Source: Escherichia coli (lineage in GTDB: Bacteria > Pseudomonadota > Gammaproteobacteria > Enterobacterales > Enterobacteriaceae). From it: a stretch of DNA of 64,000 nucleotides. Below are positions 1-64,000 of the stretch, piece by piece. How positions within the stretch are numbered: position 1 is the stretch's first letter; the number at the start of each line of letters is the position of its first letter. A program made the position numbers and the translations under genes. The notes under the pieces were generated by a model. It was not told the origin of the DNA. It did no database searches and saw only the letters and a program-made list of their open reading frames with translations. Location: NCBI RefSeq assembly GCF_044324875.1, contig NZ_CP172185.1. The stretch is one strand, 5' to 3'.

Positions 1-547
1 GGATCCACATTGGATTGTTTTCCCGCCACTGCCAGGACTGACGGAATAACTCCACCAGCATGCTGTTATGCGTTGCTTCGGCAATGGCGAGATGGAACTG
101 CATATCACCGCTTTCGCTGCTACCCGGCGCGCTGGAAGCCAGTTCACGCTCTTCCAGTTGCAATGCCTGACGCATTTTGACGATATCTTCGCGGGTAGCC
201 TGCAAAGCGGCAAATTCCGCGATGTTACTTTCCAGTAACTGACGCGCCTGTAACAGCTCAAAAGGACCGGCATCATTACAGACGTTGGCATCCGGACTGT
301 CTGTGTTCTGGCTGTCTGAGCTATCAAGAACATAAATACCGGCACCCCGGCGCACTTCCACCAGCCCTTTGATCTCCAGCATGATCAGCGCTTCACGTAC
401 CACCGTCCGCGTGACATCAAGCATTTCTGCAATTTCACGCTCCGGCGGCAGCCGTTCGCCAGGATTGTACGGTGTCTTTATGATCAGATCGCGGATCATC
501 GCCCCGACTTCCTGGTAAGGTCTTTGCGCAGAGGTGGCAGATTTCAT
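1..547 (-). CDS. uxuR: UxuR, GntR-family transcriptional repressor of hexuronate utilisation; 3' end cut by window edge
   Basis: Reverse-strand ATG at 545-547 gives MKSATSAQRPYQEV...; recognised as E. coli UxuR N-terminus with HTH; lies downstream of uxuB as expected. Confidence 0.85.
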   Translation of the reverse strand, partial: MKSATSAQRPYQEVGAMIRDLIIKTPYNPGERLPPEREIAEMLDVTRTVVREALIMLEIKGLVEVRRGAGIYVLDSSDSQNTDSPDANVCNDAGPFELLQARQLLESNIAEFAALQATREDIVKMRQALQLEERELASSAPGSSESGDMQFHLAIAEATHNSMLVELFRQSWQWRENNPMWI

Positions 548-761
548 GGTGTTGTGTCCGTTAGGTGCGGTTAATCAAATTTTTGCCGGATGCGGCGTGA
601 ACGCCTTATACGGCCTACAACGGGCAATTTTATGGCACCCGTTAATCTCAAACTATACCATTAGCACTGGAAGTTGGCACGTACAGGTGGGCAAAAAAAC
701 GAAAACTGGTCAACCAAATATGCGTTTGATTGACCAGTAAGTCTGTAGGGTAATCAGTTAG

Positions 762-2222
762 TTACAGCGCAGCCACACACTCGCGCGCACCGCGTTCGCA
801 CAGCTGCTGATATGCCGCCGTCACCGCGCCAACAAAGTCAGCATTCTGCGGCAGATCATCGGCAAAGATACCGCTCAGGCCCAGCAGCGCTTTCACGCGG
901 TCTGCGCCCTGATACTGCGCGTTGATCTTCTGGAACTCCGCCAGCATCGGGTCAACCACGTCAATAGCATTACCCTGCTCATCCACGCCCTGGGTGTAAC
1001 GCATCCAGCCAGCCACGCCCAGCGCCAGGTGACGCCAGCTACCGCCGTTTTGCAGATGCAGACGCACCGGATCCAGCAGACGCTGCGGTAACTTCTGGCT
1101 GCCGTCCATAGCAATCTGCCAGGTACGGTGACGCAGAGACGGGTTGCTGAAACGCTCGATCAGCAGCGTCGCATAGGCGTTCAGGTCTGTACCTTCCGGC
1201 ATCGACAGCGTTGGCGCTTGTTCCTGCATCATCAGGGCAAAGGCCGCTTTGCGATAATCCGGATTAGTCATGGTGTCGGCAATAGTTTCATAGCCACCGA
1301 GGTAACCGAGGTACGCCAGGAAAGAGTGGCTGCCGTTCAGCATACGCAGCTTCATCATTTCGAACGGTACAACATCCGCAACAAACTGCGCGCCGACTTT
1401 ATCCCAGTCCGGACGACCATTAACGAAGTTATCTTCAATTACCCACTGACGGAACGGTTCGCAGGCAATGGCGCATGGGTCGTAAACACCCAGCTGGTCA
1501 GCAATTTCCTGTAAGGTTTCTGGCGTCGCCGCCGGAACGATGCGGTCAACCATGGTGCACGGGAAGGTGACGTTCTCTTCAATCCATGCCGCCAGCTGTG
1601 GATCACGCGCCTGAGCCAGCCCCAGAACCGCGACCTTCGCCACATGACCGTTTTCACGCACGTTGTCGCAGGACATCACCGTAAACGCTTTCAACCCTTT
1701 TTCACGACGCAGACGCAAGGCTTCGACGATGTAACCAATCGCGGACTTCGGCGCAGTCGGATTTTCCAGATCGTGCTTGATCAGCGGGTTATTGAGATCC
1801 AGCTGACCGCTTGCCGCATCGGCGCAATAACCTTTCTCTGTGACCGTCAGGGAGACAATCGCCGTCTGCGGACGCGCCATCGCGTTGAGAATACCTTCAC
1901 AACCGTCGATTTCCGGATGCAGGGCTTCTTTCATCGAACCGATAATTTTCAGCTCGGTGCTTTCTGCGCCTTTTTCCGCCACGGTGTACAGCAGTTGCTG
2001 TTTTTTCAAGTTTTCGATCAGCACGCGGTCGTTACCTGGCATCAGGTTAACTTCGCAGATACCCCAGTCGCTGTCGGTGCTTTCCAGCAGATGATGGGTA
2101 TACAGCGCCTGGTGCGCGCGGTGAAACGCCCCGCAACCGAGATGCACAATGCGTGATTCCAGACGAGAATGATCCCATGACGGGCGGGCAACCGGCAGAT
2201 TGCTGTCAACAATAGTAGTCAT
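762..2222 (-). CDS. uxuB: D-mannonate oxidoreductase (fructuronate reductase)
   Basis: 486-aa ORF recognised as UxuB; synteny with uxuA and uxuR. Confidence 0.9.
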   Translation of the reverse strand: MTTIVDSNLPVARPSWDHSRLESRIVHLGCGAFHRAHQALYTHHLLESTDSDWGICEVNLMPGNDRVLIENLKKQQLLYTVAEKGAESTELKIIGSMKEALHPEIDGCEGILNAMARPQTAIVSLTVTEKGYCADAASGQLDLNNPLIKHDLENPTAPKSAIGYIVEALRLRREKGLKAFTVMSCDNVRENGHVAKVAVLGLAQARDPQLAAWIEENVTFPCTMVDRIVPAATPETLQEIADQLGVYDPCAIACEPFRQWVIEDNFVNGRPDWDKVGAQFVADVVPFEMMKLRMLNGSHSFLAYLGYLGGYETIADTMTNPDYRKAAFALMMQEQAPTLSMPEGTDLNAYATLLIERFSNPSLRHRTWQIAMDGSQKLPQRLLDPVRLHLQNGGSWRHLALGVAGWMRYTQGVDEQGNAIDVVDPMLAEFQKINAQYQGADRVKALLGLSGIFADDLPQNADFVGAVTAAYQQLCERGARECVAAL

Positions 2223-2302
2223 CGTAAACTCCAGAATCCGTCTTCAGAGAGTGACGGCAAGGAAGAAGGAACCGGCACGGCGCGCAGCCATGCCGGTGGA
2301 TA

Positions 2303-3487
2303 TTAACGGCTAAAGAAAGCGCGCTGGATCGCCAGTTCGACACCGCGAACTTCGGCCAGGCCTTTCAGACGACCAATTGCGGAGTAACCTGGGTTGGTTT
2401 TCTTCTTCAGGTCGTCCAGCATCTGATGACCGTGGTCCGGACGCATCGGGATCAGGTCTTCTTTGCCTTCCGCTTTACGACGGTGTTCTTCTTCAACAAT
2501 CGCTTTCACCACTTCGTACATATCAACGTCACCGTTCAGGTGCGCCGCTTCGTGGAAGGTTTTCGGGTTATCTTCACGCATGGTGGAGCGCAGGTGGGTG
2601 AAGTAAATACGCGGACCGAACTGCTTGATCATATCAACCAGATCGTTGTCAGCACGCACGCCGTAGGAACCTGTGCACATGGTAAAACCGTTCGCCATGC
2701 TGTTTACGGTATCAACCATCCACTGCATATCTTCAATGGTGGAAACAATGCGCGGCAGGCCGAGGATCGGGCGCGGCGGATCGTCCGGGTGAACAGCCAT
2801 ACGCACGCCGACTTCTTCGGCAACCGGAATAATCGCTTTCAGGAAGACAGCGAAGTTTTCGCGCAGTTTGGCTTTGTCGATATCTTTGTACAGCTCCAGG
2901 TGCTTACGGAACTGGTCGAGGGTATACCCTTCTTCCGCGCCCGGCAGACCGGCAATGATGTTACGGGTCAGACGCGCTTTGTCTTCGTCGCTCATAGTCG
3001 CGAAGCGTTCAGCTGCCTGAGCAATTTCTTCTTCGGTGTAATCCGCTTCCGCGCCTGGACGTTTCAGGATATGCATTTCGAATGCAGCGAATTCGATCTG
3101 GTCGAAGCGCAGAGCTTTGGAGCCGTCTGGCAGCACGTATTCGAGGTCAGTACGGGTCCAGTCGAGCACCGGCATGAAGTTGTAGCACACGGTGCGAATG
3201 CCGCACTGCGCCAGGTTGCGCAGAGTCTGCTGATAGTTAGCGATCCACTGCTCGTAGTTGCCAGTGTGGGTTTTGATATCTTCGTGAATTGGCACGCTTT
3301 CTACGACAGACCACACCAGGCCTGCATCTTCAACGATCGCCTTGCGTTTGAGGATCTCTTCTACGGACCATACTTCGCCGTTCGGGATATGGTGCAGCGC
3401 GGTAACCACGCCAGTTGCGCCCGCCTGACGGACATCAGCTAAAGAAACCGGATCGTTTGGGCCGTACCAGCGCCAGGTCTGTTCCAT
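2303..3487 (-). CDS. uxuA: D-mannonate dehydratase
   Basis: ORF 2303-3523; start taken at internal Met ([14 protein letters not shown]) giving 394 aa; recognised as UxuA. Confidence 0.9.
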
Positions 3488-3648
3488 GATTTTTCCTCTT
3501 TCACATAGTGGGTTCCACAGCAAAGAGACGTGGAGCCCCGGAGTTGTTTAGGTATCCGGATGAACAACCAGACCGCAGCCGTGGCGTTGCATCGGATGAG
3601 ATGGCGTATAAGTTCTACCTTTTGGTAAGACATGTCAACCCGAATTCT

Positions 3649-3773
3649 AAAATTGGTTAACCACATCACAAGAATTTCACTCTCTTGGTTGTTGCTGCAA
3701 ATTGCAGCAAAGGGTAATCGATGGTTATTGATCAGAGGATGTGACATTCATCGCAACAATGGTTGACCAATTT
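3649..3773. promoter_or_regulatory. Divergent uxuA/gntP control region with two palindromic GntR-family (UxuR/ExuR-type) operator-like sites
   Basis: aaattggttaaccaca at 3649-3664 and aatggttgaccaattt at 3758-3773 resemble the TTGGT-n-ACCAA hexuronate regulon operator. Confidence 0.4.
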
Positions 3774-3826
3774 ACATAACATGTCGCCCAAAATAACAAC
3801 GGTTCAACCAGGTAAGGTAAAACGTT

Positions 3827-5170
3827 ATGCATGTGCTTAACATTCTTTGGGTGGTATTCGGCATTGGCCTGATGCTGGTACTGAATTTGAAGTTCAAAAT
3901 CAATTCAATGGTGGCTTTGTTGGTGGCGGCGCTGTCCGTCGGGATGCTGGCGGGCATGGATTTGATGTCGCTGCTGCACACCATGAAAGCGGGCTTCGGC
4001 AACACGCTGGGGGAACTGGCTATCATCGTGGTGTTCGGTGCGGTCATCGGTAAATTGATGGTCGACTCCGGCGCGGCTCACCAGATAGCACATACGCTGC
4101 TGGCGCGTCTCGGTCTGCGCTATGTACAGCTGTCGGTGATTATCATCGGCCTGATTTTCGGTCTGGCGATGTTCTATGAAGTGGCCTTTATCATGTTAGC
4201 GCCGCTGGTTATTGTTATTGCCGCCGAAGCTAAAATTCCGTTCCTGAAACTGGCGATCCCGGCAGTAGCAGCTGCCACTACCGCACATTCACTGTTCCCA
4301 CCGCAGCCGGGTCCGGTGGCGCTGGTGAATGCTTATGGCGCAGATATGGGGATGGTTTATATCTATGGCGTACTGGTGACGATCCCAAGTGTCATCTGCG
4401 CAGGTCTGATCCTGCCGAAGTTCCTCGGCAATCTTGAGCGCCCAACGCCATCATTCCTGAAAGCAGATCAACCGGTTGATATGAATAATCTGCCCTCTTT
4501 CGGCGTTTCGATTCTGGTGCCGCTGATCCCAGCGATCATTATGATCTCCACCACCATCGCCAATATCTGGCTGGTAAAAGATACCCCTGCCTGGGAAGTG
4601 GTTAACTTTATTGGTTCCTCGCCGATTGCGATGTTTATTGCGATGGTGGTTGCATTCGTACTCTTTGGCACCGCGCGTGGTCATGACATGCAGTGGGTGA
4701 TGAACGCTTTTGAAAGCGCGGTGAAGAGTATTGCAATGGTGATTCTGATCATCGGTGCGGGTGGCGTGCTGAAGCAGACCATCATCGACACCGGCATTGG
4801 CGACACCATCGGCATGTTGATGTCCCACGGCAATATCTCGCCCTACATCATGGCATGGCTGATCACTGTGCTAATTCGTCTGGCGACGGGTCAGGGTGTG
4901 GTTTCGGCGATGACCGCCGCCGGGATTATCAGTGCTGCAATCCTTGATCCAGCAACCGGTCAGCTGGTTGGCGTGAATCCGGCGCTGCTGGTACTGGCGA
5001 CGGCTGCGGGTTCCAACACCCTCACCCACATTAACGATGCCTCATTCTGGTTGTTCAAAGGTTACTTTGACCTGTCAGTAAAAGACACGTTGAAAACCTG
5101 GGGTCTGCTGGAGCTGGTCAACTCCGTGGTTGGGCTGATTATTGTGCTGATTATTAGCATGGTAGCGTAA
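3827..5170 (+). CDS. gntP: GntP-family gluconate/fructuronate permease
   Basis: 447-aa highly hydrophobic ORF recognised as GntP; conserved position between uxuA and fimH. Confidence 0.9.
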
Positions 5171-5293
5171 AAGAACACCAGAGCCTGCCATTGGCAGGCT
5201 CAGACTGATGACTAAAGTCTAAAAATGTGCCCGGACAGTCCCCTCGCCCCTCCGGGGAGAGGGTTAGGGTGAGGGGAACAGACCAGCAAAGTG

Positions 5294-5340
5294 CGCTTTG
5301 TGTATGCCAGATGCGACGCTGACGCGTCTTATCTGGCCTA
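5294..5340. repeat. REP (repetitive extragenic palindrome) downstream of gntP, preceded by a GC-rich palindromic element
   Basis: gccagatgcgacgctgacgcgtcttatctggcctaca matches the E. coli REP consensus; ccctcgcccctccggggagagggttagggtgagggg lies at about 5238-5275. Confidence 0.5.
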
Positions 5341-5413
5341 CAAAGGGCTAACGTGCAGGTTTTTAGCTTCAGGTAATATTGCGTACCTGCATTAGCAATG
5401 CCCTGTGATTTCT

Positions 5414-6316
5414 TTATTGATAAACAAAAGTCACGCCAATAATCGATTGCACATTCCCTGCAGTCACCTGCCCTCCGGTACGTGCGTAATTTGCCGTTAA
5501 TCCCAGACTTACCGCCGAAGTCCCTACTGCTCCTAACGATACCGTGTTATTCGCTGGAATAATCGTACCGTTGCGCGTCAACTGTACGCCGACGCCCTGC
5601 GCTGGTGAAAACGACGCGGTATTGGTGAAAATCGAGTTGCCCGCATCTGCGGTTGTGCCGGAGAGGTAAAACCCCAGGTTTTGGCTTTTCGCACAATAAA
5701 CGGTAAGAGGAATCGGCACCGAACCGGGATAGTCCGGCAGAGTAACGGTGACATCACGAGCAGAAACATCGCAGCCGCCAGTAGGCACCACCACATCATT
5801 ATTGGCGTAAATATTCCACACAAACTGGAAATCATCGCTGTCATAGTTGTTGGTCTGTCGCAAAATAAGCACGGCAATTAATGAGCCAGCTTTAATCGCC
5901 ACCCCGCCAGCACTGCTCACAGGCGTCAAATAAAGCGCCACCGGCCACGGCTTATCCGTTCTCGAATTATAAACAACCCGCGGCGTTTCGCTGGTGGTAG
6001 GAAATGGATAGCTACTGCCACTATATTTTACGGTCCCGGAAAAATTAGATAACACGCCGCCATAAGCCGAGCCTCGTTGCAGTGTGACATAGTCTGTAAT
6101 GGTTTCCGGGTAATCGTTATGGCAAAAGATTTGCGTCGAAAGATCTACGACCAGGTTTTGCCCCACATTCACGGCGGGCGCAAGGTTTACATAAACATTG
6201 GCGCTGCCACCGCCAATAGGGATAGCGGTACCATTGGCGGTTTTACAGGCGAATGACCAGGCATTTACCGACCAGCCCATCAGCAGTACAGCAAACAGGG
6301 TAATAACTCGTTTCAT
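5414..6316 (-). CDS. fimH: Type 1 fimbrial adhesin FimH (mannose-binding tip adhesin)
   Basis: ORF 5414-6325; start at MKRVITLFAVLLMGWSVNAWS signal peptide; recognised FimH sequence. Confidence 0.9.
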   Translation of the reverse strand: MKRVITLFAVLLMGWSVNAWSFACKTANGTAIPIGGGSANVYVNLAPAVNVGQNLVVDLSTQIFCHNDYPETITDYVTLQRGSAYGGVLSNFSGTVKYSGSSYPFPTTSETPRVVYNSRTDKPWPVALYLTPVSSAGGVAIKAGSLIAVLILRQTNNYDSDDFQFVWNIYANNDVVVPTGGCDVSARDVTVTLPDYPGSVPIPLTVYCAKSQNLGFYLSGTTADAGNSIFTNTASFSPAQGVGVQLTRNGTIIPANNTVSLGAVGTSAVSLGLTANYARTGGQVTAGNVQSIIGVTFVYQ

Positions 6317-6335
6317 TACAATCATCTCTTCGGGT

Positions 6336-6839
6336 TCAGCTGTAGGTATAGGTGATGCTAATCACTGCCTGAATGGTTCCCTGAGTGGCTCCGCCATTTA
6401 CCGTCAATGCTCTGACCTGTAACGGGAAGTGCGCTGATTGTGAGGAATCATCCACCTGAACTGTTTTGGTTGCGCCACTATTCAATGTGTTGCCACTGTC
6501 ATCCTGTAGCTCTAACTGGATGTTTTGCGCGGTCCCCTGGTTTTTATAATATCCGGTACTGTCGGCTGCCCCGCTGAAGCTGGCGGTGACCCTCGACGTT
6601 CCCACCGGACAATTAGTCAACTCAAGCGCAACATCATGCCAGGCCGATGCCGCCCCGGCAGACATCAGACTGAAAGAATAAAGATCGCCGAGATCTACCG
6701 TGGCATTGGTGGTGGAAACCGTGCACGGTTTGGCGACGACCTTACCGTTCACCGTGATGGTGACATCGGCTGCCTGTATCGTCGCACTTGCGAGCGCCAA
6801 CATTGCCGCCAATAAATACCCACGTTTGCGCCATTTCAT
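6336..6839 (-). CDS. fimG: Type 1 fimbrial minor subunit FimG
   Basis: Start at MKWRKRGYLL; 167 aa; fim operon synteny. Confidence 0.9.
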   Translation of the reverse strand: MKWRKRGYLLAAMLALASATIQAADVTITVNGKVVAKPCTVSTTNATVDLGDLYSFSLMSAGAASAWHDVALELTNCPVGTSRVTASFSGAADSTGYYKNQGTAQNIQLELQDDSGNTLNSGATKTVQVDDSSQSAHFPLQVRALTVNGGATQGTIQAVISITYTYS

Positions 6840-6851
6840 GAGCATCTCCAG

Positions 6852-7382
6852 TTACTGATATTCAAGAGTGAAGGTAGCCGTGGCATTGATATGCCCCGCA
6901 GTGACAGGCACCTGTGTCGCCATTAACCGGGCGTAAAAATTCAGCGTATTTGGTTTACCCGGCGTCAGGGTCGTCCACGAAATCGCGGACGATGGGGCAT
7001 TAAGGGGTATCTGATTTTGTTGCTCATTCAGAAGCTGTATTCCCAGTCCCGCAGCCGCTGACACCGTATTTTCAAGTGCAAGCAGGTTGGCATTGTGGCT
7101 ATCTGCAACACCGGTAAACCCAACTTTTACGGCAGAAACGGCATTACCACAGGGTGACAGCAAAATACGAAATGGAACGACAGGAGTCGTCGCGCCAATG
7201 TTGTTAAATTGCTTCGCCGCGTTTTCCATCAGATCAACAGTAAAATTGGTTGATTCAGCGGCCACACTACAGCCGTTATCTCTGACATAGCCGCGGATAG
7301 TAATCGTGCTATCCGCAGCCAAAGCGTGACTTACCGCCAGCCACAAAAAAGCGCACAGAAGATAAAAAGGTTTGTTTCTCAT
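6852..7382 (-). CDS. fimF: Type 1 fimbrial minor subunit FimF
   Basis: [22 protein letters not shown] signal peptide; pilin-like; second Met chosen as start. Confidence 0.85.
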
Positions 7383-7391
7383 CACGCCCCC

Positions 7392-10028
7392 TTAACGACA
7401 TTCAGCTGATAGCTGGGTTAATAACTGCTGCTGACTCTCTGGTGGCAGTTGATAATTGGCGACACAGTGAGCATTTTCCTCTTCTCCCCATTTCACCTGA
7501 ACTTTTCCCGCTAAAGGCATTCCGCTGAGGTAAACCTGACCATTATCCGCAACAATGCCGCTACTCTGGCTACTCTCTGATGTCACCATCGCCCCAAACG
7601 GCAGCGGCTTATTATTGTGGGTTAGCGTCATGAGCAGTTTTATCCCAACGCGCGCTTTAAACTCTGCTCGCACGATCGCCCCACGGGTGGGAACAACGTT
7701 AGCGACCGCGTTATCTAAATCGACGTTATCAGCCAGGGTATTGGTATCCAGCGCTACTCTGTTTTCCCGATACTCAGTGGCATAAGGCAGCACGGCATAA
7801 CCACGCCAGTCGGTACGCACCCCCGTCTGGTTTTCGACTTTTGCATCTTTTGCGCCAGGCGCTTTAACAAGCACCACCGTATCGTTTAACGGCTGCCCCA
7901 GCGTTACGCCATTGGCATGAGCCAGTACCCCACCGCTGACTCCGTAATAGAGCTGCTTAATATCATCGCTATGGCTGTAACCGATATTGGCATTGCCGTA
8001 ACCACCGCGATAATTCAGCGTGGCGTAGCCTGTACTTCCGCTATTACCATCGCCTCCCCCGGCATAGCCGGTTTGCACGCTATAGCTGAGGTTGTTGTCT
8101 TCCAGCAACGTACCGTATACGCCAGCCAGATTGGTCATCCGACCGTTGAGATCGTGTGACATGCTGTAGCTGGCACTGGCATGTCGCCACTGAGATTTAC
8201 TGTCAGAACGCAGCCAGTGGCTGAAAGGAATATTGACGTTAAGCGCTAACATCTGATCCCGTCCTTTTTGCCAGGCGTTTTTCGTCAGGCTATAGCTGAG
8301 CGTCCAGTTGATATCTTCGAATGCAGTATTTAAACCAGCCTGGAATTGCTCATCGACATTACTCGTTCCCCAATAAGTTTGATGGCTACCACTCAAATAC
8401 AGTGTTGATGTGCGCCCGAGTTGCTGAGTAACGGTGAGTTGTAATTTCCCGCGTTTGTTATAAGCGAGATTGTAATAGTCGGTGAATTTCGGCTTAACCT
8501 GAATAACACCATCCTGTGTTTCGATGTTGTAGCCATTCATTCGACTGTATGTTGTATCAGCGAAATTAAAATACCCACTGGTCGAATAACGGTAACCCAC
8601 TAACTGAATATTCGTGCCTGATTCATTGAGCGATTTGTTATAGAGAAAACGCACCGATTGTCCGTCATGCTGACTGTCATCGGGAAGTGTGGAATTAGCC
8701 TGCGTCATATCCACAGACAGAGCGCCCAGTGCCCCCATGTTTTTCCCGATACCGAAATTAAAAGCACGATAACGATCCGCCAGTTGCGTTCCACCATATA
8801 TTGTCCAGCCAGCCGGAAGGCCGTGGAGTAATGTACTCTGGAAAAAGCGGGGTTTTTCCTGCTGCGCATTTCCACTGCGGTATTCTCCTGCCGTAATGGA
8901 ATAACGAGTATGCCCTTCACGTTGCAAAAGCGGGACTGACGAATAGGGTACGGTAAAGATCTGCGTGCTGCCGTCAGCCTCTTTAATCGTTACCTGCAAG
9001 TCACCACTATTACCTGCGGCATAGATATCGTTGATGGTAAAAGGCCCCGGCGGCACCGTACTATTATAAATGTCATACCCATTTTGTTTAATAGTGACCT
9101 GTGCAGTACCACGAGCAATACCGTGGATCACCGGGGCAAATCCTCTTTGGCTATCGGGTAACATATTGTCATCTGAGGCCAATTGTGCGCCGCGAAAGTT
9201 AATACCATCGAAAATATCGCCCTGGGTATAACCATCACCCAGCGTCAGCCGGGAACGTAACGGAATTATGTCTCGCTCAAGCCAGGTATTGATATGCTGC
9301 CATTTATTTTTGCTACCTGATGAACTGTCGCTACTGTTATAACTCCAGGTGGTATTGTCGCGTAAACGCCACGCACCAATATTTAGCCCACTCTGTAGGT
9401 TTAAATAAGCATAATGGCTGTTACTACCAATCCGATTCTGTACACTATTTCCGCTGAAATTATAATTGAGCAATCCGGCATTAATACCGGGATCCCACAA
9501 CTCAGGAGGAATATATCCACGCGCGCGATTACTCATAAATGCCTGAGGGATCGTCAGGTTGAGTCGCTGCTGACCAACATCCAGATGCGCAGTAGCGTCA
9601 TGGATCATTGAGGTTAATGGCACGCAGGCATCATCCGCCAGCAAATTCATACCGGAGACAGAAGCCGTATTCAGCCCCATACCGGCAAGTTGCGCGCGTG
9701 TCAGGCAGGGAACAATCCCTTGTTCACTATCGCCCGTATTAAATGTGACATCACGCGTTGCCATATAACCATTATTCAAATAGATATCGACACGATACGT
9801 CCCTGGCGGTAATTCTTGCCCATTCTCAAAACGCGATAAATCAGCCACAGCCTGGGGATCATCCGCTAAAAAAAGCGGGTTAAAATAGAGTTCGGCAGAT
9901 GACAAAGGTGCCTGTGCGGCAAAAGCACAAGCAATAAAGAACCGGACAAAAAAACCAGCCAAACGATGCTTACGAATATGCAAGCATTGTGTGTTTCGCT
10001 GGTAAAGTCTTAAATTCAGATATGACAT
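7392..10028 (-). CDS. fimD: Type 1 fimbrial outer-membrane usher FimD
   Basis: 878-aa ORF recognised as chaperone-usher pathway usher. Confidence 0.9.
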   Translation of the reverse strand: MSYLNLRLYQRNTQCLHIRKHRLAGFFVRFFIACAFAAQAPLSSAELYFNPLFLADDPQAVADLSRFENGQELPPGTYRVDIYLNNGYMATRDVTFNTGDSEQGIVPCLTRAQLAGMGLNTASVSGMNLLADDACVPLTSMIHDATAHLDVGQQRLNLTIPQAFMSNRARGYIPPELWDPGINAGLLNYNFSGNSVQNRIGSNSHYAYLNLQSGLNIGAWRLRDNTTWSYNSSDSSSGSKNKWQHINTWLERDIIPLRSRLTLGDGYTQGDIFDGINFRGAQLASDDNMLPDSQRGFAPVIHGIARGTAQVTIKQNGYDIYNSTVPPGPFTINDIYAAGNSGDLQVTIKEADGSTQIFTVPYSSVPLLQREGHTRYSITAGEYRSGNAQQEKPRFFQSTLLHGLPAGWTIYGGTQLADRYRAFNFGIGKNMGALGALSVDMTQANSTLPDDSQHDGQSVRFLYNKSLNESGTNIQLVGYRYSTSGYFNFADTTYSRMNGYNIETQDGVIQVKPKFTDYYNLAYNKRGKLQLTVTQQLGRTSTLYLSGSHQTYWGTSNVDEQFQAGLNTAFEDINWTLSYSLTKNAWQKGRDQMLALNVNIPFSHWLRSDSKSQWRHASASYSMSHDLNGRMTNLAGVYGTLLEDNNLSYSVQTGYAGGGDGNSGSTGYATLNYRGGYGNANIGYSHSDDIKQLYYGVSGGVLAHANGVTLGQPLNDTVVLVKAPGAKDAKVENQTGVRTDWRGYAVLPYATEYRENRVALDTNTLADNVDLDNAVANVVPTRGAIVRAEFKARVGIKLLMTLTHNNKPLPFGAMVTSESSQSSGIVADNGQVYLSGMPLAGKVQVKWGEEENAHCVANYQLPPESQQQLLTQLSAECR

Positions 10029-10094
10029 TATTCCTCCGGTTTAAAATCACCCGGCAGTCAATTCTTTCTATTCAGGCGAAAAATTCCCCCTGCG

Positions 10095-10820
10095 TTATTC
10101 CATTACGCCCGTCATTTTGGGGGTAAGTGCGCCATAATCATTTATTGTTCGGTAAGTAATATTGCTTCCTGCATCAGAAGGCAATTTAACCGTGCTTTCG
10201 CCCATTGGAGGCACCAATGCATTTTCAAGAACCCGGGTTCCGGCATTCAACTCTGTTACCGTCAGGTAATAGGGTGTCGGGTTAATCAGCGTCAGAGAAT
10301 TCGCGCTACGACGAAATCTTAATTTTTCTGCGGCCTGATCGGGTGGCAACGCTAATTTAGCCGGGCGATAGTACAGTTTAATGCGGCTGATAATTGCGAG
10401 CTGTAGCGTATTCTCAGTCAATTTTGATTTATCCATTGACGGAATCGCTTTAACGTTCATCCAGAATAAACTTTCCCGATCCTGTGGCAATTGGTTATTT
10501 GTTGCATCAAGAATACGCAAGGTATTCTCTTTTTTTCCCTTCATCGCAAACAGAGGAGGCGTCACGATAAAACGACCATCCTTTACACCATCGGCATTTT
10601 CCACCCATGATTGAATTAAATAGGTGCTATTTTCATCATTATTTGTCACGGCAAGTTGCACTTGTTTTTGCCCTGCCGGATAAATTACGCGAGTCGCACC
10701 TAAGGCCACTCCCGCTTCAGCGCGTCCGGCAACCATCATTGCCATGAACATCAGGATACCTGCCAGCAAGCAGAATGTTATTTCCTGCGATTTCCTTACA
10801 TTGACGTTTTTATTACTCAC
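10095..10820 (-). CDS. fimC: Type 1 fimbrial periplasmic chaperone FimC
   Basis: 241-aa ORF, PapD-like chaperone, recognised as FimC. Confidence 0.9.
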   Translation of the reverse strand: MSNKNVNVRKSQEITFCLLAGILMFMAMMVAGRAEAGVALGATRVIYPAGQKQVQLAVTNNDENSTYLIQSWVENADGVKDGRFIVTPPLFAMKGKKENTLRILDATNNQLPQDRESLFWMNVKAIPSMDKSKLTENTLQLAIISRIKLYYRPAKLALPPDQAAEKLRFRRSANSLTLINPTPYYLTVTELNAGTRVLENALVPPMGESTVKLPSDAGSNITYRTINDYGALTPKMTGVME

Positions 10821-10856
10821 TGTCCTGTTCCTGTTATCACATTATCTGCTGAACAA

Positions 10857-11396
10857 TTACTGATAGGTTAAAGAGAACCAGGCCTGGGCATTGGCGATGC
10901 CGCCAGTAACCCGACGCCCGGTAGCACGATATTTGGCGATGAAATGTAGCGAAGTAGAGCCTGAGTAAAGCCGTTTCCAGTTTGCTGGAGGACGATTAAT
11001 CGGTACGAGGTTTCCTTCATCATCAAATAACGCTACGCCAATATTTGTGGCTATCCCTGGCCCCTCTCCCACGGAAAGCACATCCGGATTTTTACCATCC
11101 GCGACACCGTGAAACGCCACACCCACACGTTCACTCACCACCGTGCTACATTCCCGTAAATGAATAACAAAAGGCACCGGTGCGCTATCTTCCCCTACCG
11201 CATGAAACCGGTTACTGCTGATTTGCCCCATATTGACCGTCATTTGTTTATCACCAGCTTCAACTCGGCAAGTTTCCGCAATAATGACGCCCTGAAATTG
11301 CATATTTCCGCCGGGCAGCGTGGTATTCCATTTATTTCCGGCCAGAGCAAACATTGGCAGCAACGACGCTAATAGAAATAATCTCTTCCTTTTCAT
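10857..11396 (-). CDS. fimI: Fimbrin-like protein FimI
   Basis: ORF 10857-11528; start chosen at [19 protein letters not shown] (179 aa); longer upstream extension possible. Confidence 0.8.
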
Positions 11397-11460
11397 CGTT
11401 ATTTTTATCGCACAAGGGTGGGCATCCCTGCCCGTAATGACGTCCCTGAACCTGGGTAGG

Positions 11461-12009
11461 TTATTGATACTGAACCTTGAAGGTCGCATCCGCATTAGCT
11501 GCGCCAGGGGTTGCGGCACCGGTTGCAAAATAACGCGCCTGGAACGGAATGGTGTTGGTTCCGTTATTCAGGGTTGTTTGTGCACTAAATGTCGCACCGT
11601 CCAGCGCCAGCGCAGCACCCGTTCTGTCCAGGATCTGCACACCAACTTTTGTTGCGCTACCCGCAGCTGAACTCTGCAAAGCTAATACGTTAGGATGAGT
11701 TCCATCAATTGCGGTACCAAGGAAGGCAATAGCAGCTTTATCTGCAACAGTAGTGTCACAATCGTTCAGTTGAATGTTAAAACCGACAGCAGAACTGGTT
11801 GCTCCTTCTTGTGCCAGCGATGCGGTACGAACCTGCCCTAACTGAACGGTTTGATCAGCAGAGCCTGCATCAACTGCGCAAGCGGCGTTAACAACTTCCC
11901 CTTTAAAGTGAACGGTCCCACCATTTACCGTCGTAGTATCAGCCAGAGCCGCTGCGGAACTGAGGGACAGAGCCGACAGAACAACGATTGCCAGAGTTTT
12001 AATTTTCAT
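11461..12009 (-). CDS. fimA: Type 1 fimbrial major subunit FimA
   Basis: Start at [23 protein letters not shown]; 182 aa; recognised as FimA. Confidence 0.9.
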
Positions 12010-12128
12010 GCTGCTTTCCTTTAAAAAAACTATTTCTAAATCGACATGGGCAGTCGTTCTGTACACTTTGTTTTGTCAACGAGTTTGACTGCCAACACTG
12101 CACAGTTTTCCCCCAAAAGATGAAACAT

Positions 12129-12442
12129 TTGGGGCCATTTTGACTCATAGAGGAAAGCATCGCGCACAAACTTTTTCAGTTTATTTGTTGGCTTAATATT
12201 CTATTGTTATCTTTATTTATAGATTTTTATATTGCATGAGGTGGTTTTTGGAGAGAAGAATGAGGAAGATGCGTCGAGCCACAGAAACGTTAGCTTTACA
12301 TTTGGCGGAGGTGATGTGAAATTAATTTACAAGAGAAATAATTTACATATCAAACAGTTAGATGCTTTTTATCGTTTTTTAATATTTTTATGCTTGAGAA
12401 AAAATACGTAACTTATTTATGATATGGACAGTTTGGCCCCAA
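12129..12442. promoter_or_regulatory. fimS: fimS invertible element (fim switch), 314 bp, bounded by 9-bp inverted repeats TTGGGGCCA; appears to be in phase-OFF orientation
   Basis: ttggggcca at 12129-12137 and its inverted copy tggccccaa at 12434-12442; the internal sigma70 promoter reads on the + strand, away from fimA. Confidence 0.8.
12394..12423 (+). promoter_or_regulatory. fimA sigma70 promoter inside fimS (-35 TTGAGA, 18-bp spacer, -10 TATGAT), pointing toward fimE
   Basis: ttgaga at 12394-12399 and tatgat at 12418-12423 on the + strand; fimA is on the - strand at lower coordinates. Confidence 0.7.
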
Positions 12443-12489
12443 TTGTCTTGTATTTATTTGTTTTTTAACTTTATTATCAATAAGTTAAA

Positions 12490-13086
12490 TCAAACCTCTT
12501 CTCTTTTTAATTTTTCGTTTATGAGATTATTTCTTTCCCATAATCCGGCAAAACGAGCAGCATTACTGGCGGTATAACGTACAGTATGGCGAATATTTCG
12601 ATGCCCGAGATAATCCTGAATTAAACGGGTATCGGCACCACGCTCCGCCAGTTCATAACCGCAAGCATGCCTTAACATATGAGGATGAGTCTGCGTTACG
12701 GTTCCAGCTTCAATACCTGCATCGCGAATAATGCGATAGGCCTGCTGGCGAGAAAGCCGACTCCCGCGGCGAGAAATAAATATAGCGTCGGTCCGGTCAG
12801 CGCCTTTCCAGTTAGCACGTTCCTGGGTCCAGCGTTCCACGGCTTCACGCTCATCAAAACGTAACGGGTGAACGGTAGAAAATCCGTTCTTCAGTCGGCG
12901 AATATTTATTCGACCTTCATTAAGGTCAAGATCCTGATAATGCAGATCAAGCAGTTCACTAATACGCATCCCATGCCGATATGCCAACAGAATAAGACAA
13001 TAATCTCTGGCTCCCGTTGCCCCGTAACAAACCGCCTGCATCATGGCCTGAACTTCTTTACCGGTAAGATAACGACGTTTACTCAC
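12490..13086 (-). CDS. fimE: Tyrosine recombinase FimE (fim switch ON-to-OFF recombinase)
   Basis: 198-aa ORF with tyrosine recombinase motifs (HxLRH, RHTVRYT); position next to fimS. Confidence 0.9.
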   Translation of the reverse strand: MSKRRYLTGKEVQAMMQAVCYGATGARDYCLILLAYRHGMRISELLDLHYQDLDLNEGRINIRRLKNGFSTVHPLRFDEREAVERWTQERANWKGADRTDAIFISRRGSRLSRQQAYRIIRDAGIEAGTVTQTHPHMLRHACGYELAERGADTRLIQDYLGHRNIRHTVRYTASNAARFAGLWERNNLINEKLKREEV

Positions 13087-13563
13087 AATAGTAGTACTCC
13101 TGACTGAGATATATTTGAATGAATACCTATAGGAAACCTCAATCGGTCAAAATTAGCCCAATAGATAAAAAGATAACCACACACGAAGTGATGTGGCTAT
13201 CAGTCAATTACATTAAATATCATACAAAAATAAAATATCACTGATGTGACAACATCTATTTTCATTGATTTGATTCAATATAACAATAGATTGCAGAAGA
13301 TTAACTTCCAGTTGCTTAAAAAATAAAGAAAAAAGTGTGGAAACAGGAGAATTTAAGTGATGTGTAAATTTATGAATGATTTTGTTTATTTATTTTGAAG
13401 AACATAAACCATTGGATTTTGTATGGGTATGGTTAACTTAATGTTTATTATGATAATTAAGAATCACACTTACAATAACATCAATTAATAAATGGTTAAT
13501 CATTTTTGATATATCGTAAGAATAATGTAGTTTTTAACACCATCCCTGGTATCTCAACTATCT

Positions 13564-14166
13564 CTATAAAACAGCGTGACGCTGTCGTCCTCTGGCTCTA
13601 TCCCAGATGCCGTAAAAACGCCCTGCATTACTGGCGGTATACCAGACAGTATGACGAATATTGCGATGCCCAAGATAATCCTGGATAAGTCGCGTATCTA
13701 TTCCCATATTCGCCAAAGCAAAACCACACGAATGGCGTAACATGTGCGGATGAATCTCCAGTGACAACCCGGCATTACCACCAGAAGTCGAGATAATATG
13801 GTAAAACTGTTGCCGAGAAAGCGGATTCCCCTTACGTGATAAAAATACCCACTCGCTCTCAGCATGCGGGTACGAAGTACGGATACTCAACCAGTTTTTT
13901 AAAGCCTGAACTTCTTTGTTCAATAGCGGGTGCGTTGTTGAAAAGCCTTTTTTTAATCGATGGATATATATACACTTTGCCTTAAGATCAATATCCGAAA
14001 TCCTCAATCGACAAATTTCACTCGCCCGGAAACCATGAATAAAACAAAGCAAAGTCAGACAATAATTACGTGCTGCATGAGGCCCGGTATTTGCTGCTTT
14101 AAGGAGTGACTCGATTTCACTATGGGTAAGGAAGTTCCTTTTTTTGTTATCAGCCTTATTCTTCAT
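13564..14166 (-). CDS. fimB: Tyrosine recombinase FimB (bidirectional fim switch recombinase)
   Basis: 200-aa ORF, paralogue of FimE with the same recombinase motifs. Confidence 0.9.
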   Translation of the reverse strand: MKNKADNKKRNFLTHSEIESLLKAANTGPHAARNYCLTLLCFIHGFRASEICRLRISDIDLKAKCIYIHRLKKGFSTTHPLLNKEVQALKNWLSIRTSYPHAESEWVFLSRKGNPLSRQQFYHIISTSGGNAGLSLEIHPHMLRHSCGFALANMGIDTRLIQDYLGHRNIRHTVWYTASNAGRFYGIWDRARGRQRHAVL

Positions 14167-15179
14167 CGTTTTCCCTTATAATTACAGACGCGCACTAGCT
14201 GTGCTGGGTTAGCAATAATCCAACATTTTAATCCTGATTATGTTTATAAAAGCGAACGTTTGCTTAATAACTAACGTAAGTGGACCAGTTCTTCTGAGCG
14301 AACTTAAATGGAGTAGCGATAGTTACTTATAATAACTTTGCCATACAAACGCCATGCTCTTGCATGCTATGTACCTTTATATATTTATCAATCTGGTACG
14401 AATCTAATAATAACCCTCATCATTAATGCAACTAATCTTATCTATATATCATGTGATATGTTCTGTAACAAGTAAAATCAACATAAAAAATTCAGCAAAA
14501 TTTAATATTCGTTCAACTAGCCGTCTCACATATGACATTATTAGTCAACTCCACTTGCCACAAAATGGCTATTTCATGGAACGCAGTAATTTCTTAGTGG
14601 CTATTATCAAGCTAATTCTTAGGTCCCTAGCGATTATTCCTGGCTGGTTCGTCAGTTTAGGTCATGAGATTGTTACATTCCTTTTTATCCTGGAGATATG
14701 GGGGAACGCAGGCGACGCTTTTTCATCTACATCCGTTGGTAAATATGGCTTTGGTCACTACGACTTAAACCTTCCTCAATCACAGCTATTCGCCGGGCGA
14801 TACGGCAAACAAACTAAGTGAAACATCATCCTGAAAACGCCAACATCAACAAGCCTCTCCAGATCGACATCAGGAGTGACCAGTTACAAGCCACAAACCA
14901 AGAAACATATTTCATGATGAGAATTATGCTCAGCCTGATGGCGGGTAAACCCTTATTTTCACCAAGCTCACTGAGTTAGCTTGCAAAGCTTCCTTTGTTT
15001 AGATTCTAAATAAATTATTTATAAAACATATAGTTAAAAGAAAATCTTTAGTTTTTGAAGACCACCGCAATTGTTCGTCTGGCTTCACATGGCATCTGCC
15101 TCTTAGAAAAAGATCGACATATTTTGTGACACGAATTGCAAATCTGGTTTTGTTGTATGGATTGCGTGATTTTTGATCT

Positions 15180-15194
15180 GGTATAACAGGTATA
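15180..15194. promoter_or_regulatory. NanR-type operator (tandem GGTATA repeats) in the fimB-nanC intergenic region
   Basis: ggtataacaggtata read directly; GGTATA repeats are the known NanR recognition unit; about 420 bp upstream of nanC. Confidence 0.5.
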
Positions 15195-15617
15195 AAGGTG
15201 CACCACGATAGTCAATGAAACTGGGCATCTCGCAATCTATGGCAAACATCACTTCAGTTCTTTCTCATCGGGTGATGAAAACGCACTTCAGTCTGAAAGG
15301 AATATGAAAATGAGATCAACAGACACTCTATTTTATGACTCTGGGTAAAATGGATTGAGTAAGTGATATAGCTTACGAACATTCAAATCAATTAAACATC
15401 AGAAGAGATTTTATACTCAGGTATTTAATCTGGTTCTCTGTTTATTTAAATAATGTGGAAAGAGAATTTTCACAGGAGACCTTATACAAAAAATATAAAA
15501 TAAGCTACCCGTTGCCAAAGACACTATAAGCCTGGCAAAAAATATTACACAACATAAATGCTAATTGTTTATGCGGGCTTTGTATTGCTTTCTGTATCCT
15601 ACAAATGAGTGAAATTT

Positions 15618-16334
15618 ATGAAAAAGGCTAAAATACTTTCTGGCGTATTATTACTGTGCTTTTCGTCACCATTAATTTCTCAGGCTGCGACACTGGACGT
15701 ACGTGGTGGATATCGTAGCGGAAGCCATGCCTATGAGACTCGACTCAAAGTCAGTGAGGGATGGCAAAATGGATGGTGGGCAAGCATGGAAAGTAATACC
15801 TGGAATACCATTCATGATAATAAAAAGGAAAATGCCGCACTCAATGATGTTCAGGTTGAAGTTAATTACGCGATTAAACTTGATGATCAATGGACGGTGC
15901 GCCCGGGAATGTTAACGCATTTTAGCAGCAACGGCACACGCTACGGACCCTACGTAAAACTGTCCTGGGACGCGACAAAAGATCTTAATTTTGGCATTCG
16001 CTATCGTTACGACTGGAAAGCTTACCGACAACAAGACTTATCCGGTGATATGTCTCGTGATAACGTTCATCGTTGGGATGGATATGTCACTTACCATATT
16101 AATAGTGATTTCACCTTCGCATGGCAAACGACGCTATACAGCAAACAGAATGATTATCGCTATGCAAACCACAAGAAATGGGCGACGGAAAATGCCTTTG
16201 TTCTACAATACCATATGACGCCCGATATTACGCCATACATAGAATATGACTACCTTGACCGCCAGGGTGTTTACAACGGCAGAGATAATTTATCGGAAAA
16301 CAGTTATCGCATTGGTGTGTCATTTAAACTGTAG
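15618..16334 (+). CDS. nanC: N-acetylneuraminic acid outer-membrane channel NanC (KdgM-family porin)
   Basis: Start at MKKAKILSGVLLLCFSSPLISQA signal peptide; 238 aa; ends in aromatic residue typical of beta-barrel proteins. Confidence 0.9.
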   Translation: MKKAKILSGVLLLCFSSPLISQAATLDVRGGYRSGSHAYETRLKVSEGWQNGWWASMESNTWNTIHDNKKENAALNDVQVEVNYAIKLDDQWTVRPGMLTHFSSNGTRYGPYVKLSWDATKDLNFGIRYRYDWKAYRQQDLSGDMSRDNVHRWDGYVTYHINSDFTFAWQTTLYSKQNDYRYANHKKWATENAFVLQYHMTPDITPYIEYDYLDRQGVYNGRDNLSENSYRIGVSFKL

Positions 16335-16353
16335 TAGACAGGAGACAGTCACA

Positions 16354-17460
16354 ATGAATAAAACAATAACGGCGCTTACTATCATAATGGCTTCATTTGC
16401 CGCAAACGCGTCTGTATTACCGGAAACTCCTGTGCCATTTAAAAGTGGTACTGGAGCAATTGATAACGACACTGTCTACATTGGTTTAGGTAGCGCAGGT
16501 ACGGCATGGTACAAGCTGGATACACAGGCCAAAAATAAAAGCTGGACAGCGTTAGCTGCATTCCCTGGCGGACCGAGAGATCAAGCAACCTCGGCATTTA
16601 TTGATGGCAATCTGTATGTGTTTGGCGGCATTGGCAAAAACAGCGAGGGCTTGACTCAGGTATTTAATGACGTACACAAATACAACCCCAAAACCAATAG
16701 CTGGGTTAAATTGATGTCGCACGCGCCGATGGGCATGGCGGGCCATGTGACTTTTGTACACAACGGCAAGGCTTATGTTACTGGCGGTGTTAACCAGAAT
16801 ATCTTCAATGGCTATTTTGAAGATCTCAACGAGGCAGGAAAAGATTCAACCGCTATAGATAAAATCAACGCCCACTATTTTGACAAAAAAGCAGAAGATT
16901 ATTTCTTCAATAAGTTTCTGTTGTCTTTTGATCCCTCAACACAGCAATGGAGTTACGCTGGCGAATCTCCCTGGTACGGGACGGCTGGTGCGGCGGTTGT
17001 GAATAAGGGTGATAAAACCTGGCTTATTAATGGCGAAGCCAAACCAGGATTGCGAACGGATGCCGTATTTGAACTTGATTTCACCGGTAATAATTTAAAA
17101 TGGAATAAGCTTGCTCCCGTCTCATCACCAGATGGCGTCGCTGGCGGTTTTGCAGGCATGAGCAATGACTCACTGATATTTGCCGGAGGGGCCGGATTCA
17201 AAGGTTCACGGGAAAATTACCAAAACGGTAAGAACTATGCGCATGAAGGCCTGAAAAAATCATATAGCGCTGATATTCATCTTTGGCATAACGGGAAATG
17301 GGATAAATCGGGCGAATTATCGCAAGGTCGGGCCTACGGAGTATCATTGCCCTGGAATAATAGTTTATTAATTATTGGCGGTGAAACTGCAGGCGGCAAA
17401 GCAGTGACGGATTCAGTTTTGATCTCTGTGAAGGATAATAAAGTCACAGTACAAAACTAA
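16354..17460 (+). CDS. nanM: N-acetylneuraminate mutarotase NanM (Kelch-repeat beta-propeller)
   Basis: Start at MNKTITALTIIMASFAANA with GGAG ribosome-binding site at 16341-16344; 368 aa. Confidence 0.9.
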   Translation: MNKTITALTIIMASFAANASVLPETPVPFKSGTGAIDNDTVYIGLGSAGTAWYKLDTQAKNKSWTALAAFPGGPRDQATSAFIDGNLYVFGGIGKNSEGLTQVFNDVHKYNPKTNSWVKLMSHAPMGMAGHVTFVHNGKAYVTGGVNQNIFNGYFEDLNEAGKDSTAIDKINAHYFDKKAEDYFFNKFLLSFDPSTQQWSYAGESPWYGTAGAAVVNKGDKTWLINGEAKPGLRTDAVFELDFTGNNLKWNKLAPVSSPDGVAGGFAGMSNDSLIFAGGAGFKGSRENYQNGKNYAHEGLKKSYSADIHLWHNGKWDKSGELSQGRAYGVSLPWNNSLLIIGGETAGGKAVTDSVLISVKDNKVTVQN

Positions 17461-17524
17461 TGCTTCAGGGCCCCAGTAAAGGGGCCCTGCTATCAATTTA
17501 TCATTTCAATTACGCGAAAATTAT

Positions 17525-18511
17525 ATGAACGCAATAATATCGCCCGATTATTACTATGTTCTTACCGTTGCTGGTCAGTCTAATGCCATGGCGTATGGCG
17601 AAGGACTGCCATTACCGGACAGGGAAGATGCGCCTCATCCCAGAATTAAACAATTAGCGAGATTTGCGCATACGCATCCCGGAGGCCCGTCATGTCACTT
17701 TAACGACATTATTCCACTGACTCACTGCCCACACGATGTTCAGGATATGCAGGGTTATCACCATCCTCTGGCAACGAATCATCAAACACAGTACGGCACC
17801 GTTGGCCAGGCACTGCATATTGCACGGAAATTACTGCCCTTCATTCCTGATAATGCAGGGGTTCTCATCGTTCCATGTTGTCGTGGCGGCTCGGCTTTTA
17901 TCGCAGGCAGCGAAGGGACATATTCAGAACGGCACGGAGCCAGCCATGATGCTTGTCGTTGGGGATCGGATACTCCGCTATACCAGGATTTAGTCAGCAG
18001 AACGCGAGCCGCACTGGCAAAAAATCCGCAGAACAAATTCCTCGGCGTATGCTGGATGCAAGGCGAATTTGACTTAATGACCAGTGACTACTCGTCACAC
18101 CCTCAACACTTTAATCATATGGTTGAAGCCTTTCGTAGGGAGCTAAAACAATACCATTCTCAGCTTAATAATATTACTGACGCACCGTGGTTTTGCGGCG
18201 ATACCACCTGGTACTGGAAAGAAAATTTCCCTCATGCGTATGAAGCGATTTATGGCAATTATCAAAATAATGTTTTAGCCAATATTATTTTCGTCGACTT
18301 CCAGCAACAAGGTGAAAGAGGACTGACGAACGCGCCTGATGAAGATCCGGACGATTTAAGCACGGGATATTACGGTTCAGCGTACCGGTCACCGGAGAAC
18401 TGGACGACGGCACTGCGAAGTAGTCATTTCAGCGCGGCAGCCCGTCGGGGAATTATTTCTGACAGGTTTGTAGAAGCAATTTTGCGTTTGTCACATTTTC
18501 ACAAAGAATAG
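17525..18511 (+). CDS. nanS: 9-O-acetyl-N-acetylneuraminate esterase NanS
   Basis: 328-aa ORF recognised as NanS/YjhS; nanCMS synteny. Confidence 0.9.
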   Translation: MNAIISPDYYYVLTVAGQSNAMAYGEGLPLPDREDAPHPRIKQLARFAHTHPGGPSCHFNDIIPLTHCPHDVQDMQGYHHPLATNHQTQYGTVGQALHIARKLLPFIPDNAGVLIVPCCRGGSAFIAGSEGTYSERHGASHDACRWGSDTPLYQDLVSRTRAALAKNPQNKFLGVCWMQGEFDLMTSDYSSHPQHFNHMVEAFRRELKQYHSQLNNITDAPWFCGDTTWYWKENFPHAYEAIYGNYQNNVLANIIFVDFQQQGERGLTNAPDEDPDDLSTGYYGSAYRSPENWTTALRSSHFSAAARRGIISDRFVEAILRLSHFHKE

Positions 18512-18559
18512 TACACGCTATTCCTTGTGCAATCAGGCCAACTCGCAATAAAGGCAGCA

Positions 18560-19255
18560 ACTATGCTTGAAGCCCCTTCCCCGCCGGATAAATAATATCC
18601 TTACGGCAATTGGTAACCGTATAAAAGGCCTGATGTTTTGAACTGCCGTTGACGGAGATGAAGTAATCTGCTTTTTTGGCAGCATCCAATAACGCATCAA
18701 TGGCAACGCGATCATTGTTGAGCTCAATTCATAGCGCCGGATACAATTTCAATAAGGCGTCTTTACCACGTTGCGTGGCATTTTTGTAATACTGTAAAAC
18801 ACCCGCTTTTTCCCGCGGAGATTCCGATACAACGGAGACGTTACGCTTGCTGGTATGGTTTCTGTCGGGAGGGTACTACCGATATCCTTACAAGCGTAGA
18901 GCTGTTCCATCATGCGTGCCAACAACAACATACGGATATCCAACCGTTCCCAGCGACGTAGGAACATCTCGCGAATGTTAATCCAGTACTGTAGTCGGCG
19001 ATCGCTATCACCAGATTCACAATCATAAAGAACCTCTGCAATATCAATAGTATACTTGAGAATTTGTTTCGATTCATTTTTCGTGCACAACATTTCGATA
19101 GCTTCGAGGGCATCATGGTATTCTTTGTGACTGAAGGTCCATGAAAGTAACGTATCGAGAATAATCCCTGTAGTTGCCAAAATGAGTTGATAACTACACA
19201 ATGATTTGTTTGTACAGAAGGAACGATTATTATATGGTCTTGTAGGGCAGAGCAC
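18560..19255 (-). pseudogene. Frameshifted gene remnant of unknown function at the left boundary of the island
   Basis: 168-aa ORF 18749-19255 continues in a different frame to about 18560 (ELNNDRVAIDALLDAAKKADYFISVNGSS...); no intact long ORF; no recognisable domain. Confidence 0.25.
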
Positions 19256-19372
19256 GTTGCTACCGTAACAGCGTTGAAGATAATTTGGTCGAGACTGTAG
19301 TGGACCAGTTTAAAATGTAGCAGAATTTTAAAAGTGTCAGGTGCATAGAATTAAAAAAATGGAACTATAAAA

Positions 19373-21106
19373 ATGGAAATCATGTTACCAAAAAACACCT
19401 TATATGATAGAGAGCAAAATATCTTTTTTGAAAAGGTTACGGCCTTAATTGGAGAAAATGGTGCTGGTAAATCCTCGATTTTACAATCCGTATTTATTAA
19501 CTGTTTAACAAAAAAATATCTACCAGAAACAAAGGTTGTTTGTTTTTCTTCTGGACAAAATGAGAAATACTCAACGTACTTCTCTGATTATCTTTCTCAT
19601 GAAAGGCAAGCAAATAGAGGTCTTAGCTTAGATTGTTGTTATTACGATAAATCATGGTCAAAGTTACTAATATTCATATCCACAATTTGTAAATCAAATG
19701 GTCTTGTTAGAAATTTTTTATGTGAGAAAGGCTATATTGATGTATCAGATGATAAAAATGATGATATATCAAGCAAGCTTACATTGACGGTCCGAGTAAA
19801 TTCGGCTTACGTTAATCGAGTAAAAATGGCATTAGCACAAGAAGAACAAGGTATTGAAAATACTTTAAGGTATTCAGCTTATCATAGGACTTTAGAAAGT
19901 TTCATTAATAATATTGTTAATGCTGATTATGATTTCGAGTCTCCACTTGAAGCTCAAGAGATCTTGCTAACTCATTCAAATTTTTTCAATCCATCATTTG
20001 AGGAAGGAGAAGATTCCTTTTTTGATCCTATCATAACATTTTTCACTCAAGCAGCAGATAATGATTACTTTATAATAAAACCATCATTACAGCTAGAGTT
20101 TAAAAATAATATCGAACTGAATGATATTAGTGATGGGGAATATCAAGTACTCTTTTTATACTCTTTGCTTGATATTTTTGATAGTCCTAATACTTTATTC
20201 TTATTAGATGAGATAGATTCCCATTTACATTACAAGAATATTGAGCTCTTATGGCATCGACTACATAGTATTAATGGTTATGCGATAACAACCACCCATC
20301 TATTAGACTCAATTACAGCTACTGATAATGATTTTAAAAACTTAAAGATTGTTGATAAAGGAAAAATAAAAGAAGATGATAAAATAAAAACTATAATAGA
20401 ACGTTTATCTGTCTTGACAAGAATATCAGACGTACAGTTCGAAGTGTGTCGTAAACTAGAAAACATTGTATTGATGGATGATTATAATGATTGGACTATT
20501 TTTTATGCCTTAGCAAAGAAAAAAGGACTTGATGTATCAAAGTTAGATGGCCTCCATGCAATAAAACAGTCCTCTGGTTACGATAATTTAAATCAAGAGT
20601 TCGCAAAACCAAAAATAGAGTGGATTAATTCGCTTTTAAATGTAAATACTGATAAAAAAGTCAAAAAAATATTCATGATCTGCGACAAAGATGAGGCTCC
20701 AATTACCTATCAGAAAGATGGAGTTCAAGTCAATGGAAGTGAATGTTCAAAACATATAGCGAAGTTAGAAAATAAAAACAAAAATAAAATATATCTCCTT
20801 GTCTGGAAAAGAAGAGAAATAAAAAACTACTTATTATCTTATACGGCATTGTCTCATCATGGATTTATCGGGCAAATAAACAATGGTGATCTGCCGGCTA
20901 ACAGTTATTTAAAAGAAAACGATCCTGGAGATAATTCAGCAATTAGCCGGCTTAACGTAAAACATTGCATCACAAAAATAATTGATTCTGATGGTATAGG
21001 ATTAGATATATCAAAACTTTACTCATATATAGAACTTATACCACCTGCTGAGATCAGTGAAGATATAGTGAATATGTACAATTTTTTGGTGGAGAAATTA
21101 AAATGA
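19373..21106 (+). CDS. OLD-family-like ABC ATPase with C-terminal Toprim-like region (putative nuclease/ATPase component)
   Basis: Walker A GENGAGKSS, ABC-signature-like ISDGEYQ, Walker B LFLLDEIDSHLH, H-loop TTTH; C-terminal DxD-type motif FMICDKDE; about 28% GC. Confidence 0.75.
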   Translation: MEIMLPKNTLYDREQNIFFEKVTALIGENGAGKSSILQSVFINCLTKKYLPETKVVCFSSGQNEKYSTYFSDYLSHERQANRGLSLDCCYYDKSWSKLLIFISTICKSNGLVRNFLCEKGYIDVSDDKNDDISSKLTLTVRVNSAYVNRVKMALAQEEQGIENTLRYSAYHRTLESFINNIVNADYDFESPLEAQEILLTHSNFFNPSFEEGEDSFFDPIITFFTQAADNDYFIIKPSLQLEFKNNIELNDISDGEYQVLFLYSLLDIFDSPNTLFLLDEIDSHLHYKNIELLWHRLHSINGYAITTTHLLDSITATDNDFKNLKIVDKGKIKEDDKIKTIIERLSVLTRISDVQFEVCRKLENIVLMDDYNDWTIFYALAKKKGLDVSKLDGLHAIKQSSGYDNLNQEFAKPKIEWINSLLNVNTDKKVKKIFMICDKDEAPITYQKDGVQVNGSECSKHIAKLENKNKNKIYLLVWKRREIKNYLLSYTALSHHGFIGQINNGDLPANSYLKENDPGDNSAISRLNVKHCITKIIDSDGIGLDISKLYSYIELIPPAEISEDIVNMYNFLVEKLK

Positions 21107-23004
21107 ACACCTCTTTATTTGAAGATCTACTTACACTAATCAAGAAAAAGAGTTCGATAAGAAATACAGAACAAGCAGTAGAGCTAATTTCATTATTTAT
21201 TTTTTTACATTATATAAAATTATATTTTTATGAAAATGATAAAAGATTCTCAGATATAAAAAACATATCAAGCAACAACATTAATGAAATTAAATATTAT
21301 TACCAGCAACTATATGAAAGCTTTATTTTATCGATAGATATAAAAAATATAAACCACGACATGCTTGAAAATCTCAGGAGCAAGATAGGTTTTTTAATTA
21401 ATAACATCAATAACCATGAAATAATCAAATATATAGATTATTCTCTTTCGCATATACATTCACTTACAGAGTTCTATCAATATGCAAATTCTTATCAATC
21501 TTTAATTCTTAGGATGGTTAATGAATCGGGTCGTTCAGGGGAATATGTTACTCCATCTGCTTTAGTTCAGCTCATGGTTGAAATGTTATCACCTACAGAT
21601 GGCACATCAATCTACGACCCAGCATGTGGAACTGGGGGTTTATTAATAGAGTCAGCACGATATATTAAAGGCAACAGTTTAAACAAAAACTTTAATTATT
21701 CCCTTATTGGTAATGACACATCATCATTTGCCTGTCTAATCTCAATTGTTAACCTTTTAATCAATAAAGAATTTAACTTTGAAATAATACTAAAAGATAG
21801 CTTAGATATAAATTATAAGAATAAAAAATATGACTTTGTTTTAACTAACCCACCATTTGGGAAAAAGAGCGGTTGGGATAATATTCATATTGACACACAT
21901 TATAAAGGACCTAATCTAGACTATTACTTCCTGGAGCATGTTATTGACTCTCTCGCTGTTAATGGCAAAGCAGCCATAATATTACCAGAGCGTTTTTTAT
22001 ATGATGTGAGTAAAGAGTGCATCACTCTTAAAGATAAGATCTTCCAAAATTATAATTTAGATTGTATTTTATCTATACCGTCAGGTGCATTGCTTCCTTA
22101 CACTGCAGTAAAATTATGTATTCTTTTTATAAGTAATTCTGGCCCAACAGATAGAATATTTTTCTACAATTTAAATAATGGTAAAAAATACTCACGTACA
22201 AATACTATAAAATTCGATGATTTTATAGATTTTTTAGAGTCAGCAAAAAATAGAACAATAACTGAACACTCCTGGATTATCAATATTAGTGATACACCTT
22301 CATCTTATAACTTACTCTTAAAAGATAAAGAGCGAAACTCATATGAGTTTCTTAGTGATTCTATAGTTAACATTGAACAGACAATACGTAATAATGAATT
22401 GTTACTAACCGAGTTGTCTTTATTAAGAGAAAAAATAGAGATCTTAGAGTCAACAATAAAAAATCATTCGCATGAATATGAATTTGAGAGACTTAAAGTT
22501 GGAAATATTGCATTAGTAAAATCCGGAAATTTATTACAAAAAAATAGACTATTATCCACTGGGCCAATTCCTGTATATGGTGGGAATGGAGTTATTGGAT
22601 ATAATTATGAGGCAATGGAAAATGGTGAAAATATTATTATTGGTAAGGTCGGAGCTCTTTGCGGAAACGTTCGGTATGTTCAAGGTGATATTTGGGTGAC
22701 AAATAACTCATTAATTATTAAGAATTATTTACCAAATAAAGTTTTAACACCCTACCTTGCAAAGTTATTATCTACTTTAAACTTAAGAAAGCTCGCCGTT
22801 GGTACCGCTCAACAATATTTAACCACAACACAAATAAAAAATGTAGAAATTAACATTCCACCTTTAACGACCCAGCATAAATTAAATATGTGGCTTGATG
22901 AGTTAGATAATACCCTTGAACAATATAATAAGCTCATTGAAAAAATAATGAATGATAAGCGAGAACTTAAAGAGAATTTGTATAAAGGTCTTTTAATAGA
23001 ATAG
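21103..23004 (+). CDS. N6-adenine DNA methyltransferase fused to a single HsdS-like target-recognition domain (M-S fusion)
   Basis: Motif I IYDPACGTGGLL, motif IV NPPFG, C-terminal TRD-like region; start ATG overlaps upstream stop (ATGA at 21103-21106); GGAG ribosome-binding site at 21091-21094. Confidence 0.8.
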   Translation: MNTSLFEDLLTLIKKKSSIRNTEQAVELISLFIFLHYIKLYFYENDKRFSDIKNISSNNINEIKYYYQQLYESFILSIDIKNINHDMLENLRSKIGFLINNINNHEIIKYIDYSLSHIHSLTEFYQYANSYQSLILRMVNESGRSGEYVTPSALVQLMVEMLSPTDGTSIYDPACGTGGLLIESARYIKGNSLNKNFNYSLIGNDTSSFACLISIVNLLINKEFNFEIILKDSLDINYKNKKYDFVLTNPPFGKKSGWDNIHIDTHYKGPNLDYYFLEHVIDSLAVNGKAAIILPERFLYDVSKECITLKDKIFQNYNLDCILSIPSGALLPYTAVKLCILFISNSGPTDRIFFYNLNNGKKYSRTNTIKFDDFIDFLESAKNRTITEHSWIINISDTPSSYNLLLKDKERNSYEFLSDSIVNIEQTIRNNELLLTELSLLREKIEILESTIKNHSHEYEFERLKVGNIALVKSGNLLQKNRLLSTGPIPVYGGNGVIGYNYEAMENGENIIIGKVGALCGNVRYVQGDIWVTNNSLIIKNYLPNKVLTPYLAKLLSTLNLRKLAVGTAQQYLTTTQIKNVEINIPPLTTQHKLNMWLDELDNTLEQYNKLIEKIMNDKRELKENLYKGLLIE

Positions 23005-23012
23005 ATCACAAT

Positions 23013-23040
23013 AGCAGGGTGTCCATAAAACACCCTGCTA
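23013..23040. terminator. Hairpin between the convergent methyltransferase and hsdR genes (likely bidirectional terminator)
   Basis: agcagggtg / caccctgct inverted repeat with a 9-nt loop. Confidence 0.5.
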
Positions 23041-23084
23041 CTGGTTGCAAGTAAGTTGCAATATCTGTACTGCTGAAGCTACTA

Positions 23085-26000
23085 TTAATAATGCTCCTCA
23101 ATATACCCATACGCCTTCTGGAACAACTCTTTATCTTTCCCTAGTCCAAACTGGGCCAAGGTCAGTAAAAGCGCCTTTTGGATTTCGCGCGGGCCACTGT
23201 TGGAATTTTGCCAGCCATCAAAGCGGGTAGCTTTCACAATTTTATCAATTTGCTCTACAACATCACCGATTAACTTAGGGGTAGTTTCCGGACGTGTTTC
23301 GAGGAAAAGCTTAGTCAACGCCTGTTTATTATCAGCTTCAGTTACTGGGCGCTCGCCCGTTTCGCGCTCGGCTTGAACGGTATCTTTCGCTGCATCCAAC
23401 AGGCCTTTCAACCAGTCAATGGCCTTGATAACACCAGCTTCATAGTCCTGACGCAGTTTTTCAAGGCGCTCGCCCAATGCCACAAATTTAGGATCATGAC
23501 TGCCGCGCAAACGTCCCATAAGATCAATCTCCAGGCGTTTGGCACGTTGTTCCTGCTCTTTAGCGGTCAGGGTAAAAATAGCGTGCTCGTCCATAACCAA
23601 CTCGTCAATATCATCGCGAATACGATTGATATCAGTATGCTCATGGATCATCTTGATTGTTTCGGGGCCAAGGGCAGCCCAAACAAGCGCACCTGTCTGC
23701 CCTACCGGACGCACCGATTCATAAATTTGCGCCAGCCATTTATAGTCCTGACGATAAGAGGTCAAAAAAGGATCTGGGTTGATAGCTGACCATAACTTGG
23801 ATAACACACCAAAGCTGGCAGCGAATTCATCGCGTTTCTCGTTGGTCGGCAGGCATTCCTGCGCGGCCATAATACCTTCAAAACCAGCTATGGACCGATC
23901 CACACCAGGGAAGAAGGACAAACATTTATTCAGTTGTAACGGCAATAGCTCTTTAAATGCCTCAATTCCCTCTACAACTCCTTCAATTTCTTCAGGGTTA
24001 TAGGCCAGAGCGGTACGCAGATTTTCGAAAACGCCGAGGTAGTCGATAATTAATCCCATGTCCTTGCGTACAGTATCGGTTTCGTACAACCGGTTGGTTC
24101 GGCACATGGCCTGAAGAAGAGTATGATCGCGTAGAGGCTTATCGAGGTACATGCAGTAGCAAATCGGGGCATCAAAGCCCGTAAGCAGCTTGGCGGTTAC
24201 GATAATAAGCTGTAATGGATGTTCAGGATCTTTAAAGCATTCAATCAGATCCTTTTGCACCTGTTCTTCGGCATCAATGTGCTGCCAGCGTTCAAAATCG
24301 ACTTGTTTGACTGGCAGCTCCAACTCATCATGCCATTTAAGCCAATCCTTGTTGAGCTTGTCTTTTTTGCCACCCTCTTCAACTTTAACCGGAGCCTGGT
24401 CAACGTTCATAACCACTTCAACCGCATCAAAACCAAGCTTTTCACCGAGCAAATAATACATCTGCACACAGGCTTCGCGATCGTATACCACAACCATGCC
24501 TTTCATCTTTTTCGGCATAACATGGTTGGTAAAATGCTCAGCAATATCATTACTCACCGCAGCCATACGCCTAGGGGATTTCAGCATGATTGCCAGCTTG
24601 CCTGCACGCCTGGACAATGCTGCTTTTTCTTCTTCATCCAGGTTGTTTTCGGTAGCCAGTTGCTCGAACTCTTCATTGATGGCATCACGATCCACTCGGA
24701 GTTCAGCCAGCCGAGGTTCGAACTTCACCGGGTTAGTTGCGCCATCCCGGATCGACTGCTTATAGCTATAGCGGCTCATATAGCGACCCGGATCTTCTTC
24801 GGCACCGAACAATTTGAACGTATTACGATCAATGCCAGAAATCGGAGTACCTGTCAGGCCATAGAAGTGGGCATTGGGCAACGCCCAGCGCATTTTCTCG
24901 CCTAATCCCCCTTCCTGTGTACGGTGAGCTTCGTCAACCAACACAATGATATTGTCACGGTTGTTCAGGCCATTAGGGTTGCTATCGTCAATTTCGATAT
25001 CTTTAAATTTAAAGATGGTGGTGATTAAAATGCCACGGCTGTCTTGTTCAATGTATTCACCCAGCTTTTTGCAGCTTTGCACTTTAATCAGATTCTTAAC
25101 GTCGGCTCCACCAAAGGTCTCGTTAATTTGGCTGTCCAGATCTCGCCGGTCCACAACGATAAGTACCGTCGGGTTTTTTAACGCATTATCGGCACGTAGC
25201 ATTTTGGCGGCGTAAAGCATCAACAAGGATTTACCCGATCCCTGGAAATGCCAAATAAGACCTTTTTTTGGATAGCCTCTGCGAACACGCTCAACGATTT
25301 GTTTTGCTGCTTCAAATTGCGGATAACGCGGCAAGATTTTAACGCGTTTAGGTGGAGTATTTTTGCCCGTTTTGACGGTTGAAAATAATGCGAAAGATTC
25401 CAGTAACTGCAATAAGGTTTGCGGATTTAACAAACTCTCACAGCTATTGAGTACCGATGCTAATCCCGGCAGAATCTCATCACGAAGCTCAGTATTATGC
25501 CAGGGTCCCCAGTCTTTAACTCGGGCATTAATGGCACCATAGGCAAAGGTTTTTCCTTCGCTGGCAAAGCACAGCAAGTTAGGTACAAAGAAAGATTCAA
25601 CATTTTTCCAGTAGTACTTTTTGCCACCCATGAAATCGGCAGCACCGTCTTGCCAGGTCACGCTGGGGCGTGTTGCGGTTTTAACTTCGCCCACTACTAG
25701 CGGTATGCCGTTCACATAAAGAACAATATCAAAATAGACTTCAGTGGCCGCGATATAGCGAACCTGCTGCGCCACCACAAAGTGGTTGTTCTCTATATTG
25801 TCAAAATCAATCAGATTGATGGTGATATGGTCGCCATTCTTACCAAAAGGCAAGGTTTTGTCGGCCATCAACCATTCCTGGAAGTTTTCATTGGCCTTTA
25901 CCAAGCCGGTATGGCGGGCTTCTAAAACCACTCCTCGCAGTTTGTAAATGACCTCATCGGCATAGTCAGGCTGTCTGCCGATATCAGGGTTTAACGAACA

Positions 26001-26147
26001 AAGCGCGTCTTTTAGCCACTCATCAACGAAGATATCCTGCGCTTGTTTAGGCAGGTTTTCACCGTGGCAGTAAGTCCACTTGACTCCGCTTAAACCTTTT
26101 AAACGGTCGATAATTCCATTTTCTGTGACGGTTTGTTCGTTAAACAT
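23085..26147 (-). CDS. hsdR: Type I restriction enzyme R subunit (HsdR)
   Basis: 1020 aa; PD-(D/E)xK-like DIVLYVNGIPLVVGEVK, Walker A QGSGKS, DEAH box VDEAHRTQ, GLTGTP. Confidence 0.9.
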   Translation of the reverse strand: MFNEQTVTENGIIDRLKGLSGVKWTYCHGENLPKQAQDIFVDEWLKDALCSLNPDIGRQPDYADEVIYKLRGVVLEARHTGLVKANENFQEWLMADKTLPFGKNGDHITINLIDFDNIENNHFVVAQQVRYIAATEVYFDIVLYVNGIPLVVGEVKTATRPSVTWQDGAADFMGGKKYYWKNVESFFVPNLLCFASEGKTFAYGAINARVKDWGPWHNTELRDEILPGLASVLNSCESLLNPQTLLQLLESFALFSTVKTGKNTPPKRVKILPRYPQFEAAKQIVERVRRGYPKKGLIWHFQGSGKSLLMLYAAKMLRADNALKNPTVLIVVDRRDLDSQINETFGGADVKNLIKVQSCKKLGEYIEQDSRGILITTIFKFKDIEIDDSNPNGLNNRDNIIVLVDEAHRTQEGGLGEKMRWALPNAHFYGLTGTPISGIDRNTFKLFGAEEDPGRYMSRYSYKQSIRDGATNPVKFEPRLAELRVDRDAINEEFEQLATENNLDEEEKAALSRRAGKLAIMLKSPRRMAAVSNDIAEHFTNHVMPKKMKGMVVVYDREACVQMYYLLGEKLGFDAVEVVMNVDQAPVKVEEGGKKDKLNKDWLKWHDELELPVKQVDFERWQHIDAEEQVQKDLIECFKDPEHPLQLIIVTAKLLTGFDAPICYCMYLDKPLRDHTLLQAMCRTNRLYETDTVRKDMGLIIDYLGVFENLRTALAYNPEEIEGVVEGIEAFKELLPLQLNKCLSFFPGVDRSIAGFEGIMAAQECLPTNEKRDEFAASFGVLSKLWSAINPDPFLTSYRQDYKWLAQIYESVRPVGQTGALVWAALGPETIKMIHEHTDINRIRDDIDELVMDEHAIFTLTAKEQEQRAKRLEIDLMGRLRGSHDPKFVALGERLEKLRQDYEAGVIKAIDWLKGLLDAAKDTVQAERETGERPVTEADNKQALTKLFLETRPETTPKLIGDVVEQIDKIVKATRFDGWQNSNSGPREIQKALLLTLAQFGLGKDKELFQKAYGYIEEHY

Positions 26148-26151
26148 ATAG

Positions 26152-27306
26152 TCAAACTCCTAGAAGCTCATATATTAATGCTTGTCTAAGATTAAAATAA
26201 TGTTCTTTTTTATCTCTCAGCACCTTCAATATTTTCTCGAGCGATTCCAATTTTTTTACTAAAATATCTGAGTCAGTAAATAATTTATTATGAATGAAGA
26301 TATCATCAAAAACTCTTACTGTTACTCTTTGCCTACCTGAAGTGCCTTCCATGTGATGAAGAGCATAATGCCTAAATTTCTTTGTTTTGATTATGTAATA
26401 ACCAAGTTTCTTTAGAAAATGATCTTCAAATTTTGATCTCATCACTATAAACTCAGTGGATCCCACAGCTATACTCTCTTCTGCAAGAAAATCAACAAAT
26501 GCTGCCTTACCATTTTCAAAACAAGGTGTGATTCTAGCCAAAAGGATATCATCTTTTCTAAATTTCATACCAGAAGATTTTCCTGACTTAGTTTCTCCTT
26601 TATAGTCTATATATGGAAGTTCAACATCTAAAGATGCCATATCAACATATGGTATTATTTCATCCACTGACCCAATCTTTGGATTAATTAAAAAAGAATC
26701 ACTTAATGAACTCCAGTCATTCTTTTTCCCAGCTGATGTTGTCGCCAGATAAATACCTACTTCAGCATCTATAACATCCTGATATAACTTTCTTACCGAT
26801 AATATAGTTTCATTAAGATGCATATAGCATTCATGGAATTTGTCAAGAATAACTAAGGCACTATTTTGTTTTTCTCTATCGAGAATATTAAATTTAAAGC
26901 TTACAACATCCTTCCATCTAATATGCTTATTAGTTGAACCAATAGTATTTTTTAACGTATGCTCAGCAAAACTTTCAGATTGAAAGATATATGGAAGCAA
27001 TCGACTTTCAAAACCATGATATTGCTTTGGCGTACATACAATAACCTTCTCACCACAATATCCTTCTCTATCAGCTATCGCGACTTTTCTTAACTGCGGA
27101 TTTCTAGTTAGATAAAGTATGTCTCCTGGGCTAAATTTCTTCCCAAAAGTTGGCCCCATATCATCAGGGGCGATTCCGTAGCGAGAGAAAAATATTTCAC
27201 AATTATCAAAGTCTTCTCCTCTTACACAATATTTAACATTAGGATCTAAATTATTCTTCTCCCATATGTTTTTTTCTTTTACTAAGTCAGAAAGAGTAAT
27301 CTTCAT
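26152..27306 (-). CDS. hsdS: Type I restriction-modification specificity subunit (HsdS), two TRDs
   Basis: 384 aa with two TRD-like halves and conserved HsdS segments; overlaps hsdM stop by 4 bp; very AT-rich. Confidence 0.85.
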   Translation of the reverse strand: MKITLSDLVKEKNIWEKNNLDPNVKYCVRGEDFDNCEIFFSRYGIAPDDMGPTFGKKFSPGDILYLTRNPQLRKVAIADREGYCGEKVIVCTPKQYHGFESRLLPYIFQSESFAEHTLKNTIGSTNKHIRWKDVVSFKFNILDREKQNSALVILDKFHECYMHLNETILSVRKLYQDVIDAEVGIYLATTSAGKKNDWSSLSDSFLINPKIGSVDEIIPYVDMASLDVELPYIDYKGETKSGKSSGMKFRKDDILLARITPCFENGKAAFVDFLAEESIAVGSTEFIVMRSKFEDHFLKKLGYYIIKTKKFRHYALHHMEGTSGRQRVTVRVFDDIFIHNKLFTDSDILVKKLESLEKILKVLRDKKEHYFNLRQALIYELLGV

Positions 27307-28766
27307 ATCTTTCCTCCATTAAAAAAGTAAGAAGAGTTCATATTCAATTCTTTTCTAAACGATTGCCATTTACTTATCTCCCTTGAGAGATTTAAATCTT
27401 TAAATTCTTTTTCTATATACACAGGAACATTTAGATTAAAATCGTTATCTTCGACTTCCTCGATAGAGGCTATATACGTAGTAATATTAGAGACATCCTT
27501 CAAACTAATGTAAGAGTTATAGATATTCATTATATTAATATCATTTAAATAAGCATGATTCCTAGTGGTAATAAGTTCATCATAGGCATTTATAAATAAT
27601 ATTTTCCCTTTTAGCTCAGTTCGTTTATTGCAATTCAACAAAATAATACATGCCGGCATAGGTGAATTATAAAACAATCCAGGGCCAAGACTAATTACAC
27701 ATTCAATAATATCTGTTTGAATAATTTTTTCTCTGAGCTGTTTCTCACTTTCTCTGAAGAGAACTCCATTTGGCCAGAGCATAGCTGCGCGACCAGTATC
27801 AGGCTTCAGGCTTTTAATTATATGGGTATAAAACGCATAATCAGCACAGCCCTGCGGTGGTACACCATAAAGATTACGACCATACGGATCAGCGGCAAAC
27901 TTGTCACGATTCCATTTCTTAATGGAGTACGGTGGGTTAGCAAAAATCACATCAAACTGCTTGAGCCGATCGTTTTCAATAAACTTTGGTTCAGCCAGAG
28001 TATCACCGCGCAGCACATCAAATTCTTCAATATCGTGCAGGAACATATTCATACGAGCAATAGCGGAAGTCAGCAGGTTCACTTCCTGGCCATAAAGGTG
28101 CACAGAGCGCCACTCTTCTCCTCTTGCACGAAGATCCATCACTGCATTTAGCAACATCCCTCCAGTGCCACACGTTGGATCATAGGCTGTTTCACCCGGT
28201 TTTAAGCCCATAATGCGCGTCATTAAATGCACGACTGTTCGGTTGGTGTAGAACTCTGCTGCCGTATGACCGGAATCATCAGCGAACTTTTTAATCAGGT
28301 ATTCGTAGGCTTCACCAAGATCATCCTGGGCGACAGATTTAATGCCGAGCGGAATTTTACTGAAATGTTCAATCAGATCAGCCAGCAGATGATCGGGAAG
28401 GCGCTCTTTATTGGTCCACTGTGCATCACCGAAGACGCCATGTAAACGCGGGTTATTGGCTTCAATTAGTCGAAGCGCATTCTGGATCGCTTCACCAATG
28501 TTTTTACTGGTATTGCGTACCTTTTCCCAACTGGCTTCAGAGGGAATATTGAAACGGTGAAACATCGGCATGGCGGCATATTCAGCATCACCTTCATGGA
28601 GTTCCAGCGCTTCGTTATATTCTTCCAGATAGACATCTGACAGGCGTTTGTAAAACAGCAACGGGAAGATATACTGCTTGTAGTCTGATGCGTCAATTTG
28701 GCCACGAAGAAATTCGGCGGCTCCCCAGAGCAGCTCTTCCAGCTTTTTATTACTCATAGTACTCAT
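27303..28766 (-). CDS. hsdM: Type I N6-adenine methyltransferase subunit, paralogue 2 (HsdM)
   Basis: 487 aa; motif I YDPTCGTGGML, motif IV NPPY; start overlaps upstream hsdM stop (ATGA at 28763-28766); 3' third of the gene is markedly AT-rich. Confidence 0.9.
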   Translation of the reverse strand: MSTMSNKKLEELLWGAAEFLRGQIDASDYKQYIFPLLFYKRLSDVYLEEYNEALELHEGDAEYAAMPMFHRFNIPSEASWEKVRNTSKNIGEAIQNALRLIEANNPRLHGVFGDAQWTNKERLPDHLLADLIEHFSKIPLGIKSVAQDDLGEAYEYLIKKFADDSGHTAAEFYTNRTVVHLMTRIMGLKPGETAYDPTCGTGGMLLNAVMDLRARGEEWRSVHLYGQEVNLLTSAIARMNMFLHDIEEFDVLRGDTLAEPKFIENDRLKQFDVIFANPPYSIKKWNRDKFAADPYGRNLYGVPPQGCADYAFYTHIIKSLKPDTGRAAMLWPNGVLFRESEKQLREKIIQTDIIECVISLGPGLFYNSPMPACIILLNCNKRTELKGKILFINAYDELITTRNHAYLNDINIMNIYNSYISLKDVSNITTYIASIEEVEDNDFNLNVPVYIEKEFKDLNLSREISKWQSFRKELNMNSSYFFNGGKI

Positions 28767-30262
28767 ACCTCGAACCCTTCTTTGATAAGCAGGGCCTCCA
28801 GCTCCTCTTCTGCTTTTTCCAGCTCAGCCAGCTTCCGTTGAAAATCTTTGAGCGCTTCTTCCACAGTAATGGTTTCTTCTTCGAGTGGCTTTTGCACATA
28901 ACGAGCAATATTTAGATTGAAGTCATTTTCTTCAATCTCCTTCAGAGGAACCCAGCGTGCAACGCCTTCGATTTCTTTTGCATCTGGCCCTTGTTGCGCC
29001 TGGTCATGATAGATTTGGTATATTTCATCGGCCTGCTTGTTGGACAGCGTATTCTGCGCACGCCCCTTGGTATAGATTTCTTCAGCATTGATGATCAATA
29101 CATGATCTTTATGCGCTGCCGGACGTGATTTACGCAACACCAAAATACACGCAGGAATCCCAGTCCCATAGAACAGGTTGGAAGCAACACCAATAATCGC
29201 CACAATGCGATTCTCTTGCAGTAATTTGGTTCGAATTGCCCCCTCTGCGCCGCCACGAAACAGCACACCATGAGGTAATACGACAGCCATACGTCCATTG
29301 TCGTTAAGTGAAGCAAACATATGCTGCACCCAGGCAAAATCACCATTTGTTTTAGGCGCCAGGCCATATCGCTTACGGCCATAGGGATCGTTCGACCACA
29401 GATCGTATCCCCATTCTTTCAAGCTAAACGGTGGGTTGGCAACAACGCAGTCAAAGGTTTCTAAACGATCGCTTTTTAAAAATTTAGGTTCGCGTAACGT
29501 ATCCCCTCGGACAATATCGAAATCTTCCTGTCCATGCAGGAACAGATTCATACGCGCAATAGCTTCCGTCGTTAAGTTCTTTTCCTGACCCTTGATTTTT
29601 AGTAAACGCGGATCACCACCATTTTCTTTTACATGGTGGATGGTCTCAAGCAGCATACCACCGGTACCACAGGCGGGATCGTAGACACTCTCACCGGCTT
29701 TTGGATCAAGAATGTTAACCATCAAACGAACGATAGTTCGTGGGGTATAGAACTCACCGGCTTTCTTATTGGCTTTGTCTGCAAAGCGTTTGATCAGATA
29801 CTCGTATGCGCGCCCCATATCATCGTCACGGACACTAGAAACGCCAAGGTTCACCTTATTGAAGTGATTGAGTAACGTAGCCAGTAACTCATCAGAAAGG
29901 CGTTCTTTATTGGTCCAGCTGGCATCGCCAAAAATGCCATGCAGTTTAGGGTTTGCCAGTTCTATACCACGGAAGGACTCTTTTAAAGCCTGACCGATGT
30001 CCTTGGTCTCAGCGAAAACATCGCGCCAGTGGCAATTTTCAGGTATCTGAATACGGTGAAACATCTTGCCCTTGGCAAGCTCTGCATCCCCAATGCTCTC
30101 CATCGCATCGGCAAATTCTTCGTCATACACGTCACAAATGCGCTTGAAGAACAGGATGGGGAAAATGTACGTTTTGTAATCTGACGCATCAATGGGCCCT
30201 GTAATAATATGGGCTGCATGCCATAGATGGGCCTCGAGATCTTTTAGGTTAATCAGTGTCAT
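28763..30262 (-). CDS. hsdM: Type I N6-adenine methyltransferase subunit, paralogue 1 (HsdM)
   Basis: Start chosen at MTLINLKDLEAHLW (ATG 30260-30262); GEFYTPRTIV, YDPACGTGGML, NPPF motifs; 499 aa. Confidence 0.9.
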   Translation of the reverse strand: MTLINLKDLEAHLWHAAHIITGPIDASDYKTYIFPILFFKRICDVYDEEFADAMESIGDAELAKGKMFHRIQIPENCHWRDVFAETKDIGQALKESFRGIELANPKLHGIFGDASWTNKERLSDELLATLLNHFNKVNLGVSSVRDDDMGRAYEYLIKRFADKANKKAGEFYTPRTIVRLMVNILDPKAGESVYDPACGTGGMLLETIHHVKENGGDPRLLKIKGQEKNLTTEAIARMNLFLHGQEDFDIVRGDTLREPKFLKSDRLETFDCVVANPPFSLKEWGYDLWSNDPYGRKRYGLAPKTNGDFAWVQHMFASLNDNGRMAVVLPHGVLFRGGAEGAIRTKLLQENRIVAIIGVASNLFYGTGIPACILVLRKSRPAAHKDHVLIINAEEIYTKGRAQNTLSNKQADEIYQIYHDQAQQGPDAKEIEGVARWVPLKEIEENDFNLNIARYVQKPLEEETITVEEALKDFQRKLAELEKAEEELEALLIKEGFEV

Positions 30263-30505
30263 TGTTGTCTCTTTTCGATCCTGCAGTGCTTGAACTCTCA
30301 GCAACTCATGGATTTCACAGTAAAAAAGCAAGTAAAGCGATTCCACAACCACCTGAGCGTTCAATATGTATGACGCCTTTACCCAAGTTGCTTAAATCAA
30401 GGAAATTGCCTGAGATAATACTCTGGCATCAGAATGATACCAAGTTGAAGGGCTGATTTCCGCATCAATACCTTGTGGTAATAGGGGATTACTCTTTTAC
30501 CCTTA

Positions 30506-31156
30506 TTGGCGCAAAATGGCGGCATTTCCTCATTTCTCCTTCGGAGCATCTTACGCGCTATAACCACTCTCGTTTTTTCCTATTCCCATGCAGATGAAGC
30601 ACTACGCAATGAACTTGAGAAGCATCTCTCCCCGCTGAAGCGAACCGGGAAGATCACAACATGGCACGATCGCCGCATCGTTCCTGGTCAGGAGTTCGAA
30701 CGTCAGATCGACCACTATTTTTCGCAAGCAGATATCATCCTGATCCTGATCAGCAGTGACTTTATTGCTTCTGATTACTGCTATCAGGTAGAGATGAAAA
30801 ACGCACTGGAACGGCATGACCGGGGCGAGGCGGTGGTCATTCCGGTAATTTTAAGAAACTGTGCATGGCATCAGTTAGAATTCGGCAGCATTATGGCGGC
30901 GACTATCGACGGTAAACCCATCACTAAGTTTGCCACCCACGATGAAGGCTACGTTCAGGTCGTCGAGGCTGTCTCGCGTGCCATTGCCCGGATGGAAGCC
31001 AAAAAACCACAGCAAACCATACATATCCCTTCACCGGCTCCGGCGAATCCGATCTTTCAGGGAGTAGATTCCGTTTTTACACCGTGTTCAAGCAACCTTA
31101 TTCTATCTGTTATAGCCAGGATAATGTTGTTCGAAACAGTATTAACGAAACTCTAA
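30506..31156 (+). CDS. TIR-domain protein (ThsB-like, single-domain); start codon uncertain (TTG)
   Basis: LVFSYSHADE...ADIILILISSDFIASDYCYQVEMKNAL matches bacterial TIR core motifs; no in-frame ATG upstream of the TIR beta-strand, and no clear ribosome-binding site. Confidence 0.6.
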   Translation: MAQNGGISSFLLRSILRAITTLVFSYSHADEALRNELEKHLSPLKRTGKITTWHDRRIVPGQEFERQIDHYFSQADIILILISSDFIASDYCYQVEMKNALERHDRGEAVVIPVILRNCAWHQLEFGSIMAATIDGKPITKFATHDEGYVQVVEAVSRAIARMEAKKPQQTIHIPSPAPANPIFQGVDSVFTPCSSNLILSVIARIMLFETVLTKL

Positions 31157-32231
31157 GCCTTGCTGATAACAGCCAGACTCTTGGTTTTCGTGCTCTGATG
31201 GGAGGCTTCAGTCGTGGAACTTCACGAGACGAACTATTGACCAATGAAGGTATGTCGGAACATCTCTGGGAAATGTTCTTCGGGCTAATCAAGCAAAGAA
31301 TGTCCCGATAATTTGCCATATCACAGTCGGGCATACTGCCCGATTTTTGTGCTGTCATTATTGGCAATATCTCAATAGGCGTTGAGAAATGGTGCAATTT
31401 AATCTTGCCAGAGCGCTGTTACTTGGGGACGAAATTAATGGGCTCCTGCTGTAGTTACATCAACGCCTGTCTATACAAAAACAGGCGTAGCAAATTCATG
31501 CAGGCAAATACGTTTTCTTAAGCGGCACCAATAGCTTAGTCTCTATATCCACTTGCTCATAGTTTTCCACTAACGCGCGTACCAAATCATCCAGCGTCCA
31601 TAGCGTCAACGGGATTGTAGAACGATCGGCCTCATAACGCGCATCCTTGCTGAATCCGCCGGTACTAACATACAGCCCGCGATCGTCTTTATGGCGGCCA
31701 CCGATAAAGCTACGGATTTGCTGGCTGCTCATCTGTTCCCGCCGGTGCTTCACCTCAACAATAATGCGCGGATTTTCAAACCCAAATCCGTCAGGGGAAG
31801 CAATGATATCTTTCCCACGGTCAGCACCCGCAGGCGATACCTGAGTTTTATATCCCATGCTACGTAATACGCCAGCGACCAGATTCTGCATCTCATCCCA
31901 GTCGAGACGGTTGATACGATCCTTGATGCCTTCAAAAGCAATCATTTCCATGTCGCGCAGAGGATTAGAAACAACCTCATCCTCTTCACCTGAAACAGGT
32001 ACTTCCGGCACGACATCTGAGACAGGCTTTTTGCCCTGCACTAATTCATTCACGGCAAAATCAGGCACCTGAAAAACTGTCAGCGTTGAGCCAAGGGTGT
32101 TTCTGGTTGCATCACTCAGACTATCGCGCTTAATCTCTTCCGTATTCCACTTCACTTTACGGGCGATGCCCATGCCATCTTCAAGCCACTCGGCATGAAA
32201 CTCAAAATCTGAGGCAATTTTCCCTATTAAA

Positions 32232-33515
<1,284 letters not shown>

Positions 33516-33893
33516 TCCGATTAGAAGGTGAATAAGTGATAGCCCAATCGCCTTTCTGCATTTCATTCACAAAGCGCCAAACCTGAGAAGCACCAGAGCG
33601 AACTGTGCCTGGCTTAGTCTGTGGCTCAAGCTCCTGATACCGGATAAACAACTGCTCTCTTGAGCATCCAGGTTTCACATAGGGAGCGAGCTGCGACCAA
33701 CCAATTGCAACAACCTGTTTGTCTCTGAAGTCGTCGTACAATTTTCCGCCATCACCGCGGATCATCCACATCTTAGTCGCCACAATAATTCCTTCTGAAA
33801 ATACTTCATCGTTATACCGGGACGTGATCATTCCATTCAGCCACCTTATCCAGGGGAAAAACACCGATAAGATGGCTAATCAAAATGTCTGTT

Positions 33894-36800
33894 CTAAACC
33901 TGACGCCTATCAAGACTATTATAAATAGCCTCAATCTCACCTTTCAGGTTATCACCAGAGTAAACCATCGATGTATCGTATCGTTCATATCGCGCTTCCC
34001 GTGTCGCACTAAACCAGTTGAACGATCCCACGCATAGCAAACCATCATCACCAATAACAATTTTGCTATGAACACGGTTTACCAGCTTTGTAGCAATACC
34101 CAGCGCATTCAGTTTCTCCAGCGCCGCTTTAAGGTTCTGCTGCTTCTCTTTTCGCTTCTCAAAATCTTTATGTTCAGTGTTATAGCTTCTGTCAGTGACT
34201 ATCGTGACGTTAATTCCACGTGAACACGCCGCAATCATGGAATCAAGAAAACCCGTTTGCTCCAGCTTTTGCCAGGTCAGCCATGGAGAAACTATCGTGA
34301 TGTGTTTATCGGTATTTTCAAACGTCTGATTCAGGAAATTATCATGCTGCTCCACACCATGGAGTGTGTAGATTTTGGTCTCGGAAGTTTTTAAATCCTT
34401 ACGCTCTTTATAATCAAAAGAGAGCGCATTCTTCTCGGACTCAAAGAGATATTTTGCCAGTAATCCCCGCGGAGATGAGGCTGGCTGGATCTCAAACAGG
34501 TCCATATCGCCGAAGACCAGGAAACTGTCCTTCGCACGGGAGACAGCAACGTTCAGCATGCTGTTATCGCTATCAATAAACCCGCCATCCTCATGCTTTG
34601 AATAGACTGGCGAGAATATAACAATCGCTCTTTCCGCCCCCTGAAGAGAATGCACGGTGCCCACGGTGAGCGACGTTTCATTCGCGCCTGTACTGATGCC
34701 TTGTTTACCCAGCGCCTGTTTGATAGTCGATACCTGCGCGCTAAAAGGCGTCACGATACCGACAACTTCATGAAGCGATTTGCCGTAATGCGCTTCAATA
34801 TCTTGCTGGTTATCTGTCAGCCAGGCAGCTATCGTTTCAGCCTCAAGCAAATTATATCGACTTCCGCTACTTGCCAGCGCTCCTTTACCATCAATATGGA
34901 GATAACCCATTGCGGGCATTAAATTGCTCTCTTCACGCCCTCTTTTAGGCAACAACTTACCGTGATAGCAGAGCGTATTACAGTATCCAATAATATTATC
35001 GAAGCACCGGCGGTGTTCATATAGGTACATACCACGAGCCAGTTCGGGATCATATTGATAGCGCGAAGCAAACTGAGCTATTTTCATAACGCTGCCAGAT
35101 GCGGCACTTTTACCAAGGTCTGCGATTGCCGTATATTTCTCGGTAATCTCTTCTTGCGTACTGCCAGACAGAATTTTTTCCGCCAGCATGTTACCGATAT
35201 CAATCGCAGGAGCAATACTCCATATTGGCGGGATCTGCTCCGTATCGCCAATCACTAATGCCTTCTTAGCTAATGCAAACGAGGCAGCAGCCACTTCAGG
35301 AAGCACCTGTCCGGCTTCATCGACAATGAGTAAATCGGCAAAATCATACAAATAACTTTTCTCGAATTTACGTTGTCCTTTGTGCTCACTTATCTGCATA
35401 TTGCCGGGCAGCATATAGCATGTCATCACCACACATGGAATGAGTTTCATTCGACGTTGCCAACGGGCAGTTACTCCTTTAGCGCCTTTTTTCTTCTTCT
35501 CTTCCTGCAGATCATCAATTCTGGCCATATCCATCAGCCAACGACCTTCCCAGTAGTGAGTCGTCAGTAAAAATGCAGGGAAGCGAATCTGCGTATCAGC
35601 CAGTTCATCGGCCTGTGAGAAGCTCAGTTCCTCGTCGCCCTCATACCCTAAATCAAGTGTCAGCCTCTGCCACTCCTGAACCGCCTGCTGTTCTTTAAGA
35701 ACGATTTCATGGGCGGAGTCAATCTGCTTCCGGTATGTTGTTTGCTCGCGTTCAGCGGAATTGAGCAGCCCATCAATATTACGTTCGATAGTTTCAGGAT
35801 CAGACCACTGATTTCCTGCAATCAGCGCGCCTAATTTATCTTCGAGAAACAGCTGTATTTGGTACTGTCGCTTATTGCGAACCGCCGGGAGCCAGGAAAA
35901 TAATGAATAGATCAGTGATTCACCGGCGCGATATTTTTTCCATTCCGTTTTAGCACTCTTCAGTAGAGTAACTTTTTGTTCTTGCCCGGAGAGTAATTTA
36001 TTTAAATTATCGAGATATTGCTCAATGTTATCAGCAATAAGCTCACGCGCCGCCCGAACCTGGCTTAACGTTTGCCATGTTGCGTTCAGTCTTATCAGTT
36101 GCTCGGATTTTGCTGCCAACTGACCATGCAGGAGTTCAATGACCTTTTCAGGGGATGAACACTCTTTTTCAGGAAAGGCTGCCTTAGCCTTCTCCAGATA
36201 AAACAGCAGTGCATCCTCTACATACTCTTTTGACTCAACCTGGTTGAAGAAATCTTCAGTTTGATATTTTTTGGCGGCCTCAGCTTTACGAGTGCTTGAG
36301 GGAAAATAAGCGCCGAAGCTTTTCAGCTCTGGCAACCATCGTCCGGCCATCGCACCGGTGCCCTGGGAAAAATCTTTCCCGAACGCCTCGATAATGTTCG
36401 TGACAGCCTGGTTATTCGTTGAGGTCGCGATAATGACCGGAGGCTCAGATTTTTCGAGAGCCGCTCGGGCCCACTGCGTGGCGATGATAGAAAGCACCAG
36501 CGTGGTTTTTCCGGTTCCCGGAGGGCCATTAACAGCAAGGATATCGCCATGTCTGGCATCCAGAAAATGGCTTAAGGCATCGCGCTGAGCCTTTGCCAGC
36601 GGAAACTTATCTCCGGAGTGTCCAAGCCTGTCGCTGAATTTTGCTCCTGGGGCCAGCAAAGACTCTGCAGCATGAACCTCTCGCGAGGCGAAGCGATTGA
36701 AGAGTGGCACATCCTTCTTGCAAACAAGCAGGTGATCATAAAGCGAAAGGATATGGAAACTGGCACCGCCAGATTGCGCCGTTTTAACAATATAACCGTG

Positions 36801-37409
36801 CTCAGCGAGTTCATATTGCTCAGGATTTTTAATCCAGTCGCCGGCAACGTTCTTCAGCAGCCTCTCTGAATCATCCAGATATTGACGCCAATCCTGCTGC
36901 AAGGCTGCATATCGTGCTTCCCGTTCTTCATCCGTTTCGGCAGTGTTATCAACGCTGTCATCAAACTTGATAGAGAATGACGTATGTGTCGTTTTATATT
37001 TGTCATACTGCTCAATCTCACCAATCGAAAATGCCCCTTTTGGCAAAGGTTCAAGCAGGTCTCTGGGAATGGAGGTCGCTGGCGTCGGGTATAAAAAACC
37101 CTCACGGCTTAGCAAGGCTGGCGTCACTAGCGGGGTAACAATATCAGGCACGCCTGCGGAACGGTCCTTACCATGCTGCAGTAACCGAAAATAAACTTTT
37201 GGGCGCAAGACGACATCGACCGTTTCGACATCGTCTTTTTCTCCCTCAAAAAATTTACTGACAATCGCTTCGTCAAGACGTCCCGCCGCTATCCCATGCC
37301 AGTGAGTGAAATTTTGGGCGTCTTTCCGTTCAAAGCTGCCCTTTCCTGACTCAGCATCCGCAAGCGAGTTGCGCCAGTATGAGGCAAACCCTAAAGCATT
37401 TTCATCCAT
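33894..37409 (-). CDS. SF1 (Upf1/DNA2-like) helicase fused to a C-terminal PLD-family (HKD) nuclease domain; Mokosh type II-like single-protein defence candidate
   Basis: 1171 aa; Walker [11 protein letters not shown], Walker [10 protein letters not shown], motif [19 protein letters not shown]; C-terminal [19 protein letters not shown] (HxK-x4-D-x6-GSxN). Confidence 0.8.
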
Positions 37410-37734
37410 TACCAGTCCTATGACTCAATGAAATCCATTGATTTATCGAATATAAAATCACCGTATGGATAACTATTGTCCACGTTGAAAGGCTGGCTGC
37501 AATGTTTTGTTCACGCTTCGATACAAATACTCAGGTTATACGGAGTTCAGAAAACGACCATATCATGCTGCATGGCACATAAAAGCTTTATAACCGAAGC
37601 AGCAAAGGATTACCGGCTGCGCAGCACGCCACGAAAGCCCGTGAGCTCTACTGGACAGCGTTCAGTGCAATATTGGAGTCTGTAAGTCCAGAAAATATCA
37701 CTGTCGAAGATGGTTCTGTATGTAGGTGCGCCAG

Positions 37735-38112
37735 CTATTGTTTTGTCCGATGCTTGCGAATAAAAGCATTCAAAATGTCGCCTTCACCATGCATGACAGA
37801 AAAAGAATATTCACATTCTTTCTTTATCAAGATTCCACATAATTCCTTGTGCAAATCTACATTAACTCCCTTTCCTTTCTGTGCTTTCTTCACACCGAGC
37901 TCACATGAACTGATTAATTCAACGTTACAGGGTTTCTTCAAATAATTCACACCATCAATTAAGCCCTGGAGAATGCATCTATTTGCGGTCGTATTACTGT
38001 AGGAGAAGGTCAGATATTTTATTTTCCCTTCACATTCCAGCACAACTTCCGCCGAACCTTCACGTGTTGCAGCATCACAACTTCCTGTTGAATATATTTT
38101 CACCATCTTCAT
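37735..38112 (-). CDS. Small RNase H-like fold protein with apparently substituted catalytic residues
   Basis: 125 aa; VKIYSTGSC, NRCILQG, VNVDLHKEL align by eye to the RNase HI blocks FTDGSC, NRMELMA, KNVDLWQRL, but the D10/E48/D70 positions read T/I-C/S. Confidence 0.45.
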   Translation of the reverse strand: MKMVKIYSTGSCDAATREGSAEVVLECEGKIKYLTFSYSNTTANRCILQGLIDGVNYLKKPCNVELISSCELGVKKAQKGKGVNVDLHKELCGILIKKECEYSFSVMHGEGDILNAFIRKHRTKQ

Positions 38113-38180
38113 TTTGTACCTTTCCCCTTACCAAACGAATCATGACATCCTATATCAAAGGCATTCTCGTCAAAACTTTA

Positions 38181-38960
38181 CTATCTCAGTAAATTCTCCC
38201 GATGCCACTCCAGATAACAATACGATTCAACAGAAAACGCCTTTATTTTCTCCGGCAACAAACATTGCTCTTTAACGCTAATATCCAGCTCCTTACTAAT
38301 TAATAAATGCCCATCGTTCTCAAACGAAATCCATCCCTGATCGAATAGAATATCAATATGCGCAGCCAATATAATTCCATTAAAAGGATCAAGACGTTCA
38401 TTTCCATTCTCGCAGGCAGCCCACGGCTTTATATGGCTGGCACGCAGTAAAGGTGCAAAAGTCGTTCCCGTAACAGGGCATGCCGGATACAACATGAGAC
38501 AATTTTTCCGAAAGGTACCTTGCCCCAGCCGTGCCGCAATCAGCTGCTCGCGTACGGTATCTTCAATACTTTTATCCTGCTGAATAGCAAGACAGTCACG
38601 TTGTGCCTGTTCATCTCTATCAGTCGATATTAACGAAAGAACGCGCTGCTCAATTGCACTATCAGAAAGCACACTCAATCGCTGATGAACACGCTGCGCT
38701 GAATGAGAAAGCGCAGCAGGAGCACCCTGCTCGTCACGCCAACCGACACGCACATCACTAAGCCAGGAATCAAAACGGTCACGACTATTTTTCAGACTAT
38801 TGTGAAACTCGCTGGCAGTTTTGCCCGCTCCAAATCGAGGATAAAACAAGGCAAAAGCCTCTTTCCATTTCTGAACACCCAGTCCTGCGGGTGGTTGAGA
38901 GTTACCATACTTCGACAAATACCACGCCACTTCAAGCAAATCGTCTTCAGAGCTATTCAA
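38181..38960 (-). CDS. HNH-family nuclease with N-terminal domain of unknown function
   Basis: 259 aa; C-terminal CPVTG...LLRASHIKPW...NERLDPFNGIILAAHIDILFDQG resembles the HNH_2-type endonuclease motif. Confidence 0.7.
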   Translation of the reverse strand: MNSSEDDLLEVAWYLSKYGNSQPPAGLGVQKWKEAFALFYPRFGAGKTASEFHNSLKNSRDRFDSWLSDVRVGWRDEQGAPAALSHSAQRVHQRLSVLSDSAIEQRVLSLISTDRDEQAQRDCLAIQQDKSIEDTVREQLIAARLGQGTFRKNCLMLYPACPVTGTTFAPLLRASHIKPWAACENGNERLDPFNGIILAAHIDILFDQGWISFENDGHLLISKELDISVKEQCLLPEKIKAFSVESYCYLEWHRENLLR

Positions 38961-39323
38961 TATTACGTCCTGTTTTTGCAGAGTAAATTATCACCAGATT
39001 ATATCTGAAAAAATCATTTACTAAACTGATCTGCTTACCTGCAAAACGGTACTGCAAACGCTAATACTCAGAACCATTAAAAGGAACAAGCAGGTGCATA
39101 CCGCTGCCATCGGTCAGTTTGTACTGCTTATCCGTTGGCCTGGCTGTTCTGACCTTGATATCTGTTAACGCCATGCTTATCCCCTCCCTGTTGGTACAAG
39201 CATTATCGAACCGGAAATACCATCATCTGTACCAACATGTGTTGGTAGATGTACGTTGATATCGGTTGACCTTGAGAGAGTTAATATAGCGAAAAAGGTA
39301 GGTAACTGCTGGATTTCAGGCAT

Positions 39324-39347
39324 AAAAAAAGACCTCAGTTGAGGTCT
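39324..39347 (-). terminator. Rho-independent terminator directly downstream of leuX
   Basis: On the - strand: stem agacctca-act-gaggtct followed by a T-run. Confidence 0.5.
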
Positions 39348-39360
39348 ATTTACATACTTT

Positions 39361-39445
39361 TGGTGCCGAAGGCCGGACTCGAACCGGCACGTATTTCTAC
39401 GGTTGATTTTGAATCAACTGCGTCTACCGATTTCGCCACTTCGGC
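39361..39445 (-). tRNA. leuX: tRNA-Leu (anticodon CAA), leuX
   Basis: 85-nt sequence GCCGAAGTGGCGAAATCGG...ATTCAAAAT...GGTTCGAGTCCGGCCTTCGGCACCA on the - strand; anticodon loop contains CAA; encoded CCA end. Confidence 0.9.
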
Positions 39446-39640
39446 ACTGAAGAGGTATGCGGAAAACGTTGTGGATTATACCTGTCGCACGCCACCATGC
39501 AAGCGCCAGCTTGCTCGCACCTCGCTAAGTGCTGAAATTTTCAGCATTGCATACAGCGATGTGTAACCTTTGTCACACTCCAGGCACCCCGCCCTGCCAT
39601 GCTCTACACTTCCCAGACAACACCAGAGAAGGACTAAAAA

Positions 39641-40660
39641 ATGTCGATGATAAAAAGCTATGCCGCAAAAGAAGCGGGCGGCGAACTGGAACTTTATGAG
39701 TACGATCCCGGTGAATTGAAGCCACAAGATGTTGAAGTGCAGGTGGATTACTGCGGGATCTGCCATTCCGATCTGTCGATGATCGACAACGAATGGGGAT
39801 TTTCACAATATCCGCTGGTTGCCGGGCATGAGGTGATTGGGCGCGTGGTGGCGCTCGGGAGCGCCGCGCAGGATAAAGGTTTGCAGGTCGGTCAGCGTGT
39901 CGGGATTGGCTGGACGGCACGCAGCTGCGGGCATTGCGATGCCTGTATTAGCGGTAATCAGATCAACTGCGAGCAAGGTGCGGTGCCAACAATTATGAAT
40001 CGCGGCGGTTTTGCCGAGAAGTTGCGTGCGGACTGGCAATGGGTGATTCCGCTGCCAGAAAATATTGATATCGAGTCTGCCGGGCCGCTGTTGTGCGGCG
40101 GTATCACGGTCTTTAAACCACTGTTGATGCACCATATCACTGCCACCAGCCGCGTTGGGGTAATTGGTATTGGCGGGCTGGGGCATATCGCTATAAAACT
40201 TCTGCACGCAATGGGATGCGAGGTGACAGCCTTTAGTTCGAATCCGGCGAAAGAGCAGGAAGTGCTGGCGATGGGTGCCGATAAAGTGGTGAATAGCCGC
40301 GATCCGCAGGCACTGAGTGCCCTGGCAGGGCAGTTCGATCTCATTATCAACACCGTCAACGTCAGCCTCGACTGGCAGCCTTATTTTGAGGCGCTGACGT
40401 ATGGCGGTAATTTCCACACCGTCGGTGCGGTTCTCACGCCGCTGTCTGTTCCGGCCTTTACGTTAATTGCGGGCGATCGCAGTGTCTCAGGTTCGGCAAC
40501 CGGTACGCCTTATGAGCTGCGTAAGCTGATGCGCTTTGCCGCCCGCAGCAAGGTTGCGCCGACTACCGAACTGTTCCCGATGTCGAAAATTAACGACGCT
40601 ATCCAGCATGTACGCGATGGTAAAGCGCGCTACCGCGTGGTTCTGAAAGCCGACTTCTGA
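39641..40660 (+). CDS. ahr: NADPH-dependent aldehyde reductase Ahr (YjgB), zinc-dependent medium-chain dehydrogenase
   Basis: 339 aa; GHEVIGRV zinc-binding motif, GIGGLGH Rossmann motif; recognised as Ahr/YjgB. Confidence 0.9.
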
Positions 40661-40789
40661 TCCCTTTGCCGGGTGCCTGTCGCCCGGCGTTTAAATCTCT
40701 TTGGAAGGCGTCTCGCAATCTGCTGAATTTAGCGGTGAAGAGTGCGCAGCCGTTGCCTATACTCCAGGCAGGAAACTGGAGGATATCTC

Positions 40790-42292
40790 ATGAGCGAACC
40801 CCTGTTAATTGCCCGCACGTCGGACACAGAACTGTTTTTATTGCCGGGAATGGCGAATCGTCACGGGCTGATTACTGGCGCAACGGGGACGGGTAAAACC
40901 GTTACGCTGCAAAAGCTGGCGGAGTCATTGTCGGAAATCGGTGTTCCGGTGTTTATGGCTGATGTGAAAGGTGATTTAACGGGAGTTGCGGAGGAAGGTA
41001 CATCTTCGGAAAAACTGCTCGCAAGGCTTAAAAATATCGGCGTAAATGACTGGCAACCTCATGCTAATCCGGTGGTGGTGTGGGATATCTTTGGCGAGAA
41101 AGGCCACCCAGTGCGGGCGACGGTTTCGGATTTGGGGCCTCTGTTGCTGGCGCGACTGTTGAATCTCAACGATGTGCAATCTGGCGTGCTGAATATTATC
41201 TTCCGCATTGCGGACGATCAGGGATTGTTGCTGCTCGACTTTAAAGATTTGCGGGCGATTACCCAGTACATCGGCGATAACGCCAAATCCTTCCAGAATC
41301 AGTACGGTAATATCAGTAGCGCATCGGTTGGTGCCATCCAGCGCGGGCTGTTATCGCTGGAACAGCAAGGCGCAGCACACTTCTTTGGTGAGCCGATGCT
41401 GGATATCAAAGACTGGATGCGTACCGATACCAACGGTAAAGGCGTTATCAATATCCTCAGCGCCGAGAAGCTTTATCAGATGCCGAAACTGTACGCCGCC
41501 AGCCTGCTGTGGATGCTTTCAGAATTGTATGAACAATTGCCTGAAGCGGGCGATCTGGAGAAACCTAAACTGGTGTTTTTCTTCGACGAAGCACATCTGC
41601 TGTTTAACGATGCGCCACAGGTACTACTGGATAAGATTGAGCAGGTGATAAGGCTTATTCGCTCAAAAGGCGTGGGCGTCTGGTTCGTTTCGCAAAACCC
41701 GTCAGATATTCCGGATAATGTGCTCGGGCAGCTAGGTAATCGCGTTCAACACGCTTTACGGGCTTTTACGCCCAAAGATCAGAAAGCAGTAAAAGCTGCG
41801 GCGCAAACCATGCGGGCCAATCCGGCGTTTGATACCGAAAAGGCAATCCAGGAACTGGGGACCGGCGAGGCGTTAATCTCGTTTCTCGATGCGAAAGGAA
41901 GCCCTTCAGTGGTGGAACGGGCGATGGTGATTGCCCCCTGTTCACGAATGGGGCCGGTGACGGAAGATGAGCGTAATGGCTTGATTAATCACTCTCCAGT
42001 GTATGGTAAGTACGAGGATGACGTGGACCGGGAATCCGCCTATGAGATGTTGCAAAAAGGCTTTCAGGCCAGTACCGAGCAGCAAAATAATCCTCCCGCG
42101 AAAGGGAAAGAGGTGGCGGTGGATGACGGTATTCTCGGTGGATTGAAGGATATTTTGTTTGGCACTACCGGACCACGCGGCGGGAAGAAAGATGGTGTGG
42201 TGCAAACAATGGCGAAAAGCGCCGCCCGCCAGGTGACGAATCAGATTGTGCGTGGGATGTTGGGGAGTTTGCTGGGGGGGAGAAAAAGGTAA
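40790..42292 (+). CDS. yjgR: P-loop ATPase YjgR (DUF853, HerA/FtsK-like)
   Basis: Start at [12 protein letters not shown]; Walker A GATGTGKT; 500 aa. Confidence 0.85.
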
Positions 42293-42311
42293 GTCAGGTG
42301 CGATTTGTCTT

Positions 42312-42348
42312 TGCCTGATGCGACGCTGGCGCGCTTTATCATGCCTAC
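42312..42348. repeat. REP element downstream of yjgR
   Basis: gcctgatgcgacgctggcgcgctttatcatgcctaca matches the REP consensus. Confidence 0.5.
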
Positions 42349-42452
42349 ACTACTGCAATATATTGAATTTTCATGATTTTTCAGGCATGAACGAAGCACA
42401 CTTTGCTAACAATAATAAAGGGAGCTTTCGCTCCCTTTATTCGTTCATCAGG

Positions 42453-43535
42453 TTACGATTTTCTCATTAACAGCCACAGGCTGATTAAGAAGAAGCTGGC
42501 GCTTGGCAGCAACGCGCCGATAATCGGCGGGATGCCGTAAACCAACGTCAGCGGGCCGAAGATCTGGTCCAGTACGTAGAAGACAAAACCGAAGCTGATA
42601 CCGGTGACCACACGCACGCCCATCGGTACGCTACGCAGTGGGCCAAAGATAAACGACAGCGCCATCAGCATCATCACCGCCACGGATAGCGGCTGGAAGA
42701 TTTTGCTCCACATGTTGAGCTGATAACGTCCGGCATCCTGACCGCTCGACTTCAGATACTTCACATAGTTGTGCAAACCACTGATGGAGAGTGCATCCGG
42801 GTCCAGCGCCACCACGCCCAGTTTGTCTGGCGTGAGGTTGGTTTTCCAGGTGCCGCTCACCGTCTGCGAACCGGTGATCTGTTTCGGATTGGTCAGATCA
42901 GATTCATCAACCTGCGACAGACGCCAGACTTTATGTTCCGGGTCAAACTTCGCGGTAGCGGCATAGCGTACGGATTGCAGACGACGATTCTCGTTAAAGG
43001 CATAGATACTGATGCCACCTAACTCTTCGTCACCTTTAACCCGCTCAATGTAGACAAAGTTGTTGCCATCTTTCGCCCATAAGCCTTGCTGGGTAGAGAG
43101 CAACGAGCCGCCGTACATCGCCTGCGCACGGTAGTTACGCGCCATCTGCTCGCCCTGCGGCGCGACCCATTCGCCAATCGCCATCGTCAGCAAGACCAGC
43201 GGAATGGCGGTTTTCATCACCGACAGCGCTACCTGCATACGGGTAAAACCAGAAGCCTGCATCACCACCAGTTCGCTGCGCTGCGCCAGCATCCCAAGAC
43301 CAAGCAACGCCCCAAGCAGAGCCGCCATCGGGAAGAAGATTTGCACATCTTTCGGCACGCTCAGCAAGGTATACATTCCTGCGCCTAACGCGTCGTAACT
43401 CCCCTGCCCGGCTTTTTTCAGCTGATCGACAAACTTGATAATGCCCGACAGCGACACCAGCATGAACAGCGTCATCATGATGGTGGTAAAAATAGTTTTA
43501 CCGATATAGCGGTCAAGTACGCCAAAAGGTTGCAT
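42453..43535 (-). CDS. lptG: LPS export ABC transporter permease LptG
   Basis: 360 aa from MQPFGVLDRYIGK; start overlaps lptF stop. Confidence 0.9.
   Translation of the reverse strand: MQPFGVLDRYIGKTIFTTIMMTLFMLVSLSGIIKFVDQLKKAGQGSYDALGAGMYTLLSVPKDVQIFFPMAALLGALLGLGMLAQRSELVVMQASGFTRMQVALSVMKTAIPLVLLTMAIGEWVAPQGEQMARNYRAQAMYGGSLLSTQQGLWAKDGNNFVYIERVKGDEELGGISIYAFNENRRLQSVRYAATAKFDPEHKVWRLSQVDESDLTNPKQITGSQTVSGTWKTNLTPDKLGVVALDPDALSISGLHNYVKYLKSSGQDAGRYQLNMWSKIFQPLSVAVMMLMALSFIFGPLRSVPMGVRVVTGISFGFVFYVLDQIFGPLTLVYGIPPIIGALLPSASFFLISLWLLMRKS

Positions 43536-64000: not shown

Follow-up and report, generated by a model that had tools for sequence, protein, structure and literature searches.

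The analysed window is a 64-kb stretch of Escherichia coli DNA which runs from uxuB through the fim and nan genes and an approximately 18-kb island of defence genes, ending near leuX, on to mgtA. On its minus strand the fim genes are arranged in the order fimB, fimE, the invertible element fimS, fimA and then fimI, fimC, fimD, fimF, fimG and fimH, down to position 5414 (Table 1). DNA identical to that of the window is annotated as fimA in RefSeq, the annotations of fimE and fimB are in agreement as well, and the genes from fimI to fimH are colinear with those annotated for the fim operon in strain GN06156. The open reading frame of fimA, with its ATG start, lies exactly where an earlier note on this DNA had placed it on the minus strand.

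At the protein level FimA differs from its K-12 counterpart at 14 amino acid positions, while FimB and FimE are invariant. Compared with the closest genome, divergence is also highest in the kilobase containing fimA: the 11–12 kb bin has 63 mismatches, versus 6–27 elsewhere. Such antigenic hypervariability is usual for the major subunit. The MG1655 annotation additionally includes a small RNA, fimR2, located 11–45 nt past the fimA stop codon, and the equivalent position in the window would be approximately 11416–11450 on the minus strand.

Table 1 Features of the fim locus and its surroundings in the 64-kb window.
Feature	Position	Strand	Remarks
fimI-fimC-fimD-fimF-fimG-fimH, served by PfimA in the ON orientation	5414..11396	-	uninterrupted ORFs of the expected sizes
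fimA, major type 1 fimbrial subunit, cut off from its promoter here	11461..12009	-	182 aa + stop, ATG start
fimS, invertible element, OFF orientation	12129..12442	.	perfect repeats; MG1655 308/314 the same way; Z142-7 314/314 the opposite way
IRR, fimA-proximal 9-bp repeat	12129..12137	+	TTGGGGCCA; named per literature usage
BstUI site (CGCG), the sole one in the OL4/OL20 amplicon	12161..12164	.	sets the assay fragments
C-rich, G-poor stretch, probably the rut-like portion of the Rho-dependent fimE terminator	12239..12278	-	17 C, 2 G per 40 nt
IHF consensus match, IHF-2 by position, inside fimS	12348..12360	+	WATCAANNNNTTR; motif only
PfimA promoter hexamers (-35 TTGAGA, -10 TATGAT)	12394..12423	+	consensus scan 10/12; same place in MG1655
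IRL, fimE-proximal 9-bp repeat	12434..12442	+	TGGCCCCAA; named per literature usage
IHF consensus match, IHF-1 by position, just outside IRL	12475..12487	+	WATCAANNNNTTR; motif only
fimE, tyrosine recombinase biased ON-to-OFF	12490..13086	-	198 aa, identical to K-12 FimE
fimB, tyrosine recombinase, both directions	13564..14166	-	200 aa, identical to K-12 FimB
AAA ATPase and N6 DNA methylase	19373-23004		defence island
Type I restriction-modification system, R, S and two M genes	23085-30364		defence island
TIR-domain protein	30506-31156		defence island
IS110-family (DEDD) transposase ORF, 326 aa	32340-33320	-	in the 1278-bp insertion
SF1 helicase with PLD nuclease domain, 1171 aa	33894-37409		defence island
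Ysr276, antisense in the 503-aa ORF 44902-46413 (pepA by annotation)	45460-45654	-	Rfam, above gathering score
naRNA4, REP-type nucleoid-associated RNA	46490-46565	-	Rfam, above gathering score
Magnesium riboswitch, upstream of mgtA (ORF 60385-63081)	63175-63290	-	Rfam, above gathering score

The element between fimE and fimA measures exactly 314 bp from repeat to repeat and is bounded by two perfect 9-bp arms, TTGGGGCCA and its reverse complement TGGCCCCAA, as in the literature definition of fimS, a 314-bp element flanked by 9-bp inverted repeats of this sequence. The earlier note had described a 314-bp element with 9-bp inverted repeats here, and every coordinate it gave was right. Each of the two 9-mers occurs only once in the window, and the repeat finder places them at the centre of an imperfect inverted repeat of 22 nt. 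Taken alone, an inverted repeat of 9 bp is weak evidence for a real element; fimS is considered real here because of homology, namely a 308/314 match to the fimS of MG1655 and the presence of the region in 4724 of the 5426 complete E. coli genomes searched.

A second inverted repeat of 16 nt (88% complementary, arms at 12409–12424 and 12472–12487) sits astride IRL in the sequenced orientation, its inner arm overlapping the -10 hexamer and its outer arm the IHF-1 consensus match. Inversion of the element would break its pairing across IRL, and in DNA as AT-rich as this the repeat may have arisen by chance.

In MG1655, fimS (NC_000913.3, 4542682–4542995) agrees with the element in the window in its 9-bp repeats, its length of 314 bp, its location between fimE and fimA and its orientation. 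The two differ by six substitutions, at 12165, 12225, 12302, 12304, 12333 and 12371, all of which spare the promoter hexamers, both IHF matches and the 9-bp arms; outside the element, the spacer between fimE and IRL is 1 nt shorter in the window, and there are two substitutions in the spacer between IRR and fimA. The fimS of strain Z142-7 (NZ_CP159686.1), in turn, is identical to that of the window over 314/314 positions after reverse complementing, with the flanks and recombinase genes as in the window. It is a natural ON copy, for which the BstUI assay described below gives 434 + 293 bp, in contrast to the OFF copy in the window. The comparison with reference switches proposed in the earlier note is in line with its reading of the orientation: MG1655 lies the same way and the ON copy the opposite way.

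The same note had reported TTGAGA, an 18-bp spacer and TATGAT on the plus strand, reading toward fimE, and the hexamers were found at precisely these positions (12394–12399 and 12418–12423), matching 10 of 12 consensus positions. The pair stops 10 nt short of IRL and lies on the strand opposite to fimA. A generic promoter scan of this AT-rich region yielded 3 sites in 801 bp versus 2.7 expected from shuffled sequence, so the meaning of the site is taken from homology and not from the motif alone: in MG1655 the identical hexamers with the identical spacing are found at the fimE-proximal end on the strand opposite to fimA, and in the ON copy of Z142-7 they are on the fimA strand, adjoining fimA. 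Partly on account of their position, we take these hexamers to be the fimA promoter, PfimA; the mapping of this promoter and of its transcription start was reportedly done by Olsen and Klemm in 1994. The literature describes fimS as containing PfimA and the OFF state as the one in which PfimA is directed away from fimA, and a predicted sigma-70 promoter for fimA is present inside the element near one of its repeats.

The orientation can be determined independently of the promoter call with the assay of the Dorman laboratory, in which the switch is amplified with primers OL4 and OL20 and the product is cut at its single BstUI site. The published patterns, calibrated with fimA-lacZ ON and OFF colonies, are 539 + 187 bp for OFF and 433 + 293 bp for ON. 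Both primers match the window exactly, with the in silico amplicon spanning 11975–12701, and the digest yields the OFF pattern, with 188 + 539 bp; when 12129–12442 is reverse-complemented in silico, fragments of 434 + 293 bp are obtained, as in the ON pattern. The orientation-specific PCR suggested earlier was thus carried out in silico and returned the OFF fragments.

A third line of evidence comes from the strand that would be transcribed together with fimE. As sequenced, the central part of the switch has on this strand a 40-nt stretch (12278..12239) with 17 C and 2 G; in the flipped switch the best C-rich stretch on the fimE-sense strand contains only 10 C and 7 G. Hinde et al. (2005) reportedly found the fimE terminator to be a C-rich, G-poor region in the middle of the switch which has the features of a rut site and acts in the OFF orientation. 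The stretch found here fits a Rho-dependent fimE terminator which would be engaged in OFF, and the literature places such a terminator within fimS, where it is connected to fimE or disconnected from it by inversion. No terminator-like hairpins were detected in a scan of 11900–12700, which is consistent with a Rho-dependent and not an intrinsic fimE terminator, and no RNA family was found in an Rfam search of the fim region. The OFF orientation of fimS as sequenced is supported by the agreement of the promoter position, the BstUI assay and the fimE-sense strand, and the statement in the earlier note that the fimA promoter points away from fimA, leaving the molecule fimbriae-OFF, is supported by all three.

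An 801-bp segment around the switch was used as a query against 5426 complete E. coli genomes, a genome being assigned to an orientation if it had a colinear alignment over at least 80% of the query length. In all of the 4724 genomes bearing the region it is located between annotated fimE and fimA, with fimE annotated as type 1 fimbria switch DNA invertase. The window orientation (OFF) was found in 4458 of the 4724 genomes, or about 94%, and the flipped version (ON) in 248, or about 5%; together these make 4706, and the two counts do not overlap because on a single strand a genome of the opposite orientation can cover no more than 61% of the query. Both orientations therefore occur in nature, as is evident from these counts and from the identical inverted allele of Z142-7, and OFF is the default state in assemblies, the MG1655 reference included. 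The proportion of about 94% matches the known dominance of FimE-driven switching from ON to OFF.

Taken together, the element is with a probability of about 95% the canonical E. coli fimS, a promoter segment inverted by FimB and FimE, which was sequenced in the OFF orientation, appears free to switch and is a snapshot of the majority state. As described in the literature, the two recombinases would invert the 314-bp segment by recombining within the two 9-bp repeats. In the sequenced orientation the promoter end of the segment adjoins fimE and the promoter would fire toward fimE, which would leave fimAICDFGH without a promoter, and transcripts of fimE would enter the terminator region, rich in C and poor in G, within the switch. 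The cells dominating the sequenced culture would accordingly be non-fimbriate, i.e. in phase OFF. None of the sequence features found contradicts this explanation. The fimS switch itself is already known, a textbook promoter inversion by tyrosine recombinases encountered here in its default state.

It could be argued that the assembly took its orientation arbitrarily from roughly balanced ON and OFF reads with no clear OFF majority, given that phase-variable populations are mixed, that assemblers output one path and that, with repeats of 9 bp, reads spanning the element are needed for phasing. Against this, the literature states that OFF predominates in ordinary culture owing to the bias of FimE, and OFF in 94% of complete genomes is predicted by a strong OFF majority and not by a coin-flip, so we regard balanced reads as an unlikely source of the observed orientation. 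A mis-assembly is also unlikely with repeats of this length. A consensus assembly represents one orientation, and the ON fraction of the culture is outside its reach.

It is less likely still, and in our view very improbable, that a lesion in the element or the recombinases has genetically fixed the switch in OFF, as opposed to a phase-variable snapshot. Strains locked in OFF do exist, and the window displays one orientation only. The switch of E. coli O157:H7 is locked OFF by a 16-bp deletion in fimS, and in some lineages there is an insertion in fimB; EPEC E2348/69 is described in the literature as locked OFF. The window shares the OFF orientation with such switches and differs from them in having no such lesions: fimS has its full 314 bp and perfect repeats, FimB and FimE have the same sequences as the functional proteins of K-12, and fimB, fimE and fimS are uninterrupted by IS elements, with both recombinase ORFs intact. 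A locked-OFF variant was accordingly rejected, as neither a deletion in fimS nor a disruption of fimB or fimE is present. In addition, the identical 314-bp allele is inverted in Z142-7.

The literature also places one IHF site, IHF-1, next to IRL and another, IHF-2, within fimS, and the consensus matches at 12475–12487 and 12348–12360 occupy these two positions, where IHF would be expected to bind. Because the element is of full length with perfect repeats, FimB and FimE are the same as in K-12, and Z142-7 carries this allele inverted, the switch appears to be competent to invert and not locked, and OFF is therefore best seen as a snapshot of the majority state and not as a fixed property of the strain. 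This assessment covers the cis element and the recombinases, the genes for IHF, Lrp, Fis and H-NS being located outside the window.

The remaining suggestion, that the orientation was mis-assigned and the element is truly ON, with the real fimA promoter at another minus-strand site reading toward fimA, could draw on a weak promoter-like site inside the switch (12353..12324, TTGATA-18-TAAATT, 9/12) and on TTGACA at 12074–12079 of the fimA strand, a -35 hexamer without mismatch located between IRR and fimA, but it is effectively refuted already by the BstUI pattern, which says OFF without any promoter call, by a number of promoter-like sites equal to the chance expectation, by the lack of an acceptable -10 partner for TTGACA at a spacing of 16–18 nt and its absence from the scan hits, and by the occurrence of this common allele in three other strains in OFF and ON copies alike. 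A second promoter facing fimA was rejected as a candidate, the sole minus-strand scan hit being at chance level and TTGACA having no -10 partner. The earlier note had named a minus-strand promoter by the fimA-proximal repeat as evidence that would overturn its reading, and no convincing fimA-strand promoter adjoining this repeat was found by the promoter scan and sequence comparison.

The TTGACA hexamer results from a T-to-G difference, K-12 having TTTACA at this place, and was present in all three non-K-12 genomes inspected (E300010, GN06156 and Z142-7). It is only barely conceivable that it provides weak, switch-independent basal transcription of fimA in this and many other non-K-12 strains; if it did, OFF would not be fully off.

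Other systems of phase variation offer a partial parallel. In the serine-invertase switches, such as hin/hix of Salmonella and gin/gix of phage Mu, a promoter- or gene-bearing segment flips between inverted repeats, resulting in phase variation. The Hin-type recombinase is a serine recombinase encoded inside the segment and assisted by a Fis-bound enhancer, whereas both enzymes of the fim switch are tyrosine recombinases whose genes lie outside the invertible DNA, and the switch is dependent on IHF and Lrp. The likeness is therefore in the inversion of a segment leading to phase variation, and the recombinase class and the location of its gene differ.

For the use of the annotation this means that fimA as written has no promoter in cis and that all components of switching and of the fimbrial operon look intact, so that the strain should be capable of producing type 1 fimbriae. 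What an assembly shows of the orientation tells only the majority state of the sequenced culture and little about the strain. The distribution of about 94% OFF and 5% ON over 4724 complete genomes is a by-product of the comparison, a small yet concrete number.

The recombinase genes also differ in codon usage: TTG accounts for 6 of the 22 leucine codons in fimB and for 1 of 19 in fimE. The window contains a tRNA-Leu(CAA) gene at 39361–39445 on the minus strand, which is leuX by position. Translation of fimB has been reported to depend on leuX, and the share of TTG codons in fimB fits this dependence.

The closest complete E. coli genomes in the collection are 98.5% identical to the window over positions 1–25000 and 98.9% over 37001–62000. 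Seven unrelated-looking genomes nevertheless share the 801 bp around fimS at 100% identity. The source lineage seems to have no representative in the collection, and the region seems to be a mosaic.

The island of defence genes occupies approximately 19373–37409, between nanS and the tRNA gene at the leuX position, next to which no integrase was seen. The 22–31 kb region is nearly identical to GN06156, with 0–2 mismatches per kb, versus a divergence of about 1–2% in the core genes at 0–22 kb, which suggests that the island was shared horizontally in recent times.

Within the island there is a 1278-bp insertion (32235–33512) missing from the closest genome, GN06156, and splitting a gene for an Mrr-type (Mrr_cat) restriction endonuclease, the remnant of which is found at 31496–32173. 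Near-identical copies (99.8%) of the inserted element are annotated as "IS110-like element IS621 family transposase", with matches in 2244 genomes and a median of 5 places per genome. IS621 encodes a bridge-RNA-guided recombinase, and the non-coding stretch of about 190 nt at 33321–33512 (minus strand), upstream of the transposase ORF, would presumably encode the IS621 bridge RNA.

Follow-up and report, generated by a model that had tools for sequence, protein, structure and literature searches.

The stretch of DNA analysed here, called the window, comprises 64 kb of Escherichia coli; all positions are those of the window. The interval 14167-15617 is exactly the spacer between the divergent genes fimB (ATG at 14166) and nanC (from 15618), as a sequence-only reading of the window had proposed, and measures 1451 bp. 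The flanking genes are the following.

13564-14166, minus strand: fimB coding sequence, recombinase of the type 1 fimbria switch; 200-aa ORF, annotated likewise in a 99.3%-identical genome.
15618-16334, plus strand: coding sequence of nanC, a sialic-acid channel of the outer membrane, with nanM and nanS downstream; assigned from the ORF and from the annotation of related genomes.

The register and the gene coordinates are the same in the annotated 99.3%-identical genome (O169:H41). In the annotation of this genome and of K-12 BW25113, fimB and nanC flank the spacer, and nanM and a sialate O-acetylesterase gene come after nanC. The nanS ORF of the window (17525-18511, 328 aa) is intact; at the corresponding position, both the BW25113 and the O169:H41 records annotate only a pseudogene, for a partial sialate O-acetylesterase. 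The fimS invertible switch (12129-12442), which has TTGGGGCCA and TGGCCCCAA as its bounding 9-bp inverted repeats, is in the same orientation as in these two records. An island (18500-39300) lies beside a leuX-type tRNA-Leu(CAA) gene (39361-39445) and is absent from the closest genome. Its type I restriction-modification system has two HsdM-like methylases, and an AAA_21 ATPase is encoded next to a methylase/specificity fusion. Also encoded are an SF1 helicase of 1171 aa containing a PLD nuclease domain, an HNH protein and a transposase of the IS110 family.

The spacer is the largest intergenic gap within a 50-kb syntenic stretch of the 99.3%-identical genome; the next-largest measure 480 bp (fimA-fimE, which houses the fimS switch) and 477 bp (fimE-fimB). 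Its G+C content is 36.4%, versus 46.8% for the window, in agreement with its description as AT-rich. When complete E. coli genomes were searched by megablast, the spacer was matched in 5,109 of 5,426 (at least 80% coverage in 5,020), and almost all matches were chromosomal. In DH10B and NDM6, the match does not include the 200-260 bp of the spacer nearest to fimB. In strain U13A (L095, positions 1-300), fimB is interrupted by an ISL3-family element, ISEc53. Conservation was assessed on an alignment of the spacer from the window and 11 diverse E. coli strains (95.2-99.3% identical), hereafter the 12 strains.

The elements centred on the GGTATA repeats are given first.

15180-15202, plus strand: NanR operator ONR; GGTATA-aca-GGTATA (15180-15194) and a degenerate third repeat, GGTGCA (15197-15202).
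15175-15178: Dam site GATC, one nucleotide before ONR, an arrangement also seen at the other NanR operators; present in 12 of the 12 strains.

The tandem identified from the sequence as a NanR recognition repeat, GGTATAACAGGTATA at 15180-15194, reads GGTATA-ACA-GGTATA and contains the pair of direct GGTATA repeats, at least two being expected at 2-3 nt from each other, that characterizes a NanR operator. Three perfect repeats, as found at nanA, are not present: the third unit is GGTGCA in all 12 strains. The repeats lie in a 26-nt block, TGATCTGGTATAACAGGTATAAAGGT, which is identical in the K-12 nanR-nanA spacer and upstream of nanX/yjhB. The operator precedes a sialic-acid operon, nanC-nanM-nanS, and the sequence on either side of it is homologous to that of the nanA and nanX promoters. 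NanR binds GGTATA repeats cooperatively: two correctly spaced repeats suffice (about 25 nM), a single one is poorly bound, and the affinity for two repeats is similar to that for three but just two complexes are formed (PMC8012715). A NanR operator has been reported for nanCMS (PMC3658417, PMC8012715), and the nanC/fimB spacer was recovered as a NanR target by genomic SELEX, with NanR still bound at this site in the presence of Neu5Ac (PMC5934670). For the K-12 sequence, which does not differ over the operator, binding of NanR and its release by Neu5Ac have been published (PMC3173223, PMC5934670). In nan operons, NanR binding occurs within 5 bp of GATC sites (PMC5155068).

An AT-rich sequence may contain GGTATA tandems by chance, without any regulatory role, and when one mismatch is allowed at least one match to GGTATAACAGGTATA is indeed obtained in 11 of 100 shuffles of the window. 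The match at 15180-15194 is nevertheless exact, with about 0.01 exact matches expected from base composition per 64 kb and 0.0002 in the spacer, and no other match occurs in the window, whether or not one mismatch is tolerated. Moreover, identity with the nanA and nanX operators extends over 26 nt within homologous flanks, the site is unchanged in the 12 strains inside an otherwise polymorphic spacer, and binding of NanR to the fimB-nanC spacer has been published (PMC3173223, PMC5934670). Sequence identity to operators that are proven already refutes a fortuitous motif, whose probability is practically negligible.

The 21-nt core of the operator is found, without any mismatch, in 90 stretches of a one-genome-per-species collection. 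At nearly all of the roughly 85 other enterobacterial loci matched, it belongs to a nanR-nanA spacer; many species are represented (Citrobacter, Enterobacter, Salmonella, Kluyvera, Rahnella and others). Among these matches, the search for fimB-nanC spacers of other Escherichia yielded only one confirmed fimB-linked copy, on an E. coli-like contig (CAUHML010000277.1, L016); a short sequence from E. coli E69 (L038) probably carries a second one. Contig L016 (3.3 kb) is binned as 'uncultured Bacteroides sp.' and carries the NanR operator and a fimB sequence 100% identical to that of E. coli; its presence in a Bacteroides genome most likely results from binning contamination.

The operator had been placed between the divergent fimB and nanC promoters. 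It does lie between the two genes, but homology with the nanA promoter puts the nanC transcription start at about 15190-15205, so that the operator would be contiguous with the nanC promoter or overlap it, instead of simply separating two promoters; relative to the predicted fimB start, it is located at about 744-766 bp on the upstream side.

The suggestion that a spacer of this size contains further regulatory sites is borne out by two published NagC operators and two published SlyA operators (see below), to which IHF-like and Dam sites are added.

15118-15140, minus strand: NagC operator ONC1 ('fimB1', TGCAATTCGTGTCACAAAATATG); exact match to the published site (PMC3098098).
14906-14928, minus strand: NagC operator ONC2 ('fimB2', CATAATTCTCATCATGAAATATG); exact match to the published site (PMC3098098, Table 1).
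15009-15023: candidate IHF-like site(s); two overlapping one-mismatch matches to WATCAANNNNTTR, midway between ONC1 and ONC2.
15125-15140: CRP-like site TGTGACACGAATTGCA, overlapping ONC1; 2 mismatches of 10.
15112-15115: Dam site GATC, 2 nt from ONC1; TATC in 2 of the 12 strains.

A NagC position matrix was built from eight sites of the list given in the FITBAR paper (PMC3098098), both fimB sites being excluded. Of 63,978 window positions, ONC2 ranks first and ONC1 fifth. ONC1 and the core of ONC2 are invariant in the 12 strains. Regulation of fimB by NagC requires two sites (PMC5401889). The two operators are 212 bp apart, a spacing that would allow cooperative binding through a DNA loop, with the IHF-like match at its midpoint. 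No exact IHF consensus was found within the spacer, the candidates all having one mismatch. An IHF site midway between both NagC operators was reportedly described by Sohanpal et al. in 2007. The CRP-like element aligns with equivalent elements upstream of nanA and nanX.

The fimB-proximal part of the spacer includes the following features.

14167-14436, minus strand: predicted fimB 5′ untranslated leader, about 270 nt; start back-calculated from published distances.
14443-14471, minus strand: putative fimB promoter; -10 hexamer TATATA (14443-14448) and -35 hexamer TTGTTA (reverse complement of TAACAA, 14466-14471), 17-bp spacer.
14604-14615, minus strand: SlyA operator OSA1; TTAGCTTGATAA on the fimB strand, TTAGCATGATAA in K-12, with one substitution (14610).
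14619-14630, minus strand: SlyA operator OSA2 (CTAGGGACCTAA on the fimB strand); exact match to the sequence in PMC3173223.

In the work of McVicker et al. (PMC3173223), the NanR and NagC operators are located about 470-760 bp upstream of the fimB start and two SlyA operators at -167 to -194. Both the SlyA and the NagC/NanR distances (the latter about -470 to -760) place the fimB start at 14436/14437. TATATA is found 7 nt upstream of this position on the fimB strand, and the block 14417-14466 is invariant among the 12 strains. The leader segment is highly conserved in the same strains; its RNA fold z-score (+1.14) indicates no excess structure. The 12-bp sites close to TTAGCAAGCTAA are present at -167 to -194 of fimB, OSA1 agreeing with the SlyA consensus at 9 of 12 positions, as does the K-12 site. 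Position 14610 in OSA1 is polymorphic: A in the window, O157, O169 and U13A; T in K-12 and five others; G in ETEC4073 and LF4-1. SlyA acts independently and opposes H-NS, whose coverage extends over about 500 bp on the upstream side of the fimB start and 150 bp on its downstream side (PMC3173223).

On the other side of the operators lies one long presumed leader.

15195-15617, plus strand: presumed nanC leader, about 420 nt; start predicted to within 10 nt from a promoter architecture homologous to that of nanA.

The nanC, nanX and nanA promoters (window 15095-15420, L104 5352-5872 and L004 11915-12075) are homologous beyond the NanR operator. The regions upstream of nanC and nanX align over about 295 nt at 65% identity, including a 77-bp core of 84% identity (E 4e-21); a second block has an E value of 0.001. 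Besides the operator, this homology spans the NagC1/CRP-like element on one side and, on the other, about 200 nt of leader. The distance from operator to ATG is 438 nt for nanC, 434 nt for nanX and 60 nt for nanA. Together, the alignment and the nearly equal distances of nanC and nanX indicate a duplicated promoter-leader module. A distant BLAST search with the nanC leader in all complete E. coli genomes revealed no further paralogue. A hairpin common to the nanC and nanX leaders was looked for by eye and the idea was dropped: in nanX, nothing corresponds to the nanC stem CATCAC...GTGATG.

At about 15195-15420, the initial 200 nt or so of the nanC leader are some 65% identical to the leader of nanX and are conserved within E. 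coli about as well as the adjoining coding sequence. This segment could represent a control element that acts after initiation and is shared by the accessory sialic-acid operons, such as a leader peptide, a target of an sRNA or a protein, or a Rho-dependent attenuator. Such a function is considered unlikely. Neither an RNA structure signal nor a conserved small ORF was found in the long leader, and the fold z-score of the nanC leader (-0.04) indicates no excess stability. Alternatively, the leader homology is a mere relic of the promoter duplication. This homology may be less documented than the rest of the region.

The number of variable columns per 50 bp in the alignment of the 12 strains differs along the spacer.

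fimB-proximal 350 bp: 0-6 (14417-14466 invariant).
Centre, 14617-15116: 7-19, a 12-bp indel included.
15117-15216: 2-4.
Presumed nanC leader: 2-7.

The centre is about four times more variable than the ends, and 15113-15204 is nearly invariant. Strain A13 carries a 12-bp insertion at about 14685. This pattern is that expected of two promoter-leader modules and discrete operators amid less constrained DNA.

The absence of a credible ORF, already remarked from the sequence, is supported by the comparisons. The longest ORF of the spacer (131 aa, 14426-14821, plus strand) is cut to 73, 88 or 105 aa in 7 of the 12 strains; it has 131 aa in four strains and 135 aa in one, these variations resulting from stops and frameshifts. 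No match was obtained with Pfam for the 10 longest spacer ORFs or with NCBIfam for the five longest, and no RefSeq feature lies under the spacer match in 25 genomes among the matches listed.

The length of the spacer, threefold that of any other gap in 50 kb, could nonetheless betray a hidden gene for a small RNA or a small protein. Conservation is higher in the 400 bp next to nanC and the 350 bp next to fimB than in the centre, a 30-aa ORF (15215-15307) is intact in nine of the 12 strains, and a 12-14-codon ORF starting at 15304/15310 is preceded by a Shine-Dalgarno-like AAGGA. The conserved flanks are, however, accounted for by the two long leaders and their promoters, the 30-aa ORF is broken in three of the 12 strains as the 131-aa one is in seven, and RefSeq lists the tiny YthA, YthB and YtgA nearby yet nothing in the spacer. 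No Rfam match was found over 13000-17000 (E ≤ 1), in addition to the lack of Pfam and NCBIfam matches. One weak terminator-like site was detected in the spacer, for 1.0 expected, and two promoter-like sites, for 6.2 in shuffles; the scan of consensus promoters and terminators, which gave no sign of an independent transcript, under-calls and missed the likely fimB promoter because its -10 hexamer ends in A. The fold z-scores of the presumed leaders are those given above (-0.04 and +1.14). The suggestion of an unannotated small RNA was rejected as unsupported, since there is no Rfam match, terminators are at chance level, folding shows no excess and RefSeq is empty at this place. A hidden gene of either kind is regarded as very improbable.

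A spacer of this length might also be the decayed remnant of a former gene, with functional regulatory DNA just at its ends. The central 500 bp (14617-15116) contain 108 variable columns, with indels, versus 16 in the 350 bp adjacent to fimB, and the 131-aa ORF survives in four of the 12 strains, one more strain having a 135-aa version. The longest spacer ORFs match no Pfam or NCBIfam family, though, and the variable centre includes the exactly conserved ONC2 as well as the IHF-like site, which argues that it is not inert. Published deletion analysis is said to have assigned function to sites across this central stretch. A decayed gene is given as little credence as a hidden one.

The spacer is considered to be the divergent fimB-nanC control region of E. 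coli, already dissected in K-12, with a probability of about 0.93. The region is real, its sequence-only reading is essentially right, and it is already known and experimentally characterised elsewhere. The proposed control of both genes by sialic acid corresponds to the characterised K-12 system, with an identical operator sequence, and would apply here on this basis. NanR and NagC activate fimB from distant operators, and the inducers Neu5Ac and GlcNAc reduce fimB expression (PMC3173223). The gene nanC is controlled by NanR and NagC (PMC3098098, citing Condemine 2005; PMC3658417). One review gives opposite signs, NanR activating nan operons and repressing fimB (PMC4797297), whereas in the account of the primary laboratory the nan operons are repressed and fimB is activated by NanR (PMC3173223).

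The circuit would operate as follows. Without sialic acid, NanR dimers would occupy the GGTATA repeats (15180-15202), overlapping or abutting the nanC promoter, and nanCMS would be repressed. NagC would bind the two 23-bp operators 212 bp apart, looping being probably aided by an IHF-type bend between them. From about -470 to -766 of the fimB start near 14436, NanR and NagC would increase fimB transcription, and the FimB recombinase would turn the fimS switch from OFF to ON. Close to fimB, SlyA bound at 14604-14630 would counteract the H-NS coating of the AT-rich DNA. Neu5Ac would release NanR, and GlcNAc-6-phosphate would release NagC; nanC would then be induced, fimB expression would fall and fewer cells would switch type 1 fimbriae on. 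As NanR and NagC would repress nanC locally and activate fimB distally, sialic acid and GlcNAc would raise nanC expression and lower fimbrial switching. Given the identity of the operators with those of K-12, the same circuit very likely operates in the present strain.

The region links the decision to produce type 1 fimbriae with sialic acid and GlcNAc, mucus sugars released in host inflammation, hence its relevance for colonisation and urinary tract infection. The link between these sugars and fimbriae was established about twenty years ago, and the intact region found here means that the standard circuit is carried.

Three known systems can be compared with the spacer. The first is the K-12 fimB-nanC (yjhA) region, known from the Blomfield and Plumbridge laboratories, which is the same locus with the same gene order: 1452 bp versus 1451 bp in the window, collinear, 96.4% identical and without rearrangement. 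The sequences of ONR, ONC1, ONC2 and OSA2 are identical and all spacings are kept. About 50 substitutions and a few 1-bp indels distinguish the two, mostly in the variable centre; one base differs in OSA1 (14610), and K-12 has an extra Dam site GATC at about 15046, absent from the window. The second is the nanA (nanATEK-yhcH) operator of Enterobacteriaceae, which has in common with nanC the GATC and, next to it, the block TGATCTGGTATAACAGGTATAAAGGT, as well as an upstream homology in which a CRP-like half site occurs at equal distance. It has three perfect GGTATA repeats and lies 60 nt from the ATG, whereas the third repeat of nanC is GGTGCA and the distance is 438 nt; unlike that of nanA, the nanC operator also acts on a second, distant gene, fimB. 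The third is the operator of nanX-nanY (yjhBC), a locus found in a minority of strains (about 15%; PMC10088187) and surrounded by IS elements in K-12. It resembles nanC from the NagC1-like/CRP-like element through the operator to about 200 nt into the leader, but its third repeat is perfect and it has no divergent fimB partner.

What the first reader, a model, noticed from the sequence alone, without database searches (positions are those of the whole stretch)
18512..19372. Frameshifted gene remnant between nanS and the island
A 168-aa ORF (18749-19255) continues in another frame to about 18560, indicating a decayed gene. It sits exactly where the conserved backbone ends and the AT-rich island begins, so it may mark the ancestral recombination joint or be a relic of a previous island occupant.
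Basis: seen in the sequence. Interest (0 to 1): 0.3.

Follow-up and report, generated by a model that had tools for sequence, protein, structure and literature searches.

The report
Dead dpdD fragment beside nanS
This stretch is the broken last quarter of dpdD, a gene of the Dpd (7-deazaguanine) DNA-modification defence system, left at the outer edge of the E. coli leuX defence island when the rest of that system was lost; it is an ordinary gene fossil that nevertheless shows which system once sat there.

Summary
A 168-aa ORF lies at 19255..18749 on the minus strand, and the reading continues in other frames.

The stretch is the 3' 28% of dpdD (window 19168..18533, minus strand). It matches the last ~212 positions of three independent DpdD profiles: NCBIfam NF041061 (E 2.5e-37), a PADLOC DpdD model (E 4.8e-67) and Pfam PF28109.

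The gene is dead. About 504 codons are missing from the 5' end, and the rest carries three 1-bp deletions and one TGA nonsense codon. One deletion is absent from some E. coli copies, so decay continued inside E. coli.

Both ends are illegitimate joints:
- **Left joint:** the dpdD terminator hairpin (18501-18528) is fused into the last codons of nanS and supplies its stop codon.
- **Right joint:** a 30-bp filler joins the fragment to a truncated leader of an ATPase/methylase/type I restriction module shared with Salmonella and Klebsiella.

102 of 5426 complete E. coli genomes carry the fragment, always with that module. At least three others carry an intact dpd island at leuX, and the two whose far flank was read have it in the same orientation as the fragment, ending dpdD-hairpin-queD.

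The finding is ordinary and of low interest.

The parts
17525..18511 (+). nanS (sialate O-acetylesterase) with a chimeric 3' end. The last residues are ...EAILRLSHFHKE instead of the usual ...EAILQFWRER, giving 328 aa instead of 326.
   Evidence: Similarity to ordinary E. coli nanS stops at about 18485-18489.
18486..18500 (.). Joint 1: about 15 bp of unassigned origin between the nanS backbone and the dpd-derived DNA.
   Evidence: Backbone alignment ends at about 18485 and alignment to the dpdD flank of L002 starts at 18501. There is no convincing match to a queD 3' end (7 of 21 positions by eye).
18501..18528 (-). Hairpin ACAAAGAATAG-TACAC-GCTATTCCTTGT, the stem-loop that follows the dpdD stop codon in dpd islands. 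It now contains the nanS stop codon TAG (18509-18511).
   Evidence: Fold energy is -12.9 kcal/mol, z -4.45. The homologous hairpin in L002 folds at -22.3 kcal/mol. The same AAGGAATAGC...GCTATTCCTT motif lies directly after the intact dpdD of E. coli AST205 and, one base different in the right arm (GCTATTCTTT), of 2273-PO3.
18533..19168 (-). dpdD remnant: the last 212 codons plus the stop (ancestral stop TGA at 18535-18533). It corresponds to residues 505-716 of a 716-aa DpdD, and the 5' ~504 codons are missing.
   Evidence: tblastn places full-length DpdD proteins in three frames, with nothing to the right of 19168. DNA identity to the Enterobacter-type remnant L002 is 74-75% with only three 1-bp gaps. 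Profile hits are, and a gap-free protein alignment is.
18780..18786 (-). Lesion 1: a 1-bp deletion somewhere in this 7-bp stretch around an A run. This is the frameshift that ends the in-frame part of the 168-aa ORF.
   Evidence: Present in all E. coli copies examined.
18729..18731 (-). Lesion 2: nonsense codon TGA where the relative L002 has TCA (Ser).
   Evidence: Invariant among the E. coli copies aligned.
18574..18575 (-). Lesion 3: a 1-bp deletion (GGG-GC versus GGGAGC). It is absent from E. coli copies L021 and L022, which keep the A, so it arose within E. coli.
18547..18548 (-). Lesion 4: a 1-bp deletion 4 codons before the ancestral stop codon.
19169..19198 (.). Joint 2: a 30-bp filler that is an imperfect palindrome (TGTAGTTGCCAA aatgag TTGATAACTACA). 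It lies between the end of dpdD similarity and the start of similarity to the ATPase module. Its origin is unknown.
19199..19372 (+). Truncated leader of the AT-rich ATPase/methylase module. It is homologous to the same module in Salmonella enterica and Klebsiella aerogenes, where the shared leader runs about 400 bp further left.
18749..19255 (-). Codons 1-19 come from the module leader, 20-29 from the filler, 30-157 from dpdD in frame, and 158-168 from dpdD out of frame. It has a GTG start with no obvious ribosome-binding site.
   Evidence: The ORF is broken or shortened in other strains.

Best explanation
Window 18501-19168 is a non-functional relic of a Dpd (7-deazaguanine DNA modification/restriction) island. 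That island once occupied the leuX-nanS interval of the E. coli chromosome.

In intact enterobacterial dpd islands, dpdD is the last gene of the restriction operon. It is followed by a stem-loop and often by a convergent queD. Here only the outermost piece survives: the last 212 codons of dpdD and its stem-loop.

Two illegitimate recombination or deletion events trimmed it:
- **On the nanS side**, everything beyond the stem-loop was removed together with the last ~7 codons of nanS. nanS now reads into the hairpin and takes its stop codon from it.
- **On the leuX side**, the cut runs from inside dpdD (codon ~504) into the leader of an ATPase + methylase/specificity-fusion + type I restriction module. 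This removed all other dpd genes.

The fragment has since drifted as non-coding DNA, gaining three 1-bp deletions and a nonsense codon, at least one of them inside E. coli.

It encodes nothing useful. The only part likely to still act is the hairpin, as the 3' end of nanS.

**Shown:** identity as dpdD, the truncation point, the lesions, the two joints, and intact islands at the same locus and in the same orientation in other E. coli. **Inferred:** that a complete, working dpd island was present in this lineage, the order of the two events, and any terminator role for the hairpin.
For: **Identity as dpdD.**
- NCBIfam DpdD equivalog NF041061 matches profile positions 496-697 of 704, E 2.5e-37.
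- PADLOC DpdD PDLC02826 matches positions 515-727 of 729, E 4.8e-67.
- Pfam PF28109 DpdD is on record for the ORF product.
- 215 library proteins match at E <= 0.001 and most of the 150 listed are 640-790 aa; every one of those long proteins matches through its C-terminal ~200 residues.
- The protein alignment is gap-free.

**Truncation and lesions.**
- tblastn finds DpdD residues 505-716 in three frames and nothing to the right of 19168.
- Three 1-bp deletions and TCA>TGA are seen against a 75%-identical relative.

**Neutral drift.**
- Among 7 E. coli copies there are 3 indel sites in the 636-bp remnant and none in 961 bp of nanS.
- Variable sites by codon position are 8/4/8 in the remnant against 7/9/24 in nanS.
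- The deletion at ~18574 is absent from two copies.

**Joints.**
- nanS similarity to ordinary E. coli ends at about 18485-18489.
- Similarity to the dpdD flank runs to 18501.
- Module similarity to Salmonella and Klebsiella begins at 19199. Their shared leader extends ~400 bp further, and they carry no dpdD.

**Same locus.**
- leuX lies at 39361-39445 next to ahr.
- E. coli AST205 has ahr, leuX, integrase, dpdA, dpdB, dpdE-K, dpdD, then convergent queD, then fim. This is the relic's orientation.
- The same hairpin follows dpdD there.
- 47 complete E. coli genomes match a dpdD query; the 12 rows listed are annotated dpdD, and three were read and hold an intact 723-aa gene.
- The Dpd island of S. 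Montevideo is at leuX (PMC5699537).
- dpdD is the terminal gene in the closest intact clusters.

**Linkage.** All 102 E. coli genomes with the fragment hold it full-length together with the module, and no genome has the module without it.
Against: - No intact dpdD of the same lineage was found. The best full-length matches are only 51% identical (E. coli) and 46% (Leclercia). The closest relative (72% aa, 75% nt) is itself a truncated remnant. The parent island is therefore inferred, not observed.
- No other dpd gene or fragment is present in the 21-kb island.
- No leuX direct repeat survives at the nanS end.
- The hairpin has no U-tract on either strand in this copy, so its terminator role is uncertain.
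- The lesion analysis rests on 10 of the more than 100 copies.
Confidence: 0.88

Rival explanations
1. Dead on arrival. The dpdD piece was already truncated and inactive in a donor island. It entered E. coli only as passenger DNA at the end of the ATPase/type I restriction island, so no working Dpd system ever existed in this E. coli lineage.
For: - The fragment and the module are strictly linked in E. coli, 102 of 102.
- Related truncated dpdD remnants travel in islands of Enterobacter, Salmonella, Citrobacter and E. coli.
- Three of the four point lesions and the 5' truncation are shared by every copy examined.
- The relic is only 51% identical to the dpdD of present-day E. coli dpd islands.
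Against: - The module in Salmonella and Klebsiella has no dpdD next to it and has a longer leader, so joint 2 is not an ancestral feature of the module.
- Joint 1 fuses dpd-flank DNA directly into E. coli nanS (97% identical to other E. coli up to the break), so dpd-derived DNA was joined to the chromosome in Escherichia or a very close relative.
- Decay demonstrably continued in E. coli.
- None of this excludes that the gene was already broken when it arrived.
Confidence: 0.3
2. A genuine short gene. The 168-aa ORF, or a stand-alone DpdD C-terminal domain, is expressed and has a function of its own.
For: - The ORF is open in many E. coli assemblies; the 168-aa product cluster has 71 member sequences.
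- The related Enterobacter-type fragment keeps an unbroken 250-aa ORF in several genera.
Against: - The first 29 codons are module leader and filler, and the last 11 codons are out of frame.
- It has a GTG start with no visible Shine-Dalgarno sequence.
- Other strains break it with private indels, and PGAP calls different short ORFs or none.
- There is no third-position bias in its variable sites.
- Homologues are 700-760 aa long.
Confidence: 0.03
3. Sequencing or assembly artefact. The frameshifts are homopolymer errors in an otherwise intact short gene.
For: One deletion lies in an A run (18780-18786) and one next to a G run (about 18574).
Against: - The same lesions occur in independent complete genomes and in short-read assemblies from unrelated samples.
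- The 5' truncation and the nonsense codon cannot be homopolymer errors.
Confidence: 0.01

Closest known systems
dpdD of intact E. coli dpd islands at leuX (for example WP_000332369.1 in strains AST205 and B771, and WP_182289235.1 in O15:H12 strain 2273-PO3)
   Same: - The chromosomal interval matches (ahr-leuX ... fim/nan), and so does the orientation.
- dpdD is the last gene of the cluster.
- The same AAGGAATAGC...GCTATTCCTT hairpin lies right after the stop codon (one base different in 2273-PO3).
- The C-terminal 211-212 residues align without gaps.
   Different: - Identity is only 51% at the amino-acid level, with no match to the fragment query in distant-mode blastn and only weak (64-69%) pairwise DNA alignments, so this is a different dpdD lineage.
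- Those genes are intact (723 aa) and sit with dpdA, dpdB, dpdE-K and queD. The relic is 212 codons long, broken four times, and alone.
Enterobacter-type dpdD remnant next to queD (P0003/P0158, for example MCK7456280.1; also fragments in E. coli, Salmonella and Citrobacter koseri)
   Same: - It is the closest relative, at 72% aa and 75% nt identity.
- It is also a 5'-truncated C-terminal piece of dpdD, followed by the same hairpin.
   Different: - It was truncated independently (DpdD similarity starts at residue ~459 rather than 505).
- Its 250-aa frame is unbroken.
- It is still followed by queD.
- It lies in a different island (integrase, Fic, GNAT, relaxase fragment) at a different chromosomal locus, the one that holds an intact dpd cluster in Leclercia.
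Dpd restriction-modification island of Salmonella enterica serovar Montevideo
   Same: - It is inserted at leuX.
- DpdD belongs to the dpdD-dpdK set required for the restriction phenotype, and preQ0 genes such as queD are often embedded in the cluster (PMC5699537; PMC10164549; PMC12235509).
   Different: That island is a complete ~20-kb working system. I could not retrieve its sequence here, so identity to the relic was not measured.

Membership tests
DpdD protein family (NCBIfam NF041061, Pfam PF28109, PADLOC DpdD) | Significant sequence match to the family profile | tested here: met
   NCBIfam gives E 2.5e-37 (129 bits) over profile positions 496-697 of 704. PADLOC PDLC02826 gives E 4.8e-67 over positions 515-727 of 729. 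PF28109 is on record for the ORF product.
DpdD protein family (NCBIfam NF041061, Pfam PF28109, PADLOC DpdD) | Whole-protein score above the curated equivalog cut-off (300 bits), that is, a full-length protein of ~700-760 aa | tested here: not met
   The score is 129 bits against a cut-off of 300. Only the last ~212 of ~716 residues are present, and no DpdD similarity lies to the right of 19168 in any frame.
DpdD protein family (NCBIfam NF041061, Pfam PF28109, PADLOC DpdD) | Uninterrupted reading frame | tested here: not met
   There are three 1-bp deletions and one TGA nonsense codon.
Dpd 7-deazaguanine restriction-modification system | Presence of the signature gene dpdA, with dpdB/dpdC and the dpdE-K restriction genes in the same cluster | tested here: not met
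   No dpd family hit came from the eight to nine larger unassigned ORFs of the 21-kb island that were scanned, apart from a negligible helicase-motif match of the Mokosh MkoC protein to DpdJ. The island holds other defence genes instead.
Dpd 7-deazaguanine restriction-modification system | Island architecture: dpdD as terminal gene, followed by a stem-loop and (often) a convergent queD, at the leuX hotspot | tested here: inconclusive
   The terminal position, orientation, hairpin and leuX locus match intact E. coli islands. queD is absent here, and the site where it would lie is fused to nanS.
Dpd 7-deazaguanine restriction-modification system | dPreQ0/dADG present in genomic DNA and restriction of unmodified DNA | not testable with these tools
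   This needs LC-MS of DNA nucleosides and transformation assays. Absence is predicted because dpdA-C are missing.

The most novel reading that the evidence does not exclude
C-terminal DpdD fragments are retained repeatedly at island edges: here, and independently as an unbroken 250-aa ORF beside queD in Enterobacter, Salmonella, Citrobacter and E. coli. The most novel reading not excluded is that a stand-alone DpdD C-terminal domain has a selected role of its own, for example as a decoy or regulator towards incoming Dpd systems. On that reading the 168-aa ORF here would be a still-expressed, degenerating version of such a gene.
Probability: 0.03. Interest if true: 0.5.

Novelty: new member of a known kind. 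Interest (0 to 1): 0.18.

Why it matters
The practical value is modest.

- **Annotation.** An 860-bp stretch that RefSeq leaves unannotated, or calls 'hypothetical protein', in about 2% of complete E. coli genomes can now be labelled a dpdD pseudogene.
- **Island history.** It shows to the base pair how one defence system (Dpd) was replaced by others (an ATPase/methylase pair, type I restriction, Mokosh and more) at the leuX hotspot. The replacement went through illegitimate deletions rather than site-specific excision.
- **Side effect on a core gene.** The event clipped nanS and gave it a new C-terminal tail and stop codon.
- **Use as a marker.** The fragment is a convenient lineage marker for this island variant.

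It does not reveal a new mechanism.

Tried and rejected
- **Pfam-A scan.** The local Pfam-A copy gave nothing for the ORF, the tail or the merged translation. The DpdD family PF28109 gave no hit there although it is on record for this ORF's product; NCBIfam and PADLOC found the match.
- **Word-indexed protein search.** It found only near-identical fragments and one truncated relative. The exhaustive search was needed to reach full-length DpdD proteins.
- **Genome-collection scan.** The patterns used returned a single locus, Leclercia adecarboxylata at 45% identity, so no close intact parent was found.
- **A queD tail at joint 1.** I looked for a surviving queD 3' end in 18486-18500, but similarity to the L002 queD end is at chance level.
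- **A leuX direct repeat (att site).** None was found near nanS.
- **Rfam.** No RNA family matched in 18300-19500 at E <= 1.
- **Solved structures.** No structure related to DpdD by sequence exists.
- **Literature.** The original PNAS paper on the dpd island (PMC4801273) is not held. A search for 'DpdD' alone returned mostly unrelated acronyms.
- **Alternative readings.** Programmed frameshifting is rejected because there are three shifts, a nonsense codon and a 5' truncation. Sequencing error is rejected because the lesions are shared by independent assemblies.

Full report
**1. The observation**

The minus strand holds a 168-aa ORF at 19255..18749 with a GTG start. Translating the other two minus-strand frames shows protein-like sequence continuing past its stop codon down to about 18560. 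The identical RefSeq genome (E. coli EcPF15) annotates nothing between nanS and the next gene.

**2. What the sequence is**

I merged the frames and scanned the result against protein family libraries.
- NCBIfam gave one hit, the DpdD equivalog model NF041061, at profile positions 496-697 of 704, E 2.5e-37.
- A repaired translation hit PADLOC's DpdD models, the best at E 4.8e-67 over positions 515-727 of 729.
- The precomputed Pfam family for the ORF product is PF28109, DpdD.
- An exhaustive search of 1.84 billion representative proteins found 215 relatives at E <= 0.001. Most of the 150 listed are 640-790 aa, and every one of those long proteins matches through its C-terminal ~200 residues.
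- The repaired fragment aligns without a single gap to the last 212 residues of full-length DpdD proteins.

[quoted passage not shown] Its own biochemical role is unknown (PMC10164549; PMC5699537). No solved structure is related to it by sequence.

**3. Anatomy of the relic**

tblastn with full-length DpdD proteins places the 716-aa protein P0004 in three frames:

| P0004 residues | Window coordinates |
|---|---|
| 505-633 | 19168..18782 |
| 627-706 | 18803..18564 |
| 701-712 | 18582..18547 |

Nothing to the right of 19168 matches residues 1-504 in any frame.

The closest relative at the DNA level is locus L002, at 75% identity over 671 bp. Alignment to it shows exactly three 1-bp gaps in the window copy, near 18780-18786, 18574 and 18547. 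It also shows a TGA at 18731-18729 where L002 has TCA. The ancestral stop codon lies at 18535-18533.

- codons 1-19 lie in the leader of the neighbouring module;
- codons 20-29 lie in a 30-bp filler;
- codons 30-157 are dpdD in frame;
- codons 158-168 are dpdD read out of frame.

**4. The left joint, with nanS**

3235 of 5426 complete E. coli genomes match the nanS end of the query. All but 102 of them stop matching at about 18489. A direct alignment with an ordinary genome ends at about 18485. Similarity to the dpdD flank of L002 runs leftwards to 18501. The 15 bp in between could not be assigned to either source.

Window 18501-18528 is a hairpin with a fold energy of -12.9 kcal/mol and z -4.45. 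The homologous, perfect hairpin in L002 folds at -22.3 kcal/mol. The same AAGGAATAGC...GCTATTCCTT motif lies directly after the stop codon of intact dpdD genes in two other E. coli strains, one of them differing by one base in the right arm.

The nanS stop codon TAG (18509-18511) lies in the left arm of this hairpin. NanS here ends ...EAILRLSHFHKE instead of the usual ...EAILQFWRER. The event that made this joint therefore cut about 7 codons into nanS and was not a site-specific integration. No copy of the leuX 3' end is present at this end of the island.

**5. The right joint, with the AT-rich module**

The next genes are an AAA ATPase (19373-21106) and a methylase/specificity fusion (21103-23004), followed by type I restriction genes. 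They form a module that also occurs in Salmonella enterica and Klebsiella aerogenes, with 88% amino-acid identity for the ATPase.

DNA similarity to those copies begins at window 19199, at 84% identity. The Salmonella and Klebsiella copies share a leader with each other that runs about 400 bp further left. Neither has any dpdD sequence.

The 30 bp between 19168 and 19199 form an imperfect palindrome of unknown origin. Both partners of this joint are therefore truncated, which is the signature of a deletion or of illegitimate recombination.

**6. Distribution and drift**

102 of 5426 complete E. coli genomes carry the 861-bp stretch. All hold it full-length at 98-100% identity. The same number, 102, carry it together with the module, and none has the module alone.

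I aligned ten copies: the window, six RefSeq genomes and three read-archive assemblies.
- The truncation, two of the deletions and the nonsense codon are shared by all.
- Two copies keep the base that is missing at about 18574, so that deletion arose inside E. coli.
- Two other copies carry private indels within the remnant: a T insertion near 19033 and a deletion at 18677.

Among seven copies, variable sites fall 8/4/8 on codon positions 1/2/3 in the relic, against 7/9/24 in nanS. There are three indel sites in the 636-bp remnant and none in 961 bp of nanS. The numbers are small, but they agree with drift without selection for coding.

**7. Why it is a relic of an earlier occupant**

- The tRNA-Leu(CAA) gene leuX lies at 39361-39445 next to ahr. 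The interval 18512-39360 is therefore the leuX island, and the relic sits at its far end.
- The Dpd island of Salmonella Montevideo is inserted at leuX (PMC5699537).
- A dpdD query matched 47 complete E. coli genomes, and the 12 rows listed are annotated dpdD. Three of these were read and hold an intact 723-aa dpdD.
- In strain AST205 the order is ahr, leuX, integrase, dpdA, dpdB, dpdE-K, dpdD, then convergent queD, then further island DNA and fim. Strain B771 has the same dpdD-queD end. This is the same locus and the same orientation as the relic, which is transcribed towards nanS.
- In the closest intact clusters from other genera, dpdD is also the last gene.

The surviving piece is exactly what would remain if a deletion starting inside the island removed everything except its outer edge.

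**8. Limits**

- The relic is not derived from the dpd islands now seen in E. coli. It is 51% identical to their DpdD and 46% identical to the Leclercia protein.
- Its nearest relative (72% aa) is itself a truncated fragment. That fragment was cut independently at residue ~459 and lies beside queD in Enterobacter, Salmonella, Citrobacter and some E. coli.
- A complete parent island in this lineage is therefore inferred, not seen.
- I cannot tell whether dpdD was already dead when it was joined to nanS.
- No other dpd gene survives in the island.

**9. How it 'works'**

It most likely does nothing as a gene. The hairpin may still end the nanS transcript, but it lacks a U-tract here. No Rfam family matches the stretch.

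**10. Verdict**

It is an unannotated dpdD pseudogene that marks the replacement of a Dpd island by other defence genes at the leuX hotspot. It is an ordinary kind of object and of low interest beyond annotation and island history.

Noticed in passing
window 17525-18511: NanS in this lineage has a chimeric C-terminus (...EAILRLSHFHKE, 328 aa) because the island joint removed its last ~7 codons. All six other RefSeq genomes read annotate a nanS of the same 987-bp length next to the fragment. Whether enzyme activity is affected is unknown.
   Followed up: partly
window 19169-19198: The 30 bp between the dpdD fragment and the ATPase-module leader form an imperfect palindrome (TGTAGTTGCCAA / TTGATAACTACA, 6-nt spacer) that fills the gap exactly. 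The origin is unknown.
   Followed up: no
window 18499-18510 and 19119-19130: A perfect 12-nt inverted repeat (TCACAAAGAATA / TATTCTTTGTGA) lies 608 nt apart. One arm encodes the new NanS tail HKE-stop and the other encodes SHKEY inside the dpdD fragment. By my rough estimate about 0.04 such pairs are expected by chance in 1.2 kb. It may still be coincidence.
   Followed up: no
window 31496-33864: A PADLOC candidate defence gene (PDC-S02) appears to be split by an IS110-family transposase (32340-33320). The N-terminal part lies at 33418-33864 and the C-terminal part at 31496-32173.
   Followed up: partly
window 33894-37409: A 1171-aa helicase/PLD protein matches the Mokosh MkoC model end to end (1688 bits). 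An RNase H-like ORF (37735-38112) and an HNH protein (38181-38960) lie between it and leuX. No integrase is left next to leuX.
   Followed up: partly
window 30506-31156: A ThsB-like TIR protein of 216 aa matches only positions 2-177 of a 319-position model. The gene at the corresponding position in Salmonella, a TIR-domain gene, is 327 aa. The window copy is probably truncated.
   Followed up: no
window 27303-30364: Two tandem hsdM-like methylase genes (487 and 533 aa) lie upstream of hsdS and hsdR. The same arrangement occurs in the Salmonella and Klebsiella copies of the module.
   Followed up: no
L014-L017 (Enterobacter) 10001-11151, compared with L010 (Leclercia-type) 10001-12151: This looks like a second, independent case of Dpd decay. 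A 250-aa dpdD fragment plus queD sits in Enterobacter near the same neighbours (abhydrolase, MFS_3, DoxX, amidohydrolase) that flank an intact dpd cluster in a Leclercia-type genome.
   Followed up: partly
L031 (E. coli AST205) 35593-36723: In this strain, which carries an intact dpd island, an IS1 abuts a 5'-truncated fimB and nanCMS is missing. The leuX-fim interval can therefore also lose the nan genes.
   Followed up: no

Follow-up and report, generated by a model that had tools for sequence, protein, structure and literature searches.

An overlapping ATPase and methyltransferase-TRD gene pair beside a type I system in Escherichia coli: a possible back-up immune module

Layout of the locus and its proteins

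The window, meaning the whole stretch of DNA analyzed, comprises 64,000 nucleotides of E. coli contig NZ_CP172185.1, and the features described here lie in its leuX-tRNA island (RefSeq annotation and ORF list). Gene 1, termed X (19373..21106, + strand, 577 aa; 'AAA family ATPase' in RefSeq, WP_096860774.1), encodes an ABC ATPase fused to a Toprim-like domain. Gene 2, termed MS (21103..23004, + strand, 633 aa; 'N-6 DNA methylase', WP_049036999.1), encodes an HsdM joined to a half HsdS that has a single TRD. Both start with ATG and they overlap by 4 nt (ATGA). The GC content of the pair was 0.298, against 0.468 for the whole window and 0.467 for the adjoining hsdR. An earlier note, made from the sequence alone, had named both ORFs, their overlap, their motifs, the low GC and an adjoining type I system, and each of these was found. 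A chance pair of ORFs is excluded, since full-length homologues of both proteins co-occur across many genera. The identical pair was present in 102 of 5426 complete E. coli genomes (~2%).

With its own leader, the cassette measures 3.8 kb. Its left edge is a conserved non-coding leader or promoter region 5' of gene 1 (19186..19372, + strand), of which ~185 bp are kept among E. coli, Salmonella and Enterobacter cloacae, while the DNA farther upstream is unrelated. Promoter-like hexamers occur in it at 19257-19284 and 19289-19316, in a number not above chance; neither an Rfam match nor a stable RNA fold (z = +1.16) was found for the leader. On inspection of the sequence between the convergent stop codons, a hairpin, AGCAGGGTG-N9-CACCCTGCT, was located at 23013..23039 (no strand assigned); it is a possible bidirectional terminator and is overlapped by a weaker - strand terminator-like site. 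The island additionally carries Mokosh II, a ThsB-like TIR protein and gene remnants.

The adjoining type I system (23085-30364, - strand) is complete and convergent to the pair. Its hsdR (23085..26147, - strand, 1020 aa) matched NCBIfam TIGR00348 hsdR at 5e-143, HSDR_N is present in its homologues, and the protein is 86% identical to the Vibrio HsdR encoded directly 5' of the Vibrio pair. The hsdS product (26152..27306, - strand, 384 aa) is hypervariable, with 27% identity between E. coli strains whose HsdRs are 99.9% identical and 23-31% to other genera. Beyond it lie two methyltransferase genes: hsdM2 (27303..28766, - strand, 487 aa), an m4C-type M2 subunit with AAEF and NPPY motifs that shows 80% identity between E. 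coli strains and covaries with hsdS, and hsdM1 (28763..30364, - strand), an m6A-type M1 subunit by ORF, annotation and its AGEF and NPPF motifs. The longest hsdM1 ORF has 533 aa; with the start chosen in RefSeq it has 499 aa and ends at about 30262. Judged by these motifs, and with the subunits defined as for PacII-type systems (PMC9613975), the system is PacII-like (m6A/m4C). The MTase core of PacII-type systems is bound by Ocr and ArdA (PMC9613975).

The ABC ATPase domain of X occupies residues 1-320 (19373..20332, + strand; Pfam AAA_21, AAA_15 and SMC_N), with GENGAGKSS at residues 27-35, ISDGEYQ at 252-258, LFLLDEIDSHLH at 275-286 and TTTH at 306-309. Its ATPase residues are the Walker A K33, S60 and N63 in the Q-loop region, the signature S253-D254-G-E256-x-Q258, the Walker B D279-E280 and the H-loop H309; a variable helical insert lies at about residues 120-240. 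The ABC motifs, a complete set as the earlier note had it, and the DxD of the C-terminal domain were invariant in 32 sequences, against a mean column identity of 27%. PDB sequence-profile matches covered residues 13-308 (PtuA, 3e-10; AriA, 6e-4), and AriA was also the best PADLOC match (3e-15).

Residues ~360-577 (20450..21103, + strand) form the Toprim-like domain. No match to it was obtained in Pfam, PADLOC or PDB sequence searches, and no OLD or Toprim signal was seen for gene 1 in Pfam or NCBIfam. In an AF2 model (pLDDT 85.5), the best full-length PDB fold matches were Ts OLD, GajA, retron Eco8, PtuA and AriA, and the C-terminal fold resembled the Toprim of AriB, Bp OLD and retron Ec67 (structure comparison and AFDB neighbors). 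An acidic residue, D369, ends strand 1, followed by an invariant D373-W374; the DxD (D438, D440, within FMICDKDE at 434-441) follows strand 3, and W478-x-R480-R-E-I-[KE]-N-Y486 lies beyond it. The Toprim-like character proposed in the earlier note is thus borne out at the level of predicted fold, with sequence profiles silent. Gene 1 encodes an OLD/AriA/PtuA-type ABC ATPase with a Toprim-like C-terminal half, a predicted nuclease, so that a likely nuclease fold is now assigned to a domain missed by current profile libraries. The family of this domain is small: 1.84 billion representatives contained 143 clusters of it.

MS carries IYDPACGTGGLL and NPPFG. Its N6-adenine MTase domain (residues 131-397, 21493..22293, + strand; Pfam N6_Mtase, 6e-43) precedes a single TRD (residues 460-615, 22480..22947, + strand; Pfam Methylase_S, 1.8e-15) flanked by helices at residues ~401-459 and 601-633. 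No nuclease domain was found by Pfam search, and the domain assignment of the earlier note stands. PADLOC matches were MTase_I (1.6e-62) and Specificity_I (3.6e-26), and the MTase part is 29% identical to one EcoAI-type HsdM over 371 aa. The MS family is compact (32-100% identity), many members lying on contigs with X homologues, and its mean pairwise identity is highest in the TRD (53%), followed by the MTase domain (46%) and the N-terminus (28%). Motif I (DPACG, residues 172-176) and motif IV (NPPF, residues 249-252) were kept in 29 family members; because of this strict conservation, methylation by MS probably matters.

Gene linkage and co-evolution

About 85 loci were examined, 72 metagenomic and 13 from genomes or plasmids, and X was adjoined by an hsdR in all of them. 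An hsdM or MS gene directly followed X in all 70 judgeable metagenomic loci of the 72 (gaps of -4 to +5 nt), as had to hold if the two genes travel together, and hsdR lay 0-3 nt 5' of X in 47 of 50. The 13 genome or plasmid contexts agreed, with hsdM or MS after X and hsdR adjoining. The main context of X is the EcoAI-family operon hsdR-X-hsdM-hsdS, carried by ICEs and plasmids in Vibrio, Aeromonas, Shewanella and Enterobacteriaceae; in many type I operons of the EcoAI family X is a 'fourth gene', annotated so far just as 'AAA family ATPase'. The HsdRs of these operons are full-length EcoAI-family equivalogs, with the PD-(D/E)xK motif at least 90% conserved in 34. An intermediate form, hsdR-X-MS (MS of 670 aa), has an own-family HsdR. 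These forms make up a natural evolutionary series, with hsdR-X-hsdM-hsdS at one end, hsdR-X-MS in the middle and, at the other end, a free X-MS cassette next to unrelated type I systems; the series may show a route from restriction enzyme to decoy.

The pair adjoins at least 4 unrelated HsdR types and in most taxa lies directly 3' of hsdR. Among E. coli genomes, 102 had the pair with a type I system, 7 the type I system alone and 0 the pair alone. From this distribution, the pair accompanies type I systems as an accessory.

Divergence was compared in five relatives, in which identities of X/MS to the window were 95/87, 88/79, 61/47, 59/38 and 43/34%, and those of HsdR, in the same order, 98, 98, 28, 86 and 44%. 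The rank correlation between X and MS divergence was 0.99, and by these identities X co-evolves with MS, not with HsdR. All MS proteins tested scored 157-204 bits against the EcoAI-type HsdMs that partner X, versus 60-127 bits against their own neighboring HsdMs; the MS of the window is 26-30% identical to its neighboring HsdMs. In terms of classical type I RM, gene 2 has an HsdM-type MTase and an HsdS-type TRD, and no HsdR of the same family was found near it, the only nearby one being that of the PacII-like M1M2S system. The best explanation of these sequence comparisons is that X and MS are an R-less derivative of an hsdR-X-hsdM-hsdS operon.

Within the embedded clade, the HsdS encoded 3' of X is hypervariable (25-31% identity), and X is 41% identical where the flanking HsdR and HsdM are 86-89% identical. 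Evolution or exchange of X is much faster than that of its flanks, as expected of an arms-race sensor.

Comparison with described systems

PARIS consists of an ABC ATPase and a Toprim protein and is triggered by Ocr or another anti-restriction protein, with cleavage of tRNA. Its AriA ABC ATPase and AriB DUF4435/Toprim nuclease are separate, whereas in gene 1 the two parts are fused in a single chain, and the obligatory association of gene 1 with hsdM or MS has no counterpart in PARIS. The PADLOC models gave 54.9 bits for AriA over part of the domain and 25 bits for AriAB; neither a DUF4435 nor an AriB sequence signal was found in gene 1 (Pfam, PADLOC). The N-terminal ABC ATPase motifs of the OLD family (class 1 P2/Ts OLD, class 2 GajA) are present in gene 1, which differs in ending strand 1 with Asp, not Glu. 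OLD classes occur solo or in the neighborhood of a UvrD-like GajB, a retron RT or AriA/AriB, gene 1 always with hsdR and hsdM or MS.

PrrC is held latent in the RM complex EcoprrI (type IC) and is unleashed by the phage anti-restriction peptide Stp. Like X, it joins an ABC-type NTPase to a nuclease and is encoded within a complete type I operon, amid hsd genes, and the embedded hsdR-X-hsdM-hsdS arrangement is a positional analogue of its locus. PrrC is, however, an anticodon nuclease with another C-terminal domain, encoded between hsdS and hsdR, and the C-terminal fold of X is Toprim-like; no PrrC or RloC model was among the PADLOC or NCBIfam matches of either gene.

Ronin (RonA with HsdMS, no HsdR) shares with the pair an R-less type I MTase, a tightly linked effector gene and a frequent position beside another RM system. 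In its published model the MTase core cages a toxin that is released by ArdA, Ocr or Aop1, MTase activity being unneeded (Silas et al. 2023 preprint). By architecture alone the pair is alike, MS being without an own-family HsdR and overlapped by the X gene. In Ronin, a membrane protein of 61 aa is the effector and HsdM and HsdS are separate, while here the candidate effector would be the 577-aa ATPase-nuclease X and M and S are fused; no small TM ORF was found at the pair as a RonA counterpart.

The earlier note had recognized no described architecture. This held for gene 1 in PADLOC and NCBIfam and for the pair in PADLOC; it did not hold for gene 2, whose family is already described and has a solved member. 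PDB 7EEW is a full-length homologue (phmmer E 1.7e-87, query 8-612 versus chain 7-616) with the same order of HsdM, one TRD and helices, as in HsdM-S1/2 or 'Type IMS', and it shares the TRD motif PVYGGNGVIG; it covers the gene 2 part only. In the part of its 2022 description available to us, the protein is a 'minimal intact type I methyltransferase', HsdM-S1/2, that dimerises to recapitulate M2S1; that part treats type I methylation only and leaves the upstream ATPase-Toprim gene unmentioned.

HEC-04 is, like gene 1, a single-chain ABC ATPase and Toprim in a methylation-linked system, its host being Hma; it is embedded in Hma systems, and both of its active sites are required for defence (Payne et al. 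2024 preprint). PADLOC models, HEC included, did not match the C-terminal domain of gene 1. OLD-ABC and Toprim modules also serve as back-up effectors in BREX loci. MADS was rejected (NCBIfam MAD2, 59.9 bits against a cut-off of 720; PADLOC mad3 over residues 244-316 only and mad2 at 100 bits), and no other mad genes were annotated near the pair.

A guardian or decoy role and its alternatives

The pair looks less like a novel type of restriction enzyme than like an uncharacterised immune module with a back-up (guardian or decoy) role. By analogy with PrrC, PARIS or Ronin, X and MS are tentatively read as an RM guardian or decoy, with a probability of about 0.45. X is an OLD/PARIS-like ABC ATPase with a predicted Toprim-type metal-dependent nuclease, and MS would dimerise to an M2S1-like MTase core with one fixed symmetric target. 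In the uninfected cell, X would be inactive while bound to the MTase core, which would be (MS)2 in the window and M2S1 where X is embedded in an operon. A phage anti-restriction protein (Ocr, ArdA or another DNA mimic, or else a peptide like Stp) would occupy or distort that core, and X would be released or switched on via its ATPase. Cleavage of DNA or tRNA by the active Toprim nuclease would then abort the infection. The MS of the window would serve chiefly as a bait or decoy, and as the antidote to X, and the cassette would back up the neighboring PacII-like type I system. Against this, the strict conservation of the MTase motifs fits a true RM role equally well or better, the conserved TRD could simply reflect a fixed-specificity RM system, and part of the linkage to type I genes could be a relic of the ancestral operon, not a product of selection.

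The earlier note had proposed an OLD-type nuclease standing in for the R subunit of a self-contained RM system. The comparative data do not fit this, because X occurs mainly inside complete EcoAI-family operons whose HsdRs are full-length and keep their nuclease motif, because no E. coli pair (0/102) is without a neighboring type I system, because the TRD is the most conserved part of MS, unlike diversifying restriction specificity, and because the gene 2 family is already the 'minimal intact type I methyltransferase' of PDB 7EEW. Spelled out as a new type of RM system, this reading is unlikely. The site methylated by (MS)2 would be fixed and symmetric, and X on the core would replace HsdR in the ATP-driven cleavage or nicking of unmarked DNA, with one M2S1 core shared by HsdR and X as alternative nucleases in embedded operons. 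The overlap and co-evolution of X and MS, the strictly conserved MTase motifs and the intact ATPase and DxD residues of X would suit such an enzyme; own-family HsdR is absent, and borrowing of R is improbable at 26-30% identity between MS and the neighboring HsdMs. GajA and other members of the OLD family nick or cut DNA (PMC8136825). Against it, X is found chiefly in complete R-M-S operons, where HsdR is nuclease-proficient and leaves no need for a second restriction subunit, the pair always has a full type I system alongside, and the MS TRD is static while specificity subunits in the same loci diversify. Moreover, no member of the OLD family is known to read methylation status. Were X a genuine alternative restriction subunit, recruited by an M2S1 or (MS)2 core to cleave unmethylated DNA, it would represent a new class of ATP-dependent restriction enzyme, and EcoAI-family operons would bear two nucleases per specificity core.

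It is improbable that MS is a second MTase and specificity module (Dryden's 'Type IMS') lending an extra palindromic specificity to the neighboring HsdR, with X as a separate accessory, for example a post-cleavage exonuclease or regulator. In vivo, an engineered EcoKI M-S fusion is functional together with HsdR, and symmetric specificities arise from dimers of half-S subunits (PMC3510504); the V. vulnificus homologue has been described as belonging to a type I operon; the position directly 3' of hsdR in most taxa and the natural hsdR-X-MS (670 aa) form with own-family HsdR point the same way. The conserved MS, however, faces at least 4 unrelated neighboring HsdR families and is nearest to EcoAI-type HsdMs, not to the HsdMs partnering those HsdRs, and cross-family complementation of type I subunits is absent (PMC3510504). 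Its TRD is frozen, and the constant presence of X would be left unexplained. Finally, defence genes cluster, as Mokosh II, the TIR protein and the remnants in this island illustrate, and yet the reading of the two genes as functionally unrelated neighbors, an orphan methylase next to a free-standing OLD-like nuclease of class 1, is refuted in practice by the 4-nt overlap, M or MS after X in 70/70 loci, the divergence correlation of 0.99 and the compact MS family sharing contigs with X homologues.

If the guardian or decoy reading is true, the pair would be a third mechanistically distinct type I MTase tripwire for anti-restriction proteins, after PrrC and Ronin, here wired to a PARIS/OLD-type nuclease. 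The module is tractable, being carried by ~2% of complete E. coli genomes on 3.8 kb, with a crystal structure of the MS partner in existence.

The X/MS locus and its two products

The segment lies in the leuX-tRNA island adjoining fim and nan on the E. coli chromosome, and its sequence matches that of strain RM14516 with full identity. X (19373-21106, + strand, 577 aa) and MS (21103-23004, + strand, 633 aa) were both present as the earlier note had described them, on the same strand with an ATGA overlap, and every motif it quoted was found in the two translations. The low GC content reported for the pair was likewise reproduced (0.298, vs. 0.468 across the whole window and 0.467 in hsdR next to it). 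RefSeq names the products 'AAA family ATPase' and 'N-6 DNA methylase', and nothing more. The conserved leader upstream of X is unlikely to be a structured RNA or riboswitch, because no Rfam match was obtained and the fold z-score was +1.16. Promoter and terminator scans gave no excess over the shuffled expectation. Between nanS and X, an ORF without annotation (18749-19252, - strand, 167 aa) matched residues 515-645 of PADLOC DpdD (1.6e-27); the ORF is likely what is left of a Dpd (7-deazaguanine DNA modification) cluster, and falls outside the stretch conserved with Salmonella and Enterobacter.

For X, Pfam returned ABC-type ATPase families only (AAA_21, AAA_15 and SMC_N, residues 13-300) and no match for residues 320-577. 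The top PADLOC matches were AriA (3e-15) and other defence-system ABC ATPases, and NCBIfam matches were at motif level only. Membership of MADS, BREX, TIGR04435 'restriction system-associated AAA ATPase' and RecF was rejected, as these matches were motif-level and far under the cut-offs. The AlphaFold2 model of X was confident (pLDDT 85.5, 24 homologues in the input), and its closest folds in the PDB were Thermus OLD, GajA, retron Eco8, PtuA and AriA. The X family profile, searched against PDB sequences, matched PtuA (3e-10) and AriA (6e-4, across the whole ATPase domain).

The C-terminal domain of X was compared by fold and by profile. The PDB fold search placed Ts OLD and GajA lower down the ranking; outside X's own family, Foldseek against AFDB returned ABC-ATPase fusions named OLD or GajA and one DUF4435 protein. 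Predicted strand 1 terminates at D369 and is followed by an invariant D373-W374, an invariant D438-x-D440 follows the predicted third strand, and a W-x-RREI(K/E)NY motif lies downstream of it; this predicted geometry fits a Toprim fold. Pfam gave no Toprim or DUF4435 match for the query and 32 diverse members, a PDB profile search returned only a spurious HpaR (E 0.028), and PADLOC at E up to 10 returned nothing, such that the Toprim signal came from fold comparison only and from no sequence profile. We therefore class X as an ATPase-nuclease of the OLD/PARIS-like kind whose Toprim domain has diverged strongly, an assignment made at fold level and unproven by sequence. The C-terminal domain family is small (143 clusters at a 50% identity threshold, in a set of 1.84 billion representatives) and its architecture is fixed, the domain being nearly always the C-terminus of proteins of 565-745 aa. 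Some X homologues (731-747 aa; cluster P0132, at 3943-6147 of homologous locus L008, and ~6 other clusters) carry an extra N-terminal domain of ~155 aa before the ATPase, which could be an added sensor domain.

MS contains an N6_Mtase domain (Pfam, residues 131-397) and one Methylase_S target recognition domain (TRD, 460-615), with PADLOC matches to MTase_I (1.6e-62) and Specificity_I (3.6e-26). A full-length homologue has been solved (PDB 7EEW, 638 aa, E 1.7e-87 over residues 8-612), the HsdM-S1/2 fusion of Vibrio vulnificus YJ016, which by a later paper's description dimerises and so recapitulates an M2S1 methyltransferase. The family is compact, with ~50 clusters at 32-100% identity and then a steep fall to generic HsdMs, and methyltransferase motifs I and IV are kept across it. 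Mean pairwise identity was highest in the TRD (53%, vs. 46% in the methyltransferase domain and 28% in the N-terminus). In contrast, classical HsdS proteins of the same loci were 23-31% identical between genera; HsdS was 27% identical between E. coli strains with 99.9% identical HsdR, and the HsdS of operons with X embedded were 25-31% identical.

Genomic contexts and origin of the pair

Contexts of X were collected by exact-protein look-ups, from annotated plasmids and by a metagenome scan with the X C-terminal alignment, and all three sources agreed on one picture. In the embedded form the genes run hsdR(~771 aa)-X-hsdM-hsdS, an arrangement seen in 54 metagenomic loci, in plasmids of Shewanella and Vibrio and in an ICE-like element of E. 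coli. The embedded HsdRs are full-length EcoAI/FtnUII equivalogs, and conservation of their PD-(D/E)xK motif is 90% or higher (34 sequences). Spacing is tight, the hsdR-to-X gap being 0-3 nt in 47 of 50 loci and the X-to-hsdM gap -4 to +5 nt in 69 of 70. An intermediate form, hsdR-X-MS, was present in four loci; the M part of its 670-aa MS was 86% identical to an embedded HsdM, with one TRD fused on.

In the pair form, X is accompanied by an MS of 612-655 aa. The pair was directly 3' of hsdR and collinear with it in Vibrio crassostreae, V. parahaemolyticus, Snodgrassella, an Acidiferrobacterales MAG and two metagenomic loci, had mcrBC lying between it and hsdR in Acinetobacter, and was convergent with hsdR in E. 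coli, Salmonella, Enterobacter cloacae and 12 metagenomic loci. Within E. coli, all six genes occurred together in 102 genomes, the type I system without the pair in 7 (with IS elements after hsdR), and the pair alone in 0. The pair was absent from plasmids at the DNA level, the embedded form was found on four plasmids in the protein-level search, and neither form was found in phages.

In many embedded operons, hsdS is followed by a gene for a protein of 648-672 aa (12512-14530 in locus L002, 8834-10780 in L008, 10891-12909 in L048); the proteins of L002 and L008 are homologous (23% identity, E 2e-19), with GHKL-ATPase-like motifs (DNGxGF, GxxGxG) near the N-terminus and no NCBIfam or PADLOC match. 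The gene may belong to the operon as a fifth component, or may serve defence on its own. In some embedded operons a SIR2-family gene immediately follows hsdS, and in L010 a DUF87/HerA-like ATPase comes next (7562-10451 in L010, 11566-12708 in L025), an arrangement that hints at a SIR2-HerA system added to this locus. The E. coli embedded operons (L002 and L003) adjoin RhuM, MobI, HTH_17 and DUF927 genes, flanks that we take to resemble the variable region of an SXT/R391-type ICE.

The pair has evolved apart from the type I system beside it. Between the window and Vibrio, HsdR was 86% and HsdM1 88% identical, but X 59% and MS 38%; between the window and Snodgrassella, X was 61% and MS 47% identical, and the type I systems were unrelated (HsdR 28% over 201 aa). 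Divergence of X followed that of MS (rank correlation 0.99; n = 7, points not independent) and did not track HsdR. All five MS proteins tested scored 157-204 bits against the EcoAI-type HsdMs encoded just after X in the embedded form, and only 60-127 bits against their own neighbouring HsdMs. Since MS is closer to the former, the X-MS cassette originates from an X-hsdM-hsdS unit of the EcoAI type. In the embedded form, divergence of X is much more rapid than that of the proteins on either side (41% identity, vs. 86% for HsdR and 89% for HsdM).

The MS family is already known by structure (7EEW), as is, as a theme, an ABC ATPase-nuclease tied to methylation-based defence. No description was found in PADLOC, NCBIfam, Pfam or the searchable literature of the X ATPase-Toprim family, of its near-obligate position flanked by hsdR and hsdM, or of the R-less X-MS derivative, whose TRD is fixed. 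Querying the literature with the RefSeq accessions gave no match.

Proposed function of the pair

The earlier note had proposed a self-contained restriction-modification-like system with the OLD-like protein replacing the R subunit. Three findings are at odds with this: it fits poorly because the main habitat of X is a complete, nuclease-proficient type I operon, because the pair relies on having a type I system beside it, and because the TRD of MS is frozen.

The data for X and MS match the established logic of restriction-modification guardians. PrrC is an ABC-type NTPase-nuclease within EcoprrI that is released by T4 Stp; PARIS combines an ABC ATPase with Toprim and is triggered by Ocr; in Ronin, an HsdMS lacking R keeps a toxin caged until ArdA, Ocr or Aop1 sets the system off, methyltransferase activity being dispensable; and OLD-ABC plus Toprim modules are a recognised back-up effector class in BREX loci. 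The methyltransferase core of PacII-type systems, which are like the type I system adjoining the pair, is bound by Ocr and ArdA (PMC9613975). On the match to these systems, the favoured reading, at a probability of roughly 0.45, is that X sits silent on the methyltransferase core and is unleashed once a phage anti-restriction protein attacks that core. We infer the steps from binding of X to the core onwards: the core would keep X silent, attack on it by the anti-restriction protein would release X, and MS would serve as both bait and antidote.

That X is instead a restriction subunit on the methyltransferase core is unlikely but retains some weight, because the methyltransferase motifs are conserved in MS and methylation-sensitive cleavage is compatible with all the data. 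The name 'Type IMS' was proposed by the Dryden group for M-S fusions working with a separate HsdR (PMC3510504); use of the neighbour's HsdR by MS, as a second specificity, is improbable here. Mere adjacency of X and MS with no functional tie is effectively excluded.

Neighbouring defence genes

The type I system adjoining the pair (23085-30364, - strand) encodes two HsdM paralogues sharing 46% identity, hsdM1 with AGEF/NPPF and hsdM2 with AAEF/NPPY, a pairing diagnostic of the non-canonical type I systems of PacII-like m6A/m4C kind (PMC9613975). From one E. coli strain to another, hsdS is exchanged (27% identity) and hsdM2 changes along with it (80%), while hsdR and hsdM1 are >99.5% identical.

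A 1170-aa protein (33894-37406, - strand), named only 'AAA domain-containing protein' in RefSeq, is a full-length MkoC of Mokosh type II (PADLOC, 1686 bits). A ThsB-like TIR protein (30506-31153, + strand, 216 aa) covers profile positions 2-177 of 319 and may be truncated, its Salmonella homologue being 327 aa, and a 224-aa ORF (31496-32170, - strand) matches the C-terminal two thirds of the PADLOC candidate PDC-S02 only; both products look like partial defence genes.

Follow-up and report, generated by a model that had tools for sequence, protein, structure and literature searches.

The question raised by this Escherichia coli locus is why a Type I restriction-modification operon, which canonically has one hsdM gene, should here have two in tandem, and why the base composition should change sharply inside the second of them. 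The operon lies in the window, meaning the whole 64,000-nt stretch of contig NZ_CP172185.1 that was analyzed, and its features are listed in Table 1. Reading of the ORFs and junctions bears out the order hsdM1-hsdM2-hsdS-hsdR on the minus strand that an earlier note had given, with ATGA overlaps at GAGGTATGAGT, where the hsdM1 stop overlaps the hsdM2 ATG, and at AAGATATGAAG, where the hsdM2 stop overlaps the hsdS ATG, and with a 4-nt gap between hsdS and hsdR (TGA-CTAT-ATG). RefSeq/PGAP starts hsdM2 at the second ATG (28757), giving a 5-nt gap and no overlap with hsdM1; the 4-nt overlap is kept at many related loci. The TTG start for hsdM1 at 30364 proposed by the ORF finder merely extends the frame over what is left of an HTH gene upstream. 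The genes are tightly coupled, each of the four ORFs is intact, and both hsdM genes are full-length. HsdR scores 477.9 bits for the TIGR00348 family (cutoff 284.55), and its 1020-aa length is conserved across gammaproteobacterial loci. Hairpin-type sites, including the one after hsdR, are not more numerous in the region than expected from shuffled sequence in a terminator consensus scan.

Table 1. Coordinates in the window of the operon genes and associated features
Feature	Position	Strand	Description
hsdM1	28763..30262	-	M1-type modification subunit, 499 aa from ATG at 30262; AGEF + NPPF; predicted m6A methyltransferase
hsdM2	27303..28766	-	M2-type modification subunit, 487 aa; AAEF + NPPY; predicted m4C methyltransferase; chimeric
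hsdS	26152..27306	-	Specificity subunit, 384 aa; two TRDs and two long connector helices; divergent lineage
hsdR	23085..26147	-	Restriction/translocase subunit, 1020 aa
Exchanged cassette, ~1.7 kb	26130..27850		hsdS and ~180 last hsdM2 codons
GC-poor tract	26150..27780		GC 0.27-0.37, flanks 0.44-0.50
HTH_26 gene remnant	30269..30346	-	~27 last codons; tblastn and blastn match extent
Terminator-like hairpin	23034..23051	-	Just 3' of hsdR stop; consensus scan; weak

The two HsdM proteins align with 46% identity and 65% similarity over 482 aa (E = 4e-154), so they are, as had been noticed, homologous along their length yet distinct, and they are not unrelated methyltransferases of separate systems. 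Both match TIGR00497 hsdM, and motif I (DPxCGTGG) and motif IV (NPPF or NPPY) are preserved in each. Type I systems with two M subunits in the order M1-M2-S-R, the m4C/m6A systems, are a published class in which M1 is defined by NPPF with AGEF and M2 by NPPY with AAEF (Morgan et al. 2016, PMC5100572; Zhu et al. 2022, PMC9613975). The first translation contains KKAGEFYTPRT and VANPPFS, and the second contains HTAAEFYTNRT and FANPPYS; AAEF and NPPY are invariant over 27 M2-type sequences. The 46% identity between the pair falls within the 45-55% range published for m4C/m6A systems, and the order M1-M2-S-R recurs in 80/80 bacterial and archaeal loci as far as the retrieved DNA spans the genes; these loci were taken, from among 350 relatives, on contigs representing one genome per species. 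Instead of the one hsdM of a canonical M2S1R2 enzyme, the operon has two hsdM genes, both intact and each from its own subfamily.

The earlier note had proposed a tandem duplication of hsdM at the locus and had allowed that one M might be an orphan. Such a recent duplication, leaving one copy redundant, orphaned or decaying and a canonical single-M M2S1 enzyme, would account for two adjacent genes homologous over their full length in a kind of system that normally has one. The phylogeny, however, already contradicts it: M1 and M2 form reciprocally monophyletic groups over 57 systems from several phyla, archaea and Bacteroidota included, and the nearest neighbor is of the same M type in 114/114 cases, so the pair was not duplicated here and neither member is an orphaned M. 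Besides being just 46% identical to each other, the two are each 85-91% identical to their own orthologue in the Pseudomonas PacII system, and neither lacks any catalytic motif or type-specific residue. In PacII biochemistry, M2 is unable to bind S by itself, and M1 without M2 yields no more than a partial M1S complex (PMC5100572; PMC9613975), and we give the duplication reading next to no credence. The note's other suggestion, a heteromeric methylase, fares better, since an M1M2S heterotrimer is what the literature shows for the family (PMC5100572; PMC9613975).

The reference structures are the crystal structures of the PacII M1M2S-DNA complex, 7VRU and 7VS4 (Zhu et al. 2022, PMC9613975). M1 aligns with M1.PacII (PDB ID: 7vru_A) over residues 1-499 ungapped at 85% identity (E = 9e-296). 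M2 scores E = 1e-252 against 7vru_B, with 91% identity over residues 2-305, 69% over 306-400 and 26% over 401-482. M2-specific residues are retained all the same, namely R21 (aligned with PacII R29), R338, the pocket loop N367-S368-P369-M370, R402 and W467; some of these, the loop among them, lie inside what is shown below to be a swapped segment, in which the family-invariant residues are likewise kept. From this homology we infer that the locus is of the known m4C/m6A two-methyltransferase Type I kind, with the corresponding m4C/m6A chemistry, heterotrimer formation and restriction.

Taking PacII as the guide, M1 (NPPF) and M2 (NPPY) would form an asymmetric M1M2S methyltransferase around a single HsdS, with M1 docking first on HsdS and then recruiting M2. 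The two HsdS connector helices would pack into a four-helix bundle with the C-terminal helices of M1 and M2; TRD1 would present a cytosine to M2 for m4C methylation and TRD2 the other-strand adenine to M1 for m6A methylation. HsdR would join afterwards, for translocation and cutting of unmodified DNA.

The sharp change in GC reported near 27800 is confirmed by computing GC along the window and per gene part. The values are 0.47 for hsdR, hsdM1 and the 5' part of hsdM2, 0.29 for the last 471 nt of hsdM2 and 0.32 for hsdS, so that GC falls from ~0.47 to ~0.30 over ~27800-26150. Uniform composition, which the note had named as grounds for withdrawing its view, is therefore not what is found, and since the drops in the window (-14 and -17 points) exceed those at all 55 related loci, the compositional break is not noise.

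What the break means is best seen in a three-way comparison. Against another E. coli allele of the operon (L001), the backbone is ~100% identical, covering M1, R (HsdR being 100% identical) and M2 residues 1-330, and 26147 to ~27850 is unalignable, with 26% identity in S and 23% in the M2 tail. Against a Serratia operon (L091), it is the backbone that is 6-8% divergent and the tract from 26147 to ~27850 that is ~99.3% identical, with 0-4 differences per 300 nt. The junctions fall between 26127 and 26147 and at ~27810-27885. Separate phylogenies of the two parts of hsdM2, which the note had proposed, place them differently: the first ~305 residues are of backbone type, with the other E. coli allele as sister, and the remainder is of cassette type, grouping with Shewanella and metagenome relatives outside 46 gamma-type M2 sequences, though inside the M2 clade. 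The claim that hsdS and the S-contacting C terminus of HsdM2 were exchanged as one cassette thus holds, and these sequence comparisons leave it well supported.

The use of the GC break as a sign of that replacement stands only in part: the exchange is borne out by the three-way comparison, but the drop is family-wide and not simply a scar of foreign DNA. A reading in which the low GC is intrinsic to the variable module, its fast-evolving hsdS and M2 3' end drifting toward AT, with no low-GC import, is compatible with cassette exchange and competes solely over the cause of the composition. GC in hsdS is below that of M1 and R in 55/55 family loci (median -9 points), the M2 3' part is below the M2 5' part in 98% of the 55 (median -5.4 points), and cassette relatives show the same drop inside the M2 gene on backbones of 0.47 and 0.57 GC. 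Set against this is the window itself, more extreme than every one of those loci, so a low-GC donor lineage may have added to its drop. We put the odds of the intrinsic reading at about even. The GC-poor tract begins ~50-100 nt into the cassette from its M2-side junction, since the codons at that end are strongly conserved M2 sequence.

In the mechanism we prefer, the compositional break would mark a recombination module and not a damaged gene. A block of ~1.7 kb, with hsdS and ~180 C-terminal residues of M2, would have moved between diverged backbones through homologous recombination, on one side within the conserved 5' part of hsdM2 and on the other at the beginning of hsdR. The moved M2 segment would include DNA-contact residues, the C-terminal helix and the HsdS-facing region. 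By homology to PacII, the block should hold the two TRDs together with three of the bundle's four helices, so that mutually fitting parts would travel together, with the invariant M1 tail as their fixed partner. Over 44 gamma-clade systems, S identity correlates with the middle (rho 0.28) and C-terminal (rho 0.32) regions of M2 and is uncorrelated (~0) with M1, R and the M2 N-terminal part; that linkage could be mere physical adjacency and not co-adaptation.

HsdS residues 8-382 match the PADLOC Specificity_I profile PDLC03100 (E = 1e-30), and S.PacII TRD1 is matched only weakly (E = 2.4e-9, ~25% identity). The AlphaFold2 model, with a mean pLDDT of 90.4, has two TRDs and long helices at 144-182 and 346-382, and its closest PDB fold is S.PacII (7vru_C) with a TM score of 0.80. 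The M2 model has its C-terminal helix at 460-482, so the helices needed for the four-helix bundle are present in the single-chain models. HsdS relatives with 61-68% identity are found at three loci (L088-L090); the AT-rich cassette is carried by the window allele, Serratia, Shewanella sp. DAU305 and two metagenome contigs. Among 1.84 billion representative proteins, nothing close to the C-terminal third of M2 turned up, the best full-length match being 41% identical. Because TRD1 is only ~25% identical to the otherwise highly conserved cytosine-recognizing TRD1s, the half-site could differ from those of the family, and so could even the base that M2 targets. A tentative extension, which we hold to be rather unlikely as a whole, is that the AT-rich cassette is a distinct m4C/m6A sub-lineage with a TRD1 half-site outside CCC, GCC and TCY or with M2 directed to adenine, and that in these asymmetric enzymes specificity is naturally exchanged as S together with the C-terminal third of M2, a co-adapted module of three helices and the TRDs, and not as hsdS or single TRDs alone. 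Adenine methylation by PacII M2 is possible in vitro (PMC5100572; PMC9613975).

Upstream of hsdM1, tblastn with the L091 HTH protein finds the HTH_26 remnant (E = 5e-4), and blastn homology to the Serratia operon stops at 30338. A small HTH_26 gene precedes hsdM1 in Serratia and Shewanella, and intact HTH genes stand upstream of M1 in L088, L091, L003 and L006. Among neighboring defense genes, a TIR gene has lost 230 bp and a second gene is interrupted by an IS110-family element. The truncated HTH gene, these damaged neighbors and a promoter scan upstream of the operon in which the sole promoter-like site was a chance-level match could be taken to mean that the operon is a non-functional relic, its chimeric M2 mismatched with its partners, silent after loss of the HTH gene and native promoter, in a decaying defense island. 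Yet the truncation also belongs to the common PacII-type E. coli allele, since identity to L001 runs past 30388; none of the four tightly coupled ORFs is broken; 20 E. coli genomes, of human and chicken origin, have the operon at 99.9-100% conservation; Serratia has this cassette in operons that are intact, on a backbone 6-8% diverged; and the family-invariant residues survive within the swapped segment. A relic therefore seems improbable to us. The explanation that we consider very likely to account for these observations jointly is a complete PacII-family operon with an exchanged hsdS/M2-tail module from a deep-branching, AT-rich cassette lineage.

The cassette tract occurs at 99.9-100% identity in exactly 20/5426 E. 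coli genomes, and an m4C/m6A-type system is present at the leuX island in 109 of 5426 complete genomes (~2%), with at least four S alleles at this site. Carriage at that level bears on methylome interpretation and on transformation or phage barriers; our literature search found no paper on an E. coli member of the family. Two coupled hsdM genes in themselves open no new question, the family having been described in 2016 and its structure solved in 2022. The locus is of an already described Type I kind, and its only unusual feature is that the recognition gene and the M2 tail were exchanged as one block. Joint exchange of hsdS and the last third of M2 agrees with the PacII assembly data and offers a design rule for engineered specificity swaps in asymmetric enzymes. 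What is new is a very AT-rich, deep-branching cassette lineage without a characterized recognition sequence.

Among named systems, PacII of Pseudomonas alcaligenes is the closest guide. It has the same gene set and order, an M1 alike over its full length with AGEF and NPPF, an M2 that is 91% identical to residue 305 and shares AAEF, NPPY, the NSPM loop and the equivalents of R29, R346, S376 and R410, and an S with the nearest fold. It differs in the C-terminal ~180 residues of M2 (69% and then 26% identical, with a shorter tail in the window), in an HsdS only ~18-25% identical, and in its CCC-recognizing TRD1, which is nearly identical in E. coli L001 and not conserved in the window. Sen483I of Salmonella enterica SL483 (CCC-N5-RTAG) is likewise an enterobacterial two-methyltransferase Type I system, set beside the window by its published description, and the window's M1-M2 identity fits the range reported for it and the other nine characterized systems (Morgan et al. 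2016). The characterized systems resemble one another closely in their cytosine TRD1s, and their cytosine half-sites number just three, CCC, GCC and TCY (Morgan et al. 2016, PMC5100572); the window TRD1 appears to fall outside that group. With the canonical M2S1R2 systems EcoKI and EcoR124I, the operon shares the HsdR, HsdS and HsdM domain families, bipartite recognition by two TRDs, M C-terminal helices on the S coiled coil, and allelic variation of specificity. It departs from them in having two non-identical M subunits, hence an inherently asymmetric complex, and in a unit of allelic exchange that is larger than hsdS and takes in the final third of one of the M genes.

The operon occupies 23085-30262 on the minus strand and consists of four tightly packed ORFs, laid out as the earlier note had described them, with ATGA overlaps joining hsdM1 to hsdM2 and hsdM2 to hsdS, and a 4-nt gap before hsdR. 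RefSeq annotation starts hsdM2 nine bases further in, which leaves a 5-nt gap and no overlap. A longer ORF with a TTG start at 30364 is spurious; it crosses what is left, the final ~27 codons, of an HTH gene truncated just upstream. The two HsdM proteins are indeed homologous but distinct, with 46% identity across the whole length (E = 4e-154); each is a match to the hsdM equivalog model, and the HsdR score clears its family cutoff by a wide margin. A promoter and terminator scan of the region gave nothing above chance.

Features of the hsd operon and of the genes adjoining it
Feature	Coordinates	Strand	Product	Remark
hsdR	23085-26147	-	1020 aa	ORF
hsdS	26152-27306	-	384 aa	ORF
hsdM2	27303-28766	-	487 aa	ORF
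hsdM1	28763-30262	-	499 aa	ORF
HTH_26 remnant	30269-30346	-		last ~27 codons only, E. coli
Coupled gene pair	19373-23004	+	577 aa; 633 aa	AT-rich (GC 0.22-0.34), translationally coupled, convergent with hsdR
ThsB-like TIR gene	30506-31156	+	216 aa	truncated; PADLOC ThsB, E = 3e-89
PDC-S02 candidate defence gene	31496-33864	-		annotated 'restriction endonuclease'; interrupted by the insertion
IS110-family insertion	32234-33513			1.28 kb
Transposase ORF of the insertion	32340-33320
MkoC (Mokosh) match	33894-37409	-	1171 aa	full-length PADLOC match, 1688 bits

A Type I family with two methyltransferases is described by Zhu et al. 2022 (PMC9613975) and Morgan et al. 2016 (PMC5100572), with more than 300 systems catalogued by 2016, or ~2.5% of Type I systems (PMC5100572). 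Its M1 is the upstream gene, has NPPF and AGEF motifs and makes m6A, while M2 is the downstream gene adjoining S, has NPPY and AAEF motifs and makes m4C on the opposite strand; together with S they form an M1M2S heterotrimer (PMC9613975, PMC5100572). In translation, the M1 of the window has KKAGEFYT and ANPPFS, and its M2 has TAAEFYT and ANPPYS. Against the PacII system of Pseudomonas alcaligenes, M1 aligns over its whole length with M1.PacII (7vru_A; 85% identity, E = 9e-296), and M2 is 91% identical to M2.PacII (7vru_B) as far as residue 305. M2 retains R21, which corresponds to PacII R29 and is conserved in M2-type subunits only, as well as the Asn-Ser-Pro-Met loop proposed to shape the cytosine pocket, and equivalents of the PacII DNA-contact residues R346, S376, and R410. 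Judged by sequence, the pair matches the definition of the m4C/m6A Type I family residue by residue, and by homology we infer that the system would have the m4C/m6A chemistry, form the complex, and restrict. A literature search found no paper reporting the methylome of an E. coli family member.

The earlier note had suggested a tandem hsdM duplication, possibly with an orphaned M. Reading the pair as an unusual duplication at this locus is wrong because the architecture is that of the published family. Scanning a single genome for each species gave 350 relatives, and the 80 best loci, from Gammaproteobacteria, Desulfobacterota, Planctomycetota, Bacteroidota, Synergistia, and methanogenic archaea, all have the order M1 (NPPF/AGEF), 0-2 kb, M2 (NPPY/AAEF), S, R wherever the fetched DNA spans the genes; among them are variants already published, in which extra ORFs separate M1 from M2 or M2 is fused to S. 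When 57 systems are aligned together, the nearest neighbour is of the same type, M1 or M2, in 114/114 cases, and a neighbour-joining tree separates the two types as pure clades; the hsdM duplication is therefore ancient and family-defining. A recent local duplication is rejected on the 46% identity, the conserved order in the best 80 loci, and the separate clades. The alignment of M1 with M2, the conserved order, and the clades likewise dispose of a pseudogene or orphan copy and of two M genes drawn from separate systems.

The operon site lies in the leuX island between nanS and leuX, and is filled in 109 of 5426 complete E. coli genomes, chromosomally in all. At least 4 S alleles are found there in E. 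coli, and only 20 of the 109 carriers have the window allele. Compared with the window, L001, the commonest other E. coli allele, is essentially identical in hsdR, hsdM1, and M2 residues 1-330, and shows no alignable sequence between the hsdR start codon and about 27600-27800. The Serratia ureilytica operon L091 gives the mirror image, with a backbone (M1, R, and the N-terminal part of M2) that is 6-8% divergent and only 0-4 differing sites per 300 nt from 26147 to about 27850. Site-by-site phasing places one junction at 26127-26147, at the hsdR start codon, and the other at about 27810-27885, in M2 codons ~295-318, with mosaic sites of lower density continuing upstream to about 28450. These comparisons are direct evidence that a block of ~1.7 kb comprising hsdS and ~180 C-terminal residues of M2 was recently exchanged by homologous recombination. 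With both junctions mapped, the cassette is what the earlier note had proposed, hsdS plus the HsdS-contacting C-terminal part of HsdM2, and the split phylogeny suggested there agrees, since the two parts of M2 place differently. The N-terminal part has the other E. coli allele as its sister. The C-terminal part clusters with two metagenome contigs and Shewanella sp. DAU305, in a group that branches outside 46 ordinary gamma-type M2 sequences and still within the M2 clade, so the donor gene was an M2 and not an M1 or a canonical HsdM. Searched exhaustively against 1.84 billion representative proteins, the M2 C-terminal third has no close donor; its best full-length match there is of M2 type at 41% identity, and a word-indexed search with 155 aa from the C-terminal end of M2 brought up only 3 uninformative matches.

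The assembly of PacII bears on why part of M2 travels with hsdS. Its complex is held together by a bundle of four helices, to which S contributes its two connector helices and M1 and M2 their C-terminal tails; M1 is the first to bind S, M2 cannot do so on its own, and the M2-TRD interface (TRD, target recognition domain) is the most important for activity (PMC9613975). The HsdS model of the window, with a mean pLDDT of 90.4, has helices at 144-182 and 346-382 and matches S.PacII best in the PDB (TM 0.80, 18% identity), and the M2 model has a C-terminal helix at 460-482. From the PacII bundle and these matching helices, the cassette is predicted to carry the two TRDs along with three of the bundle's four helices, and also the surface and the DNA-contact loops by which M2 faces S. 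The M1 tail lies outside the cassette and does not differ between the two E. coli alleles. In a set of 44 gamma-clade systems, the identity of S is correlated with that of the M2 middle (rho 0.28) and C-terminal part (0.32), and with M1, R, and the M2 N-terminal part rho is about 0. The linkage may reflect co-adaptation or mere adjacency.

The sharp change in GC near 27800 claimed from the sequence is borne out quantitatively: hsdR, hsdM1, and the 5' two thirds of hsdM2 are at 0.44-0.50, falling to 0.27-0.37 from about 27800 down to 26150. The 5' part of M2 is at 0.47, its last 471 nt at 0.29, and hsdS at 0.32. The break falls just inside the recombination junction and is not the exact junction, which is ~50-100 nt upstream (about 27810-27885) in conserved sequence. 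Low GC might be taken as proof of a foreign low-GC donor, but that is weakened by the family-wide trend and by relatives of the cassette, in which GC likewise falls within the gene on backbones at 0.47 and 0.57. Among 55 complete family loci, hsdS is below M1 and R in 55/55 (median -9 points), and the M2 3' end is below its 5' part in 98% (median -5.4 points), with the window the most extreme at -14 and -17 points. The most fitting reading of the break is thus a trait that the variable module shows throughout the family, exaggerated in the window lineage.

As to specificity, the M2 tail and TRD1 of L001 are nearly identical to those of PacII, so L001 probably reads CCC in one half-site. The window HsdS shares only ~25% identity with the cytosine-recognising TRD1s, a group that is otherwise tightly conserved. 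Because the PacII M2 also methylates adenine in vitro (PMC9613975, PMC5100572), the target base of the window M2 may be altered.

Other genes adjoin the operon. The coupled pair encodes an ABC/AAA ATPase, with weak AriA, PtuA, and mad3-like matches, and an HsdM-like methylase fused to a single TRD (MTase_I + Specificity_I), with a weak MADS mad2 match; it looks like a separate methylase-associated defence module, and occurs in both E. coli alleles, which differ there by clusters of SNPs. The TIR gene is 327 aa in L001, the window being without 230 bp of L001 at about 31105, and the PDC-S02 gene is uninterrupted in L001 and L002. Together with the MkoC gene, these make the leuX-proximal region a dense defence island.

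Gene content also varies within the family. An HTH_26 gene of 73-75 aa, possibly a controller protein, lies directly upstream of hsdM1 or overlaps its start in Serratia (L091, 8278-8505) and Shewanella (L088, 4090-4311), and other HTH genes hold the same position in Vibrio and Vreelandella. RVT_1 reverse-transcriptase genes lie directly 3' of hsdR in several Vibrio, Vreelandella, and metagenome members (L003 13767-15422, L006 15167-16129, L089 7046-8770). Many members have a DUF4062 protein and an unannotated protein of ~490-500 aa inserted between M1 and M2 (L006 5916-8004, L088 5811-8004), and M1-M2 gaps of ~2 kb are seen in L009, L010, L012, L013, L017, L020, and L023; Morgan et al. mention extra ORFs at this place and give them no function (PMC5100572). 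Natural M2-S fusions of 903-932 aa occur in Pseudomonas and a Methanomassiliicoccales genome (L027 7941-10739, L028 7974-10739, L065 3250-5961), and resemble the published Dac11109IV fusion. The window operon itself is a member of the published family, with an uncharacterised specificity cassette.

What the first reader, a model, noticed from the sequence alone, without database searches (positions are those of the whole stretch)
28230..28262. hsdM(2) carries Asn in place of the conserved Pro of the FYTP motif
hsdM(1) has the canonical GEFYTPRTIV block, whereas hsdM(2) reads AEFYTNRTVV. This F/Y-Y-T-P block is strongly conserved in Type I/gamma-class N6-adenine methyltransferases as far as I recall. 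The substitution may mark functional divergence (regulatory or structural subunit rather than catalytic) of the second paralogue.
Basis: partly seen in the sequence, partly recalled or inferred. Interest (0 to 1): 0.35.

Follow-up and report, generated by a model that had tools for sequence, protein, structure and literature searches.

The report
Cytosine-methylating second subunit of Type I system
The Asn-for-Pro change is real, but it is the invariant signature of an already described, catalytically active subunit (M2) that methylates cytosine rather than adenine in two-methylase "PacII-like" Type I restriction systems, so it marks a change of target base and not a loss of catalysis.

Summary
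The ORF at 27303..28766 (-) encodes AAEFYTNRTVV at 28230..28262, with the Asn175 codon AAC at 28242..28244. The upstream paralogue at 28763..30262 (-) reads AGEFYTPRTIV.

The window is an E. coli chromosome, in the leuX island. The operon order is M1(NPPF)-M2(NPPY)-S-R, the architecture of the m4C/m6A Type I systems of Morgan et al. 2016. The window's M2 matches PacII M2 (PDB 7VRU_B) at E=1e-252, and that chain carries the identical HTAAEFYTNRTVVHLMTRIMGLKPGETAYDPTCGTGGML stretch. PacII M2 has been shown by experiment and by crystal structure to make N4-methylcytosine.

- Asn is present in 120/120 close homologues.
- It is present in 37/37 M2-clade representatives, and Pro is present in 101/101 non-M2 HsdM representatives.
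- It is the sharpest of only seven clade-discriminating positions, all of them in three segments: the motif X loop, motif IV, and the 368-371 loop that Morgan et al. model beside the flipped base.
- The other catalytic motifs are intact, and the core is under purifying selection (dN/dS 0.09-0.16).

It was wrong to suggest a non-catalytic role. This is an uncharacterised member of a known kind, and interest is low. The one modest new point is that the papers searched do not discuss this Asn in their text, and that it predicts the clade better than NPPY does.

The parts
28242..28244 (-). Asn175 codon (AAC) of M2. It is equivalent to Asn183 of PacII M2 and replaces the motif X Pro (Pro174 of M1).
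   Evidence: The +8 numbering offset to PacII M2 comes from the alignment and from the residue numbers F180/N285/Y288 given in PMC9613975.
28230..28262 (-). Motif X block AAEFYTNRTVV of M2. It holds the 'AAEF' pocket motif; Phe172 corresponds to PacII M2 Phe180, part of the aromatic cage around the flipped cytosine.
   Evidence: PMC9613975.
28158..28181 (-). Motif I (AdoMet binding) DPTCGTGG of M2, intact.
   Evidence: D196, P197, G200, G202 and G203 are invariant or nearly invariant in alignment A2.
27927..27938 (-). Catalytic motif IV NPPY of M2, the m4C-type motif.
   Evidence: PMC5100572.
27654..27668 (-). Active-site loop NSPMP of M2 (PacII M2 Asn375-Glu379, NSPME). The last residue is Pro here rather than the clade-typical Glu.
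   Evidence: PMC5100572 discussion.
28701..28712 (-). FLRG, containing Arg21 of M2. This is equivalent to PacII M2 Arg29, which holds the target adenine outside the M1 pocket. M1 has Thr at this position.
   Evidence: PMC9613975.
27303..28766 (-). hsdM2 gene: the M2 subunit, predicted N4-cytosine methyltransferase, 487 aa. RefSeq starts it at 28757, giving 484 aa.
28763..30262 (-). hsdM1 gene: the M1 subunit, N6-adenine methyltransferase, 499 aa, with AGEFYTPRTIV at 29729..29761 and NPPF at 29426..29437. The mechanical ORF extends upstream to a TTG at 30364.
26152..27306 (-). hsdS specificity gene, 384 aa. Its N-terminal TRD1 is a divergent member of the cytosine-half-site TRD family.
23085..26147 (-). 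hsdR restriction/translocase subunit, 1020 aa, with all domains present.

Best explanation
[quoted passage not shown] One M1, one M2 and one S assemble into a heterotrimeric methyltransferase. M1 (AGEF...TP, NPPF) methylates an adenine (m6A) in the half-site read by TRD2 of S. M2 (AAEF...TN, NPPY, NSPM loop) methylates a cytosine at N4 (m4C) on the other strand, in the half-site read by TRD1. With two R subunits the complex restricts unmodified DNA. Asn175 is not a defect. It is the fixed, clade-defining state of motif X in all M2 subunits. It lies one residue after the invariant motif X Thr174, which by the M.TaqI Thr23 analogy (my own knowledge) would contact AdoMet. It is also the last residue of the mobile loop (PacII M2 residues 173-183) that carries the cage residue Phe172 and hydrogen-bonds the cofactor. 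Asn175 caps the N-terminus of helix 176-186. Inferred, not shown: replacing the rigid Pro with an N-capping Asn is part of the remodelling of this loop, together with T168, A170 and T177, that lets the pocket close on the smaller cytosine.
For: Architecture: two HsdM paralogues, S and R lie in one minus-strand operon in the order NPPF-M, NPPY-M, S, R. This is the order Morgan 2016 describes. M1 and M2 are 46% identical, against a published range of 45-55%.
Homology: M2 matches PacII M2 (7VRU_B) at E=1.3e-252 and PacII M1 only at 8e-131. The motif X to motif I stretch is identical to PacII M2, Asn included.
Published experiments on the family: M2 NPPY-to-APPA mutants lose m4C and M1 mutants lose m6A. 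The crystal structure shows cytosine in the M2 pocket, the AAEF/NPPY cage, and loop 173-183 contacting SAH.
Conservation: AAEFYTN plus NPPY is present in 120/120 close homologues. Among the aligned representatives, Asn is present in 37/37 M2-clade representatives and Pro in 101/101 non-M2 HsdM representatives (the representative clusters are at 50% identity). Only seven positions discriminate the clades (168, 175, 177, 280, 368, 370, 371), and they fall in three segments: the motif X loop, motif IV and the 368-371 loop.
Pairing: distant M2s (42-46% identity) have a TP/NPPF M1 directly upstream.
Constraint: dN/dS of the M2 core is 0.09-0.16 against two other E. coli alleles.
Structure prediction: an AlphaFold2 model (pLDDT 91) places Asn175 immediately before helix 176-186, at the end of a lower-confidence loop.
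S subunit: TRD1 of S matches TRD1 of S subunits from five other M1M2 systems, PacII included, and does not match EcoKI S.
Arg21 of M2 (PacII Arg29) is present, and M1 has Thr there.
Against: No methylome or biochemical data exist for this E. coli allele in what I could search. TRD1 of S is the most divergent of those compared (22-30% identity), so the half-site is unknown. PacII M2 can also methylate adenine when it is offered one, so cytosine as the target here is inferred and not shown. The window's M2 has Pro instead of the clade-typical Glu at position 371 (NSPMP), which is the m6A-clade state at that position. The specific structural role proposed for the Asn is inference: neither paper mentions N183 in its text, and I could not inspect coordinates.
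Confidence: 0.88

Rival explanations
1. One reading: M2 has lost catalysis and serves only as a structural or regulatory partner that completes the M2S-like complex, while M1 does all the methylation.
For: The motif X Pro is otherwise universal (101/101 representatives). M2+S alone gave no methylation in four published systems, whereas M1+S gave partial m6A.
Against: Motifs I and IV, Thr174 and the Phe172 cage residue are intact. The identical motif is found in PacII M2, whose pocket holds the target cytosine and SAH and whose APPA mutants lose m4C. The seven positions that discriminate the M2 clade lie in the motif X loop, motif IV and the 368-371 loop and are fixed within the clade, not decaying. 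dN/dS is 0.09-0.16.
Confidence: 0.03
2. M2 is catalytic, but in this particular allele it methylates adenine. The divergent TRD1 would present an A, giving an m6A/m6A system built from two different M subunits.
For: PacII M2 methylates adenine when the target bases are swapped. TRD1 of this S is only 22-30% identical to other cytosine TRDs. S and the 3' end of M2 form a low-GC (about 32%) swapped cassette. Position 371 carries Pro, the m6A-clade state.
Against: TRD1 still matches only TRD1s of M1M2 systems and not EcoKI S or any other solved S subunit. All ten systems characterised in Morgan 2016 modify C through M2. Six of the seven M2-specific pocket positions are retained.
Confidence: 0.07
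3. The Asn is an artefact or a strain-specific lesion, that is, a sequencing error or a recently inactivated paralogue.
For: None beyond the rarity of non-Pro residues at this position.
Against: Changing AAC to CCN needs two substitutions. The 7.3-kb operon is at least 99% identical in 20 complete E. coli genomes. The Asn is present in every M2 homologue examined, down to 42% identity.
Confidence: 0.01

Closest known systems
PacII M1M2S (Pseudomonas alcaligenes NEB585): the m4C/m6A non-canonical Type I R-M system (Morgan et al. 2016, PMC5100572; structures 7VRU/7VS4, Zhu et al. 2022, PMC9613975)
   Same: Same gene order M1-M2-S-R. M1 carries AGEF/TP/NPPF, with residue numbers identical to PacII M1 (F171, P174, N276-F279). 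M2 carries AAEF/TN/NPPY and the NSPM loop, and has the Arg29 equivalent. The M2 catalytic core matches at E=1e-252, with a stretch from motif X to motif I identical to PacII M2.
   Different: About 90 C-terminal residues of M2 (the S-binding part) and the whole S subunit are unrelated or only distantly related (TRD1 29% identical, TRD2 no match). They lie in a low-GC cassette, so the recognition sequence must differ from CCC-N5-RTTGY. Glu379 of the PacII loop is Pro here. The host is E. coli, and the system lies in a leuX defence island.
Sen483I (Salmonella enterica SL483) and other enterobacterial two-M Type I systems
   Same: The same family. A Salmonella M2 homologue (P0039) is 81% identical and carries AAEFYTN/NPPY. 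Other E. coli alleles at the same leuX locus (L007, L008) have the same M1-M2-S-R layout.
   Different: I could not obtain the named Sen483I sequences, so equivalence to P0039 is assumed. The S subunits differ.
Classical Type I HsdM (EcoKI, EcoR124I, StySJI): a homodimeric m6A methyltransferase in an M2S1 complex
   Same: Same fold and domain set (HsdM_N plus N6_Mtase), same motif order, and the same partners S and R.
   Different: Classical systems have one hsdM gene, motif X ends in T-P, and motif IV is NPPF. The window's M2 is 25% identical to EcoKI HsdM and carries T-N plus NPPY.

Membership tests
m4C/m6A (PacII-like, M1M2S) Type I R-M systems | Two hsdM paralogues with S and R in one locus, in the order M1 (NPPF), then M2 (NPPY), then S, then R | tested here: met
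   ORFs 28763..30262, 27303..28766, 26152..27306 and 23085..26147 all lie on the minus strand, and their Pfam/NCBIfam assignments agree. The criterion is from PMC5100572.
m4C/m6A (PacII-like, M1M2S) Type I R-M systems | M1 pocket motifs AGEF and NPPF; M2 pocket motifs AAEF and NPPY | tested here: met
   M1 has KKAGEFYTPR and NPPF. M2 has HTAAEFYTNR and NPPY. The criterion is from PMC9613975.
m4C/m6A (PacII-like, M1M2S) Type I R-M systems | M2-specific active-site loop Asn-Ser-Pro-Met-Glu (PacII M2 residues 375-379), against Gly-Thr-x-Ile-Pro in M1 | tested here: met
   M2 has NSPMP, so 4 of 5 residues match and the last is Pro, not Glu. M1 has GTGIP. The criterion is from PMC5100572.
m4C/m6A (PacII-like, M1M2S) Type I R-M systems | M1 and M2 are 45-55% identical, and each is closer to its own class in other systems than to its operon partner | tested here: met
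   M1 and M2 are 46% identical. M2 scores 842 bits against PacII M2 and 440 bits against PacII M1.
m4C/m6A (PacII-like, M1M2S) Type I R-M systems | The N-terminal TRD1 of S belongs to the conserved cytosine-half-site TRD group | tested here: met
   TRD1 matches the TRD1 of S subunits from PacII and four other M1M2 loci (E 1e-9 to 1e-17). It does not match EcoKI S, and PacII S is the only solved S subunit it hits. Identity is only 22-30%, so this is a weak pass.
m4C/m6A (PacII-like, M1M2S) Type I R-M systems | Conserved Arg in the M2 N-terminal domain (PacII M2 Arg29), absent from M1 | tested here: met
   M2 has FLR21G, and M1 has Thr at the aligned position. The criterion is from PMC9613975.
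m4C/m6A (PacII-like, M1M2S) Type I R-M systems | A bipartite site carrying m4C on one strand and m6A on the other, and restriction of unmodified DNA | not testable with these tools
   This needs a methylome or cloning experiment. No paper in the library reports this for the allele.
Classical homodimeric m6A HsdM (EcoKI / EcoR124I type) | A single hsdM gene per system, with motif X ending in Thr-Pro and motif IV NPPF | tested here: not met
   For M2: the locus has two hsdM genes, and M2 has Thr-Asn and NPPY. M1 on its own does meet the motif criteria.
Catalytically dead methyltransferase paralogue (pseudo-enzyme) | Loss of AdoMet-binding or catalytic motifs, and relaxed selection on the catalytic core | tested here: not met
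   Motifs I and IV and Thr174 are intact. dN/dS is 0.09-0.16 over residues 1-390. The clade-specific residues are fixed.

The most novel reading that the evidence does not exclude
Asn175 (PacII M2 Asn183), which the text and searchable supplements of the two papers on this family do not mention, may be a causal determinant of cytosine acceptance and not just a passenger marker. By replacing the rigid motif X Pro at the N-cap of the following helix, it would free the loop bearing Phe172 to close on a pyrimidine. If so, a Pro/Asn swap would shift base preference between m6A and m4C, and 'T-N in motif X' would be a one-residue predictor of m4C activity in Type I methyltransferases, cleaner than NPPY (three Thr-Pro representatives also carry NPPY).
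Probability: 0.2. Interest if true: 0.4.

Novelty: new member of a known kind. Interest (0 to 1): 0.15.

Why it matters
The main value is for annotation. RefSeq labels both genes generically as "type I restriction-modification system subunit M", and PacII M2 itself is deposited as "adenine-specific". Recognising the T-N / NPPY / NSPM signature lets the second gene be called an N4-cytosine methyltransferase. It also predicts that about 2% of complete E. coli genomes (109 of 5426) carry a Type I system that writes m4C. That matters for interpreting methylomes, for transformation barriers and for phage-host work. The Asn itself is a cheap, testable candidate for the long-standing question of what separates m4C from m6A specificity in amino-methyltransferases, but nothing here shows that it is causal.

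Tried and rejected
1. Pseudogene or sequencing error: rejected. A Pro codon would need two base changes, the operon is at least 99% identical in 20 genomes, and the Asn is present in all homologues.
2. Loss of catalysis: rejected. The motifs are intact, the core is under purifying selection, and PacII provides direct precedent.
3. NPPY as the diagnostic of the clade: not sufficient. Three Thr-Pro representatives (P0156, P0160, P0163) carry NPPY.
4. My first regex-based motif extraction mis-picked 'VVHLMT' and an upstream 'LFY'. I replaced it with an HMM-anchored alignment.
5. I searched the papers' text and supplements for N183, P174 and FYTN, and the whole library for EFYTN, FYTNR and AAEFYTN. 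Nothing relevant turned up, and the OCR of the supplementary alignment is garbled and unusable.
6. The listing of cluster members on ten M2 representatives, to get organism names and match them to the named systems of Morgan 2016, returned mostly unnamed metagenome proteins (only Thauera and Rhodocyclaceae were named). That link was not made.
7. The literature search for a methylome of this E. coli allele found nothing specific.
8. Two PDB queries failed on wrong reading frames and were repeated correctly.
9. The AlphaFold model gives only secondary structure here. No coordinates were accessible, so I could not measure contacts between the Asn and the cofactor.

Full report
**1. Observation**

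The 487-codon ORF at 27303..28766 (minus strand) translates to ...DDSGHTAAEFYTNRTVVHLMTR.... The block AAEFYTNRTVV occupies exactly 28230..28262, and Asn175 is codon AAC at 28242..28244. The adjacent upstream ORF runs 28763..30262 from the ATG that RefSeq uses; the mechanical ORF reaches a TTG at 30364. It reads AGEFYTPRTIV at 29729..29761. A Pro codon would need two base changes, and the whole 7.3-kb operon is at least 99% identical in 20 complete E. coli genomes. The residue is therefore real.

**2. What is there**

Pfam and NCBIfam identify four consecutive minus-strand genes:
- an HsdM (HsdM_N plus N6_Mtase) with motif IV NPPF,
- a second HsdM with NPPY,
- an HsdS (384 aa),
- a full-length HsdR (1020 aa).

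The two M proteins are 46% identical. The window is an E. coli chromosome, and the locus lies in an island next to tRNA-Leu (CAA), between the fim/nan genes and ahr/yjgR.

**3. Identification**

A sequence search of the PDB gives PacII M2 (7VRU_B) at E=1.3e-252 and PacII M1 (7VRU_A) at 8e-131. The PacII M2 chain contains the identical stretch HTAAEFYTNRTVVHLMTRIMGLKPGETAYDPTCGTGGML, Asn included, whereas PacII M1 has AGEFYTPRTIV.

Morgan et al. 2016 (PMC5100572) described this subgroup:
- two similar M subunits, 45-55% identical, in the gene order M1(NPPF), M2(NPPY), S, R;
- a heterotrimeric M1M2S methyltransferase;
- M1 makes m6A and M2 makes m4C, shown with APPA mutants;
- the systems restrict phage.

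Zhu et al. 2022 (PMC9613975) solved PacII M1M2S with DNA and SAH:
- the target cytosine sits in the M2 pocket, caged by F180, P287, Y288 and F373;
- the family motifs are AGEF/NPPF for M1 and AAEF/NPPY for M2;
- a loop (M1 residues 164-174, M2 residues 173-183) takes different conformations in the two subunits and hydrogen-bonds SAH.

The window's M1 has exactly the PacII M1 numbering (F171, P174, N276-F279). The window's M2 is offset by 8 residues. The disputed residue is therefore Pro174 in M1 and Asn183 in PacII M2, the last residue of that loop. [quoted passage not shown]

**4. How conserved is the Asn?**

All 120 closest homologues have AAEFYTN and NPPY. They are at least 74% identical and include E. 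coli, Serratia, Klebsiella, Salmonella, Morganella, Shewanella, Vibrio, Photobacterium and Alteromonas.

I also took the best 150 hits among cluster representatives (one per cluster at 50% identity; 18,609 hits in all) and aligned them to the window's M2 with an HMM.
- Position 175 is Asn in 37/37 M2-clade representatives and Pro in 101/101 of the others.
- There are two oddities: one Ser (P0258) and one degenerate protein (P0176).
- Only seven positions separate the clades at my thresholds: T168, N175, T177, Y280, S368, M370 and E371. All lie in the motif X loop, motif IV and the NSPME loop.
- Position 175 is the only one that is 100% against 100%.
- NPPY alone is not diagnostic, because three Thr-Pro representatives carry it.

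EcoKI, StySJI, 5YBB, 3LKD and PacII M1 all have Thr-Pro. M2 proteins only 42-46% identical to the window's still have a TP/NPPF M1 immediately upstream.

**5. Is M2 under constraint?**

Against two other E. coli alleles, residues 1-390 of M2 give dN/dS of 0.16 and 0.09. M1 gives 0.02-0.07. Motif I (DPTCGTGG), Thr174, Phe172 and NPPY are intact. This does not fit a decaying or purely structural paralogue.

**6. Structural position**

An AlphaFold2 model built from a 44-sequence alignment has a mean pLDDT of 91. It puts Thr174 in a bridge, Asn175 in coil and a helix at 176-186. The preceding loop has lower confidence, with block means of 67 and 82. Asn175 is therefore the N-cap of the helix that follows motif X.

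From general knowledge, not tested here: Pro is favoured at the first turn of helices and Asn at the N-cap, so the exchange is structurally tolerable. In M.TaqI the equivalent residues are Val21 (contacts the flipped base), Thr23 (contacts AdoMet) and Pro24. That the Asn contributes to the different loop conformation and to cytosine acceptance is my inference. The papers do not mention N183, and no paper in the library contains the string EFYTN.

**7. The S subunit and what cannot be said**

TRD1 of the window's S matches TRD1 of S subunits from PacII and four other M1M2 loci. The matches are 22-30% identical, with E from 1e-9 to 1e-17. It does not match EcoKI S, and PacII S is the only solved S subunit it hits. 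This places it in the cytosine-TRD group, but as its most divergent member among those compared.

S and the last 280 nt or so of M2 are about 32% GC, against about 46% for the rest of the operon. In other E. coli alleles the same 3' part of M2 is replaced. This looks like a swapped specificity cassette.

The recognition sequence is unknown. PacII M2 can methylate adenine if offered one, and this M2 has Pro instead of Glu at position 371. An m6A outcome at this half-site therefore cannot be fully excluded; I put it at about 7%.

**8. Verdict**

The inference of divergence is correct. The proposed non-catalytic role is contradicted by direct precedent and by the conservation pattern. The system is an uncharacterised E. 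coli member of a family known since 2016, with a structure since 2022.

M2-type genes occur in 109 of 5426 complete E. coli genomes. For comparison, Morgan et al. estimate that two-methylase systems make up about 2.5% of putative Type I systems in REBASE.

The only mildly new point is that the Thr-Asn of motif X is the sharpest sequence marker of the m4C clade and has not been discussed or mutated. Interest is low.

Noticed in passing
window 19373..23004 (+): A two-gene module of only about 30% GC, against 43-50% around it. It encodes an AAA ATPase (577 aa, with weak AriA/mad3/PtuA-like and 'restriction system-associated AAA' hits) whose end overlaps the start of a 633-aa N6-adenine methyltransferase fused to a single S-type TRD (motif X GEYVTP, NPPF). 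No nuclease partner is evident. It could be a Type IIG-like, MADS-like or orphan system.
   Followed up: partly
window 26100..27700 (-): The S gene and the 3' end of M2 (roughly the last 90 codons, the S-binding C-terminus) are about 32% GC, against about 46% for M1, the M2 core and R. Other E. coli alleles keep the first 1180 nt or so of M2 at about 91% identity and replace the rest. M1 is 99.4% identical between the window and strain AST20, while the M2 core is 93.8% identical. This points to mosaic recombination that swaps a specificity cassette made of S plus the M2 tail.
   Followed up: partly
window 27654..27668 (-): The M2 active-site loop reads NSPMP in this lineage (31 of the 120 close homologues). 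PacII and 79 others read NSPME. Pro is the commonest residue at this position in the m6A (Thr-Pro) group. Any effect on base preference is unknown.
   Followed up: no
window 32235..33512: A 1278-bp insertion relative to strain O17_K12a carries an IS110-family transposase ORF (32340..33320). It splits a Mrr_cat / PADLOC PDC-S02 restriction endonuclease gene into ORFs 31496..32173 and 33418..33864.
   Followed up: partly
window 30506..31156 (+): A TIR-domain protein matches PADLOC ThsB at 3e-89, but no ThsA-like gene lies next to it. It is divergently transcribed from the Type I operon.
   Followed up: no
window 33894..38960 (-) and 39361..39445 (-): A 1171-aa protein matches MkoC (Mokosh type II) end to end (PADLOC E=0). 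It is followed by a 125-aa ORF with no hits and an HNH endonuclease (38181..38960), then tRNA-Leu(CAA) (leuX). RefSeq annotates a truncated DUF4102 integrase remnant in the equivalent strain. Taken together, about 19.3-39.4 kb of the window is a leuX-associated defence island.
   Followed up: partly
window 30263..30364 (-): The mechanical ORF for M1 starts at a TTG 34 codons upstream of the ATG that RefSeq uses and that aligns with residue 1 of PacII M1. The extension is probably not translated.
   Followed up: partly
proteins P0121-P0141 (representatives); P0239: Many M2-clade representatives are 650-900 aa long, apparently M2-S fusions like Dac11109IV in Morgan 2016. One of them (P0138, 679 aa) has an HsdS-type domain on record (weak Methylase_S hit). 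P0239 joins an M1 C-terminus (NPPF) to an M2 N-terminus (TAQEFYTN), which is probably a read-through or a frameshifted M1-M2 junction.
   Followed up: no

Follow-up and report, generated by a model that had tools for sequence, protein, structure and literature searches.

What does a TIR-domain gene represent that stands in a bacterial defence island without an ATG start codon and without any partner effector at its side? This question is raised by an open reading frame of 216 amino acids that the ORF list of our window (the entire stretch of 64,000 nucleotides of Escherichia coli DNA analyzed here) begins at a TTG codon (positions 30506-31156, plus strand). The window derives from the E. coli chromosome and covers an island located between the fim/nan genes and a tRNA-Leu gene, with a set of defence genes comprising hsdR, hsdS, hsdM, a second hsdM, the TIR gene, an Mrr-like gene, a helicase-PLD gene and an HNH endonuclease gene. 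The Type I hsd operon (hsdR, hsdS and the two hsdM genes) is encoded on the minus strand, and about 300 bp separate hsdM from the divergently oriented TIR gene, which is flanked on its other side by the Mrr-like gene; the intact E. coli allele introduced below occupies the same position. Our data make it highly probable that the locus is a pseudogene of a 327-residue TIR-Y4lF defence gene which has suffered a change of its start codon from ATG to ATA, the loss of a downstream ORF, a 232-bp deletion and several missense mutations.

The start of the TIR reading frame

Profile searches bear out the TIR core motifs that had been noticed in a first-pass annotation of this DNA, as residues 24-131 of the window ORF match the Pfam families TIR_2 (E = 4.1e-14) and TIR (E = 7.1e-08). 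The open stretch of the TIR frame is preceded by an in-frame stop codon (TAG, 30482-30484), and between it and the first TIR strand this frame contains a single ATG, GTG or TTG codon, namely TTG 30506. The earlier statement that this sole start lacks a clear ribosome-binding site likewise stands: the nearest purine-rich run (GGGGA, 30484-30488) lies approximately 17 nucleotides upstream of the TTG, which thus has no usable Shine-Dalgarno site. A simple promoter scan of the plus strand upstream of the TIR gene yielded no sigma-70-like site, and an Rfam scan of positions 30000-31700 gave no credible match. The features to which we refer in the following are all located on the plus strand.

30506-30508 (+): TTG, sole canonical in-frame start, 18 codons 5' of the family N-terminus (sequence)
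30543-30546 (+): GGAG, Shine-Dalgarno-like, 13 nucleotides upstream of the ancestral start (sequence)
30560-30562 (+): ATA at the position of the ancestral start, ATG in relatives (alignment of homologues)
30563-31003 (+): TIR domain, family residues 2-148, with the E78 codon at 30791-30793 (Pfam TIR_2; AlphaFold)
31004-31103 (+): predicted disordered linker and beginning of the Y4lF domain, as far as the deletion junction (pLDDT <50 for residues 152-171)
31103-31104 (+): junction of the frame-shifting 232-bp deletion (alignment with the intact allele)
31104-31156 (+): out-of-frame tail of 17 residues, with TAA at 31154-31156 (translation)
31105-31311 (+): last 68 Y4lF codons and stop, out of frame (translation compared with the intact allele)
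31325-31345 (+): terminator-like hairpin with a T run behind it, immediately 3' of the original stop (consensus match only)
31389-31454 (+): 21-codon remnant of a 102-residue ORF (alignment with relatives)

An alignment of homologues, which the first-pass annotation had called for to locate the true N-terminus and any frame break, places both: the family N-terminus falls at 30560-30562, and the reading frame is broken by a 232-bp deletion. The aligned homologues begin with M-T-T-L-V-F-S-Y, their methionine stands opposite codon 30560-30562, and position 2 of the PADLOC ThsB profile aligns with the residue that directly follows this ATA. In Salmonella (loci L003-L008, 95% protein identity) and in Serratia (L009-L012), the start codon is ATG, whereas ATA is present in the window and in both E. 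coli reference alleles (L001 and L002). The ATG was read as DNA in these 10 Salmonella and Serratia loci, and a methionine is found at the same position in the further genera that were aligned. Since Salmonella and Serratia have their ATG exactly at the E. coli ATA, we read the missing start codon as a point mutation from ATG to ATA. Over 30545-30605, the 100 complete E. coli genomes with the locus show no difference, and ATA is consequently fixed in the E. coli lineage of this gene.

The ribosome-binding site can be assigned in the same manner. GGAG is found 13 nucleotides in front of the ATA, and Serratia possesses AGGAG 11 nucleotides upstream of its ATG; judged from these spacings, the site is that of the ancestral start rather than of TTG 30506. 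In the Salmonella allele, the upstream frame ends at a TAA whose position corresponds to 30515-30517, so that the 18-residue extension from the TTG is, by this comparison, peculiar to the E. coli lineage. We considered whether the opening of the TTG frame (TAA to AAT) had compensated for the lost ATG and set this idea aside; with four to five substitutions over approximately 55 bp, we estimate that such an opening would arise by chance in about one case in four. An upstream ORF of 15 codons (30516-30563; MAAFPHFSFGASYAL) overlaps the ATA codon with its TAA stop, and the TGA of the equivalent Salmonella ORF overlaps the ATG (ATGA). Translational coupling through this ORF was also rejected, as it has no Shine-Dalgarno site of its own and is missing in Serratia; the arrangement is probably due to chance.

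Programmed initiation at non-AUG codons does occur in bacteria, as in infC and pcnB, which start with AUU. The non-canonical start of the TIR gene is not conserved among its orthologues and is restricted to the E. coli lineage. The first-pass annotation had considered a non-canonically initiated TIR NADase; as a design, this finds no support, given the ATG that Salmonella and Serratia possess at the position of the E. coli ATA. In E. coli reporter systems, initiation at AUA reaches about 1-2% of that at AUG (bioRxiv 10.1101/063800). At least 1000 contigs carry the intact ATA allele with its frame open, and between it and the ATG allele omega is 0.14; the ATA (or the TTG) may therefore yield enough protein, and the start mutation alone may not inactivate the gene. 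The intact E. coli ATA allele might hence be functional at low expression. The automated PGAP annotation begins the truncated allele at the TTG and the intact allele at the ATA, and its calls at this one locus (L001, L002, L099 and L101) comprise a TTG product of 216 residues, an ATA product of 327 residues, a TTG product of 237 residues and a pseudogene. Clarification of such inconsistent calls among strains is one practical benefit of the present analysis.

A 232-bp deletion and further signs of decay

In other E. coli strains, the same locus carries an intact gene of 984 bp that encodes a protein of 327 amino acids (WP_024179470.1). Outside of a single gap, the window and this intact allele share 98-99% DNA identity. 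According to the alignment, 232 bp corresponding to codons 182-259 of the intact gene are absent from the window at 31103|31104, with only TA as microhomology at the junction. As 232 is not a multiple of three, the reading frame is shifted: 17 foreign residues follow the junction and end at the TAA codon 31154-31156, while the original last 68 codons together with the original stop persist out of frame at 31105-31311. The part of the Y4lF domain that has been lost comprises its first helix and its first three strands, and the window copy accordingly has no complete in-frame C-terminal Y4lF domain.

These findings explain the 75-residue ORF that overlaps the 3' end of the TIR frame in another frame (31084-31311), which had been noted before and is indeed present. 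Translation of 31105-31311 agrees with the C-terminus of the intact allele and of its homologues, and by this match the small ORF is recognizable as the stranded original C-terminus of the TIR-Y4lF protein. The earlier suggestion of a frameshifted longer protein was thus right in that the 75-residue ORF belongs to one, and it missed the cause, which is a deletion of 232 bp and no simple frameshift. What had been taken for a possible short undescribed C-terminal region is instead the leftover of a domain of about 150 amino acids that Pfam has named (PF27176, Y4lF).

Could the deletion with its frameshift be an artefact of sequencing or assembly, with the ORF of this strain being intact in reality? 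The sole point in favour of this view is the prior suspicion raised in the first-pass annotation. The identical junction is found in 40 independently assembled complete genomes that represent two SNP backgrounds, and the exact 216-residue product is present on at least 708 public contigs; the segment missing from the window was recovered in 59 complete E. coli genomes. The deletion is therefore an allele and no sequencing error, resequencing is unnecessary given the recurrence of the junction in the 40 complete genomes, and we regard an artefact as next to impossible.

Other lesions accompany the deletion. When the Salmonella allele is taken as the outgroup, five substitutions fall on the window branch, none of them synonymous (N87D, D100N, R176C, T181I and G282S), and two fall on that of the intact E. 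coli allele, none of them non-synonymous. R176 and G282 are invariant among the close relatives (alignment A5), and R176 is at least 90% conserved over 63 wider relatives; its exchange turns the motif PRSSNL at the start of the Y4lF domain into PCSSNL in the window. Small as it is in number, this pattern of substitutions points in the direction expected for decay. A separate lesion is found in eight or nine other E. coli genomes, in which a 1-bp deletion leads to a 237-residue product (WP_001469515.1); one of these genomes additionally carries an insertion of ISEc23. In strain PCN033, whose allele is the same as that of the window, PGAP has flagged the gene as 'frameshifted; internal stop'.

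The region 3' of the gene has been eroded as well. In seven of 25 enterobacterial loci, the TIR gene is followed by a conserved ORF of 102 residues (L003, 9061-9369; L014, 8986-9306; L019-L022 and L027, about 9018-9377). A deletion of approximately 335 bp that is common to all E. coli alleles compared has removed this ORF except for the 21-codon remnant listed above. The hairpin at 31325-31345 is kept as a sequence in the aligned Salmonella allele. The 102-residue ORF has no Pfam or PADLOC match and occurs in about 30 protein clusters only, several of them on the same contigs as TIR-Y4lF genes. We rejected it as an obligatory partner of the TIR protein, since it is present at just seven of the 25 enterobacterial loci and in 30 clusters and matches neither Pfam nor PADLOC.

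With these data at hand, one can weigh the possibility that the window encodes a functional TIR NADase whose translation, from TTG 30506 or ATA 30560, is deliberately weak and whose truncated TIR-only product is the working form. The window ORF does retain its TIR domain with an intact E78, the ATA allele is fixed in E. coli, the truncated allele persists across many strains, and E. coli has no counterpart of the Salmonella stop codon in the upstream frame, which places the TTG in frame. However, the other genera examined all possess an ATG and a full Y4lF domain under strong purifying selection, the last 68 codons can no longer be translated behind the out-of-frame deletion, the five substitutions of the window branch are without exception non-synonymous and affect invariant residues among others, several independent disruptions have occurred in E. 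coli, and the TTG lacks a Shine-Dalgarno site. We consider a gene designed for weak translation improbable, and it is very unlikely that the window allele is functional.

A pseudogene of TIR-Y4lF ancestry with the following history explains our data best. The ancestor was a single protein of 327 residues carried in defence islands, in which a putatively NAD+-cleaving TIR domain at the N-terminus was joined to Y4lF at the C-terminus. Within this island's E. coli lineage, the start codon then changed from ATG to ATA and most of the small downstream ORF was deleted. The sub-lineage of the window next experienced the 232-bp deletion, by which the first helix and three strands of Y4lF were taken out and the frame was shifted, and missense changes accumulated after this event. 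At most, the present locus would give rise to traces of a TIR-only protein of 198 residues (from the ATA) or 216 residues (from the TTG), and we infer that it no longer defends the cell. RefSeq labels the product of this common degraded allele as a TIR-domain protein, and one strain is annotated as carrying a frameshifted pseudogene; the window gene is an ordinary pseudogene of a catalogued, experimentally uncharacterised defence gene.

The intact TIR-Y4lF family and its relation to Thoeris

The intact allele encodes a single protein of 327 residues in which an N-terminal TIR_2 domain (PF13676) is joined to a C-terminal Y4lF domain of about 150 amino acids (PF27176); RefSeq labels it as a 'toll/interleukin-1 receptor domain-containing protein'. 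About 120 close homologues with lengths of 321-329 residues are found in Salmonella, Serratia, Yersinia, Enterobacter, Klebsiella, Pantoea and other genera, and with omega values of 0.05-0.16 the family is under strong purifying selection. In comparison with these proteins, the window copy lacks codons 182-259, is frameshifted, carries ATA for ATG and has five extra missense changes.

AlphaFold models the full protein with a mean pLDDT of 87 and predicts a TIR fold for residues 1-148 (pLDDT about 90-97), a disordered linker (residues 152-171) and a C-terminal domain composed of a long helix, six strands and a final helix; when modeled alone, the Y4lF domain reaches a pLDDT of 91 and a pTM of 0.84. 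In alignments, E78 stands opposite the conserved glutamate of Cat1, 7UXR and AbTir, and it is at least 90% conserved over 63 relatives. We take the glutamate of the AbTir 'NYEL' motif, to which E78 corresponds, to be the catalytic residue. The window ORF has kept both the N-terminal TIR_2 domain and the glutamate at the catalytic position.

When the Y4lF domain alone was used as the query against 1.84 billion representative proteins, 725 proteins were matched, and the domain was C-terminal in all of the best 150 listed. Most Y4lF proteins are TIR fusions of about 320 residues or fragments of such fusions, and a few have other N-termini, namely a CHAT protease, a CAP12/Pycsar-type TIR or a GGDEF domain. 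Given this C-terminal position behind varied N-terminal domains, the distribution suits a regulatory, sensor or coupling module that would be carried by interchangeable effector domains. A literature search for 'Y4lF' returned no result. The mechanism that we favour for the intact family is one in which Y4lF would serve as a sensor or coupling module that keeps the TIR domain inactive until a phage cue is perceived; the TIR domain would then assemble and either consume NAD+, leading to abortive infection, or produce an ADPR-derived signal.

The combination of a TIR domain with a second domain in one polypeptide has precedents in the single-protein TIR systems TIR-V, TIR-VI as well as TIR-IX of E. 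coli, and in other TIR-effector fusions such as TIR-SAVED, TIR-STING, Cat1 and SPARTA. The TIR proteins of E. coli form 64 clusters, 32 systems were put to the test, and TIR-V and TIR-VI, like TIR-IX, require the TIR active site, with phage portal or tail fibre proteins triggering their toxicity (Wang et al. 2024, PMC11350192). TIR-V and TIR-IX can be superimposed in their C-termini but not in their N-termini (PMC11350192); in TIR-Y4lF proteins, the TIR domain is N-terminal.

How does this family relate to Thoeris, of which the first-pass annotation had suspected a decaying remnant? The gene in the window is decaying, as proposed; its resemblance to Thoeris is one of an HMM match, with no ThsA located beside the family members that were examined. 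With the PADLOC ThsB model PDLC00420, the intact allele gives a full-length match (2e-153) and the window ORF scores 3.4e-89, and this whole-length match of the intact allele indicates that the model represents the TIR-Y4lF family itself. Thoeris comprises a ThsB-type TIR protein, which produces a gcADPR or His-ADPR signal upon infection, and an adjacent ThsA, in which a SIR2 or TM/Macro effector domain is combined with a SLOG/Macro sensor of the signal. A ThsB-type TIR protein is present by PDLC00420, and an adjacent ThsA is absent. With ThsB of Thoeris, the family shares a TIR domain with a glutamate at the catalytic position, the full-length match to the PADLOC ThsB model and the location in defence islands; it differs by the missing ThsA in the contexts examined and by the extra Y4lF domain present in every TIR-Y4lF member that we examined.

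One could nevertheless envisage a remnant in the strict sense, in which a signal-producing ThsB-type TIR protein has outlived a ThsA effector that vanished from the island, and both PDLC00420 scores fit such a history. Yet, in 10 contexts of relatives with Pfam annotation no ThsA, SIR2-SLOG or Macro gene adjoins the TIR gene, no ThsA-type cluster recurs among the neighbours at 86 loci from many phyla, and none is annotated in the E. coli island. The solitary state of the gene, divergent from hsd and without a SIR2, SLOG or Macro partner, had been described correctly: no such protein is annotated over approximately the first 53.7 kb of the window, which align to the near-identical strain M7424. 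Moreover, the TIR-Y4lF gene exchanges its neighbours as a single unit. A lost ThsA strikes us as even less probable than a gene built for weak translation. Because no ThsA is found beside any family member examined, the absence of a partner is normal for the TIR-Y4lF family and forms no part of the decay. Defence-system finders will score the locus as an orphan ThsB.

Genomic neighbours of the TIR-Y4lF gene

Of greater interest than the pseudogene is the wider family, a widespread and strongly conserved group of single-gene TIR proteins whose position tracks Type I restriction-modification, BREX and retrons. The defence neighbours found for it comprise Type I R-M, BREX, MkoC, RosmerTA, SoFic and retron RT genes. 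A Type I R-M or BREX operon lies within the fetched flank at 32 of 89 loci, a count made over phylogenetically non-independent loci and without a control family. The three recurrent settings are represented by the following loci.

Type I R-M operon: L002, L003, L014, L018-L021, L023-L025, L031, L034, L035 and L041
BREX operon: L037-L040, L042, L044, L102 and L103
Retron RT: L051, L052, L053, L055, L057, L059, L072 and L074 (in L074, 1375-2265 and 2286-3209)

In the Enterobacterales, the TIR-Y4lF gene directly adjoins hsdM or hsdR in divergent orientation, at a distance of 207-299 bp and with three kinds of Type I operon. In another clade, it is inserted within BREX operons, on the same strand between pglX and pglZ, at seven loci from six genera (Pseudomonas, Pseudohongiella, two Halomonas, an Osedax symbiont and Marinobacter) plus L102. 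At one further BREX locus, it is divergent from brxR. A retron RT gene (PADLOC RT_VI, 4e-84; 296 amino acids) precedes the TIR-Y4lF gene on the same strand, with about 20 bp between the two, at eight loci of Alphaproteobacteria, seven of them from Rhodobacterales and one from Erythrobacter; this arrangement suggests that the retron uses TIR-Y4lF as its effector.

These placements allow a testable idea about the wiring of layered defence. By analogy with other systems, the intact TIR-Y4lF protein might act as a 'guard', a back-up effector that DNA-modification-based immunity and retrons have recruited, an idea that we put forward tentatively and regard as rather unlikely for the time being. PrrC is embedded in the EcoprrI Type I locus, and its placement resembles that of TIR-Y4lF next to Type I hsd genes. 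PARIS shows the same genomic placement in BREX. In both cases, the likeness is one of context only and involves no relationship in sequence or fold. If the guard reading were true, Y4lF would couple the TIR NADase to the failure or inhibition of its partner, for instance by Ocr-like anti-restriction proteins, and the E. coli copy would be a decayed guard beside an hsd operon that is still intact. In a survey of BREX accessory genes from 2026, the word 'TIR' is absent from the main text (PMC12839542). The TIR-Y4lF family merits experimental attention.

Several observations on the remainder of the island may be added. The 1171-residue helicase and phospholipase-D protein encoded at 33894-37409 (minus strand) corresponds over its full length to PADLOC MkoC of type II Mokosh (E = 0), and this defence gene, located two genes from the TIR pseudogene, seems to be intact. 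The Mrr-like restriction endonuclease gene, which matches PADLOC PDC-S02, is interrupted by a 1.28-kb insertion (32235-33512) that splits it into pieces at 31496-32173 and 33418-33864; it is unbroken (990 bp) in strains M7424 and 2016C-3878. The inserted element encodes a transposase-like ORF of 326 residues (32340-33320, minus strand), which we judged from its protein sequence to be IS110-like. Compared with M7424, the window is also devoid of an 11.6-kb P4-like satellite next to the tRNA-Leu gene (a gap in the pairwise alignment at about 39361-39380 of the window), and in M7424 this satellite carries integrase, primase-helicase, psu, gop, beta and sce7726-family genes.

Follow-up and report, generated by a model that had tools for sequence, protein, structure and literature searches.

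The large open reading frame on the minus strand of the window, a 64,000-nt stretch of the Escherichia coli chromosome at the leuX tRNA island, is supported by sequence comparison as mkoC, the gene of the single-protein defence system Mokosh type II. Considered as a whole, the evidence makes an intact, probably functional mkoC allele in the leuX island, acting by the mechanism proposed below, a highly likely explanation. The finding itself is not new, as the system has already been named and experimentally tested. For a near-identical allele (SG150), the single gene, cloned together with its native upstream sequence, confers phage protection on E. coli (Millman et al., 10.1101/2022.05.11.491447); the validated clone held mkoC plus the 326 nt preceding it and no other gene (Table S2 of that preprint). 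Mutation of either the ATP-binding site or the PLD active site abolished this defence (10.1101/2022.05.11.491447). Phage protection by the window allele can be expected from its approximately 98% identity to the tested allele, so that it is probably functional.

Identification of the window gene as mkoC

According to the ORF list and its translation, mkoC comprises an ATG start and 1171 codons plus a stop (Table 1), and the chance of a stop-free run of this length is approximately 4e-25 per start. The PADLOC model for MkoC (PDLC03924) matched aa 1-1169 to model positions 1-1135 of 1136 (E = 0, 1688 bits). The validated SG150 protein ('EcMokosh II', from E. coli 5-366-08_S1_C1, IMG gene 2586378093) has the same length of 1171 aa and shares the domain order and a leuX-type island with the window protein, and over the 399 aa printed in Table S2 of Millman et al., 389 residues are identical (97.5%). 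As a full-length proxy for SG150 we used the RefSeq protein WP_000344089.1, which does not differ from SG150 across the legible stretches (upstream 326 nt included); its identity to the window protein is 97.9% over the full length, corresponding to approximately 25 substitutions. Of the 10 positions at which the first 399 aa depart from the validated allele, 9 lie clustered between residues 32 and 175, in the N-terminal domain, and the comparison with the proxy showed enrichment in the same segment as well as in the PLD domain. Furthermore, residues A995/L996 match the domain boundary in the constructs published for EcMokosh II, and the mass calculated for the window protein, 131.6 kDa, agrees with the published 132-kDa monomer. 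Beyond the coding sequence, the window differs from SG150 by 9 mismatches in the upstream 326 nt and by an IS621 copy in the downstream Mrr-type gene. The upstream region is identical in locus L002, which also has a leuX context, and unrelated in the pheV, pheU and selC contexts. A sigma-70 consensus scan of the minus strand at 37410-37735 found no strong promoter site.

Table 1. Features of mkoC and its surroundings in the window (nucleotide positions refer to the whole stretch).
Feature	Residues (aa)	Position (nt)	Strand	Basis
mkoC, complete CDS (single-protein Mokosh type II)	1-1171	33894..37409	-	ORF list, PADLOC MkoC, SG150 identity
N-terminal family-specific domain	1-265	36615..37409	-	Conserved motifs including IPRDLLEP
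RecA1, first part, with Walker A and motif Ia	266-350	36360..36614	-	Pfam AAA_11, AAA_30; motif search
Long, mostly helical insertion in RecA1 (predicted)	351-678	35376..36359	-	AF2 full-length model
Rest of RecA1 and RecA2	679-990	34440..35375	-	Pfam AAA_11 C-terminal part, AAA_12
PLD-family nuclease domain, single HKD	1026-1171	33897..34334	-	Pfam PLDc_2 1.1e-9, PLDc 9.6e-4
Upstream non-coding region, presumed native promoter and RBS		37410..37735	-	Homologous to 326 nt in SG150 clone
IS621 (IS110-family) transposase	326 aa	32340-33320		
Mrr_cat restriction-endonuclease gene, split parts		31496-32234 and 33515-33765		Pfam on intact orthologue
RNase H-like ORF, between mkoC and HNH gene	125 aa	37735-38112		
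HNH gene		38181-38960		

The subtype follows from the arrangement of the domains. Mokosh type I likewise combines an Upf1-like COG1112 helicase with a PLD nuclease, there as MkoA with a Ser/Thr kinase domain and a separate MkoB, whereas the window MkoC is one polypeptide whose N-terminal domain is different: helicase and PLD domain are fused in one ORF, kinase families are absent from the Pfam matches, and none of the neighbouring ORFs is MkoB. In PADLOC, the MkoA models matched only aa 692-994 (the RecA2 region; 1e-32 to 1e-36), and MkoB matched aa 1005-1138 (1.6e-17). Partial matches to PDC-S37, Hhe, PLuB, ProA, DrmC, RecD and DinG models of PADLOC and NCBIfam were rejected, being confined to the P-loop, RecA2 or PLD regions and far below cut-offs. 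In RefSeq, the mkoC product is named 'AAA domain-containing protein'.

The original prediction, made from the letters of the DNA, had described one large 1171-aa ORF of Mokosh type II-like architecture. The ORF was borne out, with the minus strand as a detail missing there, and all four motif stretches quoted for it occur in the translation. The full-length PADLOC match, which had been named as a check, and the approximately 98% identity to validated MkoC place the protein in Mokosh type II itself. The window gene is thereby a textbook case of a named and validated defence system that PADLOC and DefenseFinder would call automatically, and it is usable as a positive control, since both system and subtype were correctly recognised from the raw letters.

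Literature names YjhR as the fused Mokosh protein of E. coli K-12. We take K-12 yjhR, located in the same leuX-proximal region, to be only a short C-terminal remnant, whereas the window gene is complete. IS-truncated mkoC remnants were also seen in other strains, e.g., L008.

Domain organisation of MkoC

MkoC consists of an N-terminal family-specific domain, an Upf1-like SF1B helicase and a C-terminal PLD-family nuclease domain. The helicase shows motifs I, Ia, II, III, V and VI on a two-RecA fold with an insertion in RecA1. Walker A (GPPGTGKT) corresponds to aa 295-302 (nt 36504-36527; the longer quoted stretch spans aa 294-303) and motif II (LLIVDEAGQ) to aa 693-701, with DEAGQ at aa 697-701 (nt 35307-35321). 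Motif III is present within aa 679-990, and motifs V and VI occupy aa 917-967 (the quoted motif V, aa 917-932). GPPGTGKT and DEAGQ are conserved in 8 alleles and 62 homologues. Pfam matches comprised AAA_11 (aa 272-487 and 679-729), AAA_12 (776-969) and PLDc_2 (1028-1143). A PDB sequence search with the helicase region returned Upf1, IGHMBP2, DNA2 and SEN1, and Foldseek returned SETX, Upf1, IGHMBP2, Aquarius, DNA2 and ZNFX1 with E-values from 1e-17 to 1e-11 (5e-17 to 1e-12 for SETX, Upf1, IGHMBP2 and DNA2). The helicase fold, the motifs and an accessory insertion in RecA1 are common to MkoC and the SF1B helicases Upf1, SETX (Sen1), IGHMBP2 and DNA2; however, identity to this group is only 11-14%, and the MkoC insertion is much longer and helical. 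DNA2, too, combines an SF1B helicase and a nuclease in one chain, but the nuclease of MkoC is of the PLD instead of the PD-(D/E)XK type and lies at the C-terminus.

The AAA_11 match covers only the start of the insertion, and aa 488-678 are without a Pfam match. In the AF2 model of full-length MkoC (mean pLDDT 93), the insertion contains helices at aa 420-458, 462-495, 508-530, 538-586 and 597-630, and it is predicted to form long helical hairpins placed like the accessory domains 1B and 1C of Upf1.

For the N-terminal domain (aa 1-265), no Pfam or PDB relative was found, and Pfam gave nothing in aa 1-270. R116 and P121 are invariant in this domain, which may represent a sensor or regulatory element.

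The PLD domain harbors a single HKD motif, as judged from the motif search and the single PLDc_2 match. It follows the pattern H1114-x-K1116-x4-D1121-x6-G1128-S-x-N1131 (nt 34017-34070; quoted stretch, aa 1114-1132), with the residues reading H1114-S-K1116-IVIG-D1121-x6-G-S-F-N1131. Across 62 homologues, D1121 and G1128 are invariant, while H1114, K1116, S1129 and N1131 are conserved in at least 90%. PADLOC DrmC matched the domain (6.8e-7), and NCBIfam NucT matched weakly. In a single-sequence PDB search with this domain, the top matches, to repeats of designed 'Bagel' proteins, were spurious, with NucT and Nuc found only weakly; the PLD assignment therefore rests on Pfam, PADLOC and motif conservation. 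Sequence and fold searches found no solved Mokosh type II structure in the PDB copy used.

This organisation agrees with what had been read from the letters. The complete Upf1/DNA2-like SF1 core is matched by AAA_11 and AAA_12 and folds like Upf1, SETX and IGHMBP2; the C-terminal PLD-family motif falls within PLDc_2 and follows HxK(x)4D(x)6GSxN without deviation, so that it aligns with PLD nucleases; and the N-terminal 290 aa or so, in which no motif had been recognised, largely coincide with the segment on which Pfam is silent. No housekeeping helicase family of NCBIfam claims MkoC.

Genomic context, distribution and selection

On its downstream side, mkoC is adjoined by an Mrr-type gene interrupted by a 1280-bp copy of IS621. 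Placement between an Mrr-like and an HNH gene, as originally predicted, thus needs correction on both sides: the Mrr-type gene is real, but the adjoining 326-aa ORF is the IS621 transposase, and the HNH gene is present, but a 125-aa ORF separates it from mkoC. The catalytic residues D10 and E48 are absent from this RNase H-like ORF. Other neighbours include a TIR gene. An Rfam scan of positions 30000-40000 matched tRNA-Leu only, with no family matching the non-coding end of IS621. The island map is thereby corrected to one with IS621 inside the Mrr-type gene and an additional ORF between mkoC and the HNH gene.

Among complete E. coli genomes, mkoC is present in 888 of 5426, leaving 84% without it, which makes it an accessory gene. 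It occurs in at least 4 tRNA-linked islands (leuX, pheV, pheU and selC) of lower GC, with neighbours that differ between islands. In leuX islands, mkoC is accompanied by the HNH gene, the Mrr-type gene and the 125-aa ORF, while in the pheV, pheU and selC islands an integrase gene or other genes lie upstream of it, and downstream lies a gene for a phosphoethanolamine transferase. Homologues were found on 65 plasmids, and phage records yielded only 6 matches, weak or fragmentary.

All 8 alleles examined are intact, have 1171 aa and are 95.5-99.8% identical to the window protein, with Walker A, motif II and HKD present in 8/8. They are under purifying selection, with dN/dS between 0.01 and 0.25 per domain and the lowest value (0.01) in the first part of RecA1. 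Diversifying selection on the N-terminal domain was considered in view of the substitutions at aa 32-175 and rejected, since domain-level dN/dS across the 8 alleles does not exceed 0.25 anywhere. At least 18 complete genomes retain an allele that differs from that of the window by 2 aa. Furthermore, PLD-less relatives of approximately 970-1030 aa were observed that end at the same domain boundary as the helicase part of MkoC and adjoin ART-PolyVal, GGDEF, ABC-3C CTD1 or unknown genes. Together with the E. coli allele series, they could provide material for work on the mechanism of Mokosh type II.

Proposed mechanism and alternative explanations

Purified EcMokosh II is a monomer that cleaves ssDNA, nicks plasmid DNA and leaves dsDNA uncut (10.1101/2025.07.10.664194). 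In the same study, cleavage required both halves of the protein and did not need Walker A/B, Walker mutants still being able to cleave; the substrate panel was without RNA, and in one phage panel defence was seen against the ssDNA phage SECphi17 only. The account of concentration dependence in that study is inconsistent, the text describing robust cleavage at all concentrations and the legends at 1 uM only. For the validated allele, it is worth noting that Walker mutants lose defence in vivo yet cut DNA in vitro. Mokosh type II genes are transcribed in natural E. coli strains, with similar expression patterns (10.64898/2025.12.14.694197).

We propose that MkoC would patrol the cell as a monomer and that its helicase, expected by homology to move 5'-to-3' on single strands, would use ATP to load onto or travel along phage nucleic acid exposed in single-stranded form. 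Candidate targets include ssDNA genomes, replication intermediates, RNA and RNA:DNA hybrids. Helicase movement would deliver the tethered PLD domain to its substrate, which would be cut via a phosphohistidine intermediate. In single-HKD PLD nucleases such as Nuc and Zucchini, two copies together form the active site. Therefore, we infer that two MkoC molecules would meet on one nucleic-acid molecule, or else on a platform induced by the phage, and such a pairing requirement would leave the lone monomer harmless to the host. That the published protein is monomeric in solution speaks against this dimer step. The N-terminal domain would be the best candidate for sensing the trigger or gating the pairing. 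More speculatively, and with a doubtful prospect in our estimation, this domain could be a new kind of sensor that gates HKD pairing, and the N-terminal and helicase parts could form a chassis reusable with other effectors; if true, gated pairing would explain how a monomeric nuclease stays harmless to its host.

Other explanations concern the gene itself. A protein without a defence role, either a housekeeping helicase acting on DNA or RNA or a PLD enzyme of phospholipid metabolism, would suit the generic RefSeq name and a weak NCBIfam cardiolipin synthase match in the PLD region (17.8 bits, the cut-off being 290). However, the housekeeping models of NCBIfam all stay well below their cut-offs, and the distribution of mkoC, missing from most E. 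coli genomes and located in lower-GC tRNA-linked islands, together with the defence phenotype published for a near-identical allele refutes this explanation, whose probability we regard as negligible. A multi-gene system uniting mkoC with its HNH, 125-aa and Mrr-type neighbours is also very unlikely. The leuX islands examined do hold these 4 genes on one strand and in the same order, but such a system is rejected because all three neighbours are absent beside mkoC in the pheV, pheU and selC islands; moreover, the validated clone carried none of them, the Mrr-type gene is disrupted in the window and the RNase H-like ORF is without its catalytic residues. Somewhat less improbable, though still unlikely, is that the window allele is silent in its island, or altered or inactivated by its approximately 25 substitutions. 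The clustering of 9 of the first 10 of these at aa 32-175, the upstream mismatches and the promoter scan would fit with this, as would the inactivation of the adjacent Mrr-type gene by IS621, which indicates that parts of the island are decaying. Against it stand the full-length ORF with all catalytic motifs intact, the purifying selection across 8/8 intact alleles, the maintenance of an allele only 2 aa away and the reported transcription of Mokosh type II genes (10.64898/2025.12.14.694197).

For the intact, probably functional mkoC favoured here, the nature of the target can be read differently. It is conceivable, if rather doubtful, that the main target in vivo is phage RNA or RNA:DNA hybrids and that ssDNA cleavage in vitro represents a side activity. 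The closest helicase relatives (Upf1, SETX/Sen1, IGHMBP2 and Aquarius) are RNA helicases, RNA was missing from the substrate panel, and domain homology to MOV10L1 and PLD6, which act on piRNA precursors, has been reported for a fused E. coli Mokosh protein named yjhR (TM-scores 0.74 and 0.63). However, Upf1-like helicases such as DNA2 also use ssDNA, and it is ssDNA that the purified protein cuts, besides nicking plasmid, and an ssDNA phage that was the sole one defended against. Apart from the question of the target, MkoC resembles the eukaryotic piRNA pair of MOV10L1, an Upf1-like RNA helicase, and PLD6/Zucchini in directing the same two enzyme families against selfish nucleic acids. MOV10L1 and PLD6 are separate, mitochondria-anchored proteins that act on RNA and make guide RNAs, whereas nothing suggests that MkoC makes guides. 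Zucchini, an ssRNA/ssDNA endonuclease, has a single HKD, as does MkoC.

Identity of the Mokosh gene

The gene mkoC, a single unbroken ORF of 1171 codons starting with ATG, was confirmed by both the ORF list and the translation at the position originally predicted, with the minus strand as its coding strand; the chance of a stop-free run of this length is approximately 4e-25. Its product is covered end to end by the PADLOC model for MkoC, the Mokosh type II protein (E = 0, 1688 bits). The remaining PADLOC and NCBIfam matches are only partial and far below the family cut-offs, and no housekeeping helicase family claims the protein. SG150, a clone from E. coli 5-366-08_S1_C1 encoding an MkoC of 1171 aa, is listed as 'Mokosh type II' and flagged as validated (Table S2, 10.1101/2022.05.11.491447). 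Over the 399 residues printed in that table, the window protein is 97.5% identical to SG150 MkoC, and the 326-nt regions preceding the two ORFs have 9 mismatches. Furthermore, RefSeq WP_000344089.1 (strain 19KM1776, same leuX-type context) matches SG150 exactly wherever the protein and upstream sequence of the latter can be read, and the window protein departs from it by 25 substitutions in 1171 residues (97.9% identity). The published purified protein, EcMokosh II, was truncated as 'M1-A995' and 'L996-end' and has a monomer of 132-kDa (10.1101/2025.07.10.664194); residues A995 and L996 are both present in the window protein, whose mass computes to 131.6 kDa, in agreement with these constructs and this monomer. 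Taken together, the PADLOC match, the identity to SG150 and WP_000344089.1, and the fit of boundary and mass identify the window gene, at the sequence level, as an allele of the type II Mokosh gene that serves as archetype and has been tested experimentally, which supports the Mokosh type II-like reading of the original prediction. Mokosh type II is an already-known system, tested in a near-identical allele.

Features of the window, of the MkoC protein and of loci with PLD-less relatives
Feature	Position	Strand	Basis or remark
ATPase and methyltransferase gene pair	19373-23004	+	
Type I restriction-modification locus	23085-30364	-	
hsdR	23085-26147	-	
hsdS	26152-27306	-	
Two consecutive methyltransferase genes, type I locus	27303-28766 and 28763-30364	-	
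Orphan ThsB-like TIR-domain gene	30506-31156	+	PADLOC ThsB, 3.4e-89
Split Mrr_cat restriction-endonuclease gene	31496-32234 and 33515-33765	-	
IS621 copy (IS110 family), 1280 bp	32235-33514	-	
326-aa IS110-family transposase ORF in IS621	32340-33320	-	NCBIfam, 256 bits
mkoC	33894-37409	-	
125-aa ORF between mkoC and HNH gene	37735-38112	-	RNase HI-like N-terminal half
HNH endonuclease gene	38181-38960	-	PADLOC HNH, 8.8e-21; adjoins leuX end of island
tRNA-Leu(CAA) leuX	39361-39445	-	
SF1B helicase	MkoC aa 266-990		AF2 model
AAA_11	MkoC aa 272-487 and 679-729		Pfam
Walker A GPPGTGKT	MkoC aa 295-302		Motif search
Helical insertion (~330 aa) splitting RecA1	MkoC aa 351-678		AF2 model
Motif II DEAGQ	MkoC aa 697-701		Motif search
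AAA_12	MkoC aa 776-969		Pfam
Originally quoted helicase motif	MkoC aa 917-932		Motif search
Short linker	MkoC aa 991-1025		AF2 model
Single PLD domain	MkoC aa 1026-1171		AF2 model
PLDc_2	MkoC aa 1028-1143		Pfam
PLD/HKD motif	MkoC aa 1114-1132		Exact fit to HxK(x)4D(x)6GSxN
PLD-less relatives	L009 5001-7982; L010 5001-7973; L014 920-3823; L015 4001-6988; L012 143-3160		

Domain anatomy and proposed mechanism

An SF1 helicase core followed by a C-terminal PLD motif had been proposed for this protein, and both are borne out by the motif and Pfam searches, which recovered all quoted motifs. The N-terminal region of approximately 290 aa, for which no motif had been recognised, is likewise devoid of Pfam matches over aa 1-270. 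The full-length AF2 model, built from 62 diverse homologues, is confident (mean pLDDT 93, pTM 0.88) and comprises four parts; across these homologues, the HKD residues of the PLD domain are invariant or nearly so. Sequence and fold searches of the PDB returned SETX/Sen1, Upf1, IGHMBP2, Aquarius, DNA2 and ZNFX1 as the solved structures nearest to the helicase, in line with an Upf1-like SF1 core, and no Mokosh structure was found by either search.

A near-identical mkoC allele alone gives phage resistance, and mutation of either the ATP-binding site or the PLD active site abolishes this defence (10.1101/2022.05.11.491447). Purified EcMokosh II is monomeric, cuts ssDNA, nicks plasmid and leaves dsDNA uncut; cleavage requires both protein halves and survives mutation of Walker A or B, and within the tested panel protection extended to the ssDNA phage SECphi17 only (10.1101/2025.07.10.664194). 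The same preprint is self-contradictory on the concentration dependence of EcMokosh II activity, which its text describes as robust throughout the concentrations used and its legends restrict to 1 uM; this bears on whether the activity requires a protein-protein encounter.

We infer that in vivo the Upf1-like motor would spend ATP on locating single-stranded phage nucleic acid or moving along it, and would deliver the tethered PLD nuclease to this substrate. In single-HKD PLD nucleases such as Nuc and Zucchini, the catalytic site is assembled from two subunits. Since each MkoC chain has one HKD motif, two MkoC molecules would, by analogy, probably have to meet on the substrate, and such a pairing requirement would leave free monomers innocuous. 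As a sensor or gate, the N-terminal domain would be the prime candidate. The main alternative, less likely, would be an RNA or RNA:DNA-hybrid target, towards which the RNA-helicase ancestry of the MkoC helicase and the parallel with MOV10L1/PLD6 point.

Relatives, distribution and selection

In MkoC relatives of approximately 965-1036 aa, the N-terminal domain and the helicase are retained, and the chain ends at the A995/L996 boundary, without a PLD domain. At the five loci examined (L009, L010, L014, L015 and L012), no PLD gene was found nearby, and the closest neighbours vary: ART-PolyVal (26-nt gap), GGDEF (8-nt gap), ABC-3C CTD1 (overlapping start), and unknown proteins of 872 and 683 aa. 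These relatives may represent an effector-swapped family on the Mokosh II helicase chassis. More broadly, a phmmer search against 1.84 billion cluster representatives yielded 1140 at E<=1e-30, the best 150 of which are mostly co-linear and approximately 1100-1280 aa long. Homologues were also found on 65 plasmids and are very rare among phage records.

Among 5426 complete E. coli genomes, 888 (16%) have mkoC, in all cases on the chromosome, with at least 80% of the gene present in 839 of them and a nucleotide identity of 90-99.7% (mostly 95-99%). The gene is spread over at least four tRNA-linked islands. In the leuX island, the order is HNH gene, 125-aa ORF, mkoC and Mrr-type gene; in the pheV and pheU islands, mkoC immediately follows the island integrase, ahead of a phosphoethanolamine-transferase gene, and in the selC island it lies a few genes past the integrase, adjoined by phosphoethanolamine-transferase gene fragments. 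The 326 nt upstream of mkoC in the leuX context are unrelated to those in the pheV, pheU and selC contexts, pointing to different promoters in front of nearly identical coding sequences. One pathogenicity island with mkoC (L003) also has pap or tia genes.

Eight alleles, including that of the window, all encode 1171 aa with identical catalytic motifs, and dN/dS per domain is 0.01-0.25. These values, together with the intactness of the eight alleles, indicate that mkoC is kept by purifying selection, independent of its neighbours. Truncated or IS-interrupted copies occur in a minority of genomes, e.g., a truncated copy at L008 and an IS1-interrupted one in strain SW07163.

The leuX island

In the window, which is E. 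coli chromosome, mkoC lies in an island beside leuX; as in strain M7424, the genes that follow are ahr, yjgR, lptGF and pepA. GC content is 46-47% across mkoC versus approximately 52-55% in the flanking core. An 11.6-kb P4-like satellite that M7424 has at leuX is missing from the window, which has approximately 1.3 kb extra, the IS621 copy. The M7424 satellite prophage (L001 25487-37083; integrase, primase, psu, ogr/delta, gop/beta) lies between the HNH gene and the tRNA, and its attachment core is marked by an overlap of 20 nt at the 3' end of the tRNA (window 39361-39380). The approximately 400 bp between the HNH gene and the tRNA are collinear with an M7424 stretch annotated as a partial integrase (DUF4102) pseudogene.

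Of the neighbours originally assigned to mkoC, the Mrr-type gene is real but split by IS621, the adjoining 326-aa ORF being the IS110-family transposase, and the HNH gene is present but separated from mkoC by the 125-aa ORF. IS621 is inserted near codon 84 of the 330-codon Mrr_cat gene, a PADLOC candidate (PDC-S02) that is intact in M7424, and the identical insertion is annotated in further E. coli genomes. In the orientation of the IS, the junction reads AATCGGAC/CT...IS.../CT/ATTTAAT, which resembles the natural IS621 target core of the bridge-RNA work. The N-terminal 69-78 aa of the 125-aa ORF match RNase HI (NCBIfam E 2e-11; PHROG 'Rnase H'); its counterparts of the catalytic D10 and E48 are T and I, so that the product is RNase H-like but probably non-catalytic. 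Among the loci examined, it accompanies mkoC in the leuX-type island only.

Placement in a defence island is a fair description, as the island also holds the TIR gene, the type I locus and the ATPase and methyltransferase pair. No ThsA-type partner was found near the TIR gene in the window, and this gene carries a frameshift in strain 19KM1776. GC content in the type I region is very low (0.34 over 26-28 kb). The first gene of the pair encodes a 577-aa AAA/ABC-type ATPase with weak matches to AriA, PtuA, GajA and mad3, and the second a 633-aa N6-methyltransferase with a fused type I specificity-like domain, matching type I MTase models and mad2. RefSeq names for both are generic only, and the two might form a methylation-associated defence pair of an unclassified kind.
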